Notes under the pieces: generated by a model
Databases searched by the model: none
Seen by the model: only the letters and a program-made list of their open reading frames with translations
What the model was told of the DNA's origin: nothing
Made by a program: the position numbers and the translations under genes
Shown here: one piece after another, positions 1 to 64,000 of the stretch
Numbering within the stretch: position 1 is the stretch's first letter
Layout: every line of letters begins with the position of its first letter
DNA from: Minisyncoccia bacterium
GTDB taxonomy: Bacteria > Patescibacteriota > Minisyncoccia > SW-4-49-11
DNA length: 64,000 bases
Reading direction: 5' to 3'
Assembly: GCA_044341565.1 (NCBI GenBank)
Contig: JBIIRM010000002.1
Coordinates: 1,812 to 65,811 of the forward strand

Positions 1-303
1 AGGATGTTTACGATTGATTTTGGCTATACTATTTTCCATAATTTCATCAAAGCTAATATTTAGCTCATCTAATGTTAAATTAAAATACCATAACAAATCT
101 CCCAGTTCTTCTTTTACCTTTTTGGTGTCTAAAGGGGAAAGGGCTTTTTTGGATTTTTTAATTAAATCTAATACTTTTACCGATTCAGTGACAAGCCCGG
201 TGCTGGCATAATCTAATCGGGGAGAGGCATCTCCCGTATGAAAATCACTATAATTTGCATAATCGGTTCTAAGTGCTTGCTTTTTATAATCATTTAAATC
301 CAT
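1..303 (-). CDS. MazG-like nucleoside triphosphate pyrophosphohydrolase (partial, 3' end runs off the window)
   Basis: Not in the ORF track because there is no stop in the window. Hand translation of the minus strand from ATG at 303 gives MDLNDYKKQALRTDYANYSDFHTGDASPRLDYASTGLVTESVKVLDLIKKSKKALSPLDTKKVKEELGDLLWYFNLTLDELNISFDEIMENSIAKINRKHP. The EELGDLLWY ... NxxKxxRK pattern is typical of all-alpha MazG-type NTP-PPases. Confidence 0.55.
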   Translation of the reverse strand, partial: MDLNDYKKQALRTDYANYSDFHTGDASPRLDYASTGLVTESVKVLDLIKKSKKALSPLDTKKVKEELGDLLWYFNLTLDELNISFDEIMENSIAKINRKHP

Positions 304-307
304 ATAT

Positions 308-3286
308 TTATATTCCGTAATTGATAGCCCCAATAGTAGGAAATTTAGCTTTAGTTGAATTAAAGAATAATTGGAGATCTTCTAAAGGAAGTGGTCTATT
401 ATAGGCAGATATATGAGATATATTTCCTCGATCAAGATAATAGATAGATGTGGTATAGGGAGGAGTGATGAGATTAGATGGGTAAATATCTGGAGCAGTA
501 AATACAAGATCCCCATTAATATATAGCCTAATTGGTTCATTTATGGTATTCGTAATAGCAATATGATACCATTTATTAGCTTCTGGGAGTATATTCGTAT
601 TATATGTATACTCTAGATATTCATAATCATCAGTCAGGTTATTATATGTAGCGCTACCAGTATTTATCATAAAATAACCTGACTCTATATATACAGAGTT
701 ATTAAAGGAATCCATTTGATCACTAGCATACGTAGAAATTAACGTAGTAGTATTCTCATCTAATACGGGCTTCACCCAAGTCATATAGGTAGAATTAGCC
801 AGAGACTCATCACCAGATAAATCTGTATTTATTGTAGTATAGTCAGCTCCTCTTAAACTACCCCCCTCATTAGAATCATACATAATACTAGGGTCTAAGG
901 ATATATCTCTATCATTAGGACTTAAATCATTCCAAGTTGTACCGCTTCCAGGATAAGATTCTGCACATACGTCTACATACTGAAGCAGACCATTATTGAT
1001 AGGAGGAGAAATACAATCTGTAGGGAAAATAAATGGATTAGTAGCTGGTAATTCTGGAGTTTCCTTAAAACAACTAAATATACAATTAGCATTATTACGA
1101 AGAGTAGGGAATGACACACCATTGCTTTGCCAAATAGTATCAAAATTCCAAGTATTAAAACTATTAGTCTGATACATTTGAGAAGTTGTAAGTGGAGTAG
1201 CATTATCTGCGGAAGATGTCTGTAAACTCGTCTCAGTATTCCAATAATTATTAGTACTATTTACTGCTAAATCTCCAGGATTAGTCAAAACAAACTCAAC
1301 TTGTCCAGCAAAACCGTTATTAATAGGATTTATAGCAAGAGGATTTTCAGAAATGACTTTTCCAGTAGAATAGCTACTCCTAATAACAGAATCTGTATTA
1401 TTGCCAACAAATCCACCAGTATAGATGCCCAATAGGAGAGTGTCTGTAGGTCCGAATAAATCCGAATTAGGCAATATCATCACATTACCTGTGGCATAAG
1501 AATTATGAATACCTATTTCTATAGGAGGATTGGTGTCTGCAATAGTAATTTCTGTACTTTCACCACCCAATATTGGATTTACTCCCTGCATATTACCTAC
1601 AAATCCTCCTGCATAATCAGACCCAATAGACACATTACCTGTAGTATATGAATTCATAATAGAAGTAGTCGCTCCACTCATACTACCAACAAAACCACCA
1701 GCAGTATAGGTATCAACAGACACATTGCCCGTAGCATGGGAGTTGCGAATACTTCCGCCGCCCATTATAGCTACAAATCCTCCTCCATGACCTCCTAATT
1801 TTCCTATATCAGGCTCATATACTACAGTTACATCTCCATTAGCACAAGAATTGAGTATTTCACCATTCTGCATTTGTCCTACAAGTCCACCAATAGATGC
1901 CCCCCCATCAACATCTGCATTAGCTGTAGAATTAGATATAGTCCCATCTTCCATCCAACCTATAAGCCCACCAATAATATTTCCACTACCATGTACCTGT
2001 CCATTAACAAGAGAATTGTCTATAAGTCCATTATTCATCCAACCCACAAGTCCGCCTCCATAGTAACCAAATCTTGCCCAAGATACACCCTCTACAACAG
2101 CATTACGTATTTCAGTTGTACCATCTGCATATCCCACTAGACCTCCTACATAGTGCTTTGCTAATATATAATTATCTTGTAATACAATATCATAAATCTT
2201 TGCATTATTCGTACGAGAAAATAATCCTACATAATAATTAAAGCCATCATTAAACCATGACCCCTCACGATTAATAGTAAGCCCTAATATCCCATATCCA
2301 TTACCATCAAAAGTCCCTGTAAAAGGTTCATCCGTATACCCATCTCCACCGATAGGGATAAATCCAAGTCCTTCATTCCAAGTCTCAGTACCTGTGGCAT
2401 CAATATGATTACCAAGTTTATAGGCAGCATTTAAGTCTTCACTCATAGCCTGTAATTCCCAGTCATTGTTAATAATATATGGGTTTTCTTTGGTACCATT
2501 CCCTGCTAGATCTGTAAAGACCTCTTCAATATTGGTAGGTTCAGAATCATGAGGTGTAGAGAGAGTATTAATAATGGAAATCTGGTTACTATATGTGGTA
2601 CCAGAATTAGTAGTGACATAAGCTCGGACATAATAATTATTCCTAATTTGCATATCATTAAACGAGGAGTCAAAATTACCATCAATATCAGAAGAAGATA
2701 TAACATTGTCAGAAAGAGTTGGATTAGGAGTTGTAGAATAAACAATTCCATTCCCTAATATAGTAGTGTTACCAGCTATAATAACAGTATTAATATCTGC
2801 ACAAGTGGCATTACACTTTACAAGAGTAACATTGATACTTAAGGGAACTGGTAAATTAGGGGTATTGGGGATAGTAATAGTGGGAGTAGGAGTATTAGGA
2901 ATAATAGTAGGGGTAGGAGTAGTTGGTTTAGCTTTAGGCTTCTGAGCTAATTTTTTAGGAGGGATAATAGGAGTGATTTCTTCATCCACCTTAATTTCGG
3001 GCTCAGGAAGCTGAATATCTATATCTGGAGTATTAGGTATAGGGGCATTAGGCTTTATTGGAGTAGAGACTTTAGGAGGTATAGGTGTCTGAACCAGAGG
3101 AGCTTTATTAAAAAAGCCATTAAATAAAGAAGGAATAATCCCCCCAGCAATAACAATAACAAATAATAATAAAATAGCAGTAATAATAATTAATCTATTT
3201 CTTCTTTTCGCTTCTTGTTTTTTTTGTTCATTAAACCTGAGCTGTATAGCAGGATCCTGCTCTATATTAAAGGGGATATTTTCCAT
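308..3286 (-). CDS. Large membrane-anchored surface protein: N-terminal TM helix, Pro/Thr-rich stalk, GLUG-type glycine repeat region, C-terminal LamG/concanavalin-like domain
   Basis: 992-aa ORF. TM segment LIIITAILLLFVIVIAGGIIPSLF, then a P/T/K-rich spacer. Many GG(L/F)(V/I)G(Y/W/Q/S/N) repeats (GGLVGY, GGLVGW, GGLIGW, GGLVGQ, GGFVGS, GGFVGN). The C-terminal WYHIAITNTINEPIRLYINGDLVF resembles Laminin_G_3 lectin folds. Confidence 0.6.
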   Translation of the reverse strand: MENIPFNIEQDPAIQLRFNEQKKQEAKRRNRLIIITAILLLFVIVIAGGIIPSLFNGFFNKAPLVQTPIPPKVSTPIKPNAPIPNTPDIDIQLPEPEIKVDEEITPIIPPKKLAQKPKAKPTTPTPTIIPNTPTPTITIPNTPNLPVPLSINVTLVKCNATCADINTVIIAGNTTILGNGIVYSTTPNPTLSDNVISSSDIDGNFDSSFNDMQIRNNYYVRAYVTTNSGTTYSNQISIINTLSTPHDSEPTNIEEVFTDLAGNGTKENPYIINNDWELQAMSEDLNAAYKLGNHIDATGTETWNEGLGFIPIGGDGYTDEPFTGTFDGNGYGILGLTINREGSWFNDGFNYYVGLFSRTNNAKIYDIVLQDNYILAKHYVGGLVGYADGTTEIRNAVVEGVSWARFGYYGGGLVGWMNNGLIDNSLVNGQVHGSGNIIGGLIGWMEDGTISNSTANADVDGGASIGGLVGQMQNGEILNSCANGDVTVVYEPDIGKLGGHGGGFVAIMGGGSIRNSHATGNVSVDTYTAGGFVGSMSGATTSIMNSYTTGNVSIGSDYAGGFVGNMQGVNPILGGESTEITIADTNPPIEIGIHNSYATGNVMILPNSDLFGPTDTLLLGIYTGGFVGNNTDSVIRSSYSTGKVISENPLAINPINNGFAGQVEFVLTNPGDLAVNSTNNYWNTETSLQTSSADNATPLTTSQMYQTNSFNTWNFDTIWQSNGVSFPTLRNNANCIFSCFKETPELPATNPFIFPTDCISPPINNGLLQYVDVCAESYPGSGTTWNDLSPNDRDISLDPSIMYDSNEGGSLRGADYTTINTDLSGDESLANSTYMTWVKPVLDENTTTLISTYASDQMDSFNNSVYIESGYFMINTGSATYNNLTDDYEYLEYTYNTNILPEANKWYHIAITNTINEPIRLYINGDLVFTAPDIYPSNLITPPYTTSIYYLDRGNISHISAYNRPLPLEDLQLFFNSTKAKFPTIGAINYGI

Positions 3287-3394
3287 GAAGTATATTTTGT
3301 ATTTATTAAGATACTATTATTATAGCACAATTATTGAAAAAATATAATATTATGATATACTAAATATATTCTTAAAAATATACAAATATACGCT

Positions 3395-5149
3395 ATGAAA
3401 ACTGATTCTGAATTTGTTATTGCAATTGCGGGTAAGGCTGGACAAGGAGTGCTTAGTATGGGTGACTTTATACAGCACATTGCAAAAGATTTGGGATTAT
3501 ATAGTTTTATCTGGGTAGATTATCCTAGTCTTATTAAAGGGGGGCATAATATCGTATTTATTCGTATATCTAATATCCCTATATATGCTCCTGTTGAATA
3601 TATTAGTTATCTTATTGCTCTTGATGCTGAAAGTATAGAAATACATTTTGATGAAATTGTGAATAAAGGAGTTCTTATATATGATAATGATATTGTAAAA
3701 CAAAAAATTAGTCGTAAAATAACTAAAAAACAACAATTTTTTGGTGTAGGGGTGCCATTCAATGCTATTTCTCGAGGTATTAATAAATCATCTCGCTATG
3801 TGAATACCGCTGCAATAGCTGTATTACATTTTGTATTAAATTGGTCTTTAGATACATATACTCATATTATTGAAAAGAAATTCAAGAAGAAAAGCCAAAA
3901 AATTGTTGATGATAATATAGCGGCTTTGAATCAAGCTTATGCATATGTTGAGGAGCATTATGATCATATTTTTAGTAAGGAGCTTAATCAGGGAGAAGCA
4001 AAACCATATTATTCTATTAATGGAAGTCAGGCTTTGGCCTATGGAGCTATCAAGGCGGGGGTGAAATTTACCGCGGCTTATCCGATGACTCCGGCTACTC
4101 CCATATTTGATTCCTTAGCTCAATATGCCGATGAATATGGAATTATTGCCAAACAAGCTGAGGATGAGATTTCAGCAATTTGTATGACAGTAGGAGCTTC
4201 TTATGCAGGCGCTCGGGCTCTTACCATGTCATCAGGAGGGGGTTTTTCTTTAATGGTAGAGGCTTTGGGACTTGCTGGTATTACAGAAACTCCACTTGTC
4301 GTGATTAATGCAATGCGAGGGGGACCAAGTACAGGGCTTCCTACTAAAACTGAGCAATCAGATCTGCGATTTGTATTGCATGCCTCACAGGGGGAATTCC
4401 CAAGAGTAGTATTGGCTCCTGGAGATAGTGTAGAATTATATACTATGATACAAGAGGCATTTAATCTTGCTGATTTATATCAATTACCGGTACTTGTATT
4501 AACTGATAAATATTTAGCTACTTCACAAATGATATTCCCAAAAGATATTGATTTGAATGCAACTAATATTGATAGGGGAATATTAATTCATAGTAAAAGT
4601 GATATTGGGAGTGACAAATATGCTCGATATCTCTTTACCCAGGATGGTGTCTCTCCGAGAGCCCTTCCTGGTTCTCGAGGTATTACTTTTCATTCAGGAT
4701 CTGATGAACATAATGAGTATGGGGAAATTAGTGAAGATGCTCAAAATAGAGTGAAAATGATGGATAAGAGAATGAAAAAAGAGCATAGTCTTTTACCATC
4801 TATTCCAAAGCCAGAAGTATATGGTAATACTTATTCAGAAATTACTCTTATTAGCTGGGGGTCAACCAAATGGGCTTGTATTGAGGCAATAGAATTATTA
4901 GCTAAACATAATATTACTGCTAATGTAATACATTTTACTTATATATATCCTTTTAATATTCGGAAAACACAACCATTATTAAGTCGTATTAATAGAGCTA
5001 TAGTAGTAGAAAATAATGCTACGGGTCAATTCGCTGGACTTTTGAAACAGTATTTTAATTTTGAACCTGAGCATGCATTATTAAAATATGATGGACATCC
5101 TTTTTATCCGACTGAAATTAGTAATATTATTCGTAAAGAAATGTTTTAA
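3395..5149 (+). CDS. 2-oxoacid:ferredoxin oxidoreductase, alpha subunit (fused gamma+alpha domains)
   Basis: 584 aa. The N-terminal IAIAGKAGQGVLSMG is gamma-type; YPMTPATPI and a transketolase-like C-terminal domain follow. The TPP-binding beta subunit starts 4 nt downstream. Substrate (pyruvate or 2-oxoglutarate) cannot be told from sequence alone. Confidence 0.85.
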   Translation: MKTDSEFVIAIAGKAGQGVLSMGDFIQHIAKDLGLYSFIWVDYPSLIKGGHNIVFIRISNIPIYAPVEYISYLIALDAESIEIHFDEIVNKGVLIYDNDIVKQKISRKITKKQQFFGVGVPFNAISRGINKSSRYVNTAAIAVLHFVLNWSLDTYTHIIEKKFKKKSQKIVDDNIAALNQAYAYVEEHYDHIFSKELNQGEAKPYYSINGSQALAYGAIKAGVKFTAAYPMTPATPIFDSLAQYADEYGIIAKQAEDEISAICMTVGASYAGARALTMSSGGGFSLMVEALGLAGITETPLVVINAMRGGPSTGLPTKTEQSDLRFVLHASQGEFPRVVLAPGDSVELYTMIQEAFNLADLYQLPVLVLTDKYLATSQMIFPKDIDLNATNIDRGILIHSKSDIGSDKYARYLFTQDGVSPRALPGSRGITFHSGSDEHNEYGEISEDAQNRVKMMDKRMKKEHSLLPSIPKPEVYGNTYSEITLISWGSTKWACIEAIELLAKHNITANVIHFTYIYPFNIRKTQPLLSRINRAIVVENNATGQFAGLLKQYFNFEPEHALLKYDGHPFYPTEISNIIRKEMF

Positions 5150-5152
5150 TAT

Positions 5153-6022
5153 ATGAAACCAAAAAAAGACTTATCATCACATTATACTCAATCAACTCCA
5201 AACTGGTGTCCAGGATGTGGGAATTATGGAATTTGGGTGGCACTCAAAAATGCTTTACAAGAATTAAAAATCCCAGCTCATAAAGTGGTATTAGTGGGAG
5301 ATGTTGGATGTTCAGGTAAATTATCCTATTGGACAGATTATAACGGATTTGCTGGATTACATGGAAGATCTATTCCTATTGCTGAGGGAATAAAAATGGC
5401 TAATTCTGATCTTACTATTATTGTAGTAGGAGGGGATGGGGGATTATTAGGAGAAGGATTACAGCATTTTTTGCATGCTTGTCGTCGTAATGTAAATATA
5501 GCAGTTATATTACATAATAATCAGGTATATGGACTTACTACAGGTCAGACTTCACCAACTTCTGATCCTGGATATAAAAGTTCAACCACTCCAGAAGGAT
5601 CTTATGAAACACCCTTAAATCCATCTCTTTTAGCTCTTACCGCACAGGCAACTTTTGTATCAGCAAGCTTTGCGGGGAATGTTCCTCATTTGACTCAAAC
5701 TATTAAATCAGCTATTCTACATCCAGGATTTGCTCTAGTTGATGCGTATCAGCCTTGTGTGACATATAATTATATTAATACCTATGAATTCTATTCCAAG
5801 AGGGTATATGATGTAACAACAACTCCCTATAAACCTAATGATAGATTTCGTGCAATGAAAAAATCTACCGAAATTGAAGGGGGTAAAAAATTCCCAATAG
5901 GAATATTATTTCAGGATACGGAGAAGCCATCTTTGCAGGAAAATATTCAAAATAGAGTGAAGCCACTCGTAAAACAACCAATCAAAAATATTTCCGTTAA
6001 GTCTTTATTTGAACAAGATTAG
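5153..6022 (+). CDS. 2-oxoacid:ferredoxin oxidoreductase, beta subunit (TPP-binding)
   Basis: WCPGCGNYGI and VVGGDGGLLGEG thiamine-diphosphate motifs; tightly coupled to the alpha subunit. Confidence 0.85.
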   Translation: MKPKKDLSSHYTQSTPNWCPGCGNYGIWVALKNALQELKIPAHKVVLVGDVGCSGKLSYWTDYNGFAGLHGRSIPIAEGIKMANSDLTIIVVGGDGGLLGEGLQHFLHACRRNVNIAVILHNNQVYGLTTGQTSPTSDPGYKSSTTPEGSYETPLNPSLLALTAQATFVSASFAGNVPHLTQTIKSAILHPGFALVDAYQPCVTYNYINTYEFYSKRVYDVTTTPYKPNDRFRAMKKSTEIEGGKKFPIGILFQDTEKPSLQENIQNRVKPLVKQPIKNISVKSLFEQD

Positions 6023-6025
6023 TAT

Positions 6026-6850
6026 ATGTCAGCTAAAATAGGAAAACTTCATATTGATACATTAAGTAAAAAAGAAGTTTTATCTCGAATTGAAAATGCA
6101 ATTGAGAAAAAAGATATATTGCAAATTGTAACTCCCTATTCAGAATTTGTAGTGGAGGCAGAATATAATACTAAATTTAGGGATGCAATTAATGCTAGTG
6201 AATTAAGGTTACCAGATGGAATTGGAATATTATGGGCAGGAGCTTATTTAGCTCATAAATGGAAGAGTTTATGGGGATCTTTATATGCTATTATGAATCA
6301 AGATAGTAAATTATATGCTATTTTTCCAGAAAAAATTAGTGGCTCAGACTTGATTTATGATATATTAGCTCTTGCAAGCAAAGCAGGATCAAGAATATAT
6401 TTATTGGGAGCAACAGAAGATGTATCGATAGCTGTACAGCAATATATTCATCAAGAATATCCTCGTATTACAATTGCTGGACGCAATACCAAAAAAGTTA
6501 AATTACAAGACAATGAATTATATCAAGAAATATTAGATAGTCATTCAGATATTGTATTAATAGCTTTGTCTTATCCTAAACAGGAAATTATTGGAAGTCA
6601 GCTAAAACAGTATTTTATTAAATATAAGCATAAAGGAATTATTGCCTGTATAGGAGGAAGTCTAGATTTTATTGCAGGTAGCCAGAGACGAGCTCCGAAA
6701 TGGATGCAAAAGCTAGGGTTGGAGTGGCTATTTCGTATAATTCAGCAGCCCAAAAGGATTAGACGAATTTATAAAGCTACCGTAGAATATATTCTTCTAA
6801 TCTCGAAGTATAAATCAAATATTGACAAAAACAAGGATAATGCTGTATAA
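6026..6850 (+). CDS. WecB/TagA/CpsF-family glycosyltransferase
   Basis: LPDGIGILWA, KQEIIG, GGSLDFIAGSQRRAPKWMQKLGLEWLFRIIQQPKR are the characteristic Glyco_tran_WecG motifs. Confidence 0.85.
   Translation: MSAKIGKLHIDTLSKKEVLSRIENAIEKKDILQIVTPYSEFVVEAEYNTKFRDAINASELRLPDGIGILWAGAYLAHKWKSLWGSLYAIMNQDSKLYAIFPEKISGSDLIYDILALASKAGSRIYLLGATEDVSIAVQQYIHQEYPRITIAGRNTKKVKLQDNELYQEILDSHSDIVLIALSYPKQEIIGSQLKQYFIKYKHKGIIACIGGSLDFIAGSQRRAPKWMQKLGLEWLFRIIQQPKRIRRIYKATVEYILLISKYKSNIDKNKDNAV
6786..6829. repeat. Direct repeat copy A (44 bp perfect; similarity continues about 25 nt further). Covers the 3' coding end of the WecG-like gene plus a -35 box.
   Basis: AATATATTCTTCTAATCTCGAAGTATAAATCAAATATTGACAAA is identical at 9054-9097. 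Confidence 0.95.
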
Positions 6851-6851
6851 T
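6822..6851 (+). promoter_or_regulatory. Sigma70-type promoter for the pilin-propeller gene
   Basis: TTGACA (6822-6827), 18-nt spacer, TG then TATAAT (6846-6851). The -10 box overlaps the stop codon of the upstream gene. Confidence 0.5.
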
Positions 6852-6863
6852 TAATAAACATAT

Positions 6864-9017
6864 ATGAAAATAAAAATAAAAAGAGTAAAGAAAGGATTCA
6901 CCTTACTCGAGATACTACTCGTAATAGTCGCAATAGGAATATTAGCAGCAATAGTATTAGTAGCAATCAACCCAAATAGACAAATAAGCCAAGTAAGGAA
7001 TGCGCAAAGGAGGTCGGATGTCAATACATTATATAAAGCACTGGAACAATATCTAATAGATAATCAAGTATATCCAGCAGATATAGATGGAACAACATCA
7101 AAAGAAGTTTGTAATACAGGAACAAGAAGTATAACAGATGATCTCCCCGATGAAAATTATTGTGATGGAAAAGCCGACTTAAGAGTCTTAGTCCCAGATT
7201 ATATAGCAGCCATACCAGTAGATCCAAGTGGGAATAACTATACAGTAAGGAAAAATGAAAGTAATAGCAATAATATTAAAATTTGTGTTAATGCCCCTGG
7301 GGTAGAATTAGGAAAAATTATAAAAATAAACTGTGAAGGCGAGGATGTAGCCTCAGGAGTACTTTTGCCATCAGATATATCGCCTTTTATAGAAGGTTTT
7401 GATGATTCTCTTGGAGAGTCGTTGTACGACGAACCTGGCACTAACGATGGAAGCTATGGATATGTATTTAATACCACTGAAGAGAGTATTGTAAACGCTT
7501 TAGGTTTTTCAGCACAAGACAACTGGACAAACACCAATCTAACATATACAGTTCAACTTTTGTCTTTTTCTGTTAACCCAGAAGATCCTGACATAGAGAC
7601 CTCCCTTACCTACCTATCTCTAGCAGAACTCACATTCAATCCCAATGATCCCGACTTACTTTTAGTTGATGGTTACTACTGGAAGCCTCTTCCAACTCCT
7701 ATTAATCTTGCAGCGTCCTCAAGCGATCCATATACCGGTTATAGCATAGTCGCTATTGGTAACTTTACTGATAATTTAGATCTAACACTACGTGGTAATT
7801 TTAAGGAAATTGATGGGCAACCGATCTTCTCTTCTTTGGGACTATATGAATTTGGTGGCTATAATCAAGTAGGTGCTCCATTTTATCCTTTGCCAATTCA
7901 AAGTAATGATCAATATGGATATTGGAATACTAATATATCAATTAAGTCACTTCAGGATCCTACCCCTGAAGGCTTTAATGGCCGAGTCGAAACTTTGGCT
8001 ATTCAATCAGATGGTAAAATATTTGTGGGGGGATGGTTTACTAACTATGAAGGGGTTGATTCAGTAAATAAAATAACCCGTCTTAATAGTGATGGAAGTA
8101 GAGATGATACCTTTATAGGCTCAGGATTTGATTCAGAATATAACGATGATTTGGAAGTTACTAGAGTTGACACTATTGCCATCCAAGCTAATGGCAAGAT
8201 AGTAGTGGGAGGCTCATTTACCAGCTACCAAGGAATAGCATCTAATAGAATAATCCGTCTTAATAGTGATGGAAGTATAGATACAAGTTTTAATGTAGAG
8301 ATAGAGTTTGATGATTGGGTGAGCGCTATTGCTATCCAGTCAGATGGAAAAATATTAGTAGGAGCAGATTATAATAAAATAATCCGTCTGAATAGTAATG
8401 GAAGTATAGACAGTAGCTTTAATATAGGAACAGGTTTTAATAATGCTGTAACTAATATTACTTTACAAAGTGATGGAAAAGTATTGGTAGGAGGAGTTTT
8501 TACTGGATATAATGGAGAATTAGCTAATAGAATAACCAGACTTAATTCAAATGGAAGTATAGACACAAGCTTTAATATGGGTACAGGCTTTGATAGTTGG
8601 GTTAACACCATCGCCATACAGGATGATGGAAAGATAATAGTGGGTGGAAATTTTTCTAGTTATCAGGGAGTAACAGCTAATAAAATAATCCGTCTGAATA
8701 GTAATGGAAGTATAGACAGTAGCTTTAATATAGGAACAGGTTTTAATAATGCTGTAACTAATATTACTTTACAAAGTGATGGAAAAGTATTGGTAGGAGG
8801 AGTTTTTACTGGATATAATGGAGAATTAGCTAATAGAATAACCAGACTTAATTCAAATGGAAGTAGAGATCTTAGCTTTGATATGGGATCAGGATTTAAT
8901 AATACGGTACAAACAATAACCGTTGATAGTGATGGAAAGATAATAGTAGGAGGTGATTTTACTAGTTATAAAGATCAAATTGCTAATTATTTTATTATAA
9001 TATATGAAGAATTGTAG
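6864..9017 (+). CDS. Type IV pilin-like protein fused to a roughly seven-blade beta-propeller (delta-60/DUF5122-like repeats); candidate pilus-displayed adhesin
   Basis: 717 aa. The N-terminus [27 protein letters not shown] is a prepilin cleavage/methylation motif (G|FTLLE). The C-terminal half carries seven (I/L)Q(S/A/D)DGK(I/V)(I/L)VGG and six (I/T)RLNS(D/N)GS(I/R)DxSF repeats. Confidence 0.8.
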   Translation: MKIKIKRVKKGFTLLEILLVIVAIGILAAIVLVAINPNRQISQVRNAQRRSDVNTLYKALEQYLIDNQVYPADIDGTTSKEVCNTGTRSITDDLPDENYCDGKADLRVLVPDYIAAIPVDPSGNNYTVRKNESNSNNIKICVNAPGVELGKIIKINCEGEDVASGVLLPSDISPFIEGFDDSLGESLYDEPGTNDGSYGYVFNTTEESIVNALGFSAQDNWTNTNLTYTVQLLSFSVNPEDPDIETSLTYLSLAELTFNPNDPDLLLVDGYYWKPLPTPINLAASSSDPYTGYSIVAIGNFTDNLDLTLRGNFKEIDGQPIFSSLGLYEFGGYNQVGAPFYPLPIQSNDQYGYWNTNISIKSLQDPTPEGFNGRVETLAIQSDGKIFVGGWFTNYEGVDSVNKITRLNSDGSRDDTFIGSGFDSEYNDDLEVTRVDTIAIQANGKIVVGGSFTSYQGIASNRIIRLNSDGSIDTSFNVEIEFDDWVSAIAIQSDGKILVGADYNKIIRLNSNGSIDSSFNIGTGFNNAVTNITLQSDGKVLVGGVFTGYNGELANRITRLNSNGSIDTSFNMGTGFDSWVNTIAIQDDGKIIVGGNFSSYQGVTANKIIRLNSNGSIDSSFNIGTGFNNAVTNITLQSDGKVLVGGVFTGYNGELANRITRLNSNGSRDLSFDMGSGFNNTVQTITVDSDGKIIVGGDFTSYKDQIANYFIIIYEEL
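8372..8559 (+). repeat. Intragenic perfect duplication, copy 1 (188 bp, offset 306 bp)
   Basis: Nucleotide-identical to 8678-8865. Encodes KIIRLNSNGSIDSSFNIGTGFNNAVTNITLQSDGKVLVGGVFTGYNGELANRITRLNSNGS. Confidence 0.9.
8678..8865 (+). repeat. Intragenic perfect duplication, copy 2
   Basis: Identical to 8372-8559 by direct comparison of the sequence lines. Confidence 0.9.
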
Positions 9018-9053
9018 TAGATATCAATCTACCAAAAGAGTTATATCACATTA

Positions 9054-9097
9054 AATATATTCTTCTAATCTCGAAGTATAAATCAAATATTGACAAA
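9054..9097. repeat. Direct repeat copy B (non-coding here)
   Basis: Identical 44-mer to 6786-6829. Followed by a related stretch: CATAAGTATAATAATGTATAATTAA here versus AACAAGGATAATGCTGTATAATTAA in copy A. Confidence 0.95.
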
Positions 9098-9119
9098 CAT
9101 AAGTATAATAATGTATAAT
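9090..9119 (+). promoter_or_regulatory. Sigma70-type promoter for rpmF (duplicate of the promoter at 6822)
   Basis: TTGACA (9090-9095), 18-nt spacer, TG then TATAAT (9114-9119). Confidence 0.5.
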
Positions 9120-9145
9120 TAACAGTAATTAAGTAATTATTTTGT

Positions 9146-9283
9146 ATGGCAGTACCAAAGAAGAGACATAATCATAGTAGAACCGGGAAAAACCGTTCTC
9201 ATCATGCTTTAAAACAAGTAGAAGCAAGAGTACGAGGAGTTTCTCATCGTTTGAAGAAATTTTTGACCCGAACTAATGGATAA
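9146..9283 (+). CDS. rpmF: 50S ribosomal protein L32
   Basis: Below the ORF-track size cut-off. Hand translation gives MAVPKKRHNHSRTGKNRSHHALKQVEARVRGVSHRLKKFLTRTNG*. MAVPKKR...R..HHAL is the L32 signature. Confidence 0.85.
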   Translation: MAVPKKRHNHSRTGKNRSHHALKQVEARVRGVSHRLKKFLTRTNG

Positions 9284-9321
9284 TGTTTAGTTTATAAATC
9301 GTCCTTAAATACCAAAAAAAT

Positions 9322-9756
9322 ATGGCAAATAGGCACTTTATGAGATCAGTAGCAATGCAAACACTGTATCAGATTGATGTTGCTGATTTATGGGAATATG
9401 AACAACTTTGGGATATTATTCAAGAGTCTTTATATCGTTTAGCTGAGGGAATAGAGGATATTTCTTATATTAAAGAGGTTATTTCAGGAGTATTAGAGCA
9501 TCGTACTCAAATTGATGCGGCTATTAGTAAATATGCTACTGGTTGGGTGGTAGAGACTATTGCTCCTGTTGAGCGAAATATTTTGCGTCTTGCAATTTAT
9601 GAAATTGACTACTATCAAGATAAAGATATTCCTCCTAAAGTTGCTATCAATGAAGCTATTGAACTAGCCAAAGCATTTAGTGGACCCGCAGCGGGGAAAT
9701 TTGTCAATGGAATATTAGGAGGATTATATAAGGATAAAGAGCCTATGAGTGTATGA
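9322..9756 (+). CDS. nusB: Transcription antitermination factor NusB
   Basis: 144 aa. R.AMQ.LYQ N-terminus, [22 protein letters not shown]. Confidence 0.85.
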
Positions 9757-10433
9757 GTAGATTAGCCATACTACAAGAGAAAATTGGATACCATTTTAAG
9801 AATATTGATTTATTAGAGCAAGCTTTAACACATAGATCTTATCTTAATGAAAACCCAGCATTTAAACTTGGCCATAATGAAAGGTTTGAGTTTTATGGGG
9901 ATGCAATATTAGAAGATATTGTTACAGCCTATTTGTTTCATCATTATACTGATAAAAATGAAGGGGAATTAACTAATTTAAGGGCAGCTCTTGTTAGGGG
10001 AGCTCATTTAGCTGAAATAGCTGAGCGCTTGGAATTAGACCAGTATTTAAATATATCTAATGGCGAGCGTAATGATCCAGGAGCAAAATCTTATATTAAT
10101 GCTAATGCAATTGAGGCTTTAATAGCAGCTATTCGACTAGATGGGGGATATGAAGTGGCCCAGAATTTTATTGATACCTTTATTATTCCAGATATCGAGA
10201 TAATTATTAAAGAAAAATTATTTATTGATGCTAAAAGTGTATTTCAAGAAAAAATTCAAGAACAAAAAGGTATTACTCCTCGATATGAAGTTATTACGGA
10301 GAAGGGTCCAGACCATAATAAAATATTTGAAGTGGCAGTATATGTAGAAAATATTGAATATGGAAAAGGTAAAGGTGCTTCTAAACAAAAAGCAGAGCAG
10401 GATGCTGCAAAAAATGCACTTGATAACATATAA
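9753..10433 (+). CDS. rnc: Ribonuclease III
   Basis: [13 protein letters not shown] catalytic motif, [17 protein letters not shown], and a C-terminal dsRBD ([14 protein letters not shown]...[18 protein letters not shown]). 4-nt overlap with nusB. Confidence 0.9.
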
Positions 10434-10436
10434 TAT

Positions 10437-10895
10437 ATGCATATAGGATATGATATTGATGGAGTTTTAACAAAGCGTGATTATACTCATGTATCTCGCT
10501 TTGGAATTAGGGGATTTATTGCCTTTTTTCAAGCATATTTCCCCCAAGTGATTAAACGTTGGACATTAAATCAGCCTTTACAAGATGATATAGAAATTGC
10601 CCAAAAAATTTCAAATGAACATACTATTTCTATTATTACGGCAAGACCAGCATCATTCCGCCGTTATACTGCACAATGGTTAAAAAATATTGCAAAAATA
10701 GAATATGATCATTTATATTGTGTAGGGCTTAAGAATGGGTTTTCTGAGCGTAAATTAAAAGTTGCTCAAGATTTGGAAATTGATGTTTTCCTGGATGATA
10801 CCAAAGAGACTATTGAATTATTTGAGGCCAATGGAATTAATGCTCATAAATTTGAAACATGGGCTGAGGTACAAGTCTATCTTAAAACATTATGA
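10437..10895 (+). CDS. HAD-superfamily hydrolase, putative (deoxy)nucleotidase-like
   Basis: N-terminal YDIDGVLT (HAD motif I), SIITARP, FLDDT. Confidence 0.5.
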   Translation: MHIGYDIDGVLTKRDYTHVSRFGIRGFIAFFQAYFPQVIKRWTLNQPLQDDIEIAQKISNEHTISIITARPASFRRYTAQWLKNIAKIEYDHLYCVGLKNGFSERKLKVAQDLEIDVFLDDTKETIELFEANGINAHKFETWAEVQVYLKTL

Positions 10896-11794
10896 CAATA
10901 TTACAAGGTTTTATATTAGGTTTAGTACAAGGTATTACTGAAGTACTCCCTGTATCGAGTACTGCTCATCTTATATTAACGCAAAAATTATTGGGGCTTG
11001 ATAGTATTGGAATTTCATTTGATGTTATGATGAATTTTGGAAGTTTGATTGCAATTATTATTTATTTTAGGGATATATGGCTTGATTTAATTGTGGGAGT
11101 ACTCAATTTTATCAAAATCCGTGTCAGTGTTTGGCTGAGAGCAAGACCTCACATAAAACAATATACCCCAAGATTCAAATCGATGGAAACTCAGTATTCA
11201 TTGGAGACATCATTTTATACACAATCTTTACAATCAGCTAGAACAGCAGTATTTTTAGCCCTAGCTACTCTTCCGGCTCTTTCAATTGGATATATATTAA
11301 AAGATTGGATTGAAAGCTATGCCAGAACCCCATTTGTTATAGCTATTGCTTTGATTATGGGTGCTATTCTTCTTGAAATTGCTGACAGAATAGGAAAAAG
11401 AGAATTAACATTGCATACTATTACTCCAATGAGAGTTTTGATTATTGGATGTACTCAAGTATTATCTCTTATCCCTGGATTTTCCCGTACGGGTTCCACT
11501 ATGACGGGGGGATTATTTGTAGGGCTTAATCGTAAAGATAGTGCAGCCTTTGCTTTTTTATTAGGGGCTCCTGTTATTCTGATTGCAACAATTGCTACAT
11601 TGCCAGATTTTATTGCTGAATATAGTTATTCTGCTGCAAGTGTAATTGCATTTATTACCTCAGGAATTGTTACTTATATTACTATTCATATTTTGTATAC
11701 CATTATACAAAAGCAATCCTTTCGTATTTTTGTTGTGTATCGTATTATTCTTGGTATACTATTATTAGTAGCTATATATAAATCAATATTATGA
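10892..11794 (+). CDS. uppP: Undecaprenyl-diphosphate phosphatase
   Basis: ILGLVQGITEVLPVSSTAHLIL, PGFSRTGSTMTGGL, polytopic membrane protein. Confidence 0.9.
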   Translation: MTILQGFILGLVQGITEVLPVSSTAHLILTQKLLGLDSIGISFDVMMNFGSLIAIIIYFRDIWLDLIVGVLNFIKIRVSVWLRARPHIKQYTPRFKSMETQYSLETSFYTQSLQSARTAVFLALATLPALSIGYILKDWIESYARTPFVIAIALIMGAILLEIADRIGKRELTLHTITPMRVLIIGCTQVLSLIPGFSRTGSTMTGGLFVGLNRKDSAAFAFLLGAPVILIATIATLPDFIAEYSYSAASVIAFITSGIVTYITIHILYTIIQKQSFRIFVVYRIILGILLLVAIYKSIL

Positions 11795-12537
11795 AAACAA
11801 TTGTCTGTAATTGGAAAATGAATCCAAGCTCCATTGAAGAGGTAAATGAAATTGTTGATATTATTGCGGGGAATACTACTTCGGTAGGAAGAGCCGAGCT
11901 TATTATATTGCCTCCAAGTATTTATATATCTACCTTACAGCAATATCAATCTCGTTTATTTGCATCTCTGGGGGTACAGGATATTTCCTCTCAAGCCTCT
12001 GGAGCTTATACAGGACAGCTTTCAGCAGAAATGGTATATAATCTGGGACTCGAATATGCTCTTATTGGGCATTCTGAGACAAGAATATATCAACATTATA
12101 CTACTCAGGATATAGCAGATAAACTTACTCAGGTTCTTACACATAATCTTATTCCTATTCTTTGTGTGGGGTATGAAGAAAATCCTAATTTAGAGGAAGT
12201 AAATACAGATACAATAAAACAAGAATTATATGACATTATTGAACCCAATAAAGAATTATTAGCGGGGAAACATATTATTATTGCTTATGAGCCAATTTGG
12301 GCTATCGGTACTGGAAAAACGCCAAGTCTTGAGAGTATTGAGACTGTGAGTATTTTTATTAAGCGTATGGTTTTGGATATTTTAACTCCAGAGTCTCAAA
12401 ATACAGTGGCGGTATTATATGGAGGTAGTGTGAATAAAGACAATATACAGGAATTATCATCGATTCCTTCAGTGTCAGGTTTTTTGATAGGGGGAGCTTC
12501 TCTTGATAAGGAGCAAATCCCTATTTTATTAGGATAA
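11791..12537 (+). CDS. tpiA: Triosephosphate isomerase
   Basis: CNWKMN, IGHSETR, AYEPIWAIGTGKT, YGGSV. Confidence 0.9.
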   Translation: MKTIVCNWKMNPSSIEEVNEIVDIIAGNTTSVGRAELIILPPSIYISTLQQYQSRLFASLGVQDISSQASGAYTGQLSAEMVYNLGLEYALIGHSETRIYQHYTTQDIADKLTQVLTHNLIPILCVGYEENPNLEEVNTDTIKQELYDIIEPNKELLAGKHIIIAYEPIWAIGTGKTPSLESIETVSIFIKRMVLDILTPESQNTVAVLYGGSVNKDNIQELSSIPSVSGFLIGGASLDKEQIPILLG

Positions 12538-12594
12538 CAGATTGAGTGTTCCGTAATACTATGTTATGCTAACAGTATAGTTAATATAAGAAGT

Positions 12595-12999
12595 ATGAAA
12601 ATAGATATTATTACTCAAACTCAAGAAAATACCGATTATCGTAAAGTTATTGCAACCGGAGCCGACAGTCAATTAGTATTAATGAGTTTAGCCCCAGGAG
12701 AAGATATTGGAGAAGAGGTATATGGTGAAATAGATCAAATTACTGTGGTTGTGGATGGTACAGGTAGGCTTGAAATACCTGGGGAAGAAGATGATGGAAT
12801 TGAAGTAGGAGATTTAATTTTTACTCCAGCGGGGATACAACATAATATTATTAATGATTCTGAAGGGGGTTTAAAATTATATACTATTTATGCTCCTCCA
12901 GAACATGAACCTGGAGAAGTATTAGAAAAACAAGAAGAAGATTTAAGTGAAATTGAACAGGAAGAATTAGATGAAGTTTTAGATCAATTTGATGAATAA
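12595..12999 (+). CDS. Cupin-domain protein with acidic C-terminal tail
   Basis: Cupin_2-like core (GEDIGEEVYGEIDQITVVVDGTG...IFTPAGIQHNIIN). E/D-rich tail. Confidence 0.6.
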   Translation: MKIDIITQTQENTDYRKVIATGADSQLVLMSLAPGEDIGEEVYGEIDQITVVVDGTGRLEIPGEEDDGIEVGDLIFTPAGIQHNIINDSEGGLKLYTIYAPPEHEPGEVLEKQEEDLSEIEQEELDEVLDQFDE

Positions 13000-13002
13000 T
13001 AT

Positions 13003-13662
13003 ATGCATATACTCATCATAGAAGATGAAGCTGAAATAGCCAATACCCTTAAAATTTATTTAGAAAAACAAGGGTATGCTGTTGATATACGCTATGATGG
13101 AGATATGGGATTTTCAGCTTTAAAGTTGAATCAATATGATTGTTGTCTGTTAGATTTGAATTTACCTGGTAAAGATGGTATGGCAATTATTCATGATATC
13201 AGGGAGCTTGGGAATTTAATTCCAATTATTATGCTTACCGCCCGTTCTCAAATATATGATAAATTAGATGGATTTAAGCATGGGGCAGATGATTATATTA
13301 CCAAGCCCTTTCATTTGGCTGAAGTATTAGCTCGAATAGAGGCAGTTATACGAAGATTTTCAGACAATAAGCATACTCAATTAACTCTTGCTCAATATGA
13401 GATTATCCCTCATCAAAATCGAGTAATAGGGGATAATAAAACCATTGAGCTCTCAACTAAAGAGATGAGATTACTAGAATATTTAGTCCGTAATCAAAAT
13501 CGAATTATATCAGCAGAAGAATTATTAGAGCATGTATGGGATGATTCAGTAGATATGTTTTCTGATACGGTAAAAACTCATATCAAAACTCTAAGGCGTA
13601 AAATTGATCCTAATAAAACCTTAATCAAAACGGTAAAAGGAAAAGGCTATGGAATAATCTAG
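13003..13662 (+). CDS. OmpR-family DNA-binding response regulator
   Basis: Receiver domain (ILIIEDE, LLDLNLPGKDG, ITKP) plus a winged-helix output (LSTKEMRLLEYL...VKGKGYGI). Confidence 0.9.
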   Translation: MHILIIEDEAEIANTLKIYLEKQGYAVDIRYDGDMGFSALKLNQYDCCLLDLNLPGKDGMAIIHDIRELGNLIPIIMLTARSQIYDKLDGFKHGADDYITKPFHLAEVLARIEAVIRRFSDNKHTQLTLAQYEIIPHQNRVIGDNKTIELSTKEMRLLEYLVRNQNRIISAEELLEHVWDDSVDMFSDTVKTHIKTLRRKIDPNKTLIKTVKGKGYGII

Positions 13663-13779
13663 GATTCATTATTGAGCATATTGATATATTTGTGTTTTTC
13701 TTCACGTTGGCTTCACTCATATAGGTATATTCTATAAATAGAATCACAAGATGATTCAATAATAACTAAGGATACCAAT

Positions 13780-13935
13780 ATGAGATACCAGAAGCAATTT
13801 GTTCAACAAAAGGTTAGGGTACTCGGGATGGCATCACATCTTAAGCTAACTAATCATAGATCAAGTATAGGTTCACATACGATGATCAAAAAAGATGGTG
13901 CCGAAAGAGTATTCAAAGGCAAACATAGGTATTAG
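13780..13935 (+). CDS. Hypothetical small basic protein (51 aa) inside the RR-HK spacer. It may instead be part of a non-coding RNA.
   Basis: Hand translation gives MRYQKQFVQQKVRVLGMASHLKLTNHRSSIGSHTMIKKDGAERVFKGKHRY*. AAGGA lies 7 nt upstream of the ATG. No recognisable family. Confidence 0.25.
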   Translation: MRYQKQFVQQKVRVLGMASHLKLTNHRSSIGSHTMIKKDGAERVFKGKHRY

Positions 13936-14010
13936 AGGTCAACCTTGATCTAATACAATTAAAGTACTTTGCACCTTATTCACACAATAACAATTAAATC
14001 ATATTATCAC

Positions 14011-14026
14011 TATCTGATATCAGATA
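14011..14026. repeat. Perfect 16-bp palindrome TATCTGATATCAGATA
   Basis: Self-complementary by inspection. Located about 90 nt upstream of the histidine kinase start. Function unknown; it could be an operator or an RNA hairpin. Confidence 0.9.
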
Positions 14027-14069
14027 TATATACTCCTAAGTGGAGAAAAGCTGTTTAGCAAATAGAAAA

Positions 14070-14097
14070 AGAGAAGTTTAAACCTTCTCTCTTTTCT
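14070..14097 (+). terminator. Intrinsic terminator-like hairpin ending the RR-HK spacer unit
   Basis: AGAGAAG-tttaaac-CTTCTCT, followed by CTTTTCTGTGTT. Confidence 0.5.
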
Positions 14098-14114
14098 GTG
14101 TTATAATTCACAAT

Positions 14115-15260
14115 ATGTCTCAATATATTCACACATTACAATTTCGACTCACCATGTATTATACAGGACTTTTTGTTCTGTTGAGTCTTATTGTACTGAT
14201 AACATTGAATGTATTGGCAGCAAGATATTATCAGCAAACTGAATTAGGTTTAGATGGATTATCTGAATACAGTAATGTTTTTTCTGGATTTGAAGATGGA
14301 AGTTTCCCTCAAGATAAATTTATTGAAGTTATTCGTGAAATTCGTGAGCAAGATTTATCTACGATTCGCCGCAGTTCATTTTTTATATTTGCAATTCTTG
14401 TAGGGTTATCTTTAGCGGGGGGGAATGCTATATCAGCCCAAGTGTTAAGCCCTATAAAAGATATTAATAAACAAATTAAAGCAATTCAAGCTGAGTCAAT
14501 TGAAAAAATAACATATCCTCATTTAGACGAAGAATTACAAGAACTCATCTCATCAATTAATGAGATGCTTTTGCGTTTGGGGAAAAGTTTTCGCTCACAA
14601 AAGGAATTTATTGAATTTGCCTCTCATGAGCTCAAAACTCCATTATCTGTAATGATGGCAAAAACTGATTTAGTATTAGCAGATACCAAATTAGGCAAAG
14701 ACAACACGGTATTATTACAGGGAATACAAACTAAAATTGATTATCTCAATGATTTAATTAATGATTTATCTTTATTATCTTTATCAAAAGAACATTTGCA
14801 ATTTGAATCGATAAGTATACAGTCAATTTTAGATACCGTTATACATAATGTACAAGCAAAAGCTAAGTTAAAAGATATTACCATTACTATTACAGGTAAA
14901 AAGCTTAATACAACTTTACCCCTAGTACCCATTTTGATTACTCAAGCGGTAGAGAATATTATAGAAAATGCTATTCAATATTCTAGTAAAGGGGGTACAA
15001 TTATTATTGATACCCAAATTTATAAAAAATTCTTTACTATGCGTATTCAAGATACGGGTATTGGAATTCCAGAAAATGTTATACATCGTATTTTTGATAA
15101 ATTTTATCGAGTAGATGCATCAAGATCCAGGCATACTGGAGGTAGGGGACTAGGGCTAACCCTTACCAAAGCAATTATAGAATTACATAATGGAACTATT
15201 CGAGTTGAATCTGAGGAAGGTAAGGGAACAGTATTTACTCTACATATCCCAATTGGCTAA
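14115..15260 (+). CDS. Sensor histidine kinase (two TM segments, HAMP-like, HisKA, HATPase_c)
   Basis: FASHELKTPLS (H-box), N-box ENAIQYS, DTGIGIP, GGRGLGLTL. Confidence 0.9.
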   Translation: MSQYIHTLQFRLTMYYTGLFVLLSLIVLITLNVLAARYYQQTELGLDGLSEYSNVFSGFEDGSFPQDKFIEVIREIREQDLSTIRRSSFFIFAILVGLSLAGGNAISAQVLSPIKDINKQIKAIQAESIEKITYPHLDEELQELISSINEMLLRLGKSFRSQKEFIEFASHELKTPLSVMMAKTDLVLADTKLGKDNTVLLQGIQTKIDYLNDLINDLSLLSLSKEHLQFESISIQSILDTVIHNVQAKAKLKDITITITGKKLNTTLPLVPILITQAVENIIENAIQYSSKGGTIIIDTQIYKKFFTMRIQDTGIGIPENVIHRIFDKFYRVDASRSRHTGGRGLGLTLTKAIIELHNGTIRVESEEGKGTVFTLHIPIG

Positions 15261-15265
15261 TAGTA

Positions 15266-16084
15266 TTAGCGACTAGATATAAGAGACTTATACAAAAGTA
15301 TTCCAAAAAATAGTATTGCATTGATAGTTACAATAGTAGCTCCCGTTGGGATATTTCCAATAAAAGAAATAATAATTCCAATCAGTATACTAATAAGGGC
15401 AATAATAATAGCAAAAATAATAGTTTGCTGAAAACTTTTTGCAATTTGTAAACTAGAACTTGCAGGAAGAATAAGTAAAGCTGAAATTAATAATGCACCA
15501 GCTAATTTGATACTCATAATAACGGTAAGAGCAGTAATAATAGAGAATACTATATCTAATCTAGATACGGGAAGCCCACTAATTTTAGCTTGTTCGGTAT
15601 TAAATGAAATTGCTACAAATTCTTGATAAAAAAGGATAATAATAGATAGTATAGAAATTGATCCAATAATAGCAAATATCAATTCCTGCTGATTAATAGC
15701 TAAAATATTACCAAAAAGATAGCTAAAAATATCAATATTAAATCCTGTGGTAATACTTGATATAATAACTCCAATAGCAAGTCCAAGAGATGCGAGTATT
15801 CCAATAATAGCATCTCCTTCAATAATATTATTCCGAGTGAGAGTATAAATAATAAGAGATGCAATAATCACAAGGGGGATAGCAACAAATAAGGGATATA
15901 TGCCAAAAGCAATACCAATAGCAATTGCTCCAAAACTAATATGAGCAAGACCATCTCCAATTAGAGACATTTTACGAAGTACCAGAAATACCCCAAGAAC
16001 TGCACAAACAAGCCCAAGGAAAAACCCGGCAATAATAGCCTGCTCAACGAATTGATATTGTAAGAGGTTAATAAGATTATTCAT
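15266..16084 (-). CDS. Metal (Zn/Mn-type) ABC transporter permease, ABC-3 family
   Basis: Polytopic membrane protein in the ZnuB/MntB-like family. The track ORF extends to 16120, but the ATG at 16084 (MNNLINLLQYQF) gives only an 8-nt overlap with the upstream ATPase gene and is preferred. Confidence 0.8.
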   Translation of the reverse strand: MNNLINLLQYQFVEQAIIAGFFLGLVCAVLGVFLVLRKMSLIGDGLAHISFGAIAIGIAFGIYPLFVAIPLVIIASLIIYTLTRNNIIEGDAIIGILASLGLAIGVIISSITTGFNIDIFSYLFGNILAINQQELIFAIIGSISILSIIILFYQEFVAISFNTEQAKISGLPVSRLDIVFSIITALTVIMSIKLAGALLISALLILPASSSLQIAKSFQQTIIFAIIIALISILIGIIISFIGNIPTGATIVTINAILFFGILLYKSLISSR

Positions 16085-16826
16085 GTTGATGACAAATAAG
16101 ATGTTTTGACCCCTCTCCAAAATAATTACTCATGGAATCAGATTCGCAAAATTCATGAAAGTCCCCCCAAAAGATAATATGAGTATCAATGAGAAGAATT
16201 TTATCAGCATAATTTCCAATATCATTAGTATCATGCGTGATAAGGAGAATAGTTAAACCTTGTTTATGAAGTTTACTAATTTGCTCATAAAAGGTATTTC
16301 TAATTTCAGGATCAAGAGCATTGGTGGGCTCATCGAGAATTAATACCTTTGGTTTTGATACCAGAGCTTTTGCTAGCCATACTCTTTGCCTTTGACCTCC
16401 TGATAAATCATGAATAGAGGTTTTTGCTAAATCCTGTATATCAAGAGATTTGAGAGTTTCATGAATAGTTTGTATATTATCTTTGCTAAGTATACGAGGC
16501 CAAGAAAGGGTCGAAATCAGCCCTAGGGACACGATTTCCTCTACTGTCGCAGGGAATTGATGAGAATATTGATTTAAAGATTGAGGTACATACCCTATAT
16601 AATTCCAATTATGAAAATTAGCAAGGGGTTTATCCCAAAGCTTAATAGAACCCGTATAGGGATTTAGATTTAATATGGTACGAATAAGAGTAGATTTTCC
16701 TGCTCCATTTGGACCGGTAATACCAATAAAATCACCTTGTTTAATATCAAGGCTAATACTCTGTAATATCTGACTTATGCCAAATGATACAGAGACATTA
16801 TCAAGGGATATAATACTATTCTTCAT
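16077..16826 (-). CDS. Metal ABC transporter ATP-binding protein (ZnuC-like)
   Basis: Walker A GPNGAGKST, signature LSGGQRQR, Walker B LILDEPT. Confidence 0.9.
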   Translation of the reverse strand: MKNSIISLDNVSVSFGISQILQSISLDIKQGDFIGITGPNGAGKSTLIRTILNLNPYTGSIKLWDKPLANFHNWNYIGYVPQSLNQYSHQFPATVEEIVSLGLISTLSWPRILSKDNIQTIHETLKSLDIQDLAKTSIHDLSGGQRQRVWLAKALVSKPKVLILDEPTNALDPEIRNTFYEQISKLHKQGLTILLITHDTNDIGNYADKILLIDTHIIFWGDFHEFCESDSMSNYFGEGSKHLICHQHE

Positions 16827-16843
16827 TGAGATAAGTATAGCAT

Positions 16844-17845
16844 TTATTTACAATCAAGCCCAGCACGTAAATTCTCTAGATTTTCTCGCATAATATCAAT
16901 AAAAGATATTCCAGATTTGAATTGATCAGATGTGATATTATGTGCACCATTGAGTAATAATATTGGGACTCCCGTTTCATCTGATATAGTCTTTGCGATA
17001 CGAGGTTCAATTAATTCTTCACTAAATACGGCCTTGGATTTTTCTTCCTTAACTTCATCAATTAGCATTGCAATATCTTTAGCTGAAGTATCACTATTAG
17101 GGCTTAATTCTTCCGTGGTAATATATTCAAGATTATATTTACGAGCTAAATATTCGAATGTCCTATGTCCAGCTTGAATAATAGTTTTATTTGTACAAGT
17201 TGAGAGAGTATTAGTATAATCTGTATCAAGTTGAGTTAAATTTTGTATTAATTTCTCTGTATTTTGACTTAATAGACTATTATCTATGATATTTTTTGAG
17301 GATACAGTATCAGAAATTGTCTTTGTTGCGATAATAGTATTATTAAAGTCTAACCAGAAATGAGGATCTATAGCAGATTTTCCATCCTTATTGTCATTAT
17401 GTTCCTCATCATGATGATTATCATGCCCGTGGTCATGACTGTGATTCTCGGAAGACTCAATAAGGGGAATATTTTTACTTGCATCAATAACTGTTACTGA
17501 TTGTGGTAGATTGCTAATAATATCTTTTACCCAAGGCTCCATATACTCACCAGTATAGATGAATATATCTGCTTCTTGAATTTTGATAATATCCTGCGGA
17601 GTCGGCTCAAAGGAATGAGGCTCTATGCCAGGGGGTAGTAGAAGAGATATATTAGCCTTATCTCCTATTAAGATTTTGGTAATATCATAGAAGGGGAATA
17701 AAGTAGTTACAATAACGGGTTTTTGTGCTTGGTTCGGAATTTGTGTAGTATTTGTGGATGTATTTTGGGGTCTATTGATTGCAAATACGGCTGCTACCCC
17801 TAATAGGAGGAGAGTAATGATTAATATGAAGCGAGATAATTTCAT
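16844..17845 (-). CDS. Metal ABC transporter substrate-binding protein (ZnuA-like, His-rich loop)
   Basis: Start reassigned to the ATG at 17845 (MKLSRFILIITLLLLGVAAVFA signal/anchor). ZnuA-type His/Asp loop HSHDHGHDNHHDEEHND. DPHFWLD motif. Confidence 0.85.
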   Translation of the reverse strand: MKLSRFILIITLLLLGVAAVFAINRPQNTSTNTTQIPNQAQKPVIVTTLFPFYDITKILIGDKANISLLLPPGIEPHSFEPTPQDIIKIQEADIFIYTGEYMEPWVKDIISNLPQSVTVIDASKNIPLIESSENHSHDHGHDNHHDEEHNDNKDGKSAIDPHFWLDFNNTIIATKTISDTVSSKNIIDNSLLSQNTEKLIQNLTQLDTDYTNTLSTCTNKTIIQAGHRTFEYLARKYNLEYITTEELSPNSDTSAKDIAMLIDEVKEEKSKAVFSEELIEPRIAKTISDETGVPILLLNGAHNITSDQFKSGISFIDIMRENLENLRAGLDCK

Positions 17846-17963
17846 TATGTTAGAATTACTAATATAAATATAGTATATACTAGTTGCAAATGATTTGCAA
17901 CTAGTTGAATTGGACTCTGATGAAGTATATGATAGAATAAGTATAAGATTCAATATAATATAT

Positions 17964-18356
17964 ATGATTAATAAAAATAAAAAAGGATTTACCTTATTAG
18001 AAATAATACTCACAATTACTGCAATTGGGATATTATCGGCAATAGCTTTGGTGGCATTAAACCCGAATAAACAATTAGAGGCGGGAAAAGCGGTTAAAAG
18101 AAAAGCAGATATGGATGCTATTGCAAAGGCAATAGAGCAATATGTTGTCAATAATCGGGGACAATATCCACCAGCCCTACAATCTGTAGTGACAGGAGGA
18201 ACGGTAGGATTATGTGCTACAAATCCTTGTACAGGAGGTATAGATTTGACTACAGATCTAGACCCCTATATAGCAGCTATACCATTACCTGATATAGGTC
18301 AATATACTATTACTAAAACAGCCGCAGGTATTATATTGGAATATTCGTCTTTCTGA
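17964..18356 (+). CDS. Type IV pilin-like protein (prepilin N-terminal methylation domain)
   Basis: Start reassigned to the ATG at 17964: MINKNKKGFTLLEIILTITAIGILSAIALVALNPNKQ. The N-terminal 70 aa are clearly related to the N-terminus of the 6864 gene. Confidence 0.8.
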   Translation: MINKNKKGFTLLEIILTITAIGILSAIALVALNPNKQLEAGKAVKRKADMDAIAKAIEQYVVNNRGQYPPALQSVVTGGTVGLCATNPCTGGIDLTTDLDPYIAAIPLPDIGQYTITKTAAGIILEYSSF

Positions 18357-18415
18357 TATAATTTTAACTAATATAATCAGATAAATCTTTTCAATCATAT
18401 GATATACTATATTAT

Positions 18416-19051
18416 ATGATTGTATTTATTCGAAGAAGTATAGGTATTCTAATTATCGGAGCTATAATTTTTATTGCATATACGAATGCTTCAATTTCCC
18501 ATGACCCTATACCATTTATTAAAAATAAAGCAGATGATTTAAAAGATCATAAGGTGGGTTTGGTATTAGGAACCAGTGAGCGTATGATTGGGGGAGGGGA
18601 TAATCCCTATTTCGTCAATCGTATTGAGGCAGCAGTAGAATTATATCAAAAAGGTAAAATCAAAAAGATTTTAGTAAGTGGAGATAATGCAGATATCTCT
18701 TATAATGAGCCTAAGGCAATGCAAACAGCATTATTGGAGCGGGGTATTCCTAAGGAGGATATAGTACTCGATTATGCGGGATTTCGTACTCTTGACTCTG
18801 TAGTACGCTCCCGAGATATATTTGGGCAAAATGATATTGTTATTATTTCTCAGGAATTTCATATCAAAAGAGCAGTATATATTGCCCGAACTTTGGGCAT
18901 TGATGCAGAGGGATTTGTCGCAAAAGGAGTTCCAGTAAAATCGAGTATTCGTACACAGGCACGAGAAATTCTGGCTCGAACTCAGGCATGGACTGATATA
19001 CATATCTTGAATCGGCAACCTAAATTCCTTGGAGAAAAAGAAGTCATATAA
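18416..19051 (+). CDS. SanA/YdcF (DUF218) family membrane-anchored protein
   Basis: N-terminal TM; VLGTS...NPYFVNRIEAAVELYQKGKIKKILVSGDN...YNEP; ISQEFHIKRA. Confidence 0.75.
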   Translation: MIVFIRRSIGILIIGAIIFIAYTNASISHDPIPFIKNKADDLKDHKVGLVLGTSERMIGGGDNPYFVNRIEAAVELYQKGKIKKILVSGDNADISYNEPKAMQTALLERGIPKEDIVLDYAGFRTLDSVVRSRDIFGQNDIVIISQEFHIKRAVYIARTLGIDAEGFVAKGVPVKSSIRTQAREILARTQAWTDIHILNRQPKFLGEKEVI

Positions 19052-19053
19052 AC

Positions 19054-19080
19054 AAAAAGAAGTATCTGATACTCCTTTTT
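19054..19080. terminator. Bidirectional intrinsic terminator between convergent genes
   Basis: AAAAAGAAGTAT-ctg-ATACTCCTTTTT: a hairpin flanked by an A-tract and a T-tract. Confidence 0.45.
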
Positions 19081-19087
19081 GTTAGCT

Positions 19088-19288
19088 TTAGACAGCTAAG
19101 CTTTTATTAATAGTTCGCATACAAGTAGTACAAGCTTTTACTTTAGTTCCATCAGGAAGAGTATAGGGCTGTACATTTACTTTTTGAGTATGCTTACTAG
19201 TAGGATTATAATTACCACGTAAAAGTTTACGCTTGGTTACAACCATCGCTTTTTTTGAACAAATTGGTAATTCACATCGTCGAGACAT
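19088..19288 (-). CDS. rpmB: 50S ribosomal protein L28
   Basis: MSRRCELPICSKKAMVVTKRKLLRGNYNPTSKHTQKVNVQ...KVKACTTCMRT has the L28 pattern. Confidence 0.8.
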   Translation of the reverse strand: MSRRCELPICSKKAMVVTKRKLLRGNYNPTSKHTQKVNVQPYTLPDGTKVKACTTCMRTINKSLAV

Positions 19289-19350
19289 ACTATAAAGTTA
19301 ACGGTATTATTGAGATTGATGACAAAATATGGTATTATTATACCTGTTAG

Positions 19351-20001
19351 ATGAATAAAAGTCAACTGCCTATCAATATGGATACAACTTTAATTATATT
19401 TCAAATTATTATTTTGATATTTGCGGTGATTATTCATGAGGTGTCACATGGAGTAATAGCTTTAGCCCTTGGAGACCCGACAGCAAAATTAGCAGGAAGA
19501 TTAACCCTCAACCCTATCCCTCATATTGATATATATGGTTCAATTATATTACCTCTATTGATGGGGATTGCCAGTAGTGGGGCTTTTATGTTTGGTTATG
19601 CTAAGCCAGTTCCATTTAATCCTTATTTATTAAGAGATCAAAAATGGGCGCCAGCTCTGGTTGCACTTGCGGGGCCAGGGTCAAATATATTATTAGCTTT
19701 AGGGCTTGGGGCATTGTATCGTATAGCGGGATTATTTATGGTAATTCCCCAAGAAGTAGCACAATTATTTGGTATTGCAGTAATTATTAATATTGTACTT
19801 GCGGTATTTAATTCTATTCCCATTCCTCCCCTTGATGGATCCAAAATGATTGCTCCACTACTTCCCTATAATATTATTAGGAGTAAAGCCTATGCCGTAT
19901 TAGAAGAACAAGGAATGTTTATTGTACTCATATTTGCTTTATTTGGTTTTGGACTGATTAGTCCTTTTATATTTAGGCTCACTAATTTAATTTTGGGTTA
20001 A
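19351..20001 (+). CDS. Site-2 protease family (peptidase M50) membrane metalloprotease
   Basis: HEVSHG (HExxH) within a TM helix, polytopic, PIPPLDGSK. Confidence 0.8.
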   Translation: MNKSQLPINMDTTLIIFQIIILIFAVIIHEVSHGVIALALGDPTAKLAGRLTLNPIPHIDIYGSIILPLLMGIASSGAFMFGYAKPVPFNPYLLRDQKWAPALVALAGPGSNILLALGLGALYRIAGLFMVIPQEVAQLFGIAVIINIVLAVFNSIPIPPLDGSKMIAPLLPYNIIRSKAYAVLEEQGMFIVLIFALFGFGLISPFIFRLTNLILG

Positions 20002-20002
20002 T

Positions 20003-20284
20003 ATGCAATATGTAAAACTTATTGTGTCAGGGCGAGTGCAAATGGTGAGATTTCGAGTCTTTGTAGTCAGTATCGCAAAAAAACTCAATATTATAGGTAC
20101 AGTAGAAAATCTTCCAGATGGGACGGTTCAAATTGAAGCCTGGGGGGAGTCAAAACAATTACAAGAGCTGATTAAGAGAGTTCATAAAGGATCTACTCTT
20201 TCACGCGTTGACAATGTGGCTGAGTTTTGGGATAATAAAGAGTATATTGTAGTCAGTTCACGAGAGTTTAGAATAATACACTGA
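20003..20284 (+). CDS. Acylphosphatase
   Basis: 93 aa. SGRVQMVRFRVFV (compare GRVQGVGFR) and GTVENLPDGTVQIEAWG. Confidence 0.75.
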   Translation: MQYVKLIVSGRVQMVRFRVFVVSIAKKLNIIGTVENLPDGTVQIEAWGESKQLQELIKRVHKGSTLSRVDNVAEFWDNKEYIVVSSREFRIIH

Positions 20285-20287
20285 AAT

Positions 20288-20740
20288 ATGCAGATACTTT
20301 TAAATCAAGATGTCCCATCAATAGGTAAAAAAGGAGATATTATCACCATATCAGAAGGGTATGGACGAAATTTCTTATTGCGTAAAAGATTGGGTATAAT
20401 ACCAACAGCTCAAGATATTGCTCGCAAAAACTCTCAAGTCAAGCAGTCAGAAGCAAATGAAAAAGCTCATCTAGAAGCTCTAAATAATCTCAAAAGCAAA
20501 TTAGAGAATTATTCATTAACTTTCATTGCCAAGACCAATTCAGAAGGACATTTGTTTGGGGCTATTAAAGAAAGTGATATTGTCTTAAAACTTAATACTG
20601 AATTTGGAGAATTATTCGAAAAGCAAATGATTCATATTGCAAGTCCCATTAAAGCAATAGGAAAATATACTATTGATATTCATCTCACCCACATTATAAA
20701 AACTAAGCTAGAACTGTATGTCAATTCGGAAAACGAGTAA
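20288..20740 (+). CDS. rplI: 50S ribosomal protein L9
   Basis: MQILLNQDVPSIGKKGDIITISEGYGRNFLL N-terminal domain. Confidence 0.9.
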   Translation: MQILLNQDVPSIGKKGDIITISEGYGRNFLLRKRLGIIPTAQDIARKNSQVKQSEANEKAHLEALNNLKSKLENYSLTFIAKTNSEGHLFGAIKESDIVLKLNTEFGELFEKQMIHIASPIKAIGKYTIDIHLTHIIKTKLELYVNSENE

Positions 20741-22376
20741 AGCAAAAAAATCAAATCCTAAATATATTTTTGTAGTTGGGGGTGTAATGTCAGGAGTGGG
20801 TAAGGGGATTACCACCTCATCAATGGCTTTAATTCTCCAATCTCGTGGCTTCAATGTGACAGCTGTCAAAATTGATCCTTATGTCAATGTAGATGCGGGG
20901 ACTATGAATCCATTGGAGCATGGGGAGACTTTTGTACTTGCTGATGGCCTTGAATGTGATCAGGATATGGGGAATTATGAGAGATTTCTTGATACTAAAT
21001 TGACACGAACTAATTATATGACTACAGGTTCTGTGTATCAATCAGTGATAGAGCAGGAGCGGGCACTTAAATTTGAAGGAAAATGTGTAAGTGTAGTGCC
21101 ACATATCCCGAATGAGGTAACAAGTCGCATTAAACAAGCTCAGAAAACACATGATGCCGATATTACTATTATTGAAATTGGAGGGACCGCAGGTGAATAT
21201 GAGAATTTATTATTCTTAGAATCAGCGAGATTACTTAAATTAGAAAACCCACAAGATGTATTATTTGTATTGGTAAGTTATCTTCCTATTCCAAGTAAAA
21301 TTGGTGAGATGAAAACGAAACCAACTCAGCATGCCTCAAGACTACTTAATAGTGCTGGGATACAAGCAGATATGATTGTAGCTCGTTCTAGTCACCCCCT
21401 TGATGATATACGAAAACAAAAATTATCTATTATGTGTAATGTCTCAGCAGATGATGTTATCTCAGCTCCTGATGTAGATAGTATTTATCATGTGCCAATT
21501 AATTTTGAATATGATAATCTTTCAACCAAATTATTAAAAAAATTAGATTTACGACCTCGTAAAAGAGATTTGAAAGAATGGACTAGCTTTACCCAAAAAA
21601 TTGATACTGCAAATAAGGAAATTAAAATTGGTATTGTAGGGAAATATTTTAATAGTGGAAATTTTGTATTAAGTGATGCCTATATATCAGTAATTGAGGC
21701 AATTAAGCATGCGAGTTTTTCTTCTCGCCTCAAGCCAGTAATTGATTGGATAGATAGCTCTGAATTTGAAAATGATTCTAAAAAAGTTTCAAGACTCAAA
21801 CAATATGATGGAATTATTATTCCAGGAGGATTTGGTGAGCGAGGAGTAGAGGGAAAATTAAAAGCGATACAATATGCCCGTGAGAATAAAATCCCATATT
21901 TGGGACTATGTTATGGTATGCAACTCGCCGTAGTAGAATTTGCTCGTAATGTGGCTAAGATTAAAGGTGCTCATACAGCAGAAATAGATCCTAAAACTCC
22001 AAATCTAGTAATTGATATTATGGAGGGGCAGGATACTAATTTGGAACAAGAAGCAATGGGAGCAACTATGAGATTAGGAGAATATCTTTGTGATATAACC
22101 CCTAAAACTCTTACACGTAAATTATATAATACTGCTCAAGTTCAGGAGAGACATCGTCATCGCTATGAAGTAAATAATCAATATCGGGAAGAATTAGAAA
22201 AAGCTGGACTTACTATTGCAGGAGTTAATACAGAGAATAATTTAGTAGAAATTATTGAACTTGCCAGTCACCCATTCTTTATAGGGACACAATTTCATCC
22301 TGAACTTATTTCTCATCCTCTTGACCCACATCCATTATTCAAGGGTTTTGTAAAAGCTTGTCAAAAAAGTAAATAG
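20718..22376 (+). CDS. pyrG: CTP synthase
   Basis: KYIFVVGGVMSGVGKGI, and a GATase domain with GLCYGMQL and HRHRYEVN. Confidence 0.95.
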   Translation: MSIRKTSKAKKSNPKYIFVVGGVMSGVGKGITTSSMALILQSRGFNVTAVKIDPYVNVDAGTMNPLEHGETFVLADGLECDQDMGNYERFLDTKLTRTNYMTTGSVYQSVIEQERALKFEGKCVSVVPHIPNEVTSRIKQAQKTHDADITIIEIGGTAGEYENLLFLESARLLKLENPQDVLFVLVSYLPIPSKIGEMKTKPTQHASRLLNSAGIQADMIVARSSHPLDDIRKQKLSIMCNVSADDVISAPDVDSIYHVPINFEYDNLSTKLLKKLDLRPRKRDLKEWTSFTQKIDTANKEIKIGIVGKYFNSGNFVLSDAYISVIEAIKHASFSSRLKPVIDWIDSSEFENDSKKVSRLKQYDGIIIPGGFGERGVEGKLKAIQYARENKIPYLGLCYGMQLAVVEFARNVAKIKGAHTAEIDPKTPNLVIDIMEGQDTNLEQEAMGATMRLGEYLCDITPKTLTRKLYNTAQVQERHRHRYEVNNQYREELEKAGLTIAGVNTENNLVEIIELASHPFFIGTQFHPELISHPLDPHPLFKGFVKACQKSK

Positions 22377-22381
22377 ACATA

Positions 22382-22410
22382 TTGACAATTATTGATTCAT
22401 ATGCTATTAT
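22382..22410 (+). promoter_or_regulatory. Sigma70-type extended -10 promoter for rpsP
   Basis: TTGACA (22382-22387), 17-nt spacer ending in ATGC, TATTAT (22405-22410). Confidence 0.55.
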
Positions 22411-22447
22411 ATTTATAAGAATTGTATAAATTATCATATTTTAACTT

Positions 22448-22729
22448 ATGTTACGAATTCGATTGTCCCGAGTAGGGAAGAAAAATACTCCTATTTATAA
22501 AGTGGTTGTTGCAGAAAAAAGCCGTCCTGTAAAAGGAAAATTTATTGAATCTCTTGGGGTATATAATCCAGGGAATAAAGATCAAGCTCTTAATGCAGAA
22601 CGAATTAAGTATTGGATTTCAGTTGGAGCTCAGCCTTCACAAACAGTACATAATCTTTTGATACGACATAATATCATAGAAGCTACAAAAATCCCTGTAA
22701 CACGATTCAAAGCTAGTGAGTCAAAATAA
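22448..22729 (+). CDS. rpsP: 30S ribosomal protein S16
   Basis: MLRIRLSRVGKKNTPIYKVVVAE...LGVYNP. Confidence 0.95.
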   Translation: MLRIRLSRVGKKNTPIYKVVVAEKSRPVKGKFIESLGVYNPGNKDQALNAERIKYWISVGAQPSQTVHNLLIRHNIIEATKIPVTRFKASESK

Positions 22730-22738
22730 ATTTATATA

Positions 22739-22787
22739 TAGATTTTACTAATCAGGAGTAAAAAGGGTTCGATTCCCTCAAATCTAC
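22739..22787 (+). other. tRNA-like acceptor/T-arm minihelix (about 49 nt, no D arm), followed by a T-run
   Basis: TAGATTT (22739-22745) pairs with AAATCTA (22780-22786). An exact T-arm consensus (A)GGG-TTCGATT-CCC(T) lies at 22764-22778. An internal hairpin TACT-AATCAGG-AGTA is present. CATTTTTT follows. Confidence 0.4.
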
Positions 22788-22891
22788 ATTTTTTAGAGAA
22801 AATTACATTGCTGTTTGCATATCTTATTTTATATTACAGGCAGAATAGCTATAGATAATCTCAAAGAAAATAATAATATTAATCGCATTAT

Positions 22892-24658
22892 ATGCAATCA
22901 AAACGACCGTACAATAATAATTTACAGAATAAGAATAACCGTTCTCGATCTCAAGGAAAAAGTTTTGCTCAAAAAAGAACTATTCCTGAAACCTCACGCC
23001 AAGCTCTCAAGATAATTCCTTTGGGAGGCCTTGATGGTGTTGGCAAGAATATGTATATATTTGAACAAGAGAATGATATTCTGATTGTCGATATGGGGCT
23101 TCAAATGCCCGGTGCTAATCAACCAGGAATTGATTATATTATCCCCAATACACAATATTTGATGGATAATAGCTCCAAAATAAAGGGAGTAGTATTAACT
23201 TCACCACATCCCGATCATATTGGGGCTGTTCCATATCTTTTACATTTATTCCCTAATTTGCATATTTATGCAACCGAGGCTTTATTTGCAATATTGGAGT
23301 CTAGGCAAGATTTTTATTCTCAAGGGGTAAAATACAAAAAACATATTATTAAACCCTATAATTCTATACGAGTAGGATCCTTTAAAGTGAATGTTTTCCC
23401 AACTCCATTTAATGTTATGGGTTCAATAGGATTATGTGTGTATACTATGCAAGGAAAGGTATTTTATCTCTCTAGCTATAAATTGGATAGTGAATCTACA
23501 GAAAAAAATGAATTTCTCGATTATATAAAGGAATTAGCTGGAGCTGATACATTTGCTCTTTTATCAGGTAGTTCAGCTACAGAATCACAGGGATTTGCAC
23601 CGACAGAAGCATCTATTGCAGAACATATTGATTCGGTTATAGCTCGCAAGACAGGTGCTGTATTTGTGTCTACATTCCCCTCTATGATTGGGCGCATGCA
23701 ACAAATTGTCAATGCAATAGAAGCTCATAACAAGCATTTATTCATTGAAGGAAAAAGTTTACTTAATACTTTTAATACATGTCGCAAAAAGGGGCTTATT
23801 CAAATAAAATCAGGTACTATAGTAGGGCCTAGTTTACTCGGGGATACTCCAAGAGAGCAATTAGTAGTATTAATATCTGGTTCTCATGGAGATGATATTC
23901 CTCATTTGATGAGACTGGCTAATAATGAGCATAGTGTATTCTCAATTAAAGAAGGGGATATTGTTATGTATCCTGGGGCTTTAATTCCTGGAAATGCCCG
24001 TTCAGCAGCTCGAGTAAATGATAATTTTGCTAAATTAGGAGCTTTTGTAGAATATTATCAGCCATTAGATACACGATTTGGGGCTTATGGAAGACATGAA
24101 GATAGTCTAGCTGTATTAAAAGCAATTCGTCCTAAATATTATGTACCTATTAGTGGATCACATCATTTGTTGAGGTCTAATGGAGATATTGCCATTGAAG
24201 GTGGGTATCCAGATCGCAATGTTGTAGTTGGTATGAATGGAAAAGTTATTCTATTTGATTATAAACAAAGACGTATTACTCCGGAAAAAGTTCCTACTTC
24301 CAATGTAATTGTAGATGGGCTTGGAGTTGGTGATTTAACCAATGTAGTTATACATGATAGGCAAACAATGTCAGAAGAGGGTATATTCCATATTGTAGCC
24401 CTACTGAATGCAGATACTCGAGAAATATCAGGAGATATTGTGGTAGTATCAAAAGGATTTGTAGATAATGAATCTTCAGATAAATTATTTAATGAAGTAA
24501 AAGAACAAACAAGATTAATTGTATTAGCTCTTTTGAAACAATCTGATGAAGTAAATATTGCCTATATACAAGATCAAGTAAGAGAGAATATTGGTCGCTT
24601 ATTACTTACGAAAACGGAAAGAAGACCAATGATTTTACCAATAATAATGAATATTTAA
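22892..24658 (+). CDS. Ribonuclease J paralog with degenerate metal-binding motif and basic N-terminal extension
   Basis: 588 aa beta-CASP/metallo-beta-lactamase architecture collinear with the next gene. Motif 2 reads SPHPDH rather than HxHxDH. Confidence 0.8.
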   Translation: MQSKRPYNNNLQNKNNRSRSQGKSFAQKRTIPETSRQALKIIPLGGLDGVGKNMYIFEQENDILIVDMGLQMPGANQPGIDYIIPNTQYLMDNSSKIKGVVLTSPHPDHIGAVPYLLHLFPNLHIYATEALFAILESRQDFYSQGVKYKKHIIKPYNSIRVGSFKVNVFPTPFNVMGSIGLCVYTMQGKVFYLSSYKLDSESTEKNEFLDYIKELAGADTFALLSGSSATESQGFAPTEASIAEHIDSVIARKTGAVFVSTFPSMIGRMQQIVNAIEAHNKHLFIEGKSLLNTFNTCRKKGLIQIKSGTIVGPSLLGDTPREQLVVLISGSHGDDIPHLMRLANNEHSVFSIKEGDIVMYPGALIPGNARSAARVNDNFAKLGAFVEYYQPLDTRFGAYGRHEDSLAVLKAIRPKYYVPISGSHHLLRSNGDIAIEGGYPDRNVVVGMNGKVILFDYKQRRITPEKVPTSNVIVDGLGVGDLTNVVIHDRQTMSEEGIFHIVALLNADTREISGDIVVVSKGFVDNESSDKLFNEVKEQTRLIVLALLKQSDEVNIAYIQDQVRENIGRLLLTKTERRPMILPIIMNI

Positions 24659-24659
24659 T

Positions 24660-26435
24660 ATGAAATCGTATCAACACTCTGAAATTAAGAGAGGAACAAC
24701 TTTTGTGACAGATTTAAGTCATAAAAGTAATGACTATCTTAATGCAAAAGAACCATTTAAGACTAAAGATAATCTTTTGAAAATTATTCCACTGGGTGGA
24801 TCAGAAGAAATTGGAGGTCGTAATATGACGGTAATAGAATATGGAAAAGATATTCTCGTCATTGATATTGGGATGAAATTCCCAGAAGAAGATCAACCAG
24901 GAGTTGATTATATTATCCCCAATCCCAGTTATCTTAAGGGGAAAGAGGATAATATTCGAGCTGTACTAATTACGCATGGACATATGGATCATATTGGAGG
25001 AGTATCTCAGGTTATGTCTATGATTGGTAATCCTCCTATATATGCACCTGCCCTACCTCTTGCTATGATGCAAAGACGACAAAGTGAATTCACTACCGTG
25101 CCTCCATTAAATGGAAAAGTAGCTAAATTAAATGAAAAGCTTAAATTTGGAGTATTTACTGTAACCTTTCTTCATATTAATCACAGTATTCCAGATTCAA
25201 CTATGATTAAGATTGAAACTCCAGAAGGAGTTATTCTGCATACGGGAGATTTCAAAATAGATGCTACTCCTATTGGAGAAGAGCCAGCTAATTTGGAAAT
25301 GTATCGCAAAATTGGTGATGAGGGAGTATTGGTATTATTATCTGATAGTACTAGTGCTTCTCGTCCCGGAAGAGTAACTTCTGAGATGACAATTCAAAAT
25401 AATATTGATCATATTTTTGAGAATGCTACCGGTAAAATTATTGTTACTACATTTTCTAGTACACTCAATCGTATACAACAAATGATTCATTTATCTGAAA
25501 AATATAATCGTAAAGTTGTAATTGAAGGATTTAGTATGAAAACGAATGTTCAAATTCTCCATGAAATTGGATATGCACATTTTTCTCCTCAAACTGTTAT
25601 TAGTGCACAAGAGGCTCGTAATATTCCTCCAGAAAACCTTACTATTATTTGTACAGGAGCTCAGGGAGATGAACGCTCAGCCCTAACCCGTATGGCTAAT
25701 CGTGAGCATCGGAATTTCCATATTGAAAAGGGAGATACCGTAGTATTCTCATCTTCTGTAGTTCCAGGTAATGAGGAGTCAGTACAAAAGGTGAAAGATG
25801 CTATTGCTCGCCAAAGAGCTCATATTATTCATTATAAAATGATGGAAGTTCATGTTTCCGGACATGCACAAAGAGATGATTTAAAACAATTATTAGATTT
25901 AATTCGTCCTAAATATTTACAGCCAATTTATGGAGATTTTTATTCTCTCAAATCTCATCGTGATTTAGCTCTAGAAGTTGGTATGAAAAAAGATAATATC
26001 TTACTTACTGATAATGGAAGAATTATAGAAATATATAAGGGTGAAGCCCGTGTAACTACTGAGAAAGTTAATGCTAGCACTATGATGGTGGATGGACTCG
26101 GAGTAGGGGATTTAAAAGAAATTGTAATCCGAGATAGACAATCTTTGGCTCAAGATGGTATTGTAACGGTAGTAGCTTTAGTTGATTTCAAAAAGGGAAA
26201 GCTTATTCGTGAACCAGAAATTATTTCTAAGGGATTTGTACATATACAAACATCTACCAAATTAATACAATCTATACAAGCTCGAGTACAAGAGCATATT
26301 GAGAAGAAATTGTCTCATGGAGAAGATCAAAGTATTGAATATATTCAACAATCAATTCGTGAAGATTTAGGTCTATTCTTATTCAGAACTACCCATAGAA
26401 GACCAATGATTATACCGGTTATTATTGAAATATAA
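24660..26435 (+). CDS. rnj: Ribonuclease J
   Basis: 591 aa. LKIIPLGGSEEIGGRNM, canonical THGHMDHIGG, beta-CASP and C-terminal domains. Confidence 0.9.
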   Translation: MKSYQHSEIKRGTTFVTDLSHKSNDYLNAKEPFKTKDNLLKIIPLGGSEEIGGRNMTVIEYGKDILVIDIGMKFPEEDQPGVDYIIPNPSYLKGKEDNIRAVLITHGHMDHIGGVSQVMSMIGNPPIYAPALPLAMMQRRQSEFTTVPPLNGKVAKLNEKLKFGVFTVTFLHINHSIPDSTMIKIETPEGVILHTGDFKIDATPIGEEPANLEMYRKIGDEGVLVLLSDSTSASRPGRVTSEMTIQNNIDHIFENATGKIIVTTFSSTLNRIQQMIHLSEKYNRKVVIEGFSMKTNVQILHEIGYAHFSPQTVISAQEARNIPPENLTIICTGAQGDERSALTRMANREHRNFHIEKGDTVVFSSSVVPGNEESVQKVKDAIARQRAHIIHYKMMEVHVSGHAQRDDLKQLLDLIRPKYLQPIYGDFYSLKSHRDLALEVGMKKDNILLTDNGRIIEIYKGEARVTTEKVNASTMMVDGLGVGDLKEIVIRDRQSLAQDGIVTVVALVDFKKGKLIREPEIISKGFVHIQTSTKLIQSIQARVQEHIEKKLSHGEDQSIEYIQQSIREDLGLFLFRTTHRRPMIIPVIIEI

Positions 26436-26438
26436 TAC

Positions 26439-27158
26439 ATGAGCCCGATTCATAATAGTTTCGCGTATCTGATTAAACAAATAGATTTACCTGATACTGA
26501 TAGATTGGGAGTATTTTATACCAAGGAGTATGGAAAACAAACCTTATTATTAAAGGGAATCAAAAAATCTACATCAAAATTACAATATCGATTATATGAT
26601 TGGGGAAAATCAGATATTGAATTTATTGTGGGAAGAAATATATCCAGGCTTATTGCCATTAGGGATATTGATTCACATACGGATATATATAAAAGTATAG
26701 AAGGGGCTGCCCTTATGGGACTTATATTTGAATTATTAGATCAATTAACAGATGATAATCATAGGGATATTGGGGTATTTGAATGTATAGAAGACTATAT
26801 TGATTTAGTTAGACATCATTATACGAAACCTCAATTATTAGTAGGGTGGCTATTAATACGATTATTATATATGCTTGGATATGGAATGAATTTATCTCAT
26901 TGTGTTATTACAGGTAATACTAAGGCTAAAGATTTTGGTATTAGTGTGAGGTCGGGAGGGCTTGTAATATCCCAGTTAGCTGCAGATATAGATGATTATA
27001 TTGAAGTGAATACCGAATTGATTTATACTTTGCGTCAATGGCAAAAAGGTATTTGGTTAGAAATTGAAGATTTTCCTTGGAGTATTGTTCAATATCATTT
27101 ACAATGGTATAAACTTAAAAGTAATTCTTTAGCTATAATTCGTAAAAGTGTGATATAA
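26439..27158 (+). CDS. recO: DNA repair protein RecO
   Basis: 239 aa with an N-terminal OB-fold-like region; position after the RNase J genes. Family call rests on overall pattern only. Confidence 0.65.
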   Translation: MSPIHNSFAYLIKQIDLPDTDRLGVFYTKEYGKQTLLLKGIKKSTSKLQYRLYDWGKSDIEFIVGRNISRLIAIRDIDSHTDIYKSIEGAALMGLIFELLDQLTDDNHRDIGVFECIEDYIDLVRHHYTKPQLLVGWLLIRLLYMLGYGMNLSHCVITGNTKAKDFGISVRSGGLVISQLAADIDDYIEVNTELIYTLRQWQKGIWLEIEDFPWSIVQYHLQWYKLKSNSLAIIRKSVI

Positions 27159-27183
27159 TAAATTATATATTGCTAAAAATACT

Positions 27184-29088
27184 ATGGCATTAAAAGATAT
27201 AGAAAAACAAATTTATCAAAAAGAAGATCGTGAAGTCTTAGATCAGGAGCGTACGCAGCATACACCATATAGTGTATATGCTAAACATGATGAGGCTCAG
27301 GCTCCATCACTGACTTCTTTTGAGACTGCAGATCAAACATTTGTTCAAAAACATAAGAAGAAAATTACTTTATGGAGCTTGATTGCTTTAACAGTATTTG
27401 TGGTAATAGGAATAGCTGGTTTTATATATGCCCTTAATCAGCAAAGATTTTCTGATAAAAGAGTAGTATTAGAGGTAAAGGGAGAATCTCAAGTAAGTGC
27501 CGGTGAAGAGCTTAGCTATACACTTACATATCGTAATGATAACCTTGTAGCTTTAGAGAATGCTGAGATTACGGTGGAATTACCAAAGGCCCTAACAGAT
27601 TCTTCCCTGAATATTCTTGGACAAGAAAAATCAGAAATACGTGAATATTCCTTAGGAGAATTAGCTCCACGTTCCAAAGGAGAAATCACCATAAAAGGAC
27701 GATTAATAGGGGAACAGGGAAATATACAGACTATTAAAGCAACATTAAATTATAAACCAAGTATTTTAAGCTCAAGTTTTGATACTAAAACTGAATTTGC
27801 AACTACCATAGCAGATAGCCCTGTCATTATTGATATACAATCTCCTCTCGAAAGTGTAAGTGGGGATACAGTTAATTATGTAGTAACGGTTAATAATAAG
27901 GGATCAAGTGATTTAAAGGATTTAGAATTGCGTTTAGAATATCCTGATACTTTTGCTTTTGTTTCGTCTAATATACCAGCTACGGGAAATGAGCAAAATA
28001 CCTTTACTATATCCAACTTAAAAGCAAAAGGAGCTTTTAGCGTAACTGTTAGCGGTAATCTTGGAGGTACTGATCAAGAAATTAAAATTCTAAAAGCCCA
28101 AATTGGAGAAAATAAACAAGGAGCATTTACTTTGTATGCAAGTAGTCAGAATTCAACTAAATTAGGCTCTCCTTATGTGAGTGTGGTACAAAAAGTAAGC
28201 CCTGCCTCAGGAATAGTGTCGGCAGGTGAAACTCTAGAGTATACTGTCAGTATTCGAAATAATACGCAAGTGAGAATAGGGGAGGGATTATTAAAAGTCA
28301 AACTGGATAGTAATTTATTGGACATAACTAAATTAAGAGCTTTAGGAGCTGATTTTGATGCGGGTAGTAATACCATTATTTGGCGAGCCAATGCATTACC
28401 TCAACTTAAGACATTTGCCCCAAATGAAGAGGGGACGGTTACTTTTTCTGTACCAGTAAAGCGTATTATTCCTATTGATGATTTTCAAGATATTAATTAT
28501 GTTATTAAAACACAGGCTACATTTGAAAGTGATGAAGTTCCTACAACTCTTGGAGTTAATAAAATTATTCAAGGGAATGCTAGTGAAGTAAAATTAGCTA
28601 CACGTCTTATTTCAAAATCAAATATATATTATAAAAATTCAGCAAGTTCTATTATTAATAATGGCCCTATTCCATTGAAATTAGCTCAAACTACAACATT
28701 TACGGTGAATTGGGAAATACAAAATTTGAGTAATGATGTCTCTGGTGTAGTATTAAAGGCTACATTACCAGCTAATGTTACTTGGACGGGACAGAGTACA
28801 AATAATGGTATTGGAAAATTAAGTTATAATGATAAAACCAAAGAAATTGTTTGGGATATTGGTAATGTACCCGCTAATACAGGATTATTAAGGCCTCTTT
28901 ATAGAGCGGTATTCCAGATTGCAATTAATCCTACTCCAAATCAATTAGGACAAGAGCCAAGTTTATTGAGTAAAGTAAATTATACGGGAAAAGATGTATT
29001 TACAGGAATTGATTTGTCTGGTAACATAGATATTCCAACTAGTAATCAAGTTACTGATGTAAAAGGTCAGCTTACTGTAGAGAATTAA
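27184..29088 (+). CDS. Membrane-anchored surface protein with repeated DUF11/CARDB-like Ig-fold domains
   Basis: One TM helix (ITLWSLIALTVFVVIGIAGFIYAL). Recurrent (V)S(A)G(E/D)xLxYT(L/V)...N(N/D) modules, e.g. VSAGEELSYTLTYRNDN, VSGDTVNYVVTVNNKG, VSAGETLEYTVSIRNNT. Confidence 0.55.
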   Translation: MALKDIEKQIYQKEDREVLDQERTQHTPYSVYAKHDEAQAPSLTSFETADQTFVQKHKKKITLWSLIALTVFVVIGIAGFIYALNQQRFSDKRVVLEVKGESQVSAGEELSYTLTYRNDNLVALENAEITVELPKALTDSSLNILGQEKSEIREYSLGELAPRSKGEITIKGRLIGEQGNIQTIKATLNYKPSILSSSFDTKTEFATTIADSPVIIDIQSPLESVSGDTVNYVVTVNNKGSSDLKDLELRLEYPDTFAFVSSNIPATGNEQNTFTISNLKAKGAFSVTVSGNLGGTDQEIKILKAQIGENKQGAFTLYASSQNSTKLGSPYVSVVQKVSPASGIVSAGETLEYTVSIRNNTQVRIGEGLLKVKLDSNLLDITKLRALGADFDAGSNTIIWRANALPQLKTFAPNEEGTVTFSVPVKRIIPIDDFQDINYVIKTQATFESDEVPTTLGVNKIIQGNASEVKLATRLISKSNIYYKNSASSIINNGPIPLKLAQTTTFTVNWEIQNLSNDVSGVVLKATLPANVTWTGQSTNNGIGKLSYNDKTKEIVWDIGNVPANTGLLRPLYRAVFQIAINPTPNQLGQEPSLLSKVNYTGKDVFTGIDLSGNIDIPTSNQVTDVKGQLTVEN

Positions 29089-29095
29089 ACAGTTT

Positions 29096-30262
29096 ATGTT
29101 TGAGATATCAGAGAAAATCCATGCTCTAAGACATGGTATATTAGAGACGACACATAATAATATATCTACTCCTTTTTTTATGCCCGTGGCCACTAAGGGT
29201 AGTATTCGAGGTATTGGTAATCAGGAAATACTAACTCAATTCCCAACCGATATTATCTTGATGAATACCTATCATCTGTATTTGAAACCAGGATATGAAT
29301 TAGTACATAAGCTAGGAGGATTACATCAATTTACCAATTGGCCCAAAGCTATTTTGACAGATAGTGGGGGATTTCAGGTATTTAGTTTATCTAATATTAA
29401 TAAAATTACTGAAGAAGGGGTATATTTCCGGTCTCATCTAGATGGAAGTGAGCATTTATTAAGTCCAGAAGAGTCTATTCGCACACAATATTATTTAGGT
29501 AGTGATATTATTATGGTTTTAGATGAATGTCCCCCTGGGAATTCTGATAGAGCCTATATTTTGAAATCATTAGAATTAACAACAAGATGGGCAAAACGCT
29601 CCAAAGATGAATTAGAAAGATTATTGCAAAGTGATCCCAGAAAAGATAATAGCAGACCATTATTATTTGGCATTGTACAAGGTGGTATTTATGAAGATTT
29701 ACGCAAATTAAGTTTAGCCCAATTACAAGAAATTGGATTTGATGGATATGCAATTGGAGGTGTTTCAGTAGGGGAATCGAGAGCTGATGTATTACAAGTA
29801 ATACAATGGATTACTCCATTATTACCGGAAAATAAACCTCGCTATTTGATGGGGCTTGGTAAACCAGAAGAAATTGCCTATGCCAGTTCACTTGGTGTAG
29901 ATATGTTCGATTGTGTTATCCCAACGAGAGAAGCCCGCCATGGTACAATATATGTTTGGAAATCAGCCAATAAGGAACAAGATGTACATCAATATTTACG
30001 TGATTTAGAGCAAAATAAAGAGTCAGCAAGTCTTCCAGAAATAAAATTCTTTGATATTCTCAAAATACAAAATCTTATATATCGGGAAGATACTCATACT
30101 ATTGATCCTTATGCTGAGTGGGAGGGATCTCAAGCATATACGAGAGCTTATATACGGCATTTGTATAATGTCAAAGAACAATATGCCCTAGAATATCTGA
30201 GTAGACATAATTTACAATTCTATTTGGAGATGATGCAATATATTAGATCATTTAAGGGATAA
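29096..30262 (+). CDS. tgt: Queuine tRNA-ribosyltransferase
   Basis: TPFFMPVATKGS, LTDSGGFQVFSL, LMGLGKPEE, DCVIPTR. Confidence 0.9.
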   Translation: MFEISEKIHALRHGILETTHNNISTPFFMPVATKGSIRGIGNQEILTQFPTDIILMNTYHLYLKPGYELVHKLGGLHQFTNWPKAILTDSGGFQVFSLSNINKITEEGVYFRSHLDGSEHLLSPEESIRTQYYLGSDIIMVLDECPPGNSDRAYILKSLELTTRWAKRSKDELERLLQSDPRKDNSRPLLFGIVQGGIYEDLRKLSLAQLQEIGFDGYAIGGVSVGESRADVLQVIQWITPLLPENKPRYLMGLGKPEEIAYASSLGVDMFDCVIPTREARHGTIYVWKSANKEQDVHQYLRDLEQNKESASLPEIKFFDILKIQNLIYREDTHTIDPYAEWEGSQAYTRAYIRHLYNVKEQYALEYLSRHNLQFYLEMMQYIRSFKG

Positions 30263-30266
30263 GAAT

Positions 30267-31010
30267 ATGAAAATAGGAGTATTATGGTTCCCTGGATGGA
30301 CATCAACAGAGCATGATTTACATGAAATGATGCAATATTTACAAGAAAAAGGTATTGAATATAAAAGTATTAATTTAAAGGGACATAATACCAAATCCTC
30401 TGATTTACATGGAGTAACATATCAGGATTGGCTATATCAAGCTGAGAGAGCTTATCTTCAGGCTATGAAAAAGTGGGATATTGTATTTGTAGGGGGGCTT
30501 TCTACTGGGGGGCAATTAGCTTTGTATATAGCTTCCAAATATCCGGTAAATGGGATTATTTCTATTGGTACTCCACTTCGTATTAAGATTCAATGGAGTA
30601 TGAGATATTTTGCTCATCTTCTCAAATATATACCCTATCAAATACAGAAAAAGAATTCATTTCCTGAAAAACGTATTCAAGAAATATCATTATCTCGTAA
30701 GGGAGCCTATAATTCTTTTCCTATTAGTTCAGCGGCTCAAGTGTATTTATTGACCAAACAGGTAAGAAGATTTTATATTAAAAAGGTGAAAGACCCAATT
30801 TTACTTATACAATCAACTACGGATCATTTGATACCAGATTATAATATTGATATATTCAAAAAATGGCTTAAAACTCCAGCCAAATATATTCAAACTATGT
30901 GGATTAAAGATTCCTATCATCTGGTAAATTTAGATCATAGTAAAGAAAAAGTATTTAAGAAAATATATGCATTTATTCAAAAATATAGTATGATACAAAA
31001 AGATAAATAA
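30267..31010 (+). CDS. Alpha/beta hydrolase (esterase/lipase-like)
   Basis: GGLSTGG nucleophile elbow (GxSxG); 247 aa. Confidence 0.6.
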   Translation: MKIGVLWFPGWTSTEHDLHEMMQYLQEKGIEYKSINLKGHNTKSSDLHGVTYQDWLYQAERAYLQAMKKWDIVFVGGLSTGGQLALYIASKYPVNGIISIGTPLRIKIQWSMRYFAHLLKYIPYQIQKKNSFPEKRIQEISLSRKGAYNSFPISSAAQVYLLTKQVRRFYIKKVKDPILLIQSTTDHLIPDYNIDIFKKWLKTPAKYIQTMWIKDSYHLVNLDHSKEKVFKKIYAFIQKYSMIQKDK

Positions 31011-31021
31011 TATATATATAT

Positions 31022-31699
31022 ATGTCAAATTTAGTATTCGATATTGAAACAGTAGGGGATAATTGGGAATCTTTAGATGTTGATACTCAAAAATATTTAT
31101 TAAAATATGCTGAGAATGAGGAGCAACAAGAATTAGTAAAGACCACATTAGGATTATATCCTCTTACAGGTCAAATTGTTGCAATAGGATTATATGACCC
31201 TGATAAAGATATTAAAAGTGTGTACTTACAGGCTCCTAATGGTAAATTAGAAGAACGATATGAAAAGGATGGAGTACATTATTTGGTGGGTAGCGAGGCT
31301 GAAATCTTAGAAAAGTTTTGGGCTACTATTCGCAAGTATTCAACCTTTATTACCTTTAATGGAAGATCATTTGATTGTCCTTATATTTTGATGCGATCAG
31401 CCATTCATCGTATTAAACCTACTAAAAATTTGATACCATATCGCTATTCTGATAAAGAGCATATTGATTTATTTGATCAATTAACATTTTATAATACAAC
31501 AAAACGATTTAATTTAGATTATTTTTGTAAACGATTTGGGATTACAAGTCCAAAAAGTGCTGGAGTTACCGGTTTAGATGTACCTCAGATGTTTATTGAT
31601 GGTAAATATCATGATATTGCAGAATATTGTATGAGAGATGTAGTCGCAACAGGTGAACTATTTCAAATTTGGCGAGATTATATTAAATCTTCTCTATGA
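31022..31699 (+). CDS. RNase H-like 3'-5' exonuclease domain protein (PolB-exonuclease-like)
   Basis: LVFDIETVG (Exo I-like DxE), FNGRSFDCPYI, and a C-terminal YCMRDV (Exo III-like). Confidence 0.55.
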   Translation: MSNLVFDIETVGDNWESLDVDTQKYLLKYAENEEQQELVKTTLGLYPLTGQIVAIGLYDPDKDIKSVYLQAPNGKLEERYEKDGVHYLVGSEAEILEKFWATIRKYSTFITFNGRSFDCPYILMRSAIHRIKPTKNLIPYRYSDKEHIDLFDQLTFYNTTKRFNLDYFCKRFGITSPKSAGVTGLDVPQMFIDGKYHDIAEYCMRDVVATGELFQIWRDYIKSSL

Positions 31700-32547
31700 G
31701 CCTTAAACTCTCAATTGTTATTTTAGCTTGGAATAATCAAAAAGATTTACAGGCTTGTATTGAGTCTATCAGGGATACATATAAGGAATATTATCAGCTT
31801 ATTATTATCGATAATGGCTCTACAGATAATACGGCTGCATATTTACAGGAATTAGATCAAATATGGGATAATAAGAAAGCTCTATTAACTATTATTACGA
31901 ATAAAGATAATTTGGGTTATGCTGCGGGGAATAATGTTGCCTTAAAACATATTCAGGGGGAATATACTCTTTGGCTTAATCAAGATATTGTAGTACAGCC
32001 AAGTAGTATTGAGGAATTGGTCGCTATATTAGATAGGCATTCTGAATATAGTATGGTGGCTCCTCAATTACAATATCCAGATGGGAGTATACAAAAAAGT
32101 TGTAGGCAGCTCCCGAACCCTAAACATATGCTCAGCTCAGTTATTAAGGGGGCATGGAATGATAATTTTGATTATACTCAAAGCCAAGAATGTGAACAAC
32201 CTATGGCATCAGCTATTATGATACGAAGTAGTATTATACAGGAAATTGGGGGATTTGATGATAATGCTGATTATTGGTTATTCTTTAATGATGTCGATTT
32301 ATCCAAAAATTTGCAATCAAGAGGATATATTACCTATTATGTAGCCCAGGCTCATATGTATCATTATCATGGGGCAAGCACTAAAAAACTTCTTAATATG
32401 AAGAAAAGACTATATTGGCAAAGGGGATTTAATCGATATTTTAGTAAATGGTATTATACTCAATGGTATCAAAAAATAGCATTATATATATTCTCATGGA
32501 TATTATTTGGAGGACTGAGTATAAGAGATGTAATTCGTGGAAAATAG
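31696..32547 (+). CDS. Glycosyltransferase family 2
   Basis: LSIVILAWNN, IIIDNGSTDNT, a DxD-like NQDIV, GGFDD. Confidence 0.8.
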   Translation: MSLKLSIVILAWNNQKDLQACIESIRDTYKEYYQLIIIDNGSTDNTAAYLQELDQIWDNKKALLTIITNKDNLGYAAGNNVALKHIQGEYTLWLNQDIVVQPSSIEELVAILDRHSEYSMVAPQLQYPDGSIQKSCRQLPNPKHMLSSVIKGAWNDNFDYTQSQECEQPMASAIMIRSSIIQEIGGFDDNADYWLFFNDVDLSKNLQSRGYITYYVAQAHMYHYHGASTKKLLNMKKRLYWQRGFNRYFSKWYYTQWYQKIALYIFSWILFGGLSIRDVIRGK

Positions 32548-32594
32548 TAGTAATATATGATATAATAGATAGCAATTAAGAACAAGATATTGGT

Positions 32595-34028
32595 ATGATT
32601 AAAACAAGAATAGCTCCCTCTCCTACAGGAAATCTTCATATAGGAACTGCAAGGACGGCATTATTTAATTATTTATACGCCAAAAATCAAAAAGGAATAT
32701 TTTCTATTCGTATTGAAGATACTGATATCGCTCGCTCAACTAAAGAATCAGAGCAAGATATTATAGAGGGATTAGAATGGCTTGGATTAATTCCTGATGA
32801 GGGTGTTTCGGTGAAAGGGGAAATAGGGGGGCTGGGACCTTATCGCCAAAGTCAAAGAGGGGATATATATAAACCCTATTTGGAACAATTAATACAAAGT
32901 GGCAATGCTTTTTGGTGTAATCTTACTGAACAAGAAATTGATATCTTAAAACAGCAGGCTAATGACAAAAACGAGCAATTTGTATTGAGGTCTCCCTATC
33001 GTGATCAGAGTATTGAGCCTACTCAAGAATCAGTTTTAAGATTTAAGGTAAGTGACACTAAAATTAGTTTTGAGGATAAAATTAAAGGATTCATTGAATT
33101 TGATACTTCTTTACTGGGTGATTTTGTCATAGCAAAAAATTTAGATTATCCTCTATATAATTTTGTAGTAGTAATAGATGATGAATTAATGCAAATTACC
33201 CATATTATCCGAGGAGATGATCATATCGCAAATACCCCAAAGCAAATACTTATTAATCAGGCTTTGGGATTTAGCCGTAAGAATTTTGCTCATTTACCTC
33301 TTATTCTGGCTCCTGATAAATCAAAAATGTCTAAGCGTTTTGGAGCAACCTCTATTCGAGAATATAAGGATCAGGGATATTTACCAGAAGCTCTTATTAA
33401 TTTCCTCGCTTTACTTGGATGGAATGAAGGAAATGATAGGGAATATTATACTATGGGTGAAATCATCGAGAAGTTTAGTCTTAAGCGGGTACAGAAAAGT
33501 GGAGCAATTTTTAATATTCAGAAATTAGACTCAATTAATTCTCATTATATCAAGCAATTAAGCCCTGAGGAACAAATTGAACTTGGTACTCAATATCTTA
33601 TACAAAATGGATTTGATATTGATATATGGAGCCCTAAACAGCTCAAAGCCATTATTCAACTCGAAATAAATCGTATCAAAAAATTTGCTGATATTGGTAA
33701 GGAAATTGGCTTTTTATGGAATCAGCCTGAATATAGTCCTGATATATTGGCTTTTAAGGCTATGACAAAAGAAGATAGTATTGTAAGTCTTGAGTGGTCT
33801 TATCAATTAGTGTATACTATAGAGGAAAGTCAATTTGATACAATAGAGTCTATTATAAAAGATGCTATACAAAAAGATAATAGACAAATGGGAGAAATAT
33901 TATGGCCTTTAAGAGTTGCATTATCGGGATTAGAAAAGTCGCCATCACCATTCGAGATGATCTCAATAATGGGTAAAGAGGAGACTCTAAAACGCATTCA
34001 ATATGCTCAAAATATGCTGAGAGAATAA
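32595..34028 (+). CDS. gltX: Glutamate--tRNA ligase
   Basis: RIAPSPTGNLHIGTARTALFN (HIGH) and KMSKR. Confidence 0.95.
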   Translation: MIKTRIAPSPTGNLHIGTARTALFNYLYAKNQKGIFSIRIEDTDIARSTKESEQDIIEGLEWLGLIPDEGVSVKGEIGGLGPYRQSQRGDIYKPYLEQLIQSGNAFWCNLTEQEIDILKQQANDKNEQFVLRSPYRDQSIEPTQESVLRFKVSDTKISFEDKIKGFIEFDTSLLGDFVIAKNLDYPLYNFVVVIDDELMQITHIIRGDDHIANTPKQILINQALGFSRKNFAHLPLILAPDKSKMSKRFGATSIREYKDQGYLPEALINFLALLGWNEGNDREYYTMGEIIEKFSLKRVQKSGAIFNIQKLDSINSHYIKQLSPEEQIELGTQYLIQNGFDIDIWSPKQLKAIIQLEINRIKKFADIGKEIGFLWNQPEYSPDILAFKAMTKEDSIVSLEWSYQLVYTIEESQFDTIESIIKDAIQKDNRQMGEILWPLRVALSGLEKSPSPFEMISIMGKEETLKRIQYAQNMLRE

Positions 34029-34067
34029 TTGACACAATATAAGTCCTAGAACAAACAAGAATACAAT

Positions 34068-35315
34068 ATGAAATTAAGACATACAATTGCAGTATTCAGT
34101 ATAATAGCCTTGATTATAACTCAAGGAGCTATTCCAGTATTAGCAGTAACCCAATCAGAGATTAATACAAAAAATGCTCAAATTCAAAAAATTGAACAAC
34201 AAATTCAAGCAATTCAGAATAAAAAAAATCAAACTTCACAGCAAAAAAGTAGTAAAGAAGCAGAAGTTAATGCACTGAGAGGACAGGTCAATCAATTGAA
34301 TTCAGATATTAAAAATTTGCAGGGACAATTAGTAGAAGTGGGCCAAAAATTAAATGAAACAGAAGGAAATATTCAAGAAACAACACAAAATATTCAAGAT
34401 TTAGAAAGTCAAATTGCAAGTAATAAAGAGACAATTAGAAGTTTAGTAGAGAGTTTATATAAGCAGTCTCAAGTAAAAAATGAAATCGTCGCAGCTGTAA
34501 GTGCAGATACATTATCTGAAGTATTCAATGAGGTAGAATATTCCGATACGATGCAAAGTAAAATACAAGTTCTTCTTGCTGATATTATGTCAAAAAAAGA
34601 AGCCCTAGATATAGCAAATCAAAATTTGTCCAATCAAAAGGCTACATTAGCATCTACACAGGGTACATTACAGGATAGAAAAGAATCAATTGAAAGTAAT
34701 AAAAATCAAGTTCAAAATCAAGCTCAAGCTTCTGCTGTAGCTGTAAATCAATTAAATTCTAGTCTTAATAGTTTGTCATCTCAGGAACAAGTGCTTGAGA
34801 AGCAAAGACGAGCAACAGCGGTTGAACTTGCTAATTTAGAAGCGGCTTTATCTCGTCAATTTGGAGGTGGGGGAACAGTATGTTCAGCTCGAGGATATTC
34901 TTGGCCTGTACAGGGGGGTAAAATTACACAAGGATATGGTATGACTTCATTTGCAAAAACAGGAGCTTATGGAGGTGCTGGACATAATGGCATTGATATT
35001 GGGGCTCCAAACGGTACTCCTGTATATGCTACCGCAGCAGGTACGGTGGTAAGTGTTGGATTTAATAATAATTCCTATGGAAAATGGATAGTAATTAAAC
35101 ATACAGACGGATACTTCTCATTATACGGTCACTTATCAGCTCAAAATGTATCAAATGGACAATCTGTCACCAGAGGACAGAGAATTGGGGCAATAGGTTC
35201 AACAGGTTTTGCAACAGGGCCTCATCTTCATTTTACGATTTATTTGCCTAATTCTCTCAGAATTGGATCTAGTCCACAGGGAGCTCCGGTAAACCCATCA
35301 AGTTGTGGCTATTAG
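34068..35315 (+). CDS. Secreted coiled-coil + M23 peptidase (murein endopeptidase, EnvC/PcsB-like architecture)
   Basis: Signal peptide; about 250 aa of Q/N/E-rich coiled coil; GHNGIDIGAPNGTPVYA...GPHLHFTI M23 motifs. Confidence 0.85.
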   Translation: MKLRHTIAVFSIIALIITQGAIPVLAVTQSEINTKNAQIQKIEQQIQAIQNKKNQTSQQKSSKEAEVNALRGQVNQLNSDIKNLQGQLVEVGQKLNETEGNIQETTQNIQDLESQIASNKETIRSLVESLYKQSQVKNEIVAAVSADTLSEVFNEVEYSDTMQSKIQVLLADIMSKKEALDIANQNLSNQKATLASTQGTLQDRKESIESNKNQVQNQAQASAVAVNQLNSSLNSLSSQEQVLEKQRRATAVELANLEAALSRQFGGGGTVCSARGYSWPVQGGKITQGYGMTSFAKTGAYGGAGHNGIDIGAPNGTPVYATAAGTVVSVGFNNNSYGKWIVIKHTDGYFSLYGHLSAQNVSNGQSVTRGQRIGAIGSTGFATGPHLHFTIYLPNSLRIGSSPQGAPVNPSSCGY

Positions 35316-35318
35316 TAT

Positions 35319-35768
35319 ATGAAAAAACGTTTAAGTAGTAAATCAACGACAAAATCTCCTTCAAAGCATTATGTTCGAAATGGATTTATTGGATTATTGC
35401 TTATTATAGCTATTGGATTTATTGCAAAGAATCTTTTTATTATATTTGAACGTAAATATGCAATAGAACAAGAAAAACAAGCATTAACTAAACAAGTTGC
35501 TCGTATTAAACAAGATTTTTTGTCTCTAGAGCAGATAAAAGAATATATTAGCTCTTCTGCTTATCAAGAAAAAGAAGCTAAACAAAAACTTGATCTCAAG
35601 AAACCAGGTGAACAAGTAGTATTAATAACTCCAGGCTCAATTACGGCTAATCTTAATGATCAAGATTTAGTATCAATTCTAAGAGCCCCCCAAGCCGAAA
35701 AAAGACTTCCAGCTCAAACCAATCCAGAGCGATGGTGGGCATTTTTCTTTGATAAAGAGCGATTATAA
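35319..35768 (+). CDS. Septum formation initiator (FtsB/DivIC-like)
   Basis: Basic N-terminus, a single TM, then the coiled coil AIEQEKQALTKQVARIKQDF and LDLKKPGEQVV. Confidence 0.6.
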   Translation: MKKRLSSKSTTKSPSKHYVRNGFIGLLLIIAIGFIAKNLFIIFERKYAIEQEKQALTKQVARIKQDFLSLEQIKEYISSSAYQEKEAKQKLDLKKPGEQVVLITPGSITANLNDQDLVSILRAPQAEKRLPAQTNPERWWAFFFDKERL

Positions 35769-35773
35769 TAATG

Positions 35774-35845
35774 TTGTCCGACCAGGACTCGAACCTAGAT
35801 TAACAGGACCAAAACCTGTCGTCCTACCAATTAGACGATCGGACA
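35774..35845 (-). tRNA. tRNA-Gln (anticodon TTG), CCA not encoded
   Basis: The reverse complement folds by hand into a cloverleaf: TGTCCGA/TC/GTCT-AATTGGTA-GGAC/G/ACAGG-TTTTGGT-CCTGT/TAAT/CTAGG-TTCGAGT-CCTGG/TCGGACA/A. Confidence 0.85.
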
Positions 35846-36081
35846 TATAAATTAAATTATATCAAATATTTTAGGATAAATCAATTATTTTTAATTTACT
35901 CCAAAGAATGGTGCAATAATATAAGAAAGTAGTCCTAATAATATGATGATAAAAAATATAATAAATACTGTTTTTTTAACAAAGCGTTTGAGTTTTGGGG
36001 AAATAGTCATAATTAATTGAAATTTTATCATATATAGTGTATAATACATCTATGAGTATAATAATGTCAAGATAAATCTGT

Positions 36082-36750
36082 ATGAAAAAAGAAGTTATAT
36101 CATTAGTGGTAGAAAAGCGTGAAAAGAAAGGAAGTAGCCAAAGTGTTATTTTACGAAAACAAGGATTAGTTCCAGGAGTATTATATGGAAGTGGACTGGG
36201 TAAGGCAAAGCCAGAATTAATACAAATTAATGCTCTTGAGCTTAATAAAATATTAGCTGAAGTAGAAGAGTCAACTCTTATTACTATTGTCTTGGGAAAA
36301 AAATCATATCCTACTCTTGTGAAGGATATTCAAAGAAATCCATTAAAGGCTGAAATTTTATCTATTGATTTTTTTGCACCTGATTTAAATGAAGAGGTTG
36401 AAACACCCGTAGTTCTTGAATTTGAGGGAGTATCTCAATCAGAAAAAGATGGAAATATTTTAATCAAAATTCATCAAGAAATAGAGGTAGCTGCTTTGCC
36501 TGGAGATTTGCCAGAACATATAGTAGTTGATATATCAACTCTTGAGACAGTAGATGATGTGATTCGTGTTTCTGATTTAGTATTCCCAAAGGGAGTTACC
36601 TCTTTACTTGAGGCAGAAGAATTAATTGCAATTACGGAAGCTCCACAATCGGAAGAAGAGCCAGAACTTAGCAAAGAAGAATTAGATGCTTTAGAGAAAT
36701 CTCAAGCTGAAAATAACTCTAAAGATAAAGAGGAAGAAGAAACAGAATAA
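36082..36750 (+). CDS. rplY: 50S ribosomal protein L25/general stress protein Ctc
   Basis: REKKGSSQSVILRKQGLVPGVLYG...VKDIQRNPLK; acidic C-terminal tail. Confidence 0.85.
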   Translation: MKKEVISLVVEKREKKGSSQSVILRKQGLVPGVLYGSGLGKAKPELIQINALELNKILAEVEESTLITIVLGKKSYPTLVKDIQRNPLKAEILSIDFFAPDLNEEVETPVVLEFEGVSQSEKDGNILIKIHQEIEVAALPGDLPEHIVVDISTLETVDDVIRVSDLVFPKGVTSLLEAEELIAITEAPQSEEEPELSKEELDALEKSQAENNSKDKEEEETE

Positions 36751-36758
36751 TATTTACT

Positions 36759-38117
36759 ATGAGTTCTAAAAACAAAAATAATTTCATCTCAAAAATCATA
36801 CAATATAGTAGTATATATGTATTGATATTGGGTTTTATTTTAATTCCTGCATATCCTGTATTAGCTAATTCTAAATTGGAAGACACCAAGAAGAATTTGA
36901 GTACTGAATTGACTAAAATTCAAGATTTAACTGATTCTAAAAAAGAAACTGATGTAAAAGTGAGAACATTGGCTAAAGAATTAGAGTCTCTTGATAATGA
37001 AATTAATTCTTCTCAAAAAAATCTTGATGCTACTAATAAAGATATTAATTCTATACAAACAGAATTAGGTGAAACTCGACAATATATTAGTACTTTGGAG
37101 CAAACAATTGTTGCTCAAAAATCTCTGATTAAGGAATATATTAGTAGTTTATATACTCAAAAAGATGTATCATTATTCGAGGTGGTATTATCTGAAGATC
37201 AATTATCTGAATTATTAGGTTCAGTGCAGAAAACAGGAGTTATGCAAGACTCTATTACTGAATCTATTGGTTTAATTCAAGCCAAAGAAAAAGAAATTGT
37301 ATCAGAAAAACAACATTTATTTGATAAAGAAGAAGAGCTAATTGCATTGAGACAGTCTCAAGAACAGCAAAAGAATTTATTAGAGCAAACTCAATCAGAT
37401 AAAGAAACCTTATTTGCCCAAACTAAAGGGGAGCAATCTCAATATGAAGCTTTATTAAAAGAATCATTTGCAACTAAGCAAAATCTTTTGAATAGTATTA
37501 AAGTATTAGGTGGTTCTGATGGAAGACCAGGAGCTATTTCTCTAGAAGAAGCTTATGCTTTGGCTTCGGCTAATACGGCAAGACTTGGTAATAAAATACG
37601 TCCAGAATATTTAGTCGGTGTGATGAAAACAGAGTCTGGACTTGGAGGTAATGTAGGGAGGTCATTTTATAAAGATTCATTAAGTGGATGTGCTGCACGT
37701 GAAGGGAATACCACAAAATTAAATTATACTCGCGAAGAACAATCTTTTGAAAAAATTACTTCTGCATTAAATTTACCAATTACTCAACCGGTATCTGGAT
37801 GTCCTTATCCTAAATATATTGGAACGGGAGGAGCTATGGGGCCTGCTCAAGTAATGCCTGCAACATGGCTTGGCTATGAAGGAAAATTAAAAGGATTAAA
37901 AGGGTCAGCTGTAAGCCCATGGAGTATTGAAGATGCTATGCTGGCAATGGGAATGATTTTACTTGGTAAAGTGGGGGATCAATCTATTGCAGGTAATGAG
38001 GAATTAGAACGTAAAGCTGCCTTATGTTATCTTGGGGGATGTAATGTTAAGAATATGTGGTATGCAGATACAGTATTAAATGAAGCTACAAGAACCAAAG
38101 AATTACTTGGAAAATAA
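36759..38117 (+). CDS. Secreted coiled-coil + lytic transglycosylase (SLT_2/MltB-like) protein
   Basis: N-terminal TM/signal, a long coiled coil, then VMKTESGLGGN and GGAMGPAQVMPATW motifs. Confidence 0.65.
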   Translation: MSSKNKNNFISKIIQYSSIYVLILGFILIPAYPVLANSKLEDTKKNLSTELTKIQDLTDSKKETDVKVRTLAKELESLDNEINSSQKNLDATNKDINSIQTELGETRQYISTLEQTIVAQKSLIKEYISSLYTQKDVSLFEVVLSEDQLSELLGSVQKTGVMQDSITESIGLIQAKEKEIVSEKQHLFDKEEELIALRQSQEQQKNLLEQTQSDKETLFAQTKGEQSQYEALLKESFATKQNLLNSIKVLGGSDGRPGAISLEEAYALASANTARLGNKIRPEYLVGVMKTESGLGGNVGRSFYKDSLSGCAAREGNTTKLNYTREEQSFEKITSALNLPITQPVSGCPYPKYIGTGGAMGPAQVMPATWLGYEGKLKGLKGSAVSPWSIEDAMLAMGMILLGKVGDQSIAGNEELERKAALCYLGGCNVKNMWYADTVLNEATRTKELLGK

Positions 38118-38176
38118 AATCCCCTCACACTAAACAGAGAAAAGGGGATTGATTTAATTTATGTTATAAGGTCTTT

Positions 38177-38764
38177 TTATAGGGAGGGTACGGAAGCGGT
38201 GTATTTGCTCCATGCATGAATTTGTCCTTCGGTTAGGTTTTGAGCCTTTTGTACGGTATCTGATAAATCATCTAGACTAAAAGCAATATCTTGTCCAGCA
38301 TTAAGACTTTTTTGATAATAGGTATTTTTCAATACTGTTTCAGCATATAGTCTTTGTTCTTTTGACAGAGATATATTTTTCTCTTTGATATACTCAGATA
38401 CTGCATTTCGAGCTAAATGAGTGACCCCATCACCCATTCTTGCCTTTACCGTAATCTCAGAGTCATTTTTTTGAATATCTACACTCGTATCATTATTCTT
38501 TTTTTCATCTTCAGTCTTTGCAGCTTCGTCTTGATTCTCAGTCTTATCAGTCATTTCATCCTGTGTCTTATCTTCGTCTTTCTTTATATCTTCAACTTTC
38601 TCTTCTACGCTCTTATCTTTCTTATCAGTATTGGTATCTCGGTTGAATGCATATACTCCACTAACTATCAAGAATATGATTAAAAATATTGATAAAATAT
38701 TTTTAGCCCAAAATCCTTGCTCTTCTTCTGGTTGTTCTTCTGTTGTTTTCTTTTCTTCACTCAC
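38177..38764 (-). CDS. Hypothetical membrane-anchored protein with acidic/lysine-rich linker
   Basis: 195 aa. TM ILSIFLIIFLIVSGVYAF, a D/E/K-rich low-complexity region, and a small C-terminal domain. Confidence 0.5.
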   Translation of the reverse strand: MSEEKKTTEEQPEEEQGFWAKNILSIFLIIFLIVSGVYAFNRDTNTDKKDKSVEEKVEDIKKDEDKTQDEMTDKTENQDEAAKTEDEKKNNDTSVDIQKNDSEITVKARMGDGVTHLARNAVSEYIKEKNISLSKEQRLYAETVLKNTYYQKSLNAGQDIAFSLDDLSDTVQKAQNLTEGQIHAWSKYTASVPSL

Positions 38765-38792
38765 TTCTATTCACCTCCTTTCTTTGATTAAT

Positions 38793-39638
38793 CTATTGAT
38801 TGAATTCTATCAGTATATGTCGGTCTAAACCTTGTAAATCTGGATATATGGTTATATTAGATGCTACAAAGATTGTCTGTATAATATCTTGTAAAGGACT
38901 GACTTGTTCAGGGTTTATCTCAATTAATATCTTGGGATATACAATAAAACAACTCTTAATATCTTGTATTAACCTGATATAATGCTCTAATCCATTATTA
39001 TTGGAATAAAGCGCTAAATCTGGTTCATATAAAAGGGAGTCGTCTGTATATTGATTTTGATCGAGATAAGGTAAATTTGCAATAATTAAATTAGGTTGTA
39101 ATTCTTGAGGGAATACATCAATAAGATCTCCCTCAAAAAACTCAATAAGACTTTGCTTACCTGTAATTAGTATAGCATTATTTTGTGCAATCTGTAAGGC
39201 TAATGGGGATATATCAGAGGCATATATGTCAGCATTTGGCATTTCAATAGCTAGAGTAACAGCAATACAACCGCTACCAGTACCGATTTCCCAAATAATG
39301 GGGTGGGCAATATTCTCAAATACTATTTTTGTAATATCAATAATAGCTTCAGTTTCTGGGCGAGGTATTAATACCTGTTCATTCACGATAAAGTCTCGTC
39401 CATAAAATTCTTTATGTCCTATAATATAAGCAATTGGCTTATGCTTTAGCCTCTCCTGTACACATTCTTGTATAGCCTCTATTTCCCTAGTCAATATAGT
39501 ATCCTCCTGATGCATTATAGTCTCAAGTTTATTGAGCCCTAATACATATTCAATAATAATATAGGTATCCAATTCAGGAGTAGGGGATAGAGATTGAAGA
39601 GTAGTATTACTCTGTTGTATTATTTCTTTGATAGTCAT
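38793..39638 (-). CDS. prmC: Release factor glutamine methyltransferase
   Basis: GTGSGCIA SAM motif and IIANLPY (NPPY-type) motif. The track ORF begins at a GTG at 39668; the ATG at 39638 (MTIKEIIQQS) is preferred. Confidence 0.8.
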   Translation of the reverse strand: MTIKEIIQQSNTTLQSLSPTPELDTYIIIEYVLGLNKLETIMHQEDTILTREIEAIQECVQERLKHKPIAYIIGHKEFYGRDFIVNEQVLIPRPETEAIIDITKIVFENIAHPIIWEIGTGSGCIAVTLAIEMPNADIYASDISPLALQIAQNNAILITGKQSLIEFFEGDLIDVFPQELQPNLIIANLPYLDQNQYTDDSLLYEPDLALYSNNNGLEHYIRLIQDIKSCFIVYPKILIEINPEQVSPLQDIIQTIFVASNITIYPDLQGLDRHILIEFNQ

Positions 39639-40650
39639 CGAATGCTTGTAAAATAAGGGTAAAATCACCTAATAATATTCCTTCTATATTCGAAAAATTT
39701 TGTTTAATCCTATGATCAGTTATACGGTCTTGGGGGAAATTATAGGTACGAATTTTCTCTGATCTATCTCCAGTCCCAATTTGATTTTTTCGAAAAGAAG
39801 CTTCTTTTTCAGCTTGCTCTTGTTTCATTCTATCTAGAATACGAGTACGTAAAATTTTCATTGCCTTTTCCTTATTTTTGAGCTGAGATTTTTCATCTTG
39901 GCAAGAAACTACTACATTAGTAGGGATATGAGTAATACGAACAGCTGAATCAGTGGTATTAACACTTTGTCCTCCTGGTCCACTGGATCGAAATACATCA
40001 ATTTTTAAATCATTAGGATTAATATCGATGTCAACTTCTTTTGCAATAGGTAATACGGCAACAGTAATAGTAGAAGTATGTACACGGCCAGCTTTTTCTG
40101 TTTTGGGTACTCTTTGCACTCGATGAACTCCACTTTCATATTGTAGATATTTATAGACCTCTGGTCCCCGAGCTTCAATAACAATTTCTTTTATTCCTCC
40201 TACCGAATTCTCGGATAAAGATAATATCTCCGTTTTAGCTCCATTTTTCTGAAGAAAATTAATATAAGCCTTGAATAGCTCTAAAGCAAATAAACCGGCC
40301 TCATCTCCTCCAGCCCCTGCTCGAATTTCTACAATAATTTCATCTGCAAAAGTTTCTTTGGGAGATATAATATCATGCCAAGCTTTTTCTTTTTCAGTTA
40401 ATTCTAATTCCAAACGAGCAATTTCCTCTTCGGCAATTTCTTTCATCTCGGGGTCGCTGAGTAGAACTTTAGCTTCTGCTAATTGAGATTTTATTGTCTC
40501 AATACCTTGTAATAAGGTAATATGACTGGCAAGTTCAGTATGTCTTTTTGAAATAGTAATAAAATCAGAACTACCAAATATCTGAGGTTCAGACATTTGG
40601 GTAGATAATAGTTCATATTCTGCTTGAATATCGGGTAGGGAGGGAATCAT
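39607..40650 (-). CDS. prfA: Peptide chain release factor 1
   Basis: SGPGGQSVNTTDSAVRITHIPT (GGQ) and VQRVPKTE (PxT tripeptide, RF1-type). Confidence 0.9.
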   Translation of the reverse strand: MIPSLPDIQAEYELLSTQMSEPQIFGSSDFITISKRHTELASHITLLQGIETIKSQLAEAKVLLSDPEMKEIAEEEIARLELELTEKEKAWHDIISPKETFADEIIVEIRAGAGGDEAGLFALELFKAYINFLQKNGAKTEILSLSENSVGGIKEIVIEARGPEVYKYLQYESGVHRVQRVPKTEKAGRVHTSTITVAVLPIAKEVDIDINPNDLKIDVFRSSGPGGQSVNTTDSAVRITHIPTNVVVSCQDEKSQLKNKEKAMKILRTRILDRMKQEQAEKEASFRKNQIGTGDRSEKIRTYNFPQDRITDHRIKQNFSNIEGILLGDFTLILQAFDDYQRNNTTE

Positions 40651-40680
40651 ATTATTGTCCCTAAATATAAGTTGAGGGAG

Positions 40681-40902
40681 TTATTTATTTGAGAGCTTAT
40701 CTTTCTTCTCTAATTTAGCTCGGAATTTCTCAACTCTTCCAGCGGTATCTACCAAAGTTCTTTTTCCTGTATAAAAAGGATGACATTTTGAACATACTTC
40801 AATAGAAATTTTTTCTCTTGTAGCTCCAATTTCAAATTCAGTACTACAAGAAATACATTTAACAGTAGTATGATAATAGGTTGGGTGAATGCCAGATTTC
40901 AT
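40681..40902 (-). CDS. rpmE: 50S ribosomal protein L31
   Basis: MKSGIHPTYY...C.C...CHPFYTGK. Confidence 0.9.
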   Translation of the reverse strand: MKSGIHPTYYHTTVKCISCSTEFEIGATREKISIEVCSKCHPFYTGKRTLVDTAGRVEKFRAKLEKKDKLSNK

Positions 40903-40992
40903 AAATAGATATATTAATCATTACATAATTGTCTATAAGTATAGCATATATATCTCATAAAGTCAATCCATATGAGTGGTATTGTAATACAG

Positions 40993-41021
40993 TTGTTTTG
41001 TGTATATTTGTATGCTATACT
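40993..41021 (+). promoter_or_regulatory. Extended -10 promoter for the glycan locus
   Basis: TTGTTT, 17-nt spacer ending in ATGC, TATACT (41016-41021). Confidence 0.45.
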
Positions 41022-41049
41022 TTTACTATATTATAATACATATCATAAT

Positions 41050-41802
41050 ATGGAGTCCAATCTCACTTTGGGTGATATTATATCCAAAATACAAAGAAAA
41101 TTTAATACGGTTATTATTATAACACTTATTTTTGTATTAGTCGGAGTGGGTATTACTCTTATTATACCAAAACAATATAGGGGAGAATCTCAATTTGTTG
41201 TTATTCAAAAGGCAAATCCAGAAATTGACTCCTATACGGCACAAAGATCAATTGATTCTAAAGTAGATTTATTAGTGAATTTGGTATATACTGATACATT
41301 TTTTGCAAGTGTTACAGCGGATAATGTTGATATCAAGAATGCATTTCCTGAAAATCTGAAGGATAGAAGAACCGCATTTGCTCGTAATATTATTGTTGAA
41401 GCTAAGGGAACTGGTTTTGTCTCAGTATCAACCTATGATGTCTCCTCTGAACTTGCCCTTACTATGAATAAAGTCGTAGTGGATAAATTAATTGAACAGG
41501 CAAAGGTATTATTTGGAGAAACAGGTACTATTCAAGTTGTAAATCAATCATCTCTGTATGATGGAGTTGGGCGGCCAGATATTTTGGTTAATCTCTTGGG
41601 ATCAGCTCTATTAGGATTTTCTATTGCGATTGGATATGTTATTGCAAGGCGAGATCAAAGTATATCATATGATTTTGGTGTTGATAATTTTGTGTCCCCA
41701 CAACTTCCTGATGAATATGAAATAGCTGAAAACCCTATTATTGATTTAACTCCACCCCCATCTATAAGTCCAGATACAGAGTATGACTCAGATAAGTTCT
41801 AA
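41050..41802 (+). CDS. Wzz/chain-length-determinant-like membrane protein
   Basis: Start reassigned to the ATG at 41050 (MESNLTLGDI). N-terminal TM, then PKQYRGESQFVV; a second TM near the C-terminus. Confidence 0.5.
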   Translation: MESNLTLGDIISKIQRKFNTVIIITLIFVLVGVGITLIIPKQYRGESQFVVIQKANPEIDSYTAQRSIDSKVDLLVNLVYTDTFFASVTADNVDIKNAFPENLKDRRTAFARNIIVEAKGTGFVSVSTYDVSSELALTMNKVVVDKLIEQAKVLFGETGTIQVVNQSSLYDGVGRPDILVNLLGSALLGFSIAIGYVIARRDQSISYDFGVDNFVSPQLPDEYEIAENPIIDLTPPPSISPDTEYDSDKF

Positions 41803-43177
41803 TATAATTATTGGACTTGGGGCTATAAGTTTACTTATATGTATTTTACTTAATGCTCCTGGTATCATATTTGCGGCAGTTATTCTTAGTTGGGTATTTG
41901 TATTCATATTATCTATTTCTTTAGAAGTAGGTTTATTTACTTTGATTTTTTTACGGCCAGCTATAGATATTATTAGCCCTTTTACATTACCTGATTTTCC
42001 TATTATTAATTTGGGATCTACTATTGCTATAATGATAATAGTATTGTCATTCATATATATATATAAACACCGAATAGTAGTATATAATTCACATATCCCT
42101 TTAATGTGGAGTTTAGGACTGATTGTACTTGTATATATTATTTTTAGTTTTACAGGGATTTCATTGTTTGTCGGATTACAGGAAACAGTGAGAGTATTGA
42201 GTTTTATTATGCTCTATTTTGTGGGGTGGATATATGTTTCACATCAAAATAAATTAATGAATATAATGAGAGTTATTATATATGGGAGTATTATTCCACT
42301 ATTCGTTGCATATATTGAATATTTTTCTGGCACAGGATTATATACTAATCCTGGGTTTGAAAATCGTATTGCAGGTACATTTGGACATCCTAATGTACTT
42401 GCGTATTATTCTATTATTATCCTTGCATTAATTGGGAGTATATGGCTGAATAAGAATACTACTATTTCAATAGATGAAAAGAGATTATTAGGAAGTATTG
42501 GCTTATTATATATTATTATTCTTTTGGTTACTTTTACACGAGGTGCCTGGTTTGGGCTTATCATGTTAATTGCCTTAATAGGATTAATTAAATATCCACG
42601 TAAAAGTTTAATTATTACATCAATAGGATTAGGATTTATTGCTTTAGTATTATCTATATATCAGATTTTATCTCCCCCTACTGTTTTAGATTTACCGCCA
42701 CTAACTACTTTACCTGTGATTAATAGAGTATCAGGCTTATTTAATGCCGACCCCAGTGATTCGGTGATATGGAGATTAACTATGTGGACAGATATGTATG
42801 AAAAAGCCTGGGAGTCCCCTATAATAGGTTTTGGTACAGGAAGTTCTCAAATTATGGTTGAGCAAACACGAGGTACATTTAGAGGTTCTCTTGAAGTACA
42901 TAATGATTATATCAAAATATTCCTAGAACAAGGATTGATTGGCCTTATGATATATGGAATATTAATACTTAATATTCTAGGAGTATTATATTATCGCTAT
43001 ATACAGGGTAAAAATATCTATATTTTATATTTAGCATCCTTGATGACGGTGATTTATATAGTGAGTTTTTGGGATAATTTACTTCGTGGAACAGTATTAA
43101 TGTGGATATTATTCCTTTTATTGGGGGCAGTATTACATTATCAGAGTTTAGATAATAAATCAGATACGAGTATATGA
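41783..43177 (+). CDS. O-antigen ligase/polymerase-like (Wzy_C) polytopic membrane protein
   Basis: At least 10 predicted TM helices. TFTRGAWFGLIMLIALIG loop typical of Wzy_C proteins. Confidence 0.65.
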   Translation: MTQISSNIIIGLGAISLLICILLNAPGIIFAAVILSWVFVFILSISLEVGLFTLIFLRPAIDIISPFTLPDFPIINLGSTIAIMIIVLSFIYIYKHRIVVYNSHIPLMWSLGLIVLVYIIFSFTGISLFVGLQETVRVLSFIMLYFVGWIYVSHQNKLMNIMRVIIYGSIIPLFVAYIEYFSGTGLYTNPGFENRIAGTFGHPNVLAYYSIIILALIGSIWLNKNTTISIDEKRLLGSIGLLYIIILLVTFTRGAWFGLIMLIALIGLIKYPRKSLIITSIGLGFIALVLSIYQILSPPTVLDLPPLTTLPVINRVSGLFNADPSDSVIWRLTMWTDMYEKAWESPIIGFGTGSSQIMVEQTRGTFRGSLEVHNDYIKIFLEQGLIGLMIYGILILNILGVLYYRYIQGKNIYILYLASLMTVIYIVSFWDNLLRGTVLMWILFLLLGAVLHYQSLDNKSDTSI

Positions 43178-44238
43178 AAATTTTAGTATTAGGTCGACAA
43201 CATATAGCTAAATCAGAGGATATTATTAAAGGTCTTCAGGATTTGGGACATACTGTACATTATCTCCTTTTCCCTTCCCTCCAATATCCTCAAAATTATT
43301 ATACTACTCATACAGGAAATATATCGACTCTATCATATACATCCAAGATAGCATATTATTGGGGACATTATCATAGTATACGGAAATATATGACATCTCA
43401 TCTTGATACGGATTATGATTATATTTTAGCTATAGATTGGTTTGAGGGATATATTGCTCTTTCACTCCGAGATTATTTTAAGGATATCCCTATAATATAT
43501 TATGCCTATGATTATTATTTTTATTCTAATAGACTTTCATCACGCTATATTATTAACAAAATAGAGGCCTCAGTATATAAGCGGGCAAATATGGTCTGGG
43601 CTTTGAGTTCACAAATTATTATAGAACATGAAAAAAAACATATTAATAAATCTTTGGTATTGACTATACCATTAGGGATTCATACTCAAAAAATTGCTCC
43701 CTATAAACCCGATTCAAGACAAATACTCTTTATGGGTAATTTTAAAGAAGGGCATAATTTACGATTATTGGTAAATGTTTTTGCAAAATTATCTCCAGAC
43801 TATCATCTACATCTTATAGGTAAGGGTAATTTATATCAAGAAATTGAGAAAATAATTCAACCTGCAAGCTCTAATATTACTTTATATGGATTTCAAGATG
43901 AACAGCAAATACAAGAATTAGTAGTGAAGCATCATATTGGTTTTGGAATAGCTTTATATGAGAATACATTAGAAATATCTTGTGCTGATCCAGGGAAAAT
44001 TAAAGATTATCTTTCATTGGGGCTCCCAATTATTACTACTCCATATCCTAGTATAAGTAAGGATATACAAGAATATAATTTAGGATTAGTAATACAAGAT
44101 AATGAAGAAAGTTTATATACAACATTAATTCATATAGATGAAAATAATATGAATAAGTTTGCAAAAAATATTATAAGATACACTCAACAACATAGTTATG
44201 CTAAAATATTAGCTAAAGCTTTATCTCAGAGTAAATGA
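43174..44238 (+). CDS. Glycosyltransferase (GT-B fold, GT4-like)
   Basis: 354 aa. C-terminal half resembles Glycos_transf_1 (FMGNFKEGHN...LGLPIITTP). Confidence 0.5.
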   Translation: MKILVLGRQHIAKSEDIIKGLQDLGHTVHYLLFPSLQYPQNYYTTHTGNISTLSYTSKIAYYWGHYHSIRKYMTSHLDTDYDYILAIDWFEGYIALSLRDYFKDIPIIYYAYDYYFYSNRLSSRYIINKIEASVYKRANMVWALSSQIIIEHEKKHINKSLVLTIPLGIHTQKIAPYKPDSRQILFMGNFKEGHNLRLLVNVFAKLSPDYHLHLIGKGNLYQEIEKIIQPASSNITLYGFQDEQQIQELVVKHHIGFGIALYENTLEISCADPGKIKDYLSLGLPIITTPYPSISKDIQEYNLGLVIQDNEESLYTTLIHIDENNMNKFAKNIIRYTQQHSYAKILAKALSQSK

Positions 44239-44300
44239 TATCTATTGATAAAATGTCATATATATGATAGGGTAGAGATGTCCATCTTTGGTTATTTACC

Positions 44301-44696
44301 ATGAAAAAGCTCTTTCTCCCTTTTGTAACAGCAATTTCAGTTCTATTCCCAATGGCAGCAACAGCTCAATGGTGGGGTGAATCTTTTGAAAGTATTGAAT
44401 ATAATGGGGTGATAATTCGCTCCGATATTCGTCCACGCACTATTATTTGTCCTATTGTGGAATCACAAGGATTACCTTGTGATGGATATCAAGGATTCAA
44501 TGCATCCACCAGGACTCATATTTTTAGAAATAATGGGAATTGGAATAATAATAGAAACTGGAATAATCAGTGGCAAAACCCAGGATGGAATAATAATCAA
44601 CATTGGAGACAGCCTAATTCAGGATGGAATAATAATGGAGGTTGCCTCTTCAAAAAATGGACGCGAGATGGTGGCTTTGCAATCGGGAATTGCTGA
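44301..44696 (+). CDS. Secreted Asn/Trp-rich small protein (island unit 1, host-like AT-rich composition)
   Basis: Signal peptide MKKLFLPFVTAISVLFPMAATAQ. NWNNNRNWNNQWQNPGWNNNQHWRQPNSGWNNNGG low-complexity block, encoded by a recurring TGGAATAATAAT unit. Cys residues flank the block. Confidence 0.7.
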   Translation: MKKLFLPFVTAISVLFPMAATAQWWGESFESIEYNGVIIRSDIRPRTIICPIVESQGLPCDGYQGFNASTRTHIFRNNGNWNNNRNWNNQWQNPGWNNNQHWRQPNSGWNNNGGCLFKKWTRDGGFAIGNC

Positions 44697-44718
44697 TACA
44701 TTATTTTCCAATCTCAAG

Positions 44719-44747
44719 CCGGTAGCAATAGCTGCCGGTATTTTTTT
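44719..44747 (+). terminator. Intrinsic terminator of island unit 1
   Basis: CCGGTAGC-aata-GCTGCCGG (one G.U pair), followed by TATTTTTTT. Confidence 0.65.
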
Positions 44748-44758
44748 GTTTTTATATC

Positions 44759-44787
44759 TTGACAAATAAGATATAATATGCTATAGT
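44759..44787 (+). promoter_or_regulatory. Extended -10 promoter of island unit 2
   Basis: TTGACA (44759-44764), 17-nt spacer ending in ATGC, TATAGT (44782-44787). Confidence 0.6.
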
Positions 44788-44812
44788 CACTAAGTCGTTT
44801 CGTGGATAAACC

Positions 44813-45124
44813 ATGAAAACTCTTACCAAGTTCATCGCCGGCGCTCTGCTGGCAGGCACCACACTTCTGACCGTGGCTCCCGCCACGGCTCAGTCCCTCA
44901 GCGGCAGGGTCGCCGTCGGACCCATCGGGTCCACCACGAGGGCCTGGACCTCGGTCTCCGAAGCTCAGTCCCTGTGTGCCCGCAATGGGTGCTGGGTGAC
45001 CGATGGGGTGGAGGTGTCACCCGGTAATTGGGTACCGAACACTCTGTTCCCGGGGGCGAAATCCCTCAGGGATTCAGCTGGGAACGGCCTGCTCGAGATT
45101 CCTCGAGCGACATCTCCTCGCTGA
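44813..45124 (+). CDS. High-GC secreted small protein, unknown function (island unit 2)
   Basis: 103 aa. Signal peptide MKTLTKFIAGALLAGTTLLTVAPATAQ. GC-rich third codon positions (gcc ggc gct ctg ctg gca ggc acc). Line 44881-44940 counts 44/60 G+C. Confidence 0.7.
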   Translation: MKTLTKFIAGALLAGTTLLTVAPATAQSLSGRVAVGPIGSTTRAWTSVSEAQSLCARNGCWVTDGVEVSPGNWVPNTLFPGAKSLRDSAGNGLLEIPRATSPR

Positions 45125-45150
45125 GGTGTCAGTTCAGTTTAGTTCAATAA

Positions 45151-45176
45151 GCCTCTGCAATGCAGGGGCCTTTTTT
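45151..45176 (+). terminator. Intrinsic terminator of island unit 2
   Basis: GCCTCTGC-aat-GCAGGGGC (one G.U pair), followed by CTTTTTT. Confidence 0.7.
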
Positions 45177-45199
45177 ATATATTGAAATGTTGTCAATAC

Positions 45200-45228
45200 T
45201 TGACTTTTTGGTTTAAATATGCTATTAT
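45200..45228 (+). promoter_or_regulatory. Extended -10 promoter of island unit 3
   Basis: TTGACT (45200-45205), 17-nt spacer ending in ATGC, TATTAT (45223-45228). Confidence 0.6.
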
Positions 45229-45255
45229 AGATCCGTCTTTCATGGGTTTATCCTA

Positions 45256-46254
45256 ATGAAAAAGTTCATTCCCATCTTGCTTGGCTCTGTTTTACTGGCT
45301 TCGGCTGGAAAGGCGGAGACATTGCCTTTGAGGCTCCAGATCAGCACCCCAGATTCCAATCGGGCGGTGAGGGTGATCATAAGTCCCAGTCAAGCGAAAG
45401 CCTCGGCAGGGCTGGTAACAGCTCGTCCTGGTTCCAATCCCTCGGACTGGGCACCTCAGTACAATAGACTGATTAACCAAAAGGCCCTCGGGTCTCGCGG
45501 TCAATCGGGTGCTGGGCTCACAGCAGGTACGCCTCGGCGTTTCTGTCTGGTGCCTTTGTACCAGGAGGTGAAAAATCTCTCTGCGCTCCCTTGTGGAGCT
45601 TATGGGGAGAGTATCAACTTCCGGTCCAATGGACCCCTTGCCTTCAGCCTTATCAGTGTCAAATCTGATGGTGGATGGCAATGGCTCGACAATGGGCCTA
45701 AGGGGGCTGGTACTGGTGGTCTTACTCTTGTAAGTTCACCAGGCTGGGAAGTTGCTGGGTGGGGACATACCTCAAAAGGGTATGTCCCCACCAGCAGGGG
45801 AGTATTCTTTGGCCCCATCTTCACGGGTGGGGACTTGGCTACCTCGAGGATTTTATCCTCGACTCCCGCCTCGGCGGTGAGGGAGCCTATCTGGCGTCTG
45901 CCAGATTCTGGGCTCAGGTTCCCGGCAGTGATCACGGTCAGCAATGATCGTATCACTCTCTCCACCACCCCCATTCCCGGGGCGCAATATTTCTTCCTCC
46001 CTCGGGAGGGCGGTATGTCGGTAGGACGCGAATTCATCGCAATTCAGCCAGGAGTAGCATTCCAAGCTGGAGTTCAGCTGAACTCCTCCGCTACCGATGC
46101 TGGCACCTTTGGTGCCAAGCTTCCCGATGGCAAGATTGCCTGGATTCAATGGGGATCTCGTCCTGATGGACGTGACACCCGGGTCAAGGTGATTAATCAA
46201 GGTGGTCAGCCCTGGGTTCAGCAAGGTTGGAGCTTGGTCCGCGTTCATCGCTGA
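45256..46254 (+). CDS. High-GC secreted protein, unknown function (island unit 3)
   Basis: 332 aa. Signal peptide MKKFIPILLGSVLLASAGKAE. G/P/S/W-rich mature part. Promoter, terminator and signal peptide all support the + strand over the open antisense frames. Confidence 0.75.
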   Translation: MKKFIPILLGSVLLASAGKAETLPLRLQISTPDSNRAVRVIISPSQAKASAGLVTARPGSNPSDWAPQYNRLINQKALGSRGQSGAGLTAGTPRRFCLVPLYQEVKNLSALPCGAYGESINFRSNGPLAFSLISVKSDGGWQWLDNGPKGAGTGGLTLVSSPGWEVAGWGHTSKGYVPTSRGVFFGPIFTGGDLATSRILSSTPASAVREPIWRLPDSGLRFPAVITVSNDRITLSTTPIPGAQYFFLPREGGMSVGREFIAIQPGVAFQAGVQLNSSATDAGTFGAKLPDGKIAWIQWGSRPDGRDTRVKVINQGGQPWVQQGWSLVRVHR

Positions 46255-46271
46255 TCAGACTCCTCATATCA

Positions 46272-46298
46272 GCCCTCACAATTTGTGGGGGCTTTTTT
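46272..46298 (+). terminator. Intrinsic terminator of island unit 3
   Basis: GCCCTCACA-att-TGTGGGGGC (one G.U pair), followed by TTTTTT. Confidence 0.7.
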
Positions 46299-46337
46299 AT
46301 TTCTCTCCAAAAACACTATAATAGATGTTGTTAGCTA

Positions 46338-46366
46338 TTGACAAAATCGTGTTTTTATGCTAGTAT
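46338..46366 (+). promoter_or_regulatory. Extended -10 promoter of island unit 4
   Basis: TTGACA (46338-46343), 17-nt spacer ending in ATGC, TAGTAT (46361-46366). The TTG of the -35 box is what the ORF track used as a start codon. Confidence 0.6.
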
Positions 46367-46394
46367 GCGAGAGTTCTTTACCAGGAGTTTTACG

Positions 46395-47528
46395 ATGAAA
46401 AATCGTAACATCTTGGGGATGTTTGCAATCGTTCTTCCACTACTTGCCCCTATGGGTGTCAAGGCGGAGAATTTGCTCTCATCACCTCAATCGAATATCC
46501 AGGCAGAAATGCCTCGGAGACTCTCAACTCGAGAGCAAGCAGCTGAGCTTCGCGCCATGCGTGAAGCTGCCGAGGCTCGTAATGCTGGAAGTGTTCCGCA
46601 AATGTCACAGACTCCACCTGGACCACCACCGGTTTTGCCGGTAACTCAGGTTGTGACACAACAACCTGTCAATCCTGTGGTTGCAGGACCTGTTGTTACC
46701 CCTTTTCAAAAGGGCGGTGGAGAATCCTCCCTGTTCGGTGGTAATAACACCAATATCAGGGGGGAGGCAGAGTACAGTAGCACTCCCAGCCAGATCAATT
46801 CCAAGGCTGGAGTCACGCTGGCTCCCAAGGGGAAACCTTTCCTGATGCAAGTTACCGGCTATCAAAGCTCGGGAACTTGCCCAGCAGGTCCGGGAGGTAC
46901 TTGTTCCTATGATTCCAGTAAGCTGGATATCTATGGGGCTCTGAGAGGCTGGTCTTCCACTACCGAGTGGAATGCTGGTCCCTTTGTCCGTTTCCAGCAG
47001 AATAATGCTAATGGGACTTGGAAAAGCCCCGATGGTCTTTATTCCGGTGAATGGAAGTCGGATAAGCCTCAGACTGATGTCGGTATCCGAGCCCGGATTC
47101 GTCATCGCCTGGACCCCAAGTCTTCCGCCAATCCTTGGATTGGTGCAGGTGGCGAATACGATTTCGCCAATGGAGGCTATGACGCCTTCGGCGAAGGCGG
47201 TATTCGCCCCGGCAACTCCAAGAATCCCTGGAATCTGTATGTCCAGGGGGGTGTGAATACTGACGGAGGATATTTTTATCCCGAGGTCACCACACCTAAT
47301 CTGGTGGGGGATGCCAATTCGAAGCTGCAGGTCCAGCTTCAGGCAAAGGGAGTTCTTTATGGCCTCGGCCGTGATAACTCCACTAGTCGAGTTGAACTCG
47401 GGGCCCCCATCACCCTGAATCTCAGCCGCAATACGGCTATTCAGGTGGTGCCAGCCTATGTGCTGGGACTCGACTCCAATACCCGCTCAGGGTTTGGGGG
47501 CACAGTAAAGCTCCGCTTCGGCTTCTGA
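46395..47528 (+). CDS. Moderately high-GC secreted protein with outer-membrane beta-barrel hallmarks (island unit 4)
   Basis: Start reassigned to the ATG at 46395, with GGAG 8 nt upstream. Signal peptide MKNRNILGMFAIVLPLLAPMGVKAE, a Pro-rich stretch, then a G/N/Y/W-rich region with alternating-hydrophobic strands. The protein ends in GGTVKLRFGF* (terminal Phe, hydrophobic at -3, -5, -7). Confidence 0.75.
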   Translation: MKNRNILGMFAIVLPLLAPMGVKAENLLSSPQSNIQAEMPRRLSTREQAAELRAMREAAEARNAGSVPQMSQTPPGPPPVLPVTQVVTQQPVNPVVAGPVVTPFQKGGGESSLFGGNNTNIRGEAEYSSTPSQINSKAGVTLAPKGKPFLMQVTGYQSSGTCPAGPGGTCSYDSSKLDIYGALRGWSSTTEWNAGPFVRFQQNNANGTWKSPDGLYSGEWKSDKPQTDVGIRARIRHRLDPKSSANPWIGAGGEYDFANGGYDAFGEGGIRPGNSKNPWNLYVQGGVNTDGGYFYPEVTTPNLVGDANSKLQVQLQAKGVLYGLGRDNSTSRVELGAPITLNLSRNTAIQVVPAYVLGLDSNTRSGFGGTVKLRFGF

Positions 47529-47606
47529 AGTAAAACCAAAAATGATAGCAACTAACCCCTCACGGGGAGCAGTCGCCTTGACCATCTCTGGTTTTATACC
47601 CCTATA

Positions 47607-47640
47607 TCTCCAGCTGCTTGCAGTTGGGGATTTTCATTTT
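47607..47640 (+). terminator. Intrinsic terminator of island unit 4
   Basis: TCTCCAGCTG-cttg-CAGTTGGGGA (two G.U pairs), followed by TTTTCATTTT. Confidence 0.65.
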
Positions 47641-47687
47641 GTAAGAATATAGGCTATAATAGATTTTATATCTGCTCTTTTAGATTC

Positions 47688-47879
47688 ATGAGACGCAACC
47701 CAGTCTTACTGATTATATCTATTTTGGTAGCTGTAATCATTCAGCATAGTATTGCCGAAGAAGATATTATGTCAGAGAATATTCCTCATCAGTCTCAGGT
47801 ACTGCTTAGTATTTTGTCTCTCCTCTCAGGTTTGATTGGAGCTGATATATTTATGACAGGTATTCGACTCATTTGGTAA
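47688..47879 (+). CDS. Small hydrophobic (two-TM) protein, unknown function (island unit 5)
   Basis: 63 aa, MRRNPVLLIISILVAVIIQHS...LLSILSLLSGLIGADIFMTGI. TATAAT at 47655-47660 upstream and a hairpin downstream. By eye its GC looks intermediate between host and island (not counted). Confidence 0.45.
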   Translation: MRRNPVLLIISILVAVIIQHSIAEEDIMSENIPHQSQVLLSILSLLSGLIGADIFMTGIRLIW

Positions 47880-47896
47880 TGCTTCAACTTTAGGTT

Positions 47897-47930
47897 CACT
47901 CTCAATTCGAGGGTGGGCTTTTCTTTATTT
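47897..47930 (+). terminator. Intrinsic terminator of island unit 5
   Basis: CACTCTC-aattc-GAGGGTG (one G.U pair), followed by GGCTTTTCTTTATTT. Confidence 0.55.
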
Positions 47931-47946
47931 CAGTTGTTGAAAACTT

Positions 47947-47975
47947 TTGACATTTGAGTCAAAATATGCTATAAT
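47947..47975 (+). promoter_or_regulatory. Extended -10 promoter of the downstream glycosyltransferase gene
   Basis: TTGACA (47947-47952), 17-nt spacer ending in ATGC, TATAAT (47970-47975). Confidence 0.6.
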
Positions 47976-48006
47976 TTATATTAATTAGATTACTATTAGT
48001 ATTTTC

Positions 48007-49188
48007 ATGAAAATTGCTTTTATAGGTCAAAAAGGTATTCCTGCCTCAGCTGGGGGTGGTGTGGAGAACTATGTTGATAATATTGCAGTGAGACTTGCTC
48101 GACGGAACCATGATATTATTGTTTATACACGTAAATCCTATGCTCCTGAAGGGAATTATAAAGGGGTACAGGTAATTGAAACCCCTTCTATTGCCACCAA
48201 AAGTTTGGATGCTATTACTCATACATTTACTTCTATTTGGAATAGTTTTTTTATCCCAGATTTGGATGTACTTCATATCAATTCAGTGGGCCCCGCCTTA
48301 TTAACTCCATTTGCTCGCCTCGGATTTGCTATCAAATATCTATTTGGACATAGATATACCAAGGTGGTATTTACATTTCATAGTGCTGATTGGTATCATG
48401 GAAAATGGAATCTTTTTGCTAAGTCAATGTTAAAATTAGGGGCTTGGACAGGATGTCATTTTGCTGATGAAGTAGTAACAGTTTCTAAGAGTTTACGCTA
48501 TTTTATATCTCGAGAATTTGATATTAAGGCTACTTATATACCAAATGGTACCGTGTTTAATCATATTAGTTCTGATTCAAAATTAGCCAAATTTGGTCTC
48601 AAAAAACAAGGCTATATTGTATTTATTGCAAGACTAGTTAAACATAAAAATGCTCATATTTTGATACAGGCGTATCAGCAAATGGCTCATAAATATGGGA
48701 AAAAGCTTGTTATTGTGGGAGGACCTTCTTATACCAGAGAATATGAACAATATCTTCATGATTTAGCAGATGGAGATAAAAATATTATATTTACCGGTCA
48801 TCAATTAGGCAGAACATTAAAACAATTATTTGCTAATGCAGCAATATATGTTCTTCCATCATCTTCAGAGGGATTATCTATTTCTCTTTTGGAGGCAGGA
48901 AGTTATGGAATTCCTGTTATTGTATCCGATATTCGCGAAAATCTTGAAATTGTGGGGGATCTTGGGCATATTGCAAAGGTGAATAATATTGCTTCTCTCA
49001 AACATCAATTAGAGCATGTATTGGGGGATTATCGAGGAGCTTTGGAACTTGCGGACATATTACAAGAGGAAATACGGTATCATTATTCTTGGAATCATAT
49101 TATAAAAGCTCTTGAAAATGTATATCAGAGAGACTCTCGTCTATATAGGGGTGCTGGTATTCAGGTTACGGCAGCTTTGAAATATTAA
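48007..49188 (+). CDS. Glycosyltransferase family 4 (GT-B)
   Basis: MKIAFIGQKGIPASAGGGVENYV N-terminus; C-terminal PSSSEGLSISLLEAGSYGIPVIVSD (E-x7-E-type region). Confidence 0.8.
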   Translation: MKIAFIGQKGIPASAGGGVENYVDNIAVRLARRNHDIIVYTRKSYAPEGNYKGVQVIETPSIATKSLDAITHTFTSIWNSFFIPDLDVLHINSVGPALLTPFARLGFAIKYLFGHRYTKVVFTFHSADWYHGKWNLFAKSMLKLGAWTGCHFADEVVTVSKSLRYFISREFDIKATYIPNGTVFNHISSDSKLAKFGLKKQGYIVFIARLVKHKNAHILIQAYQQMAHKYGKKLVIVGGPSYTREYEQYLHDLADGDKNIIFTGHQLGRTLKQLFANAAIYVLPSSSEGLSISLLEAGSYGIPVIVSDIRENLEIVGDLGHIAKVNNIASLKHQLEHVLGDYRGALELADILQEEIRYHYSWNHIIKALENVYQRDSRLYRGAGIQVTAALKY

Positions 49189-49193
49189 TAGAT

Positions 49194-50480
49194 ATGAAAA
49201 AAGTCTCTCCCAAAAAGAGAATTTTGACTATATTAGGTATTATACTATTGATTATTATTAGTATAAGTCTTATTATTTGGGGAATTATTTGGTCTCAATA
49301 TAGACAGGAAATTAATTTGGCTCAAGCTATACAAAAACAGGGAGATGTCACCTATTTAGTATTATTCCAGAACACCTTAGAATTAAGACCAACAGGGGGA
49401 TTTGTAGGTAATTTTGCAGAAGTTACTTTGAGTAAAGGAAAAGTGAAAAAGTATACTATTTATAATACGAATGCCTTTGATTATGGAAAGCCTGGTATTA
49501 ATGCTCCTGAGCCTATAAAAATTATGCTAGGAGTCGATACATTACAAATGAGAGATGGAAATTGGTCTCCAGATTTTCCTACTACAGCAAAACAAATGAT
49601 TGATTTATATAAATTGGAGGGGGGAAGTCAAAATATAAATGGTATTATTGCAGTAAATGCTGCTGTTCTCCCTGAAATATTAAAAATTATTGGGCCAGTG
49701 AATGTAGAGGGAATAGATGGAGAATTAAATGCCGATAATGTATTATTATCTGTACAATATGAACTTAATTTTGGATTTATTGATAAGGGGATAAGTCGTG
49801 CTGACCGTAAAGAGCCTATTAAAAATTTAGCAGTTGAAGTAGAGAAGAGAATTCGCAAAGCCTCTCCTCAAACATTATATAAAATTGGGAATATGCTTAT
49901 AGAGCAGGCTAATCAAAAGCAACTATTATTATGGAGCTCAGATCAAAAAGTACAAGATAAAGTTGAGACTTTGAATTGGGATGGGGCTATTGAGAATAAT
50001 GGGGAGGGGGATTATTTTATGTTAGTAGATGCTAATTTAGGTTCTCTCAAAACAGATTATTATATGAAGCGAGATATTAGTAAAACAGTTAATACTTGTG
50101 GGGACAAATTATGCTCCACAATTACCATACGATATACTAATACTGCTCAGACTGCCTCACCTCTCAATAATGATTATAAGTCATATAGTAGAATATTATT
50201 ACCACAAAATGCTTTTATTAATACTATTACTGGTATTGAAAAAGACAAAATTGACTATAATAGCGAATATAATAAAAAAGTAGCAGGATTTCAAATAGAT
50301 ATTCCTTTTAATAGTACTAAGGATATTTTCATTGATTATACTATTCCCAAAACTCAACAATATAGTTTGCAAATTCAAAAACAGCCAGGTATTGCAGGAT
50401 TTGGATTTAATTTAGATTATAAGCCAAAGTCAAAACAAGTATCTGAATATATTAATTCTGATTGGAATTGGAAAGAATAA
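49194..50480 (+). CDS. DUF4012-domain membrane-anchored protein
   Basis: N-terminal TM. LFQNTLELRPTGGFVGNFAEV is the characteristic DUF4012 motif. Confidence 0.7.
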   Translation: MKKVSPKKRILTILGIILLIIISISLIIWGIIWSQYRQEINLAQAIQKQGDVTYLVLFQNTLELRPTGGFVGNFAEVTLSKGKVKKYTIYNTNAFDYGKPGINAPEPIKIMLGVDTLQMRDGNWSPDFPTTAKQMIDLYKLEGGSQNINGIIAVNAAVLPEILKIIGPVNVEGIDGELNADNVLLSVQYELNFGFIDKGISRADRKEPIKNLAVEVEKRIRKASPQTLYKIGNMLIEQANQKQLLLWSSDQKVQDKVETLNWDGAIENNGEGDYFMLVDANLGSLKTDYYMKRDISKTVNTCGDKLCSTITIRYTNTAQTASPLNNDYKSYSRILLPQNAFINTITGIEKDKIDYNSEYNKKVAGFQIDIPFNSTKDIFIDYTIPKTQQYSLQIQKQPGIAGFGFNLDYKPKSKQVSEYINSDWNWKE

Positions 50481-52607
50481 TTATTCAAAATGTACGGTAT
50501 CTTCAAAATGCGATAGACGAGATTTTAATTCTGGATACATATTAAGAGTAGTATCTTGATTCAGGATTTCTTGTGATATATTACGAGTTTGTACAATAAT
50601 CTCTTTATTGAGTAATGCCTCCATACTAATATCTGATATTCCACTTTGATTAGATCCAATAAATTGACCTGGACCTCTAATAGCTAAATCTTTTTCCGCG
50701 AGCTCAAATCCATTATTGGCTTTTTCAATAGCTTTTAATCTTTGATTCATGGACACTTCTTGCTCACCCGTTTCAAATAGAAAACAAAAGGATTGATATT
50801 CTCCTCGGCCCACTCTTCCTCGGAATTGATGTAATTGAGCGAGTCCAAAGCGCTCAGCCCCTTCTATCACCATAATACTGGCATTCGGGATATCAATACC
50901 AACTTCTATTACTGAGGTGGCAACAAGTATATCAAATGTCCGATTTTTGAAATCTTGAATAATTGTATCTTTTTCGGCAGTTTTCATTTTCCCATGCATC
51001 ATATTAATTCTCAGATCAGGGAATATATTTTGAGATAAGTCAATAAAAGTTTCTTCTACGGATTTGATATCAGATTCTTCATCAGCTTCAATCTTGGGGC
51101 ATACCACAAAGGCTTGTCTACCGGATTGTATATGTTTACGTATAAAGGTATAGGCTTCTGATCTTTTGGATGGAGGTACTAATTTAGTTTTTATGAGTTT
51201 TCTTCCAGCGGGATATTCATCTAATAGAGATATATCTAAATCCCCATATATACTAAGAGCTAAAGTTCTTGGTATTGGGGTTGCTGTCATACTTAAGAGA
51301 TGAGAAATTGTCTCAGAGCTTTTATCCTTAGCTTTACTAATCATAGTTTGTAATTCTGCTCTTTGCTTTACTCCGAATCGATGTTGCTCATCTACGATAA
51401 CAAGAGCAAGATCTTTATATTGTAATTGATCAGTAATAACACTATGAGTACCAATAACAATATCAATATTTCCCCTTGCAATTTTACGTAATAATTCTTT
51501 TTTAGGAATAGTAGTCCAAGACCCAAGTTCAATATCAGTAGATATACGAGATTCTTTAGAGGTAATCAAGGCGATAATTGGGGGTGAGGTTATATTCTGT
51601 GTTAATTTGGTGATTCCTTCAAAATGTTGAGTTGCAAGTATTTCAGTAGGGGCCATCATTACCGATTGAGCTGTATTAAAATAGGAATTAAGCATTGCTA
51701 TTGTTGCGACAATGGTTTTGCCAGTACCAACATCTCCCTCTAATAATCTATTCATAGGGGATGGTTTGGCAATATCACCCAGGATTTCTTGTATAGATTT
51801 TTGCTGAGCCTTGGTTAGCTCAAAGGGTAGCTTACTAATAAATTCTTGAATTCTGTCTGTTTGAGTCATTAATGCAGGAGCATATTTAGATTGAAAGAGC
51901 AGTTTTTGTTTGGCAATATATAATTGCATAATAAAAGCTTCTTCGAATATTAGTCTTTGTTTAGCTTGATGAATATTATCGGTACTGCGAGGATAATGTA
52001 AATATTGAATAGCGGTATTAATATCAGGGATATGAGCTTTTTGTAAAACCCATTCAGGTAAAGTCTCAGGTAATAGTCCAAATTGCTTAATAGCAAGATC
52101 AATACGATATCTTAACATTTTTGAGGTTATACCAAAGGTTTCTGGGTAAATAGGTACTAATCGATGAGAATGTAAGAGGATTTTTTGTGGTAATATTCTC
52201 TCAAAACTAATATTGCTAAGAGGGGATTTAGTATTAGGTTTTATAATAGCAGATAGGGCATATTGTGAACCTATTTGAAGAGACTCAAATAATAATTTTT
52301 GATTAAAAAGGGTAATAGTATATTGATCAGTCTCATCTTGTATAGTAATTTCCCCCAAAACAAGATTACGACCTCTGAGGCGAGTCGATTTCTTATGAAT
52401 AATAGTTATTTCAAATACAGCAGGAGTTCCTGGGATAATAGTATTAATATTATTTAAGGTTTGAAAATGAGTATAATTAATAAATTTTTTGGGTGGATAT
52501 AAAAGGAGTTGTGCAAGAGTATGAATTCCTAATTTATGAAAACTGCTAATAAGCCTAGGAGTAGGTTTTGGCTTTAATTCTTCAATAGGGGTATAGAGAA
52601 CATTCAT
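50481..52607 (-). CDS. recG: ATP-dependent DNA helicase RecG
   Basis: Wedge domain plus SF2 helicase motifs GDVGTGKT, VDEQHRFG, MTATPIPRT, QLHQFRGRVGRG. Confidence 0.95.
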   Translation of the reverse strand: MNVLYTPIEELKPKPTPRLISSFHKLGIHTLAQLLLYPPKKFINYTHFQTLNNINTIIPGTPAVFEITIIHKKSTRLRGRNLVLGEITIQDETDQYTITLFNQKLLFESLQIGSQYALSAIIKPNTKSPLSNISFERILPQKILLHSHRLVPIYPETFGITSKMLRYRIDLAIKQFGLLPETLPEWVLQKAHIPDINTAIQYLHYPRSTDNIHQAKQRLIFEEAFIMQLYIAKQKLLFQSKYAPALMTQTDRIQEFISKLPFELTKAQQKSIQEILGDIAKPSPMNRLLEGDVGTGKTIVATIAMLNSYFNTAQSVMMAPTEILATQHFEGITKLTQNITSPPIIALITSKESRISTDIELGSWTTIPKKELLRKIARGNIDIVIGTHSVITDQLQYKDLALVIVDEQHRFGVKQRAELQTMISKAKDKSSETISHLLSMTATPIPRTLALSIYGDLDISLLDEYPAGRKLIKTKLVPPSKRSEAYTFIRKHIQSGRQAFVVCPKIEADEESDIKSVEETFIDLSQNIFPDLRINMMHGKMKTAEKDTIIQDFKNRTFDILVATSVIEVGIDIPNASIMVIEGAERFGLAQLHQFRGRVGRGEYQSFCFLFETGEQEVSMNQRLKAIEKANNGFELAEKDLAIRGPGQFIGSNQSGISDISMEALLNKEIIVQTRNISQEILNQDTTLNMYPELKSRLSHFEDTVHFE

Positions 52608-52618
52608 ACATATAATAT

Positions 52619-52695
52619 TGGTGTACCTAAGAGGGTTCGAACCTCTGACCTCAGGTTCCGCAAACCTGCGCTCTATCCAACTGAGCTATAGGTAC
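52619..52695 (-). tRNA. tRNA-Arg (anticodon GCG), CCA encoded
   Basis: The reverse complement GTACCTATAGCTCAGTTGGATAGAGCGCAGGTTTGCGGAACCTGAGGTCAGAGGTTCGAACCCTCTTAGGTACACCA folds as a perfect cloverleaf. Anticodon loop is TTGCGGA. Confidence 0.9.
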
Positions 52696-52696
52696 A

Positions 52697-53173
52697 TTAA
52701 ATTTTAAGGAAATGATCTAAGGTGTCAAAAAATGATTCTTTCCCATCTTCTCTAGGGATAAATTGCTCAAGTATATCAGCAATATCATCAGGATTTTCTT
52801 TTCCAAGAGGAATGCGGGTATGGGTTAAGACACCTTTTGCCATATGAAGAGATATGAATCTGACATCTTGTCTTATAAAAACACCAAATGATTCAATATC
52901 TTGAAATTGAAATGTTCTTTTGGAGTCTAAATTAATTCCTGTCTCAGTAATTTCAACAGTTATATATTCAGGATCTTTACTTGATATTAATAGGGTAACA
53001 ACAAAGGTTAAAACAAATACCACAAACATCATTGGGGAGCGGGTGAATATTGCATATACCAAAAGGAGAACACCTATAATACCAAAAAGAGCATACCAAG
53101 TAGGGGTTTTTTCATATTTATCAAACTCTAAGGCTTGATAGTTGTAAAGAGATGATTTTTTTTGTTTAGCCAT
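52697..53173 (-). CDS. Hypothetical membrane protein (two N-terminal TM helices plus a small soluble domain)
   Basis: 158 aa. WYALFGIIGVLLLVYAIF and MMFVVFVLTFVVTLLI. Confidence 0.5.
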   Translation of the reverse strand: MAKQKKSSLYNYQALEFDKYEKTPTWYALFGIIGVLLLVYAIFTRSPMMFVVFVLTFVVTLLISSKDPEYITVEITETGINLDSKRTFQFQDIESFGVFIRQDVRFISLHMAKGVLTHTRIPLGKENPDDIADILEQFIPREDGKESFFDTLDHFLKI

Positions 53174-53233
53174 AATAAATATATTGGTATTTCGAGTTAA
53201 TTATAGCATATATCTTTTGATTCGAAAAGATAA

Positions 53234-53926
53234 TTATATCCTTTGATCTTTTCGCCAAGACTCGATGGCTTGATGATTTCCTGATAATAATATTTCGGGC
53301 ACTTCCCAATTAGCAGGGGCATCAGGTTTAATTAATTGGGGATTAGTAGGAGTAAAAATAGCTGGACGAGAATAATGAGGATATTCCTTAGTATCAGTAT
53401 TAGTCCAGGATTCCTCAGTTAGAGATTCTTGATTACCAAGTACTTCAGGAATATGTCGAGAAATAGCATCGAGCATAACCAGAGCAGGTAATTCACCCCC
53501 TGTTAATACAAATTGCCCAATAGATAAGGATTCATGGGTTAAATATTTTTCTACTCTTGAGTCCACACCTTCATAGCGACCACAAATAAAAATAATATGA
53601 TTATAGGTATCCCCAAGAGATATAGCCTTTTCTTGATTAAATATTGGAGCCCCCGCCTTGGTTAAAATAATATGTTTTTTGGTATCAGGATATTGATTAA
53701 TGAGGGAAGAAAGAGCCTCATAAATAGGTTCTATTTGTAATATCATACCAGCACCACCCCCAAATGGAGTATCATCAACTTTATTATGAGGATTATTGGT
53801 ATAATCACGTATATTATGAATACCAACTTCAATACTTTGTTTGAGATTTTGAGCCCTCCCAACTACTCCATTATTAATATAAGGAGTAATAATTTCTGGA
53901 AAAAGAGTTAATATATCAAAACGCAT
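53234..53926 (-). CDS. trmD: tRNA (guanine37-N1)-methyltransferase
   Basis: MRFDILTLFPE, FGGGAGMIL, CGRYEGVD, LTGGELPA. Confidence 0.95.
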   Translation of the reverse strand: MRFDILTLFPEIITPYINNGVVGRAQNLKQSIEVGIHNIRDYTNNPHNKVDDTPFGGGAGMILQIEPIYEALSSLINQYPDTKKHIILTKAGAPIFNQEKAISLGDTYNHIIFICGRYEGVDSRVEKYLTHESLSIGQFVLTGGELPALVMLDAISRHIPEVLGNQESLTEESWTNTDTKEYPHYSRPAIFTPTNPQLIKPDAPANWEVPEILLSGNHQAIESWRKDQRI

Positions 53927-53929
53927 ATA

Positions 53930-54253
53930 TTAGAGATTCAAGTTATCCACAGCTTGATTAATATCTTCTGAATTAGATAATCGAGTTTCATTTCTCACAC
54001 CTTGTTCTGGCTCAAGAATTTTGAGATTAACTCGAGCATTATTACGAGCTCCCACAATACGGAGAAGGGAGCGAATTGCCTTGGCAGTAGATCCTGCCTT
54101 TCCAATCACATAACCCATATCACTGGGATTGACTTGTAACGTTATTAATACTCCCATTTCATCCACTGTTCTTTCAATCAGAACATCATTAGGATTATCT
54201 ACAATTGACTTAACAATATATGAAACAAATTCTTTATCTACGGTGCTTTCCAT
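53930..54253 (-). CDS. KH-domain RNA-binding protein (UPF0109/KhpA-like)
   Basis: VIGKAGSTAKAIRSLLR carries the GxxG KH motif; adjacent to trmD. Confidence 0.75.
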   Translation of the reverse strand: MESTVDKEFVSYIVKSIVDNPNDVLIERTVDEMGVLITLQVNPSDMGYVIGKAGSTAKAIRSLLRIVGARNNARVNLKILEPEQGVRNETRLSNSEDINQAVDNLNL

Positions 54254-54339
54254 TTCTGTGTTTTTATCTGTTAATCAAAGTTATATAAACTTTATTGCTA
54301 TTATATCATATCTTTTATACTCTTGATAATAGATATTGG

Positions 54340-55047
54340 CTAATGAGCCAAAACAAGCGCATGTATATCGCAAAAACCCTGTTTATATAAGGATTTAGCA
54401 GCCTCTTCAATTGTGGATAACGTAGTTGTAACATCATCAATAATAATTATGGTAGAGTTTTTTGGAGCTCGAGAATAAGCCTCAAAAGAATCAATTACAT
54501 TCTCTATTCTATCTTGCCTGTCTTTAATACGCATTTGTTGTGGGGTATCACGTATACGCTGTAAATCAAGATAAAGAGGTAATTTGAGCTTATCAGCTAA
54601 ATATTGAGCTAATAATACAGATTGATTATATCCCCGAAATTGTAATCGTTTGTTATGAAGGGGAATGGGACAGAGAATAATATTGGACTTTAATCGTATA
54701 TGTTGTGTGAGGGTACGAAGCATTATGGCTCCTAGGGGCTCAGCTATTTGGGGAATATTTTTATACTTGAGATAATGAATACTTTTACGTATAATTGGAT
54801 CATTAAATGGGGTACAGGTAAGTATACTCATAAGTTTACCCTCTACAAGATTAGGTTGAATATTTGTATGTATTTTGGGGACAAATAATGATTTCTGTTG
54901 TATATATTTGTGTATCCAGAGATTAGGCTTATGTAGGATTTTGGATAGGCAATCAGCGCATAAATTCGAAATATGAAGTTTATGGCAAATAATACATTGA
55001 TTCGGTATTATGCTATTTTGTAATAATGTGGATAGTGAATCTTGCAT
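54340..55047 (-). CDS. ComF-family protein (phosphoribosyltransferase domain)
   Basis: N-terminal Cys pairs CIICHK...CADC; C-terminal PRT motif IIIIDDVTTTLST. Confidence 0.8.
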   Translation of the reverse strand: MQDSLSTLLQNSIIPNQCIICHKLHISNLCADCLSKILHKPNLWIHKYIQQKSLFVPKIHTNIQPNLVEGKLMSILTCTPFNDPIIRKSIHYLKYKNIPQIAEPLGAIMLRTLTQHIRLKSNIILCPIPLHNKRLQFRGYNQSVLLAQYLADKLKLPLYLDLQRIRDTPQQMRIKDRQDRIENVIDSFEAYSRAPKNSTIIIIDDVTTTLSTIEEAAKSLYKQGFCDIHALVLAH

Positions 55048-55070
55048 ATTTATATACCATATGATATTAT
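55042..55070 (+). promoter_or_regulatory. Extended -10 promoter for the pilus operon
   Basis: TTGCAT (55042-55047), 17-nt spacer ending in ATGA, TATTAT (55065-55070). Confidence 0.45.
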
Positions 55071-55103
55071 TATACTATAGAATAATATCAATAAATAAAA
55101 GCA

Positions 55104-56174
55104 ATGTTAGGATTAGGAGTAAAAAATTCGTTTGGTATTGATATTGGTACACAAACTATTAAAATTTCGGAAGTTCAAAAACAAGGAGGGAAAATATCCG
55201 TGATTAATTATAGTATTTGGGATGATGATTTAGATAATATTATTCAAGAGAAAAACGGGGAACATATTATTTCTGTATCTCAGATTACCACCATTATACA
55301 AGCTATGCTTAATGCTGCTAAAATGGAAATAAAGGAGGCATATATTGCAATCCCTTCATATTTAGCTTTTTCAGCAGTTGTTCAATTTCCTCTTATGTCA
55401 TTTGAAGAATTGTCTACAGCTGTACCACTTGAAGCAAAACAATATATTCCTGTTCCTTTAACCAGCGTGCAATTAGATTGGATGAATTTAGGGCCTAATA
55501 AGGAAAAAGATAAATTAAATGTATTAGTAATTGCCATTCCTAATAGTGTGGTAAATACGTATATTGAAGTAAGTAAAGCCCTAGGTATTACGATTAAGGG
55601 ATTTGAATTAGATGCTTTCTCTATTATTCGTTCTATTGATTTGCCCAATAGTCAAGTATGTGTTGTAGATATTGGGGCAAGAACCAGTACGGTAAGTATT
55701 GTTAATACAGAAGATCAATTGCAATTAATACAATCATTTGATTTTGGAGGGAATCATATTACGGATAAAATTTCATCTTCTCATAATATATCCAGTATAG
55801 AAGCAGAAAAACTCAAAAAAGATAATGGAATATCTGGTCCTAAGTCAGAAATATCAGCCTTAATACAATCTGGGATTAAGAGCTTTTTTGAAAATGAAGT
55901 ATTGCGTATTATTCACCAATTCCAAGATAATAATGAAGAAAAAATACAAGATATTGTATTGCTTGGTGGCTTTGCTAAAATGGACGGTATTCGAGAATTT
56001 GTTGATTTAGTTATTAATAATCAATTAGGAGTAAGTCAAAAAATTACTATTACTGTTGCAGAACCCTATTCTAATCTGAGCATTAAAGGGGTGAAGGATA
56101 AGGAAGTTCTGCATGCAATTTGGCATGATTTGGTATTGTCAATTGGTATTTCACTTAAAGATTATGTCGAATAA
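55104..56174 (+). CDS. pilM: Type IV pilus assembly ATPase-like protein PilM
   Basis: FGIDIGTQTIKISEV actin-like fold; 356 aa; first gene of the pilus cluster. Confidence 0.8.
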   Translation: MLGLGVKNSFGIDIGTQTIKISEVQKQGGKISVINYSIWDDDLDNIIQEKNGEHIISVSQITTIIQAMLNAAKMEIKEAYIAIPSYLAFSAVVQFPLMSFEELSTAVPLEAKQYIPVPLTSVQLDWMNLGPNKEKDKLNVLVIAIPNSVVNTYIEVSKALGITIKGFELDAFSIIRSIDLPNSQVCVVDIGARTSTVSIVNTEDQLQLIQSFDFGGNHITDKISSSHNISSIEAEKLKKDNGISGPKSEISALIQSGIKSFFENEVLRIIHQFQDNNEEKIQDIVLLGGFAKMDGIREFVDLVINNQLGVSQKITITVAEPYSNLSIKGVKDKEVLHAIWHDLVLSIGISLKDYVE

Positions 56175-56175
56175 T

Positions 56176-56706
56176 ATGGAAAATATTAGCTTTATTCCTA
56201 ATAGACAAAAAGGCTCAGAGGGATATGTGACTATTAAAGAGGAGCATCCTTATCGGGGGTATATTATTGGATTTATATTGACATTAATTATATACATAGG
56301 AGTATTGGGTTCTGTTTATTGGGTTTATATTATAAAGCCTACGAATGAATATAATCAAATTTTAGCAGATTTAAATGAAAGAAATAGTGTATATTATCCA
56401 AAAGATGATTTAGAAAAAACAGTGTATAATGTGAATACATTGATTTCTCAAACATATGATCCAGTTGAAATTATGAAAGAAATTGAAGCAACATATACTA
56501 CTGGGTTTAAAACAAGTTCTTGGGTATATAGTGCACAAAAAAAGACTATTATTCTTTCAGCACAAGCGCTTTCTTTTGATGATGCTAATTCTCAAATATC
56601 TAAGATAAAGGAGGTTAAAGGTGTTATAGATGCTTCTTCCCCAGATATTAGGAAGAATTCTGAGGGTAGTGGAGTTAGTCTTGATATATTGATTAAGTTA
56701 AAGTAG
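56176..56706 (+). CDS. PilN-like pilus assembly membrane protein
   Basis: Single TM (YIIGFILTLIIYIGVLGSVYWVYII) plus a periplasmic-type domain, immediately after pilM. An alternative ATG at 56164 cannot be excluded. Confidence 0.5.
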   Translation: MENISFIPNRQKGSEGYVTIKEEHPYRGYIIGFILTLIIYIGVLGSVYWVYIIKPTNEYNQILADLNERNSVYYPKDDLEKTVYNVNTLISQTYDPVEIMKEIEATYTTGFKTSSWVYSAQKKTIILSAQALSFDDANSQISKIKEVKGVIDASSPDIRKNSEGSGVSLDILIKLK

Positions 56707-56711
56707 ATGAT

Positions 56712-57242
56712 ATGAATCAAAAAACCCTTTTATCCATTTCATTCTGTATTATATTTATTACTTTGATTTGGACAATAACTAATTTTTATACTGATTTTTT
56801 GACAAGTAAATTCTCTGGAGTAAAGGAATTACAGAAAAAAACACAAATTACCCAATCATTTGCTGATCAAAAGTCGCCCTCAGAATTGGCAAAAAGAATA
56901 AATGAATTCACACCAGATTCACTGGATAAGACCGCGATTACAACAGAATTTACACAATTTGCAAGAGAATCTAATATTGAAATAGCTTCCATCTCTGTAG
57001 ATGAGCAGGGTTCACTAATAAAAGATACTAATAACTTAGATACCAATAATACTTCTATTAATACATTAAGACCAGTGAATATTTTATTAAAAATAACTGG
57101 AGGTAGAAGAGAAATATATACTTTTTTACAAAAATTAATACAATCAAAGCGATATATAGGGGTGAATACCGTTAGCTTATCTTTTGCTAAAGGATTAGGT
57201 AATATAGAGGGAGCTATTAATGCAATAACATATTATAAATAA
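56712..57242 (+). CDS. PilO-like pilus assembly membrane protein
   Basis: Single N-terminal TM plus a roughly 140-aa domain. Assigned by position in the pilM-N-O order only. Confidence 0.4.
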   Translation: MNQKTLLSISFCIIFITLIWTITNFYTDFLTSKFSGVKELQKKTQITQSFADQKSPSELAKRINEFTPDSLDKTAITTEFTQFARESNIEIASISVDEQGSLIKDTNNLDTNNTSINTLRPVNILLKITGGRREIYTFLQKLIQSKRYIGVNTVSLSFAKGLGNIEGAINAITYYK

Positions 57243-57244
57243 AT

Positions 57245-57427
57245 ATGAAAAATATATCTCAAATTATTGAAAGGTATCACAAATTCATTATAGTATCAGT
57301 TAGTATTATAGCTGTAGGCTATTTTGGATATCAAATATTTGCTATTATATTAAATCATATATCTGTTGGGGATACCGATATAGTAGCACCTAGCTTTGAT
57401 ACTATTAGTAGTTATTTTAAGTTATAA
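57245..57427 (+). CDS. Small membrane protein in the pilus operon
   Basis: 60 aa with one TM (FIIVSVSIIAVGYFGYQIFAIIL), tightly packed between the pilO-like gene and pilB. Confidence 0.4.
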   Translation: MKNISQIIERYHKFIIVSVSIIAVGYFGYQIFAIILNHISVGDTDIVAPSFDTISSYFKL

Positions 57428-57428
57428 T

Positions 57429-59144
57429 ATGCAATTAGATTTAAAAAAAACATTTGAATTGTTGAAAAATGAATTTCCTGATAAATTTAAGTCAATAGCT
57501 TCTTTTGATACTATAACAGAATCAGAAATTAAAGCCTTTCTCGAGAAAAATTTTACGGAAAAAGAATTAATAACAGTAAATGCTCAAATTTTGGGATTAG
57601 AATTTATAGATTTAGAGAATATTAGTATACCAAAAGAATTATATGATATTTTACCGGTTAATATTATGCAAAGATATACCTTAATTCCTTTTGCACAAGA
57701 AAATAATACTATTTCTATCGCTATTGCTGACCCACAAAATTATACTGCTATACAAGCTCTTAAGTTTATTTTTCAAGAAAAAAAATTATCTTTTGAGTTA
57801 TTGGTCGCAATAGAATCAGATATTAAACGAACTCTCAAAAGAACAGGAACTTTAAAAAATGCAGTTACAGAAAATCTTGAGGAATTTCATCAAAAAAATG
57901 AAGCAGAACAAATACTCCCAGATACCACAGGTATTACAACAGAAAATTTAGAAAGTGCTCCTATTATCAAAATTGTATCTGTTATTATTAGAAATGCCGT
58001 AGAAGGGGGAGCATCAGATATACATATTGAAGGAACTGATGAATCGGTACGGGTAAGATTTCGTGTGGATGGAGTATTACATACTAGTTTGATTTTACCA
58101 AAAGAAGCCTATTCTCCCGTTGTTGCTCGTATTAAAATTTTATCAAATCTCAAAATTGATGAGCAAAGAAAGCCCCAGGATGGAAGATTTTCTATTTTAG
58201 ATAAAGATAAAAAAGTAGATTTTCGTGTATCGACTTTCCCTACCCAATATGGAGAAAAGGTAGTATTGAGAATTTTAGATACTTCGAACGGTATTAGATC
58301 ATTAGAGCAATTAGGATTTATTGGTCCTCGAGTAAACTTGATTCAAGAAGCAATCAAAAAACCATTTGGTATGCTTCTATTAACAGGACCAACGGGATCT
58401 GGTAAATCAACTACAGTTTATACTCTGTTATCACAAATTAATACGGATGATATTAATATTGTGACATTAGAGGATCCAATAGAATACTATTTATCTGGAG
58501 TTAATCAGTCTCAGGTAAAGCCAGAAATAAATTACACCTTTGCTTCTGGACTTAGATCAATTTTGAGGCAGGATCCAGATGTTATTATGGTAGGAGAAAT
58601 CCGAGATGGTGAAACCGCAGGGCTTGCGGTACAATCAGCTTTAACGGGGCATATTGTGTTCTCAACTCTACATACTAATGATGCTCCAGGAGCATTACCT
58701 CGGCTTATTGATATGGGGGTAGAGCCATTTTTGTTATCTGCCTCACTACAAATAGTTATTGCACAGCGATTAGTAAGAAAATTATGTGAGGAATGTAAAC
58801 AAGCAGTTCCCTTAGATGGAAAAGAAAGAGAATATATACAAGAGTCTTTGACTACATTAACTCCCGAATATATCAAAGAAGTATATAATGGTAATTATGA
58901 TACATTATACACGCCTGTGGGCTGTGCCAAATGCTCGGGTGGATTCAAAGGAAGAATGGCAATTTTTGAGGTAGTGGTAATGACAGAGGAATTACAAGCA
59001 ATTGTAGAAAAAAAATTCAATGAAAATGAGGTTTCTGAATATCTTCGAGCCCATGATTATGTTACCCTAAAACAAGATGGTATATTAAAGGTATTGCAGG
59101 GATATCTTTCTCTCCCAGAGTTATTAACAACTATAGAGATATAG
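57429..59144 (+). CDS. pilB: Type IV pilus extension ATPase PilB (GspE family)
   Basis: Start reassigned to the ATG at 57429 (MQLDLKK). T2SSE_N domain, Walker A GPTGSGKSTT, Asp/His boxes, and a tetracysteine motif CEEC...CAKC. Confidence 0.9.
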   Translation: MQLDLKKTFELLKNEFPDKFKSIASFDTITESEIKAFLEKNFTEKELITVNAQILGLEFIDLENISIPKELYDILPVNIMQRYTLIPFAQENNTISIAIADPQNYTAIQALKFIFQEKKLSFELLVAIESDIKRTLKRTGTLKNAVTENLEEFHQKNEAEQILPDTTGITTENLESAPIIKIVSVIIRNAVEGGASDIHIEGTDESVRVRFRVDGVLHTSLILPKEAYSPVVARIKILSNLKIDEQRKPQDGRFSILDKDKKVDFRVSTFPTQYGEKVVLRILDTSNGIRSLEQLGFIGPRVNLIQEAIKKPFGMLLLTGPTGSGKSTTVYTLLSQINTDDINIVTLEDPIEYYLSGVNQSQVKPEINYTFASGLRSILRQDPDVIMVGEIRDGETAGLAVQSALTGHIVFSTLHTNDAPGALPRLIDMGVEPFLLSASLQIVIAQRLVRKLCEECKQAVPLDGKEREYIQESLTTLTPEYIKEVYNGNYDTLYTPVGCAKCSGGFKGRMAIFEVVVMTEELQAIVEKKFNENEVSEYLRAHDYVTLKQDGILKVLQGYLSLPELLTTIEI

Positions 59145-59201
59145 GCAAAATAATAAAGATATGATATTATTAATACAAAATAAGAGTAAATAAACATATA
59201 T

Positions 59202-59582
59202 ATGAAGAATCACATATTATTGATTGAGGATGATAGTTTCATTACACAAATGTATGCTACAAAAATTGATGAATTAGGTTTTAATGTATTTACCGCCTCT
59301 AATCAACCTGAGGTAAAGGATATTCTTGCTAAAAATGGAAAACAAATTAGTTTAATTCTTCTTGACCTTATACTTCCTGATGTGAGTGGATTTGATATAT
59401 TGCAATGGATAAAAAAGCAAGCTAATCTTAAAGATATTCCTGTAGTTGTCTTGAGTAATTTATCTTCTCAGGCTGATATTAATCAAGCTTTTGAGCTTGG
59501 GGCAGTTGATTATATTGTAAAATCAAATTATACTCCTACTGAGGTAATGCGTACGGTACAAAAGTATTTACCAACATCTTAA
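59202..59582 (+). CDS. CheY-like single-domain response regulator
   Basis: ILLIEDD, LILLDLILPDVSG, VVVLSN, DYIVKS. No output domain. Confidence 0.85.
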   Translation: MKNHILLIEDDSFITQMYATKIDELGFNVFTASNQPEVKDILAKNGKQISLILLDLILPDVSGFDILQWIKKQANLKDIPVVVLSNLSSQADINQAFELGAVDYIVKSNYTPTEVMRTVQKYLPTS

Positions 59583-59592
59583 ACACAGATAT

Positions 59593-60666
59593 ATGTCAAT
59601 CGATTTAAAACCAATAATAACACAAATAGTAAATATCAAAGGATCAGATATTCATCTTACTACGGGGAGTAAACCAGTACTTAGAATTAAGAATAGATTA
59701 ATTCCTCTTGAAGATCAGCCGGTATTAACTAAGGAGGTTCTTGATGAATTCTTAAAATCTATTTTACGAGAAGATCAAGTAATAGCCTTATATGCTGGTG
59801 AGGAACAAGATTTTGCCTATACATTCCCTGAATCAAATGCTCGATTCCGTGTAAATGCTTTTATTGCTCAAGCTAATCCTAATCTGGTAATGAGATATTT
59901 ACCATCTGAGATTTTAACCTTTGAGCAATTGGGGCTTCCCTCTGTTATGCATCAATTCTCTCAATTAATACAAGGATTTGTGCTTGTTACCGGGCCAACA
60001 GGTTCGGGTAAATCTACTACATTAGCATCAGTGATTAATGAGATTAATCATACCCGAGATGTAAAAATTGTTACTATTGAAGATCCAATTGAATTTATTT
60101 ATACTTCAGATAAAAGTATTATTACTCAAAGAGAAGTAGGTTATGATACTAAAAGTTTTACCAATGCACTTCAATCATCTTTTCGTCAGGATATAGATGT
60201 TATTCTTTTAGGGGAAATGAGAGATTTGGATACTGTTCAAGTTGCAGTAACTGCAGCTGAGACAGGGCATCTTGTTTTTTCAACACTTCATACCAATAGT
60301 GCTGCCCAGTCCATTGACCGTATTATTGATACCTTCCCTGTTCATCAACAAGGACAGGTAAGATCTCAATTATCTACATCTCTACAAGCTGTTGTCTCAC
60401 AGAGACTTATACCTACTATTAAAGGAGATTTAACTCCAGCTCTTGAAATCCTATTAGCTAATAATGCGGTAAAAAGTCTTATTCGAGAAAATCGAATTTA
60501 TCAATTGGACACTGTTATTGAAACTCATCGTAAAGAAGGTATGATATCTATGAATTTATCATTATTTGATCTTATTCGCACAGGAATTGTATCATTCGAA
60601 ACGGCTTTATTATATTCCCCTGACCCCATTAGTTTGAGGAATATGCTAAAACGATCAACATTATAA
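59593..60666 (+). CDS. pilT: Type IV pilus retraction ATPase PilT
   Basis: 357 aa. GSDIHL, GPTGSGKSTTLAS, ILLGEMRD, GHLVFSTLHT. Confidence 0.9.
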   Translation: MSIDLKPIITQIVNIKGSDIHLTTGSKPVLRIKNRLIPLEDQPVLTKEVLDEFLKSILREDQVIALYAGEEQDFAYTFPESNARFRVNAFIAQANPNLVMRYLPSEILTFEQLGLPSVMHQFSQLIQGFVLVTGPTGSGKSTTLASVINEINHTRDVKIVTIEDPIEFIYTSDKSIITQREVGYDTKSFTNALQSSFRQDIDVILLGEMRDLDTVQVAVTAAETGHLVFSTLHTNSAAQSIDRIIDTFPVHQQGQVRSQLSTSLQAVVSQRLIPTIKGDLTPALEILLANNAVKSLIRENRIYQLDTVIETHRKEGMISMNLSLFDLIRTGIVSFETALLYSPDPISLRNMLKRSTL

Positions 60667-60676
60667 TACATAATAT

Positions 60677-61894
60677 ATGGCAAAATTTAGTTATTTAGCA
60701 AAATCACAAGATGGGAAATCAAGACAAGGATTTATCAATGCTGTTAATGAGGATATTGCTTTAACAGATTTACAATCTAAGGGACTTATTGTTATTTCTC
60801 TGAAAAATACTAATAGTCAATCTTTATTTAAACAAGATTTAGAAATATTTAATAGGGTATCAGAAAGAGAATTAGTAATATTTTCTCGTATAATGGCAAC
60901 ATTTTTAGAAGTACAAATTCCTTTAATTGAAGCCCTCTCACTAATAAGACAGCAGAATAAGAAGAATAAATACTTTATATCAATACTCGATCAATTAATA
61001 GCAGATGTTCAAGATGGTAATTTATTATCTGAGGCAATGGCGAAGCATCCAAAAGTATTCAGCCAATTATATGTTGCTATGACGCGTTCTGGGGAGGCTG
61101 CAGGAGGATTACAAGAATCTCTCTTATATATGGCGGATTATCTTGAGGGGCAATATGATTTGAATAATAAAATTAAGGGAGCTTTAGCATATCCGGTATT
61201 TGTATTATTAGTGTTTTTTATTATTGGACTTGGTATCGCATATTTTGTCCTACCACAATTAGTACAAGTTCTTAATGATTTAGGGACAGATGTGCAATTA
61301 CCTTGGACTACACAACTTATTATATTGGGTTCTAAGCTATTACAACAATTTATAGGAGTTATAGTAGGAGGACTTATACTCTTTGTGGGAGGATTTATAC
61401 TCTTTCTTCGTACAGAGGGGGGTACAAGATGGGCTGATAAATGGAAATTAAAATTGCCACTTTTTGGAGCATTATTTGTAAAATTATATGTAACTCGTTT
61501 CTCTTCCAATATGAACACTCTATTACAGGGAGGAGTTCCTATTCTTACAGCTCTTGAAATTAGTTCAATGGTAGTGGGTAATATTGTATTCAAAAATATT
61601 ATTCAGGACGCTATTAATACTATGAAGGATGGTGGAGAATTATCCAAGGCACTGCTACAGCATAAGGAATTCCCATACGTGGCATCTCAAATTATATCGG
61701 TAGGAGAGAAAACGGGAAAAATGAATTCTGTATTAAAAACATTATCACGATTTTATAAAACAGAAGTAGATAATGTCGTAGCTAATTTAACAGTATTATT
61801 GGAGCCAGTTATGATAGTAGTACTGGGAATAGGAGTTGCAATATTTGTAGTATCTATATTGCTTCCTATTTACAATATAGCAGGTTCAATTTAA
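60677..61894 (+). CDS. pilC: Type IV pilus platform protein PilC (GspF family)
   Basis: 405 aa. Two T2SSF repeats and three TM regions. Confidence 0.9.
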
Positions 61895-61937
61895 TATATA
61901 TATATATGAAATATATACAGAAGGGGGGTGTAAACAA

Positions 61938-62354
61938 ATGAAACAGTTAAAAAAAGGATTTACACTTATTGAGCTTTTGGTTGTTATTGCTATTATTGGT
62001 ATTTTAGCAGCTATTGTACTTGTCAATGTATCTCAAGCTCGTCAAAAAGCTAGAGCAGCTGCTATTCTTGCGGCTTTGGGCCAGGTTAGAACATATATGG
62101 AGTTAAATGTCAATGCAAATGGTAGTTATCCAGCAGTATCAACTTTAACTAGTATTGCACAAAGCGTTGCAAATAGCCAAGGAACTACATTAACAGGAAG
62201 TGGTGCAAACTCAGCAACTTATCGAGCTTATACAACCCCTAGTAGTACTGGGGCTTGGGGCGCTGGTATTACAGCTATATGTGTGGATAGTACCGGTACT
62301 AGTAAAACGTATACCACGACATTTACTCCGGGAACTGCAGACACTTGTCCATAA
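61938..62354 (+). CDS. Type IV pilin (probable major pilin)
   Basis: [31 protein letters not shown]-rich globular part with a C-terminal Cys pair. Strong SD AAGGGGGG 9 nt upstream. Confidence 0.9.
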
Positions 62355-62445
62355 TTCAAATTACTTTGTATAGATAAGAGATTGTTTAATCTTTTATCTA
62401 TCAAAATAATTGGAATATATTGTGTATAAAGATAAATAGAATAAT

Positions 62446-63276
62446 ATGGATGCAATATATTATATATTAGGAATAATATTTACTTTAGGTTTGGGTATAG
62501 GAAGTTTTTTGAATGTGGTATTATTCAGGATGACTACTGAGAAAAAGTTCTGGAATGGTAGATCAGAATGTATGAGTTGTCATCATACTCTTGAATGGTA
62601 TGAGCTGATACCATTATTCTCTTATATTATACAGAGAGGTAGATGTAGAGAATGTCAAGTAAAGCTATCTCTGCAATACCCTTTGGTTGAATTATTAACA
62701 GCGATACTGTTTACAGGATTTGCTTATTTGTATATTCCGGATTTAATATCTCTGTATAGTTTTACCCCTATACAATATATACGAGGGCTTATTATATATA
62801 TTCTTATAACTCAACTTATTATTGTCTTTGTATATGATTTGCAGTATCAATTAATTTCCGTAATTCAGCTAAGAGCCATACAAATATTAGGGTTAATATA
62901 TTTTGGTATAGACTATTATCAAGCTCGTATTATGCCAGATTCTCTTATTACCGCTTTATTAAGTGCTGGTATTGTATTATTCTTGTATATTATTACCAAA
63001 AAGCAAGGTATAGGTTGGGGGGATGTGGAATTATTTGCGGGATTGGGATTATTTATCCCCTTAATGTGGTTTGTCCCATTTTTCTTTGGGTCATTTGTAA
63101 TAGGAATGATATGGGGAATACTAGTAATGATTATGAATCGCAATTCTTCTCTGAAGCAAAAAATTGCTTTTGGACCAAGTATTATACTTTCATTTGTAAT
63201 AATATATACCTTAATTCAAGTACAGCTTGTACCAAGTACTAATATATGGTATTATTGGATTATATATAATATATAA
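62446..63276 (+). CDS. pilD: Prepilin peptidase (A24 family) with N-terminal Cys-rich domain
   Basis: CMSCHHTLEWYELIPLFSY...GRCRECQ. Polytopic, with GWGDVE and a second Asp-containing motif region. Confidence 0.85.
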   Translation: MDAIYYILGIIFTLGLGIGSFLNVVLFRMTTEKKFWNGRSECMSCHHTLEWYELIPLFSYIIQRGRCRECQVKLSLQYPLVELLTAILFTGFAYLYIPDLISLYSFTPIQYIRGLIIYILITQLIIVFVYDLQYQLISVIQLRAIQILGLIYFGIDYYQARIMPDSLITALLSAGIVLFLYIITKKQGIGWGDVELFAGLGLFIPLMWFVPFFFGSFVIGMIWGILVMIMNRNSSLKQKIAFGPSIILSFVIIYTLIQVQLVPSTNIWYYWIIYNI

Positions 63277-63278
63277 AA

Positions 63279-63764
63279 ATGAAAAAAGGATTTACATTAG
63301 CAGAATTAATCGTATCCATCTCCATTATCACCCTATTATCTGTTATTGGTGTACAGACTTATGTTACTGCTCAGCGTAGCGCACAATTAAAGTCAGATGT
63401 AATAACAGTGACTTCTGCTATTAGACAAGCTCAGAATAGAGCTTTATCTCCTTCTCGAAGTGATTTAACTGGAATAGGAATTGATGATGAGCTTTGTGCT
63501 ATGGGGGTGGAGGTAATTGCACCAAAGACAATTAAAAGTTATTATGTTGTGAAGCCATGTAGTACTACTACTCCCACTTATTATGGTACAGACATAGTAT
63601 TACAAAGTGCTACATTGAAGTCAGGAGGGAAATTTGAATTCAGATTACCTTTTGCTAATAATAGATCCACAGCACAATCAATACAATTAGAATTGCCAGG
63701 ATCAGGAGTGGTGGAAAAAACAATCACTGTTACAAAAGATTCTGGATTAATTAAGGTTGAATAA
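63279..63764 (+). CDS. Minor pilin/pseudopilin
   Basis: MKKGFTLAELIVSISIITLLSVIGV prepilin motif. Confidence 0.8.
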   Translation: MKKGFTLAELIVSISIITLLSVIGVQTYVTAQRSAQLKSDVITVTSAIRQAQNRALSPSRSDLTGIGIDDELCAMGVEVIAPKTIKSYYVVKPCSTTTPTYYGTDIVLQSATLKSGGKFEFRLPFANNRSTAQSIQLELPGSGVVEKTITVTKDSGLIKVE

Positions 63765-63765
63765 A

Positions 63766-64000
63766 ATGAAAAGAGGAGCAACATTAGTAGGAGCAATAGT
63801 AGCAACAATGATATTGTCAATTTCCTTTATAGCAATTTTAGATTTACAGGCAGGTATTATTAAAGCTCAATCTAATAACCAATATGACAATACTGCTAAT
63901 TTATTAATGTCAGAGGGCTTAGAAATAGTAAGAGCCATATATCAAAGTAATCTCAATGATACAGGTACATGGAATAAAGGATTGGCAGATGGTACATATG
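63766..64000 (+). CDS. Minor pilin-like protein (partial, continues beyond the window)
   Basis: ATG at 63766. MKRGATLVGAIVATMILSISFIAILDLQAG is a hydrophobic pilin-like N-terminus lacking Glu5. No stop before the window end. Confidence 0.55.
   Translation, partial: MKRGATLVGAIVATMILSISFIAILDLQAGIIKAQSNNQYDNTANLLMSEGLEIVRAIYQSNLNDTGTWNKGLADGTY

Follow-up and report, generated by a model that had tools for sequence, protein, structure and literature searches.

A 3.3-kb GC-rich patch with five genes for secreted or membrane proteins lies inside the AT-rich genome of an ultra-small CPR bacterium, and it is probably a native, clade-conserved secreted/envelope-protein locus of this freshwater Parcubacteria/Paceibacteria lineage. 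The host, a Parcubacteria/Paceibacteria MAG, has 32% GC and a GC3 of 0.2, and a stretch of 64 kb from it (the window) was analysed. The island splits a surface-polysaccharide cluster in two, with Wzz-Wzy-GT4 on one side and GT4-DUF4012 on the other. Independent assemblies, and more than 10 species, carry the island in the same slot. We propose that each island gene would be transcribed separately. A short-leader mRNA would start from a near-consensus sigma-70 promoter with extended -10 (TTGACA-N12-tATGcTAtaaT), and a strong intrinsic terminator specific to the plus strand would end it. Expression of each protein would then be high, independent and insulated in a genome that otherwise consists of tightly packed operons. 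The locus would be hypervariable, with alleles swapped between lineages via homologous recombination.

Table 1. Positions of the genes and candidate signals in and beside the GC-rich patch.
Feature	Position	Strand	Description	Basis or measure
Unit 1 promoter-like site	44245..44273	+	Weak; TTGATA-N17-TAGGGT, TG before -10	Pattern scan
Unit 1	44301..44696	+	131-aa N/W-rich, 4-Cys protein, signal peptide (...AATAQ/WW)	GC3 0.29
Terminator 1	44718..44747	+	9-bp stem, 2 G.U, loop AATA, T7	-16.9 kcal/mol, z = -4.9
Unit 2 promoter	44759..44787	+	TTGACA-17-TATAGT, extended -10 TATGC	Pattern scan
Unit 2 leader hairpin	44798..44818	+	TTTCGTGG pairs with CCATGAAA (contains start codon); short, weakly stable	Consensus fold, 8 orthologous leaders
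Unit 2	44813..45124	+	103-aa secreted protein	GC 0.63, GC3 0.70
Terminator 2	45151..45177	+	8-bp stem, 1 G.U, loop AAT, T6	
Unit 3 promoter	45200..45228	+	TTGACT-17-TATTAT, TATGC; TGTTGT 12 nt upstream of -35	
Unit 3 leader hairpin	45238..45261	+	TTTCATGGG pairs with ATG AAA codon region	9 pairs
Unit 3	45256..46254	+	332-aa secreted protein, predicted all-beta	GC3 0.55, dN/dS 0.15-0.19
Terminator 3	46271..46300	+	10-bp stem, 1 G.U, loop ATT, T6	-16.3 kcal/mol, z = -4.8
Unit 4 promoter	46338..46366	+	TTGACA-17-TAGTAT, TATGC; preceded by conserved GATGTTGTTA	
Unit 4	46395..47528	+	377-aa; signal peptide, helix 45-64, Pro-rich linker, predicted 14-stranded OMP-like beta-barrel	
Unit 4 3' UTR element	47530..47597	+	Conserved structured element closed by 9-bp stem	
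Terminator 4	47606..47640	+	11-bp stem, 2 G.U, then interrupted T-run	
Unit 5 promoter	47631..47660	+	Weak; TTTTCA-18-TATAAT, good -10, poor -35	Scan
Unit 5	47688..47879	+	63-aa small hydrophobic protein	GC3 0.33
Terminator 5	47892..47928	+	12-bp stem, 4 G.U, interrupted T-run	-15.4 kcal/mol vs -5.8 on complement
Promoter of host GT4-DUF4012 genes	47947..47975	+	Consensus promoter (12 of 12, plus TG)	

The sequence-only reading had described self-contained promoter-ORF-terminator units with plus-strand-specific hairpins, and the enrichment of these signals, their conservation in relatives and covariation bear this out. All four promoters that it had placed at 44759, 45200, 46338 and 47947 were matched, agreeing with TTGACA-17-TATAAT at 11, 10, 10 and 12 of 12 positions, and TG precedes the -10 in each. 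The strict pattern TTGAC-N15-TGnTAnnnT has six matches on both strands of the 64 kb, where 0.12 would be expected. These sites account for four of them; the remaining two lie at 22382 (+) and at 40966 (-, upstream of rpmE/L31). A repeat search independently placed the four promoters in one 41-nt repeat family. Sigma-A/sigma-70 promoters with an extended -10 (‘TRTGn’, -16 region) are known from Bacillus subtilis and further Gram-positive bacteria. The island promoters resemble them in the TTGACA, the 17-bp spacer, the TATGc directly before TATAAT and the 25-31 nt that separate the -10 end from the ATG, but in three of the four units they add a conserved TGTTGT block, which lies about 12 nt upstream of the -35.

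Both types of signal are conserved in about 10 related genomes. A promoter and a terminator flank every island gene in L003, L005, L008, L009, L011, L014, L016 and L019, and the unit-2 promoter is conserved in the same eight. Promoters of the same grade outside the island serve only rpmE and the GT4 gene in the relatives’ loci. Among the relatives, L009, L011 and L016 have a clearer unit-1 promoter (TTGATATTTATAATAATATATGTTATGGT). The unit-4 promoter is 82% identical to those of L009 and L011, whereas the identity of the unit-4 proteins is just 37-38%. The claim of a strict five-fold layout stood overall, with exceptions at its end. The unit-5 promoter has a poor -35, although its -10 is conserved in L008, L011 and L044, and the 47947 promoter serves host genes and no island gene. 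Since the weak unit-5 promoter abuts or overlaps terminator 4, some read-through or co-transcription may occur.

Terminators were scanned on both strands of the window with strict criteria (7 or more pairs, 5 or more G-C pairs, a loop of 3-8 and a T-run). The only five matches were the five terminators claimed for the island; block shuffles preserving local composition gave a mean of 0.17 matches and a maximum of 2. One or two G.U pairs per stem had been reported, which is correct for terminators 1-4 and not for the fifth. The hairpins are unidirectional, as had been proposed. The plus-strand RNA folds at -15.2 to -17.8 kcal/mol and the complement at -5.8 to -13.8 kcal/mol with internal mismatches, and the T-runs are on the plus side only. 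In terminator 1, 98.8% of cells are paired across nine genomes and three pairs have changed on both sides; the stem sequence of terminator 2 varies among orthologues with pairing kept. These elements resemble Rho-independent terminators in having a GC-rich 8-12-bp stem, a 3-5-nt loop and a T-run 12-77 nt past the stop codon (77 nt for terminator 4). Unlike usual ones, they are concentrated in the island. No terminator of such strength was found elsewhere in the 64 kb, and the host therefore seems to use them sparingly. The contrast drawn with the compact remainder of the window also held: intergenic gaps between genes on the same strand measure 62-159 nt within the island, and elsewhere they have a median of 8 nt, with 29 of 47 at 20 nt or less.

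The three central island ORFs (units 2-4) are real genes under purifying selection, with dN/dS of 0.15-0.29. Units 1-4 have Sec-type signal peptides, and the shared leader motif and the signal-peptide ends ATAQ and KAE(T/N)L are present as first described. We infer that the island genes are highly expressed from monocistronic transcripts and function in the envelope. Unit 1 contains WNNN repeats, has a weak relative in L021 and is the only island gene retained in L018. Unit 2 was missed by public gene callers; its family has only 10 members, and its dN/dS is 0.23-0.29. Because no compensatory changes were seen among the eight orthologous unit-2 leaders, we regard the pairing there as putative. 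The unit-3 leader hairpin shows one G-C to C-G exchange, plus G.U to A-U changes. No fold was assigned to unit 3 because its AF2 model had a pLDDT of 46. Unit 5 is absent from L003, L005, L009, L016 and L019. The central ORFs belong to orphan families and have a GC3 of 0.51-0.70, against 0.16-0.21 in host genes including those for ribosomal proteins and pilins. This contrast is a classic foreign-DNA signature, and it is outside the reach of the native-locus view.

The histories of the island and its flanks disagree. Between the window and L003, dS is 0.34 in unit 4 and 1.4-1.6 in the flanks, and between the window and L008 it is 1.03 in unit 4 and about 0.57 in the flanks. In L011, the flanks are 92-93% identical to those of the window and unit 4 only 29%. 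Unit 4 itself is mosaic. The barrels of P0005 and P0030 are 27% identical and their N-termini 84%, whereas P0003 and the window share 99% in the barrel and 46% in the N-terminus. These comparisons support breakpoints inside the gene, with promoter, leader and signal-peptide/N-terminal part apparently travelling together and apart from the barrel. Conserved AT-rich promoter/leader and signal-peptide segments would mark one side of the breakpoints. Homologous exchange beside such segments would make the coding parts mosaic, with histories unlike those of the flanks. Gene content also differs unit by unit among relatives. The proposed shuffling is partly supported, by the incongruent histories and the mosaic unit 4, but the segments that moved do not correspond to complete promoter-ORF-terminator modules.

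Stepwise capture had also been suggested. Taken as horizontal acquisition, it would mean that GC-rich ORFs were taken up singly from GC-rich (diderm) donors and given host promoters. This is consistent with the GC3 contrast, with the sharp shift of composition at ORF ends and with the outer-membrane type of the unit-4 barrel, whose C-terminus (...VKLRFGF) is beta-signal-like. GC3-enriched secreted-protein genes also adjoin Wzz/Wzy in two other Parcubacteria, and L018 is without the GC-rich island genes. However, the GT4 tree gives L018 a nested position within the clade, and its state therefore looks like loss. The families of unit 4 and of a 269-aa protein are found in this slot in relatives whose GT4 identity is 57-63% (L021, L093), and in these distant, GC-richer relatives the slot families have no compositional deviance. 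A donor was not found: 5.8 billion proteins and 1.84 billion cluster representatives held no homologues outside the group, and the unit-4 profile had only five matches among the latter, every placeable one in the island slot. A search for viral relatives of the island proteins found none, no convincing att-like repeats flank the island, and no integrase or tRNA gene was seen in the slot. The unit promoters are orthologous across alleles. Capture is weakened by these results, and we consider it unlikely.

The five genes could instead be largely co-transcribed, with hairpins as partial terminators or 3' stabilisers and supplementary promoters. All units point the same way, the weak unit-5 promoter overlaps terminator 4, and terminators 4 and 5 have interrupted T-runs. 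The two RNase J paralogues of the host make mRNA processing and 5'/3' protection plausible. Such an operon is nevertheless quite improbable, given that these promoters supply four of the best six in 64 kb, that terminators 1-3 have 8-10-bp GC-rich stems with immediate T6-T7 runs, and that gene content changes unit by unit. An artefact, either of chimeric assembly or of chance patterns in AT-rich DNA, is refuted for practical purposes. The sequence is metagenome-derived, and weak promoter-like matches are frequent in AT-rich DNA (66 vs 48 expected), but the strict motifs greatly exceed expectation, the signals are conserved and terminator 1 covaries. Assemblies from JGI, ENA, Logan and NCBI, which stem from different samples and species, show the same arrangement. 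With moderate confidence, we prefer to read the patch as a native envelope-protein locus that is highly expressed and recombining.

Such a locus has partial parallels. Very highly expressed monocistronic envelope genes include E. coli ompA and lpp, S-layer genes beside S-layer glycosylation clusters, and Neisseria opa. The island genes are similar in their own strong promoters and terminators, their signal peptides, the adjoining polysaccharide/glycosylation genes and alleles that vary between strains. They differ in forming five tandem units of orphan proteins in a CPR host, and their high expression is putative. Hypervariable or ‘flexible’ envelope islands occur at fixed sites in streamlined aquatic bacteria, as in SAR11 HVR2 and O-antigen loci. 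The island shares with these a fixed slot, conserved flanks, an envelope-related character and content that differs among close relatives; unlike them, it is GC-rich rather than AT-rich, and the same few families persist and recombine within genes instead of being replaced wholesale. The Borrelia vls antigenic-variation locus is GC-rich in an AT-rich genome. Here too, a presumed surface-protein locus has GC far above the genome and recombination-driven variation, but the GC skew is about 0.01-0.04, the window has no silent cassette array, and the variation is seen between lineages and not within a cell. Integron cassettes are usually promoterless, carry attC sites and lie next to an integrase. 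The island units are likewise tandem, co-oriented and compact, but a promoter and a terminator belong to each of them, and no integrase was seen in the slot.

Unit 4 has a Shine-Dalgarno sequence, AGGAG, at 46383-46387. Its 3' UTR element is near-identical in the window, L044, L008 and L011 although the coding sequences diverge, and the region 47526-47645, which includes this element and terminator 4, folds at -33.3 kcal/mol (z = -2.4). No Pfam family membership was found for the protein. Its sequence identity to the 14-stranded outer-membrane barrels OmpG, FadL/TodX, CymA and PorV and to FapF is just 5-12%. FapF is built of a coiled coil, a linker and a barrel, and unit 4 of an N-terminal helix, a Pro-rich linker and the predicted barrel. 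In contrast to the 14-stranded barrels, unit 4 belongs to a host lineage regarded as monoderm (PMC12102498; bioRxiv 10.1101/2021.05.31.446380), and as a counterpoint to the native-locus view, an OMP-type barrel has no obvious home there. A gene for a predicted OMP-type beta-barrel is unexpected in a lineage thought to be without an outer membrane.

The four promoters that precede units 2, 3 and 4 of the GC-rich island and the downstream GT4 gene match TTGACA-17-TATAAT at 10-12 of 12 positions. Both sigma-70 hexamers are present with a spacer of 17 ± 1 bp, and TATGC precedes TA in all four, giving each a TG before the −10 element. The 64 kb of the window contain six matches to the stricter pattern TTGAC-N15-TGnTAnnnT, compared with 0.12 expected from shuffled sequences, and four of these six sites are the promoters of the island region at 44.2-48.0 kb. 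One of the other two, on the minus strand, lies in front of rpmE (L31). An independent repeat search recovered the same four promoters as a 41-nt repeat family, whose members also have TGTT in common some 12 nt before the −35 element. In nine loci of relatives (L003, L005, L008, L009, L011, L014, L015, L016, and L019), the same kind of promoter stands before every island gene and keeps its position before the orthologous gene. Exact TTGAC-type matches outside the island in the relatives' 12-21-kb loci are limited to the rpmE and downstream GT4 promoters. In the spacer alignments, the −35 and TATGCTA blocks are conserved and the centres of the spacers are variable.

Several further elements accompany these promoters. 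The unit-3, unit-4, and GT4 promoters have a conserved TGTTGT block some 12 nt before the −35 element, at the same place in the relatives, which may serve as an UP element or bind a regulator. In relatives that lack unit 5, a −10-like sequence directly adjoins the −35 element of the GT4 promoter, suggesting tandem promoters. The remaining top-grade promoter of the window precedes a tandem pair of RNase J paralogues by about 480 nt. The interval between this promoter and the RNase J genes contains no ORF of at least 100 aa and no Rfam match, and it may be a long regulatory leader.

Coordinates of the features in the window and in the loci of relatives (L numbers)
Feature	Position	Remark
TTGAC-N15-TGnTAnnnT promoters, island region	44759, 45200, 46338, 47947	before units 2, 3, 4 and GT4
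TTGAC-N15-TGnTAnnnT promoters, elsewhere	22382 (+), 40966 (-)	upstream of RNase J genes; before rpmE
TGTTGT / GATGTTGTTA block	45188-45193, 46326-46331, 47935-47939	upstream of unit-3, unit-4 and GT4 promoters
−10-like TGCTATAAT	L003 ~9325-9340, L005 ~10418-10432, also L009, L015, L016	just upstream of GT4 promoter
Interval between promoter and RNase J genes	22382-22892	
Tandem RNase J paralogues	22892-26435	
Tandem repeats in unit 1	44529-44646	imperfect
Unit 2	44813-45124	absent from public gene calls
Antisense ORF in place of unit 2	L005 7515-7895 (minus)	
Public unit-4 start to likely start	46365-46395	public start inside −10 box
3' UTR element of unit 4	47530-47597	~68 nt
Counterparts of 3' UTR element	L008 ~3710-3775; L011 ~9203-9268	
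Slot with unit 1 alone	L018 8600-9460	
Segment compared with L044	38007-59185	21 kb
Type IV pilus cluster	55104-63764	
Secreted/lipoprotein genes between Wzz and Wzy	L032 2754-5988; L070 2683-6146	

All five hairpins with T-runs were detected by a terminator scan. Under strict criteria (a minimum of 7 pairs and of 5 G-C pairs, plus a T-run), these five are the sole matches on both strands of the whole window, and shuffles that preserve the local composition gave 0.17 matches per region. Each is a GC-rich hairpin downstream of a stop codon and is followed at once by a U-tract, as in an intrinsic terminator. The plus-strand RNAs fold at −15.2 to −17.8 kcal/mol, whereas their complements reach only −5.8 to −13.8 kcal/mol and carry internal mismatches at the former G.U pairs, in agreement with the proposed strand specificity. 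The sequence-only reading had counted one or two G.U pairs per stem; this holds for terminators 1-4 (2, 1, 1, and 2) and fails for terminator 5, which has 4. In the relatives, a GC-rich hairpin with a T-run follows each ORF on the plus strand. Compensatory change was computed for terminator 1, and pairing in the remaining terminators was judged by eye. In nine genomes, 98.8% of the terminator-1 cells are paired, compared with at most 53% in slid controls. Both sides were altered in three pairs, and exchanges of U.G to U-A and A-U to G.U also occur; the exchanges between G.U and Watson-Crick pairs support selection acting on the plus-strand RNA.

The same-strand gaps are 62-159 nt in the island, compared with a median of 8 nt elsewhere, where 29 of 47 are 20 nt or shorter, in line with the contrast drawn with the polycistronic remainder of the window. 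The promoter-ORF-terminator anatomy itself is confirmed by promoter and terminator enrichment, by conservation in relatives, and by the covariation in terminator 1. The motif GTC(G)TTTC(G/A)TGG, noticed earlier in the leaders of units 2 and 3, is kept in the corresponding leaders of the relatives. Since it is complementary to CC-AUG-AAA, pairing with the start-codon region is predicted. The predicted stems are weak (6-9 bp, consensus −3.5 and −7 kcal/mol) and show one exchange of G-C for C-G as well as some changes from G.U to A-U. Units 2 and 3 have no Shine-Dalgarno sequence, and unit 4 has AGGAG. The leader hairpins may control translation or protect the 5' end; the host encodes two RNase J paralogues. 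In the 3' UTR of unit 4, an element closed by a 9-bp stem is almost identical in the window, its closest GTDB genome (L044), L008, and L011, and is conserved even though the coding sequence upstream of it in L011 is only 29% identical. A variant, AACTCCCCCTTGGAGG...GGGAGTT, replaces it in L003, L005, L009, L016, and L019.

The island ORFs behave as genes, with dN/dS of 0.15-0.29 between orthologues. Unit 2 is not called by the public pipelines for this contig, and in L005 an antisense ORF is called in its place. Its dN/dS (0.23-0.29), its signal peptide, and its own promoter and terminator indicate that the plus-strand ORF is the real gene. In the public call for unit 4 (387 aa), the start codon is an ATG that falls within the −10 box of the unit's promoter. 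The likely start is the ATG at 46395 behind AGGAG, which gives 377 aa and places the annotated start 10 codons too early. None of the five island proteins belongs to a Pfam, NCBIfam, or PHROGs family, and a PDB sequence search with the unit-3 and unit-4 profiles gave no match. Homologue searches found 39, 21, and 10 unnamed proteins, and the unit-4 family profile matched only 5 of 1.84 billion cluster representatives. The Rfam search of the island and the whole window returned two tRNAs and sub-threshold noise only, and a literature search found no earlier description of the locus. The AF2 model of unit 3 has a pLDDT of 46. The imperfect tandem repeats of unit 1 encode motifs of the W-N-N-N type; the relatives have Q/G/Y-rich tracts in their place and a conserved C-terminus of the ...R(I/V)LCN type.

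The locus is a mosaic. Between the window and L003, the flanks are saturated (dS 1.4-1.6) and the unit-4 dS is 0.34, while the comparison with L008 gives the reverse (about 0.57 in the flanks, 1.03 in unit 4). In L011, identity to the window is 92-93% in the flanks and 29% in unit 4. The two parts of unit 4, the N-terminal module and the barrel, differ in their histories. Two relatives' proteins, P0005 and P0030, share 84% identity in the N-terminal module and 27% in the barrel, and a third, P0003, shares 46% and 99%, respectively, with the window's protein. The identity of promoter and leader tracks the N-terminal type and not the barrel class. Identity blocks of 100% and about 90% alternate along the 21 kb aligned with L044, and this clustering of differences points to recombination imports rather than point mutations and indicates that homologous recombination is pervasive in this population. 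The shuffling proposed from the sequence is thus real, as the mosaic unit 4 and the dS values discordant with the flanks show, although the piece exchanged is not the whole promoter-ORF-terminator module.

The companion proposal, stepwise capture of individual genes, found no support. Upstream, the island is flanked by Wzz, Wzy, and a GT4 glycosyltransferase; downstream, it is followed by GT4, DUF4012, and RecG. The downstream GT4 is closest, among GTDB species genomes, to Parcubacteria/Paceibacteria ('Minisyncoccia') MAGs (77-100% identity), largely from freshwater samples according to the record titles. A horizontally acquired island would show deviant base composition and codon usage, as is seen here. 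The window has about 32% GC, the three central ORFs 54-63% GC with GC3 of 0.51-0.70, and the host genes GC3 of 0.16-0.21, L31, L25, and two pilins included; the spacers between the island ORFs have 28-39% GC. Such an island would also be absent from the site in related lineages, but a GC-rich island occupies the same slot, between Wzz-Wzy-GT4 and GT4-DUF4012, in all sampled clade members (at least 77% GT4 identity) except L018. Families of the island are also found in the slots of two distant relatives: L021 (GT4 63% identical, genome 45% GC) has a protein of the 269-aa family 52% identical to that of L011, and in L093 (GT4 57% identical, 44% GC) there is a class-B barrel of the unit-4 family that shares 39% identity with the L011 barrel. 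No integrase, tRNA target, or att-like or flanking direct repeats were found at the slot, protein and cluster searches found no donor homologues outside the recipient lineage, and viral contig scans with units 3 and 4 found no phage relatives. Integron arrays have attC sites and an adjacent integrase; no integrase is seen in or beside the slot, and a general repeat search detected no repeated element at the cassette boundaries. A vls-type locus has an array of silent cassettes and a strong GC skew, whereas the window holds no extra copies and the GC skew of the island is about 0.01-0.04. In L018, the slot holds unit 1 alone with its promoter and terminator, and a spacer of about 320 nt, AT-rich, separates it from the GT4 promoter. 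The GC-rich genes seem to have been deleted naturally here, and the nested position of L018 within the clade in the GT4 neighbour-joining tree suggests loss.

In L021 and L093, the family genes show no GC enrichment (GC3 0.36-0.37, compared with 0.39-0.46 in their neighbours). Together with the lack of mobility signs, this makes the GC excess a feature of the genes in the AT-rich clade, and therefore not simply the mark of a recent import. Given the same values, the island is unlikely to be left over from a GC-richer ancestor or to have entered by introgression from the GC-richer relatives that were sampled. The candidate of this kind that remains is import from GC-rich relatives outside the sample. 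Alternatively, the 30-50-point GC3 excess of native genes could be kept in situ, either through GC-biased gene conversion, with the locus acting as a recombination hot spot, or through selection acting on the mRNA. High expression was rejected as the cause of the GC-rich codons, as GC3 is 0.16-0.20 in the genes for L31, L25, and the pilins. An assembly artefact was ruled out by the recurrence of the arrangement in assemblies of different samples held by JGI, ENA, Logan, and NCBI. Parsimony polarisation of singleton third-position changes was discarded because the flank-gene control gave an absurd W-to-S excess, attributable to saturation and parsimony bias, and the window/L044 pair was dropped as a test of amelioration on account of its block-wise differences. 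In two unrelated Parcubacteria, L032 and L070, genes for secreted proteins or lipoproteins are packed as operons between Wzz and Wzy, and their GC3 (0.49-0.66 and 0.70-0.90, respectively) exceeds that of their neighbours (0.32-0.42 and 0.47-0.49), which hints at a wider pattern. One L070 protein has an N-terminal motif resembling LysM, judged by eye, and one L032 protein has the helix, Pro-rich linker, and beta-rich layout of unit 4. Profile comparison of unit 4 with these secreted proteins gave no convincing homology (probabilities of 31% and 0.2%).

For unit 4, the prediction is a barrel of the outer-membrane type. By inspection, its signal peptide is MKNRNILGMFAIVLPLLAPMGVKA, with E as the next residue. 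In the AF2 model, residues 45-64 form a helix, and a disordered Pro-rich linker leads to a closed, antiparallel, 14-stranded transmembrane barrel of about 260 residues (pLDDT ~85) that resembles FadL and OmpG and for which the best Foldseek matches in the PDB are FapF, FadL, and autotransporter barrels, with E values down to 3e-7. The C-terminus, ...VKLRFGF or, in the second class, ...GFRF, has an alternating hydrophobic pattern and a terminal Phe similar to the OMP beta-signal; the last residue is Phe in 30 of the 35 aligned family members and Leu in 4, and one has a C-terminal extension. The window's protein matches no curated OMP family, and three relatives have sub-threshold matches to the autotransporter beta-domain (best E = 7.5e-4). 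CPR bacteria are regarded as monoderm and as having neither porins nor an outer membrane (PMC12102498; bioRxiv 10.1101/2021.05.31.446380). The type IV pilus cluster of the window encodes PilM, two small proteins, PilB, a response regulator, PilT, PilC, pilins, and PilD; the PilQ secretin was not found in it, which is consistent with a single-membrane envelope. In a quite speculative scenario, which we consider improbable, the presumed single-membrane CPR episymbiont would maintain a canonical OMP-type, 14-stranded barrel with a BAM-style C-terminal signal at a hypervariable, very strongly expressed locus. Instead of serving its own envelope, the barrel would be inserted as a conduit or anchor into the outer membrane of its Gram-negative host, and the rapid allelic turnover would track host specificity.

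As we read it, the island would be a native, modular, probably highly expressed, and recombining locus of envelope proteins. CPR/Patescibacteria are mostly uncultivated, and their gene-expression signals are inferred by analogy. The locus offers a clean comparative set of functional-looking CPR promoters, leaders, and terminators, and two public gene calls, the missed unit 2 and the start of unit 4, are corrected. It also marks the proteins that are apparently made in bulk and vary fastest, which are likely the interface with hosts, phages, or the environment. Two features run against expectation and make the locus more interesting than an ordinary genomic island: an outer-membrane-type barrel predicted in a lineage considered monoderm, and native genes whose GC3 stands at 0.5-0.7 against 0.2 for the genome and whose homologues in GC-richer relatives are not enriched. 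If GC maintenance in situ is true, this would be an extreme bacterial case of locus-specific GC enrichment. Either of the two features, if confirmed, would bear on the envelope structure of CPR bacteria, their contact with hosts, and the determinants of bacterial GC content.

Follow-up and report, generated by a model that had tools for sequence, protein, structure and literature searches.

Composition and Gene Organization of the Locus

The window, by which is meant the whole 64-kb stretch of DNA that was analysed, has 1-kb segments above 0.40 GC only at 45001–48000, where GC is 0.46–0.53. Here lie two ORFs on the plus strand, whose coordinates were confirmed: one of 103 aa (p103, 44813–45124) and one of 332 aa (p332, 45256–46254). 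The GC content of p103 is 0.63 (GC3 0.70) and that of p332 is 0.56 (GC3 0.55), against 0.29–0.36 (GC3 0.16–0.21) for the neighbouring genes. The earlier note had called these two the most compositionally deviant sequences in the window, which they are, together with a third gene, p377 (46395–47528), that is equally deviant; the coordinates of p103 and p332 take in two thirds of the anomaly. The anomaly is thus a three-gene cassette, p103–p332–p377, with GC3 of 0.51–0.70.

The GC content of the cassette (0.54–0.63, against 0.34 for the genome) is raised at all three codon positions. Gly, Ala, Pro, Arg, and Trp make up about 39% of p332 but 21% of the background, and codon usage runs opposite to that of the host, with TTA at 0.03 versus 0.49 and CTG at 0.34 versus 0.04. 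The rise in GC ends abruptly with each coding sequence, although promoter and terminator function constrains the spacers. The features of the locus are as follows.

40972–44238, plus strand: Wzz-like, Wzy_C, and GT4 glycosyltransferase genes (Pfam); upstream flank
44301–44696, plus strand: p131, exported, W/N-rich, with NWNN-type repeats (D2, D3) and a C-terminal Cys pair
44718–44739: terminator of p131
44759–44787, plus strand: p103 promoter, TTGACA, 17-nt spacer, TG-extended TATAGT (11/12 + TG in a consensus scan)
44813–45124, plus strand: p103, small exported protein; signal peptide about 1–26, mature part about 77 aa
45151–45178, plus strand: p103 intrinsic terminator, 8-bp GC-rich stem and T run (terminator scan)
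45200–45228, plus strand: p332 promoter, TTGACT, 17-nt spacer, TG-extended TATTAT (repeat family D1)
45256–46254, plus strand: p332, exported protein, predicted to be all-β; signal peptide about 1–20
45752–45798, plus strand: hairpin inside the p332 coding sequence, at the codons for VAGWGHTSKGYVPTSR (inverted repeat I5)
46271–46300, plus strand: p332 intrinsic terminator, 10-bp stem and T run
46338–46366, plus strand: p377 promoter, TTGACA, 17-nt spacer, TG-extended TAGTAT
46395–47528, plus strand: p377, with signal peptide, helix (REQAAELRAMREAAEARN), variable Pro/Ala-rich linker, and C-terminal barrel
47606–47631, plus strand: p377 intrinsic terminator (terminator scan)
47631–47660: promoter of p63
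47688–47879, plus strand: p63, a small hydrophobic or membrane protein that follows the cassette
47892–47920: terminator of p63
47947–47975: promoter of the downstream GT4 gene
48007–50480, plus strand: GT4 glycosyltransferase and DUF4012 protein genes (Pfam); downstream flank

The order of genes is therefore Wzz, Wzy_C, GT4, cassette, GT4, DUF4012. Wzy_C is the O-antigen ligase/O-oligosaccharyltransferase family, and synteny of the upstream flank is identical in all relatives. The gene for p131, upstream of the cassette, is also conserved in relatives; its GC3 is only mildly raised (0.29). Exact matches to the promoter motif TTGAC-N15-TGNTANNNT number six in the 64 kb, where 0.12 are expected. 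Three of these drive p103, p332, and p377, and another precedes the gene for ribosomal protein L31; the downstream GT4 promoter is of the same strong type. To judge from these motifs, the cassette genes are transcribed separately, each from a strong native promoter and up to a hairpin terminator. The start of p377 was set at the ATG at 46395, because AGGAG lies upstream of it and the promoter falls inside the longer ORF that begins with TTG.

The Plus-Strand Frames as Genes

An ORF of 103 codons is unremarkable in GC-rich DNA, and antisense ORFs of 129–166 aa also occur within the GC-rich stretch. The case for genes thus rests on the comparison of eight orthologous loci. In the plus frame of p103, conservation across these loci is lowest at codon position 3 (0.42–0.53) against 0.83–0.88 at position 2; the corresponding values for p332 are 0.55–0.66 and 0.87–0.91. 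The ratio dN/dS is 0.14–0.25 for p103 and p332 together and 0.16–0.25 for p103 alone. Indels in p103 keep the frame, as in the exchange of CARNGC for CQQGC. These observations establish p103 and p332 as genuine plus-strand genes under purifying selection.

It might be supposed instead that the plus-strand ORFs are artefacts of GC-rich DNA and that the true product is a set of antisense genes or a structured non-coding RNA. The very stable folding of the region would suit such a view, as would the antisense genes of 67–126 aa that are annotated over the p103 region in other assemblies, though none is called in the source assembly. The earlier note had named real antisense genes as a finding that would overturn its reading, but the antisense frames are not conserved. 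Over p103, antisense ORFs of at least 60 aa are absent from the window and represented by one of 126 aa in the orthologous locus L002; over p332 they shrink from 129–145 aa in the window to 55–70 aa in L002. The wobble pattern and dN/dS match the plus frames only, the in-frame indels leave signal peptides and Cys pairs in place, and the neighbouring protein p377 has a confidently predicted fold. No Rfam family matches at E below 0.06, and a scan of Rfam at permissive E returned only chance-level matches, on the terminator. The notion of an artefact, of antisense genes, or of non-coding RNA is already contradicted, and we give it practically no credence. What the antisense calls do reveal is an annotation problem, in that the p103 gene has been missed or put on the wrong strand in public assemblies.

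Exported Proteins without a Recognizable Family

Both p103 and p332 are, on the evidence of their N-termini, Sec-exported proteins. Signal peptides were judged by eye from a basic n-region, a hydrophobic core, and an A-x-A-like site; this architecture is found in all 21, 17, and 25 full-length homologues, while the peptide sequence itself varies. In an alignment of 17 p103 sequences the signal peptide is variable and the mature part conserved, with an invariant C-x3/4-C loop formed by C55 and C60. The description of p103 as a small protein with two cysteines (CARNGC, within LCARNGCW) is thereby borne out, and the motifs that had been quoted for p332, DGGWQWLDNGPKGAGTGG and GWEVAGWGHTSKGYVP, are both present. 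In p332 the mature N-terminus, ETLPL-L-I, and the Cys pair C97/C113 are invariant. No cell-wall anchor, lipobox Cys, or known glycosylation motif was found, nor any SLH or CWB domain in Pfam searches.

The earlier note had proposed two secreted proteins without a recognizable family and had suggested that remote homology and phylogenetic distribution be examined. Searches of Pfam-A, NCBIfam, and PHROGs with p103, p332, p377, and p131 gave no family at E of 0.1 to 1 or less, and three profile searches of the PDB gave nothing better than E 0.5, so that the proposal stands and no housekeeping family has emerged. Among 5.8 billion clusters, p332 has 21 clusters of close relatives and p103 has 10. 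A profile search of 1.84 billion representatives added a single remote relative of p332, 31% identical, at locus L013. All 21 clusters and this remote relative belong to Saccharibacteria, and all lie in the same glycan locus. No homologue of p332 outside the Saccharibacteria clade appeared in either search; for p377 and p103 none appeared in the word-indexed search of the 5.8 billion clusters, the only one applied to them. Thus p103 and p332 appear to be family-less proteins restricted to one Saccharibacteria (TM7) lineage; the source genome is itself a Ca. Saccharibacteria MAG. Profile–profile comparison indicates that p332 and p377 are unrelated, and the 64-kb window contains no paralogues.

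The remote p332 gene at L013 directly follows a GT4 gene and adjoins a GDP-mannose dehydratase gene. A small exported protein encoded upstream of it, p139, shows no similarity to p103 or p131. No barrel gene is adjacent, so p332 does not depend on the barrel.

A Predicted β-Barrel in p377

The C-terminal domain of p377 is predicted to form a closed, antiparallel OMP-like β-barrel of 14 strands, an even number, with a fold similar to those of solved OMPs and a terminus reading ...VKLRFGF. The C-termini of p377 proteins follow the pattern ...[KR][LVF][RH][FI][GA][FL], with F as the last residue in 25 of 29. In the allele of L005 the barrel domain is a different one, ending ...LRAGIRF; non-homologous alternative barrels thus share one stalk. 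The faces of the predicted barrel are only moderately hydrophobic. No outer-membrane or BAM genes occur within the 64 kb and its flanks, and Saccharibacteria are described in the literature as lacking an outer membrane. This description of the phylum sets p377 apart from the 14-strand barrels OmpG, FadL/TodX, PorV, and CymA and from the stalked barrels FapF and OmpM, with none of which it shares sequence similarity; it has no SLH domain.

Excess Pairing Written into the Coding Sequences

Some coding sequences are reportedly under selection for extreme RNA secondary structure (Katz and Burge 2003). When the cassette genes were compared with synonymous-codon shuffles, every one of the 28 island coding sequences tested folded better than its shuffles (z −1.8 to −11.4). 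The values were −4.3 to −8.2 for p332 and −5.7 to −11.4 for p377, in every orthologue tested, and −1.8 to −5.3 for p103 in eight of eight orthologues; nine control genes gave +1.5 to −2.4. The excess survives shuffling within 40-codon blocks as well as dinucleotide shuffling. It recurs in the 31%-identical p332 homologue of L013 (z −7.8), whose neighbours give +1.5 and +0.5.

The consensus structure of p332 contains 264 pairs, with 93.6% of cells paired. In it 24 pairs are altered on both sides, against 13.9 ± 2.4 in shuffles, a count reached in none of 500. One element, the hairpin at 45752–45798, forms a stem of 20 bp in the window, and nine of nine orthologues retain a hairpin there, with folding energies of −15.6 to −35.5 kcal/mol; it corresponds to helices 23 and 24 of the consensus structure, which are 97–100% paired. 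Pairs from single-sequence minimum free energy structures are only about 60% identical in other orthologues, and much of the structure is therefore lineage-specific.

The antisense strand is also strongly self-complementary (z −1.7 to −10.5), and the excess is largely strand-symmetric. In most cases that of the sense strand is the larger, as for p332 in L002 (−59 versus −31 kcal/mol) and p377 in the window (−84 versus −70 kcal/mol). The ratio of G:U to A:C does not discriminate overall, being 1.27:1 in the island and 1.24:1 in the flanks; for p332 alone it is modestly higher, at 1.49:1. Given this symmetry and the flank-like ratio, the cause may lie at the level of DNA.

A survey of such selection estimated that it affects about 2.5% of bacterial ORFs; it saw no correlation between homologues from different species, and across species no tie of expression to structuredness (Gebert, Jehn and Rosenkranz 2019, PMC6544989). 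The cassette resembles such ORFs in that its synonymous arrangement pairs far more than do shuffles that preserve protein and codon usage. It differs from those surveyed in that three adjacent genes have the trait, which extends to every orthologue and to the homologue with 31% identity and goes along with a local island of high GC.

Long-Term Composition and Exchange between Lineages

All related loci have the cassette at one and the same site, and this placement holds even between lineages with dS of 1.3–3 in the flanking genes. GC3 is 0.48–0.77 in all cassette orthologues and 0.13–0.30 in the flanks, and the cassette value holds although identity between alleles at third positions is only 0.42–0.69. 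Consensus GC3 is 0.575 for p332, against a mean of 0.561 in extant sequences; for p377 the values are 0.547 and 0.521. In simulations a stationary state predicts a GC3 of 0.57 and amelioration 0.68–0.76, a comparison that assumes a star tree and has recombination as a further caveat, so that the observed 0.575 for p332 is to be read under those terms. The composition of the cassette fits a stationary state and not the amelioration of a transferred gene.

Recent changes that could be polarised between the window and L006 comprise 37 S-to-W and 18 W-to-S differences, a net loss of GC. Mutation pressure by itself could produce such a flux (p = 0.29 against an expectation of 2.8:1). Polarisation based on singletons was dropped when the flank control gave 207 W-to-S versus 20 S-to-W changes in genes at equilibrium, a known artefact of parsimony.

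Trees of the island genes disagree with those of the flanks, which shows recombination between lineages. The window and L006 have identical flanking genes for Wzy and GT4b, with GT4a and DUF4012 at 97–99%, but codons 1–80 of p332 are only 87% identical. The converse is seen with L011, where codons 1–80 of p377 are 99% identical to those of the window and the flanks only 66–77%. The borders of the cassette carry no integrase, tRNA, or terminal repeats. When the borders were searched for repeats, nothing came up except the promoter module that the genes share and repeats within genes, with no repeated motif resembling a known uptake sequence. Viral contigs in IMG/VR contain no match to p332 or p377, and plasmids searched by tblastn contain none to p377; a mobile-element carrier is thus unsupported.

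Maintenance and Possible Function of the Cassette

The combination of high GC and self-pairing in the cassette points to selection on the mRNA or on the DNA itself, and not to recent import. Placed inside a Wzy-type surface-glycan locus, the cassette probably encodes abundant components of the outermost envelope or of host contact. In such an arrangement p332 would be an all-β, probably Ig/FN3-like structural or adhesive subunit with one predicted disulfide, and p103 its small, disulfide-looped partner. High GC would be a maintained state, coupled to excess intramolecular pairing at synonymous sites. The simplest mechanism would be selection for mRNAs that are compact, G:C-paired and resistant to nucleases, and hence long-lived; these would supply highly expressed proteins of the envelope in a cell that is AT-rich and encodes RNase III and two RNase J paralogues. 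Selection for structure would then oppose the AT-biased pressure of mutation. Homologous recombination swaps cassette alleles between lineages, as would be expected of proteins exposed at the surface. That these are abundant envelope or host-contact proteins whose mRNAs are selected for structure is a reading to which we would give about an even chance of being right. Several observations count against it: there is no anchor, lipobox, or known glycosylation motif, the excess pairing is largely strand-symmetric, single-sequence pairs differ much between orthologues, recent changes lose GC, and the survey of Gebert and co-workers saw no tie between structuredness and expression. What we infer here is that the three proteins lie at the surface, are abundant, and interact physically, and that the trait under selection is mRNA stability; abundance is suggested by promoter quality only.

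Atypical GC has other familiar explanations. A horizontally acquired island, derived from a GC-rich and probably diderm donor and still ameliorating, would have GC raised at all three codon positions, amino acids like those of high-GC organisms, and codon usage opposite to that of the host. It would also explain an OMP-type barrel ending ...RFGF in a phylum that is described as having no outer membrane, and recent changes that run on balance from S to W (37 versus 18). We nevertheless consider recent acquisition unlikely. The p332 family has no homologue outside the Saccharibacteria clade in either search, nor have p377 and p103 in the word-indexed one, viral matches (p332, p377) and plasmid matches (p377) are absent, and the borders are without integrase, tRNA, or terminal repeats. 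The cassette holds the same position in lineages with flank dS of 1.3–3 and in the relative with 31% identity, with native AT-rich strong promoters and terminators between its genes. A consensus GC3 of 0.575 falls short of the 0.68–0.76 predicted by amelioration, and folding z values of −4 to −11 would be left unexplained. A transfer in the distant past may still be where the genes first came from. GC-biased gene conversion in a recombination hot spot, with frequent heteroduplex repair between divergent alleles favouring G/C and no selection on RNA, draws on the clear mosaic tracts and on the disagreement of island and flank trees; moreover, a GC3 stationary over the long term with a recent S-to-W bias is the classic signature of fixation bias. 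Such conversion raises GC but creates no self-complementarity, and so fails to produce z values of −4 to −11 at fixed codon usage. The persistence of the folding trait in the remote homologue and the sharp end of the GC rise at the ends of coding sequences weigh further against it, and we regard it as quite improbable. To our knowledge, gene conversion of such an effect (GC3 from 0.2 to 0.55–0.7) is not established in bacteria.

Two further possibilities concern what the pairing or the proteins might be for. The inverted repeats could act in DNA, as single-stranded hairpins that aid spread by transformation or recombination, or could be by-products of template switching, with mRNA stability irrelevant in either event. 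The nearly strand-symmetric folding excess is what this would predict, as is a G:U/A:C asymmetry that does not exceed that of the flanks, apart from a modest rise in p332 (1.49:1), and the cassette does move between lineages. The larger excess on the sense strand in most cases, the exact coincidence of the feature with transcribed and strongly promoted coding sequences, and the lack of a known repeated motif of the uptake-sequence kind make a role in DNA very doubtful. A device directed at the host can also be imagined, in which the barrel is secreted and enters the host's outer membrane or mycomembrane, there to serve as a feeding pore or toxin, while p332 and p103 help to target or chaperone it. 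Besides explaining an OMP-like barrel in a phylum that reportedly has no outer membrane, this would give a use to the helical stalk and Pro-rich linker, which could bridge the gap between cells, and the non-homologous barrel alleles on one stalk and the turnover of alleles would fit an arms race over host specificity. We give it little probability: it is purely inferential, the remote p332 homologue has no neighbouring barrel, the barrel faces are only moderately hydrophobic, and neither BamA or other insertion machinery nor the host is known.

The cassette also has a bearing on how genomes are read. Atypical GC islands are routinely taken as recent horizontal transfers, and this one is a counter-example because it has no detectable donor, has native promoters and a stationary GC3, and has synonymous sites arranged for pairing. 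Every orthologue retains the pairing, as does a homologue nearly devoid of sequence similarity, and this offers a natural system for asking how far selection for mRNA or DNA structure can override mutation bias. The three strongly promoted, recombining, exported orphan proteins are candidates for cell-surface or host-contact machinery, and a porin-like barrel among them is unexpected in a monoderm. A bolder proposal, which we think rather unlikely, is that a few envelope genes of ultrasmall epibionts, presumed to have a single membrane, have long been kept GC-rich and hyper-paired by selection that acts on the structure of the nucleic acid rather than on protein, and that p377 is a true OMP-type barrel residing in an unrecognised outer layer or in the outer membrane of the host, with p332 and p103 as exported partners. 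If this were true, selection would have made a long-lived compositional island of a new kind, and the cassette would also belong to the interface for nutrient uptake that has long been sought in the CPR.

Relation to Known Surface Systems

A search of the literature on S-layer proteins, β-barrels, and GC-rich surface genes in Saccharibacteria found no earlier description of the cassette. With acquired islands in general it shares a sharp compositional contrast, foreign-looking codon usage, and a content of surface or secreted proteins; unlike them it has no mobility genes, tRNA target, border repeats, or known donor, it keeps one position in deeply diverged lineages, its genes are separated by native promoters, and its GC3 is not decaying.

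In Gram-positive bacteria, genes for S-layer or surface glycoproteins can adjoin their glycosylation (slg) clusters, and a stable mRNA is characteristic of S-layer genes. The cassette is like these loci in having strong promoters and a secreted-protein gene set among a Wzy_C-family enzyme, glycosyltransferases, and a chain-length determinant. Unlike S-layer proteins, the cassette protein lacks an SLH or other wall-binding domain and is much smaller than is typical.

The Pam pilins of the saccharibacterium M. amalyticus offer a parallel nearer in lineage. They are Sec-exported, disulfide-containing, all-β orphans, the second and ninth most abundant proteins in that organism (Troman et al., bioRxiv 10.64898/2026.03.03.709456). 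PamA and PamB, of 35–55 kDa, are found only in the CPR, are Ig-like, were unannotated before their structures were solved, and are implicated in host contact; each has a nine-strand β-sandwich N-terminal domain, a donor strand in the linker, and a truncated Ig-like C-terminal domain (bioRxiv 10.64898/2026.03.03.709456). The pam operon also encodes the membrane-anchored PapD/FimC-like chaperones PamC and PamD, a tip pilin, and the anchor PamR, with ATP synthase genes adjacent (bioRxiv 10.64898/2026.03.03.709456). In contrast, the cassette is without PamC/PamD-like chaperones, whose transmembrane helix is C-terminal, and it sits in a glycan cluster among p131, p377, and p63, with no ATP synthase within 10 kb on either side; nor does p332 have detectable similarity to any PDB chain. 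Like the Pam pilins, p332 is a lineage-specific, Sec-exported protein with paired cysteines, and an all-β fold is predicted for it at low confidence (pLDDT 46). Its mature N-terminus, ETLPLRLQIS, might be a donor strand, to judge from the alternation of its hydrophobic residues.

Coding Status of the Two Secreted Proteins

Three GC-rich genes, p103, p332, and p377, form the cassette, or island, considered here; related loci are designated L001-L013.

44301-44696 (+): p131, upstream of the cassette
44813-45124 (+): p103, 103 aa, without a call in the source assembly
45256-46254 (+): p332, 332 aa
46338-47528: p377 ORF as listed; likely start, ATG 46395
47688-47879 (+): p63, downstream of the cassette

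The earlier note had described p103 and p332 as secreted proteins of no recognizable family. Both ORFs and the quoted motifs are present where it placed them, and its observation and cautious interpretation are correct. It had also considered that the antisense frames might be the real genes, and antisense ORFs of 129-166 aa lie within the same GC-rich stretch. Because a 103-codon ORF is unremarkable in GC-rich DNA, orthologous loci were gathered for comparison: L001-L005 through exact-protein look-ups, L006 from a GTDB genome, and L007-L012 from JGI metagenomes. For p103, identity is 0.83-0.88 at codon position 2 and 0.42-0.53 at position 3, with dN/dS of 0.16-0.25; the corresponding values for p332 are 0.87-0.91, 0.55-0.66, and 0.14-0.19. 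By these comparisons the plus frame of both genes has the signature of a coding sequence. Indels among the orthologues are in frame, the signal peptides keep their architecture with variable sequence, and the mature parts are strongly conserved, with invariant cysteine pairs (C55/C60 in p103, C97/C113 in p332). Since the antisense ORFs differ from one locus to another and the plus frames are under coding constraint, the antisense frames are rejected as true genes.

Public gene annotation either passes over the p103 region or assigns it to the minus strand; in related assemblies, spurious antisense genes of 67-126 aa cover p103 (L002, 9515-9895 (-); L005, 9698-9901 (-)). These miscalls are an annotation artifact of GC-rich DNA within an AT-rich genome. 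The exact p103 sequence of the window is absent from a collection of 15 billion proteins, in which the best match is 88% identical.

Locus and Distribution

The cassette is flanked by two small genes for exported or membrane proteins, the W/N-rich p131 and the hydrophobic p63. Upstream of this set stand Wzz-like, Wzy_C, and GT4 genes; downstream, a GT4 and a DUF4012 gene. On the best-supported reading, the cassette is specific to its lineage, recombines, is driven by strong promoters, and encodes exported proteins of the envelope or of host contact within a surface-glycan locus. No description of the cassette was found in the searchable literature. p131 is an exported protein with tandem repeats of the NWNN type and, at its C terminus, a Cys pair; every relative keeps it, at 39-86% identity, ahead of the cassette. 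Its GC is only mildly raised (GC3 0.29; folding z -1.4).

Gene content in the remaining window is typical of CPR bacteria (RNase III, two RNase J paralogues, TagA/WecG, a pseudopilin, tRNA synthetases). The RNase J paralogues, in tandem at 22892-26435, are of ordinary AT-rich composition, as are a pseudopilin-like protein that carries an N-terminal methylation motif and is fused to DUF5122 beta-propeller repeats (6864-9017) and a 992-aa GLUG/LamG surface protein (308-3286 (-)).

At 96% protein identity, a Ca. Saccharibacteria MAG (CAZPCB010000001.1) is the nearest genome. Relatives of p332 form 21 clusters (74-100% identity) among 5.8 billion clusters; those of p377 form 29 clusters and those of p103 form 10. 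No p332 or p377 relatives were found in IMG/VR, and no p377 relatives in plasmids. A p332 family profile (HMMER, 1.84 billion representatives) recovers its own cluster and one remote relative, P0022 (E 3.9e-37, about 31% identity); a repetitive 1015-aa protein in the same search is a chance match. P0022 occupies the equivalent place in another Saccharibacteria assembly (L013, 1076-2092), directly after a GT4 gene. The small gene before it (489-908) is GC-elevated; its unrelated product, an exported protein of 139 aa, bears a Cys pair toward the C terminus. The gene after P0022 encodes GDP-mannose 4,6-dehydratase. P0022 is served by a strong promoter and a terminator of its own, and its GC is 0.50, versus 0.40-0.46 for its neighbors. 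All other loci have the gene order of the window.

Promoters and Base Composition

Each cassette gene is its own transcription unit, with a promoter composed of a -35 TTGAC(A/T), a 17-nt spacer, and a TG-extended -10, and with a GC-rich hairpin and T run 3' of the stop codon. The promoters belong to one 41-nt repeat family. The motif TTGAC-N15-TGNTANNNT, also written TTGAC-N15-TGCTAnnnT and often ATATGCTAT, matches exactly at six sites in the 64 kb, versus 0.12 expected.

22382-22410 (+): module copy
40938-40966 (-): module copy
44759 (+): module copy
45200 (+): module copy
46338 (+): module copy
47947 (+): module copy

Four of the six stand around the cassette, before p103, p332, p377, and the downstream GT4 gene; another precedes the gene for ribosomal protein L31. 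Because the motif recurs elsewhere in the window, including at L31, the cassette promoters are taken as the organism's own strong promoters, and the module looks like the lineage's consensus strong promoter. An AGGAG upstream, together with a promoter inside the longer ORF, makes ATG 46395 the likely start of p377.

Overall GC in the window is 33.8%, and 45-48 kb is the sole part above 0.40 (0.46-0.53 in 1-kb windows). At 200-nt resolution high GC (0.52-0.65) is restricted to the three coding sequences, and the intergenic spacers return to 0.39-0.45.

Base composition of cassette and other genes
p103: GC 0.63, GC3 0.70
p332: GC 0.56, GC3 0.55
p377: GC 0.54, GC3 0.51
Seven other window genes: GC 0.29-0.36, GC3 0.16-0.21

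Codon choice in the cassette is the reverse of the genome's (TTA 0.03 versus 0.49, CTG 0.34 versus 0.04, ATC 0.59 versus 0.06, AAG 0.67 versus 0.23), and the proteins are high in G, A, P, S, T, R, and W and low in K, I, and N. ARAGORN places a tRNA-Arg with anticodon GCG at 52619-52695 (-). In most bacteria CGU and CGC are decoded by an ACG (inosine) tRNA; the GCG tRNA may be relevant to how the CGC-rich cassette genes are decoded.

Transfer or Maintained GC-Richness

Three features would suit an ancient transfer that is still ameliorating: a composition atypical at every codon position, codon usage foreign to the genome, and the OMP-like neighbor p377. Against this, a donor was found nowhere, no mobility features were seen, the promoters are native, and the position is fixed across lineages whose flanking genes have dS of 1.3-3.0. 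GC3 is high throughout the orthologues (p332, 0.52-0.62; p103, 0.60-0.77; p377, 0.48-0.54), compared with 0.13-0.30 in the flanks, and third-position identity between alleles is merely 0.42-0.69. Parallel decay from a GC-richer ancestor predicts a majority consensus clearly GC-richer than the extant alleles. In simulations matched to observed GC3 and pairwise identity, consensus GC3 was 0.68-0.76 under amelioration toward a GC3 of 0.20 versus 0.57 under stationarity. The observed consensus is not clearly above the extant mean (0.575 and 0.561 for p332, 0.547 and 0.521 for p377), in a test that assumes a star tree and is subject to third positions that are not all neutral and to recombination. 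A transfer that is still ameliorating thus appears unlikely.

In a small sample of window-L006 differences polarized by outgroups, most of them in recombination tracts, the island has 37 S-to-W versus 18 W-to-S changes and the flanks 19 versus 17; the island ratio departs from 1:1 (p = 0.014) and is compatible with the 2.8:1 that mutation pressure by itself would produce (p = 0.29). Recent AT-ward flux with long-term stationarity is the pattern that a fixation bias toward G/C would give. That gBGC only keeps the cassette GC-rich is quite improbable, since by itself it would not yield self-complementarity. Under the best-supported reading, GC-richness would be kept by selection for extensive base pairing of the nucleic acid, most plausibly giving stable mRNAs in an AT-rich cell.

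Folding of the Coding Sequences

Folding z scores against two kinds of shuffle
Dinucleotide-preserving shuffles
p103 transcript: -4.6
p332 first half, second half: -3.6, -8.2
p377 first half, second half: -5.0, -6.6
GT4 flank 1, flank 2: +1.45, +0.91
Synonymous-codon permutation (protein and codon usage held fixed)
p332, 8/8 orthologues: -4.3 to -8.2
p377: -5.7 to -11.4, including the L005 alternative allele (-6.5)
p103, 8/8 orthologues: -1.8 to -5.3
Controls (GT4a, GT4b, Wzy, DUF4012, L25, DUF11, p131, p63): +1.5 to -2.4

The excess persists when shuffling stays within 40-codon blocks. At L013 the remote p332 homologue gives -7.8 and its upstream small gene -2.6, with +1.5 and +0.5 for the homologue's neighbors. 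The p332 consensus structure, drawn from nine orthologues, comprises 44 helices and 264 pairs. In it 93.6% of cells are paired, and both sides have changed in 24 pairs, versus 13.9 +/- 2.4 in column shuffles (0/500) and 6-16 in slid controls. A 20-bp hairpin within the p332 coding sequence (45752-45798) is kept as a hairpin in 9/9 orthologues.

Selection at the RNA level is the most natural reading. It is not proven, because the excess is largely symmetric between strands, paired sites have a G:U to A:C ratio resembling that of the flanks, and single-sequence structures are just partly common to orthologues. The strand symmetry and flank-like ratio would also fit a DNA-level function of inverted repeats, which we regard as a rather remote cause of the folding excess. 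Extreme coding-sequence structure is selected in about 2.5% of bacterial ORFs and was reported as not conserved between homologues (PMC6544989); unlike in those ORFs, the cassette structure is conserved between homologues and coupled to a GC island.

Exchange between Lineages

Island gene trees conflict with flank trees. The window and L006 have identical Wzy and GT4b, yet codons 1-80 of p332 differ by 13% (45256-45495, 87% identical). Codons 1-80 of p377 in the window are 99% identical to L011 (46395-46635 versus L011 6162-6400), although the L011 flanking genes are only 66-77% identical. The flanks of L005 are the closest after L006, yet its barrel is a different one and its p103/p332 genealogy looks unrelated. 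The recombination tracts at the 5' ends of p377 and p332 are sharp. Because of the tree conflicts and mosaic tracts, the cassette is taken to be a hot spot where lineages exchange alleles. Exchange of this sort is typical of exposed surface components.

Possible Roles of the Cassette Proteins

The preferred guess is that p332 would be a beta-sandwich surface subunit and p103 its small disulfide-looped partner. It is possible that the p332 subunit is glycosylated, and possible that it polymerizes through its invariant N-terminal strand. The mature N terminus, ETLPLRLQIS (45316-45345), is invariant in the family and alternates hydrophobic and polar residues; in sequence pattern it resembles the donor strand of strand-exchange pili.

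For p377 the prediction is an OMP-like beta-barrel of 14 strands, together with a helical stalk and a Pro-rich linker. Its N-terminal part has a signal peptide, a conserved helix, and a hypervariable Pro/Ala linker; several strands show hydrophobic/polar alternation, and the C terminus reads ...VKLRFGF. The L005 allele (11105-12337) has the same stalk and a non-homologous C-terminal domain ending ...LRAGIRF. A barrel is unexpected in Saccharibacteria, which have been described as having no outer membrane (Troman et al., bioRxiv 10.64898/2026.03.03.709456). No outer-membrane genes were found in the rest of the 64-kb window. The barrel gene lies outside the coordinates of p103 and p332 and is absent beside P0022 at L013. 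That the cassette instead forms a host-directed pore system, rather than part of the cell's own envelope, seems very doubtful.

A 23-nt stretch is common to p332 (45303-45325) and p377 (46454-46476) at 78% identity and encodes the signal peptide end and cleavage region (GKAETL and VKAENL); at the same place p103 and p131 have ATAQ in common.
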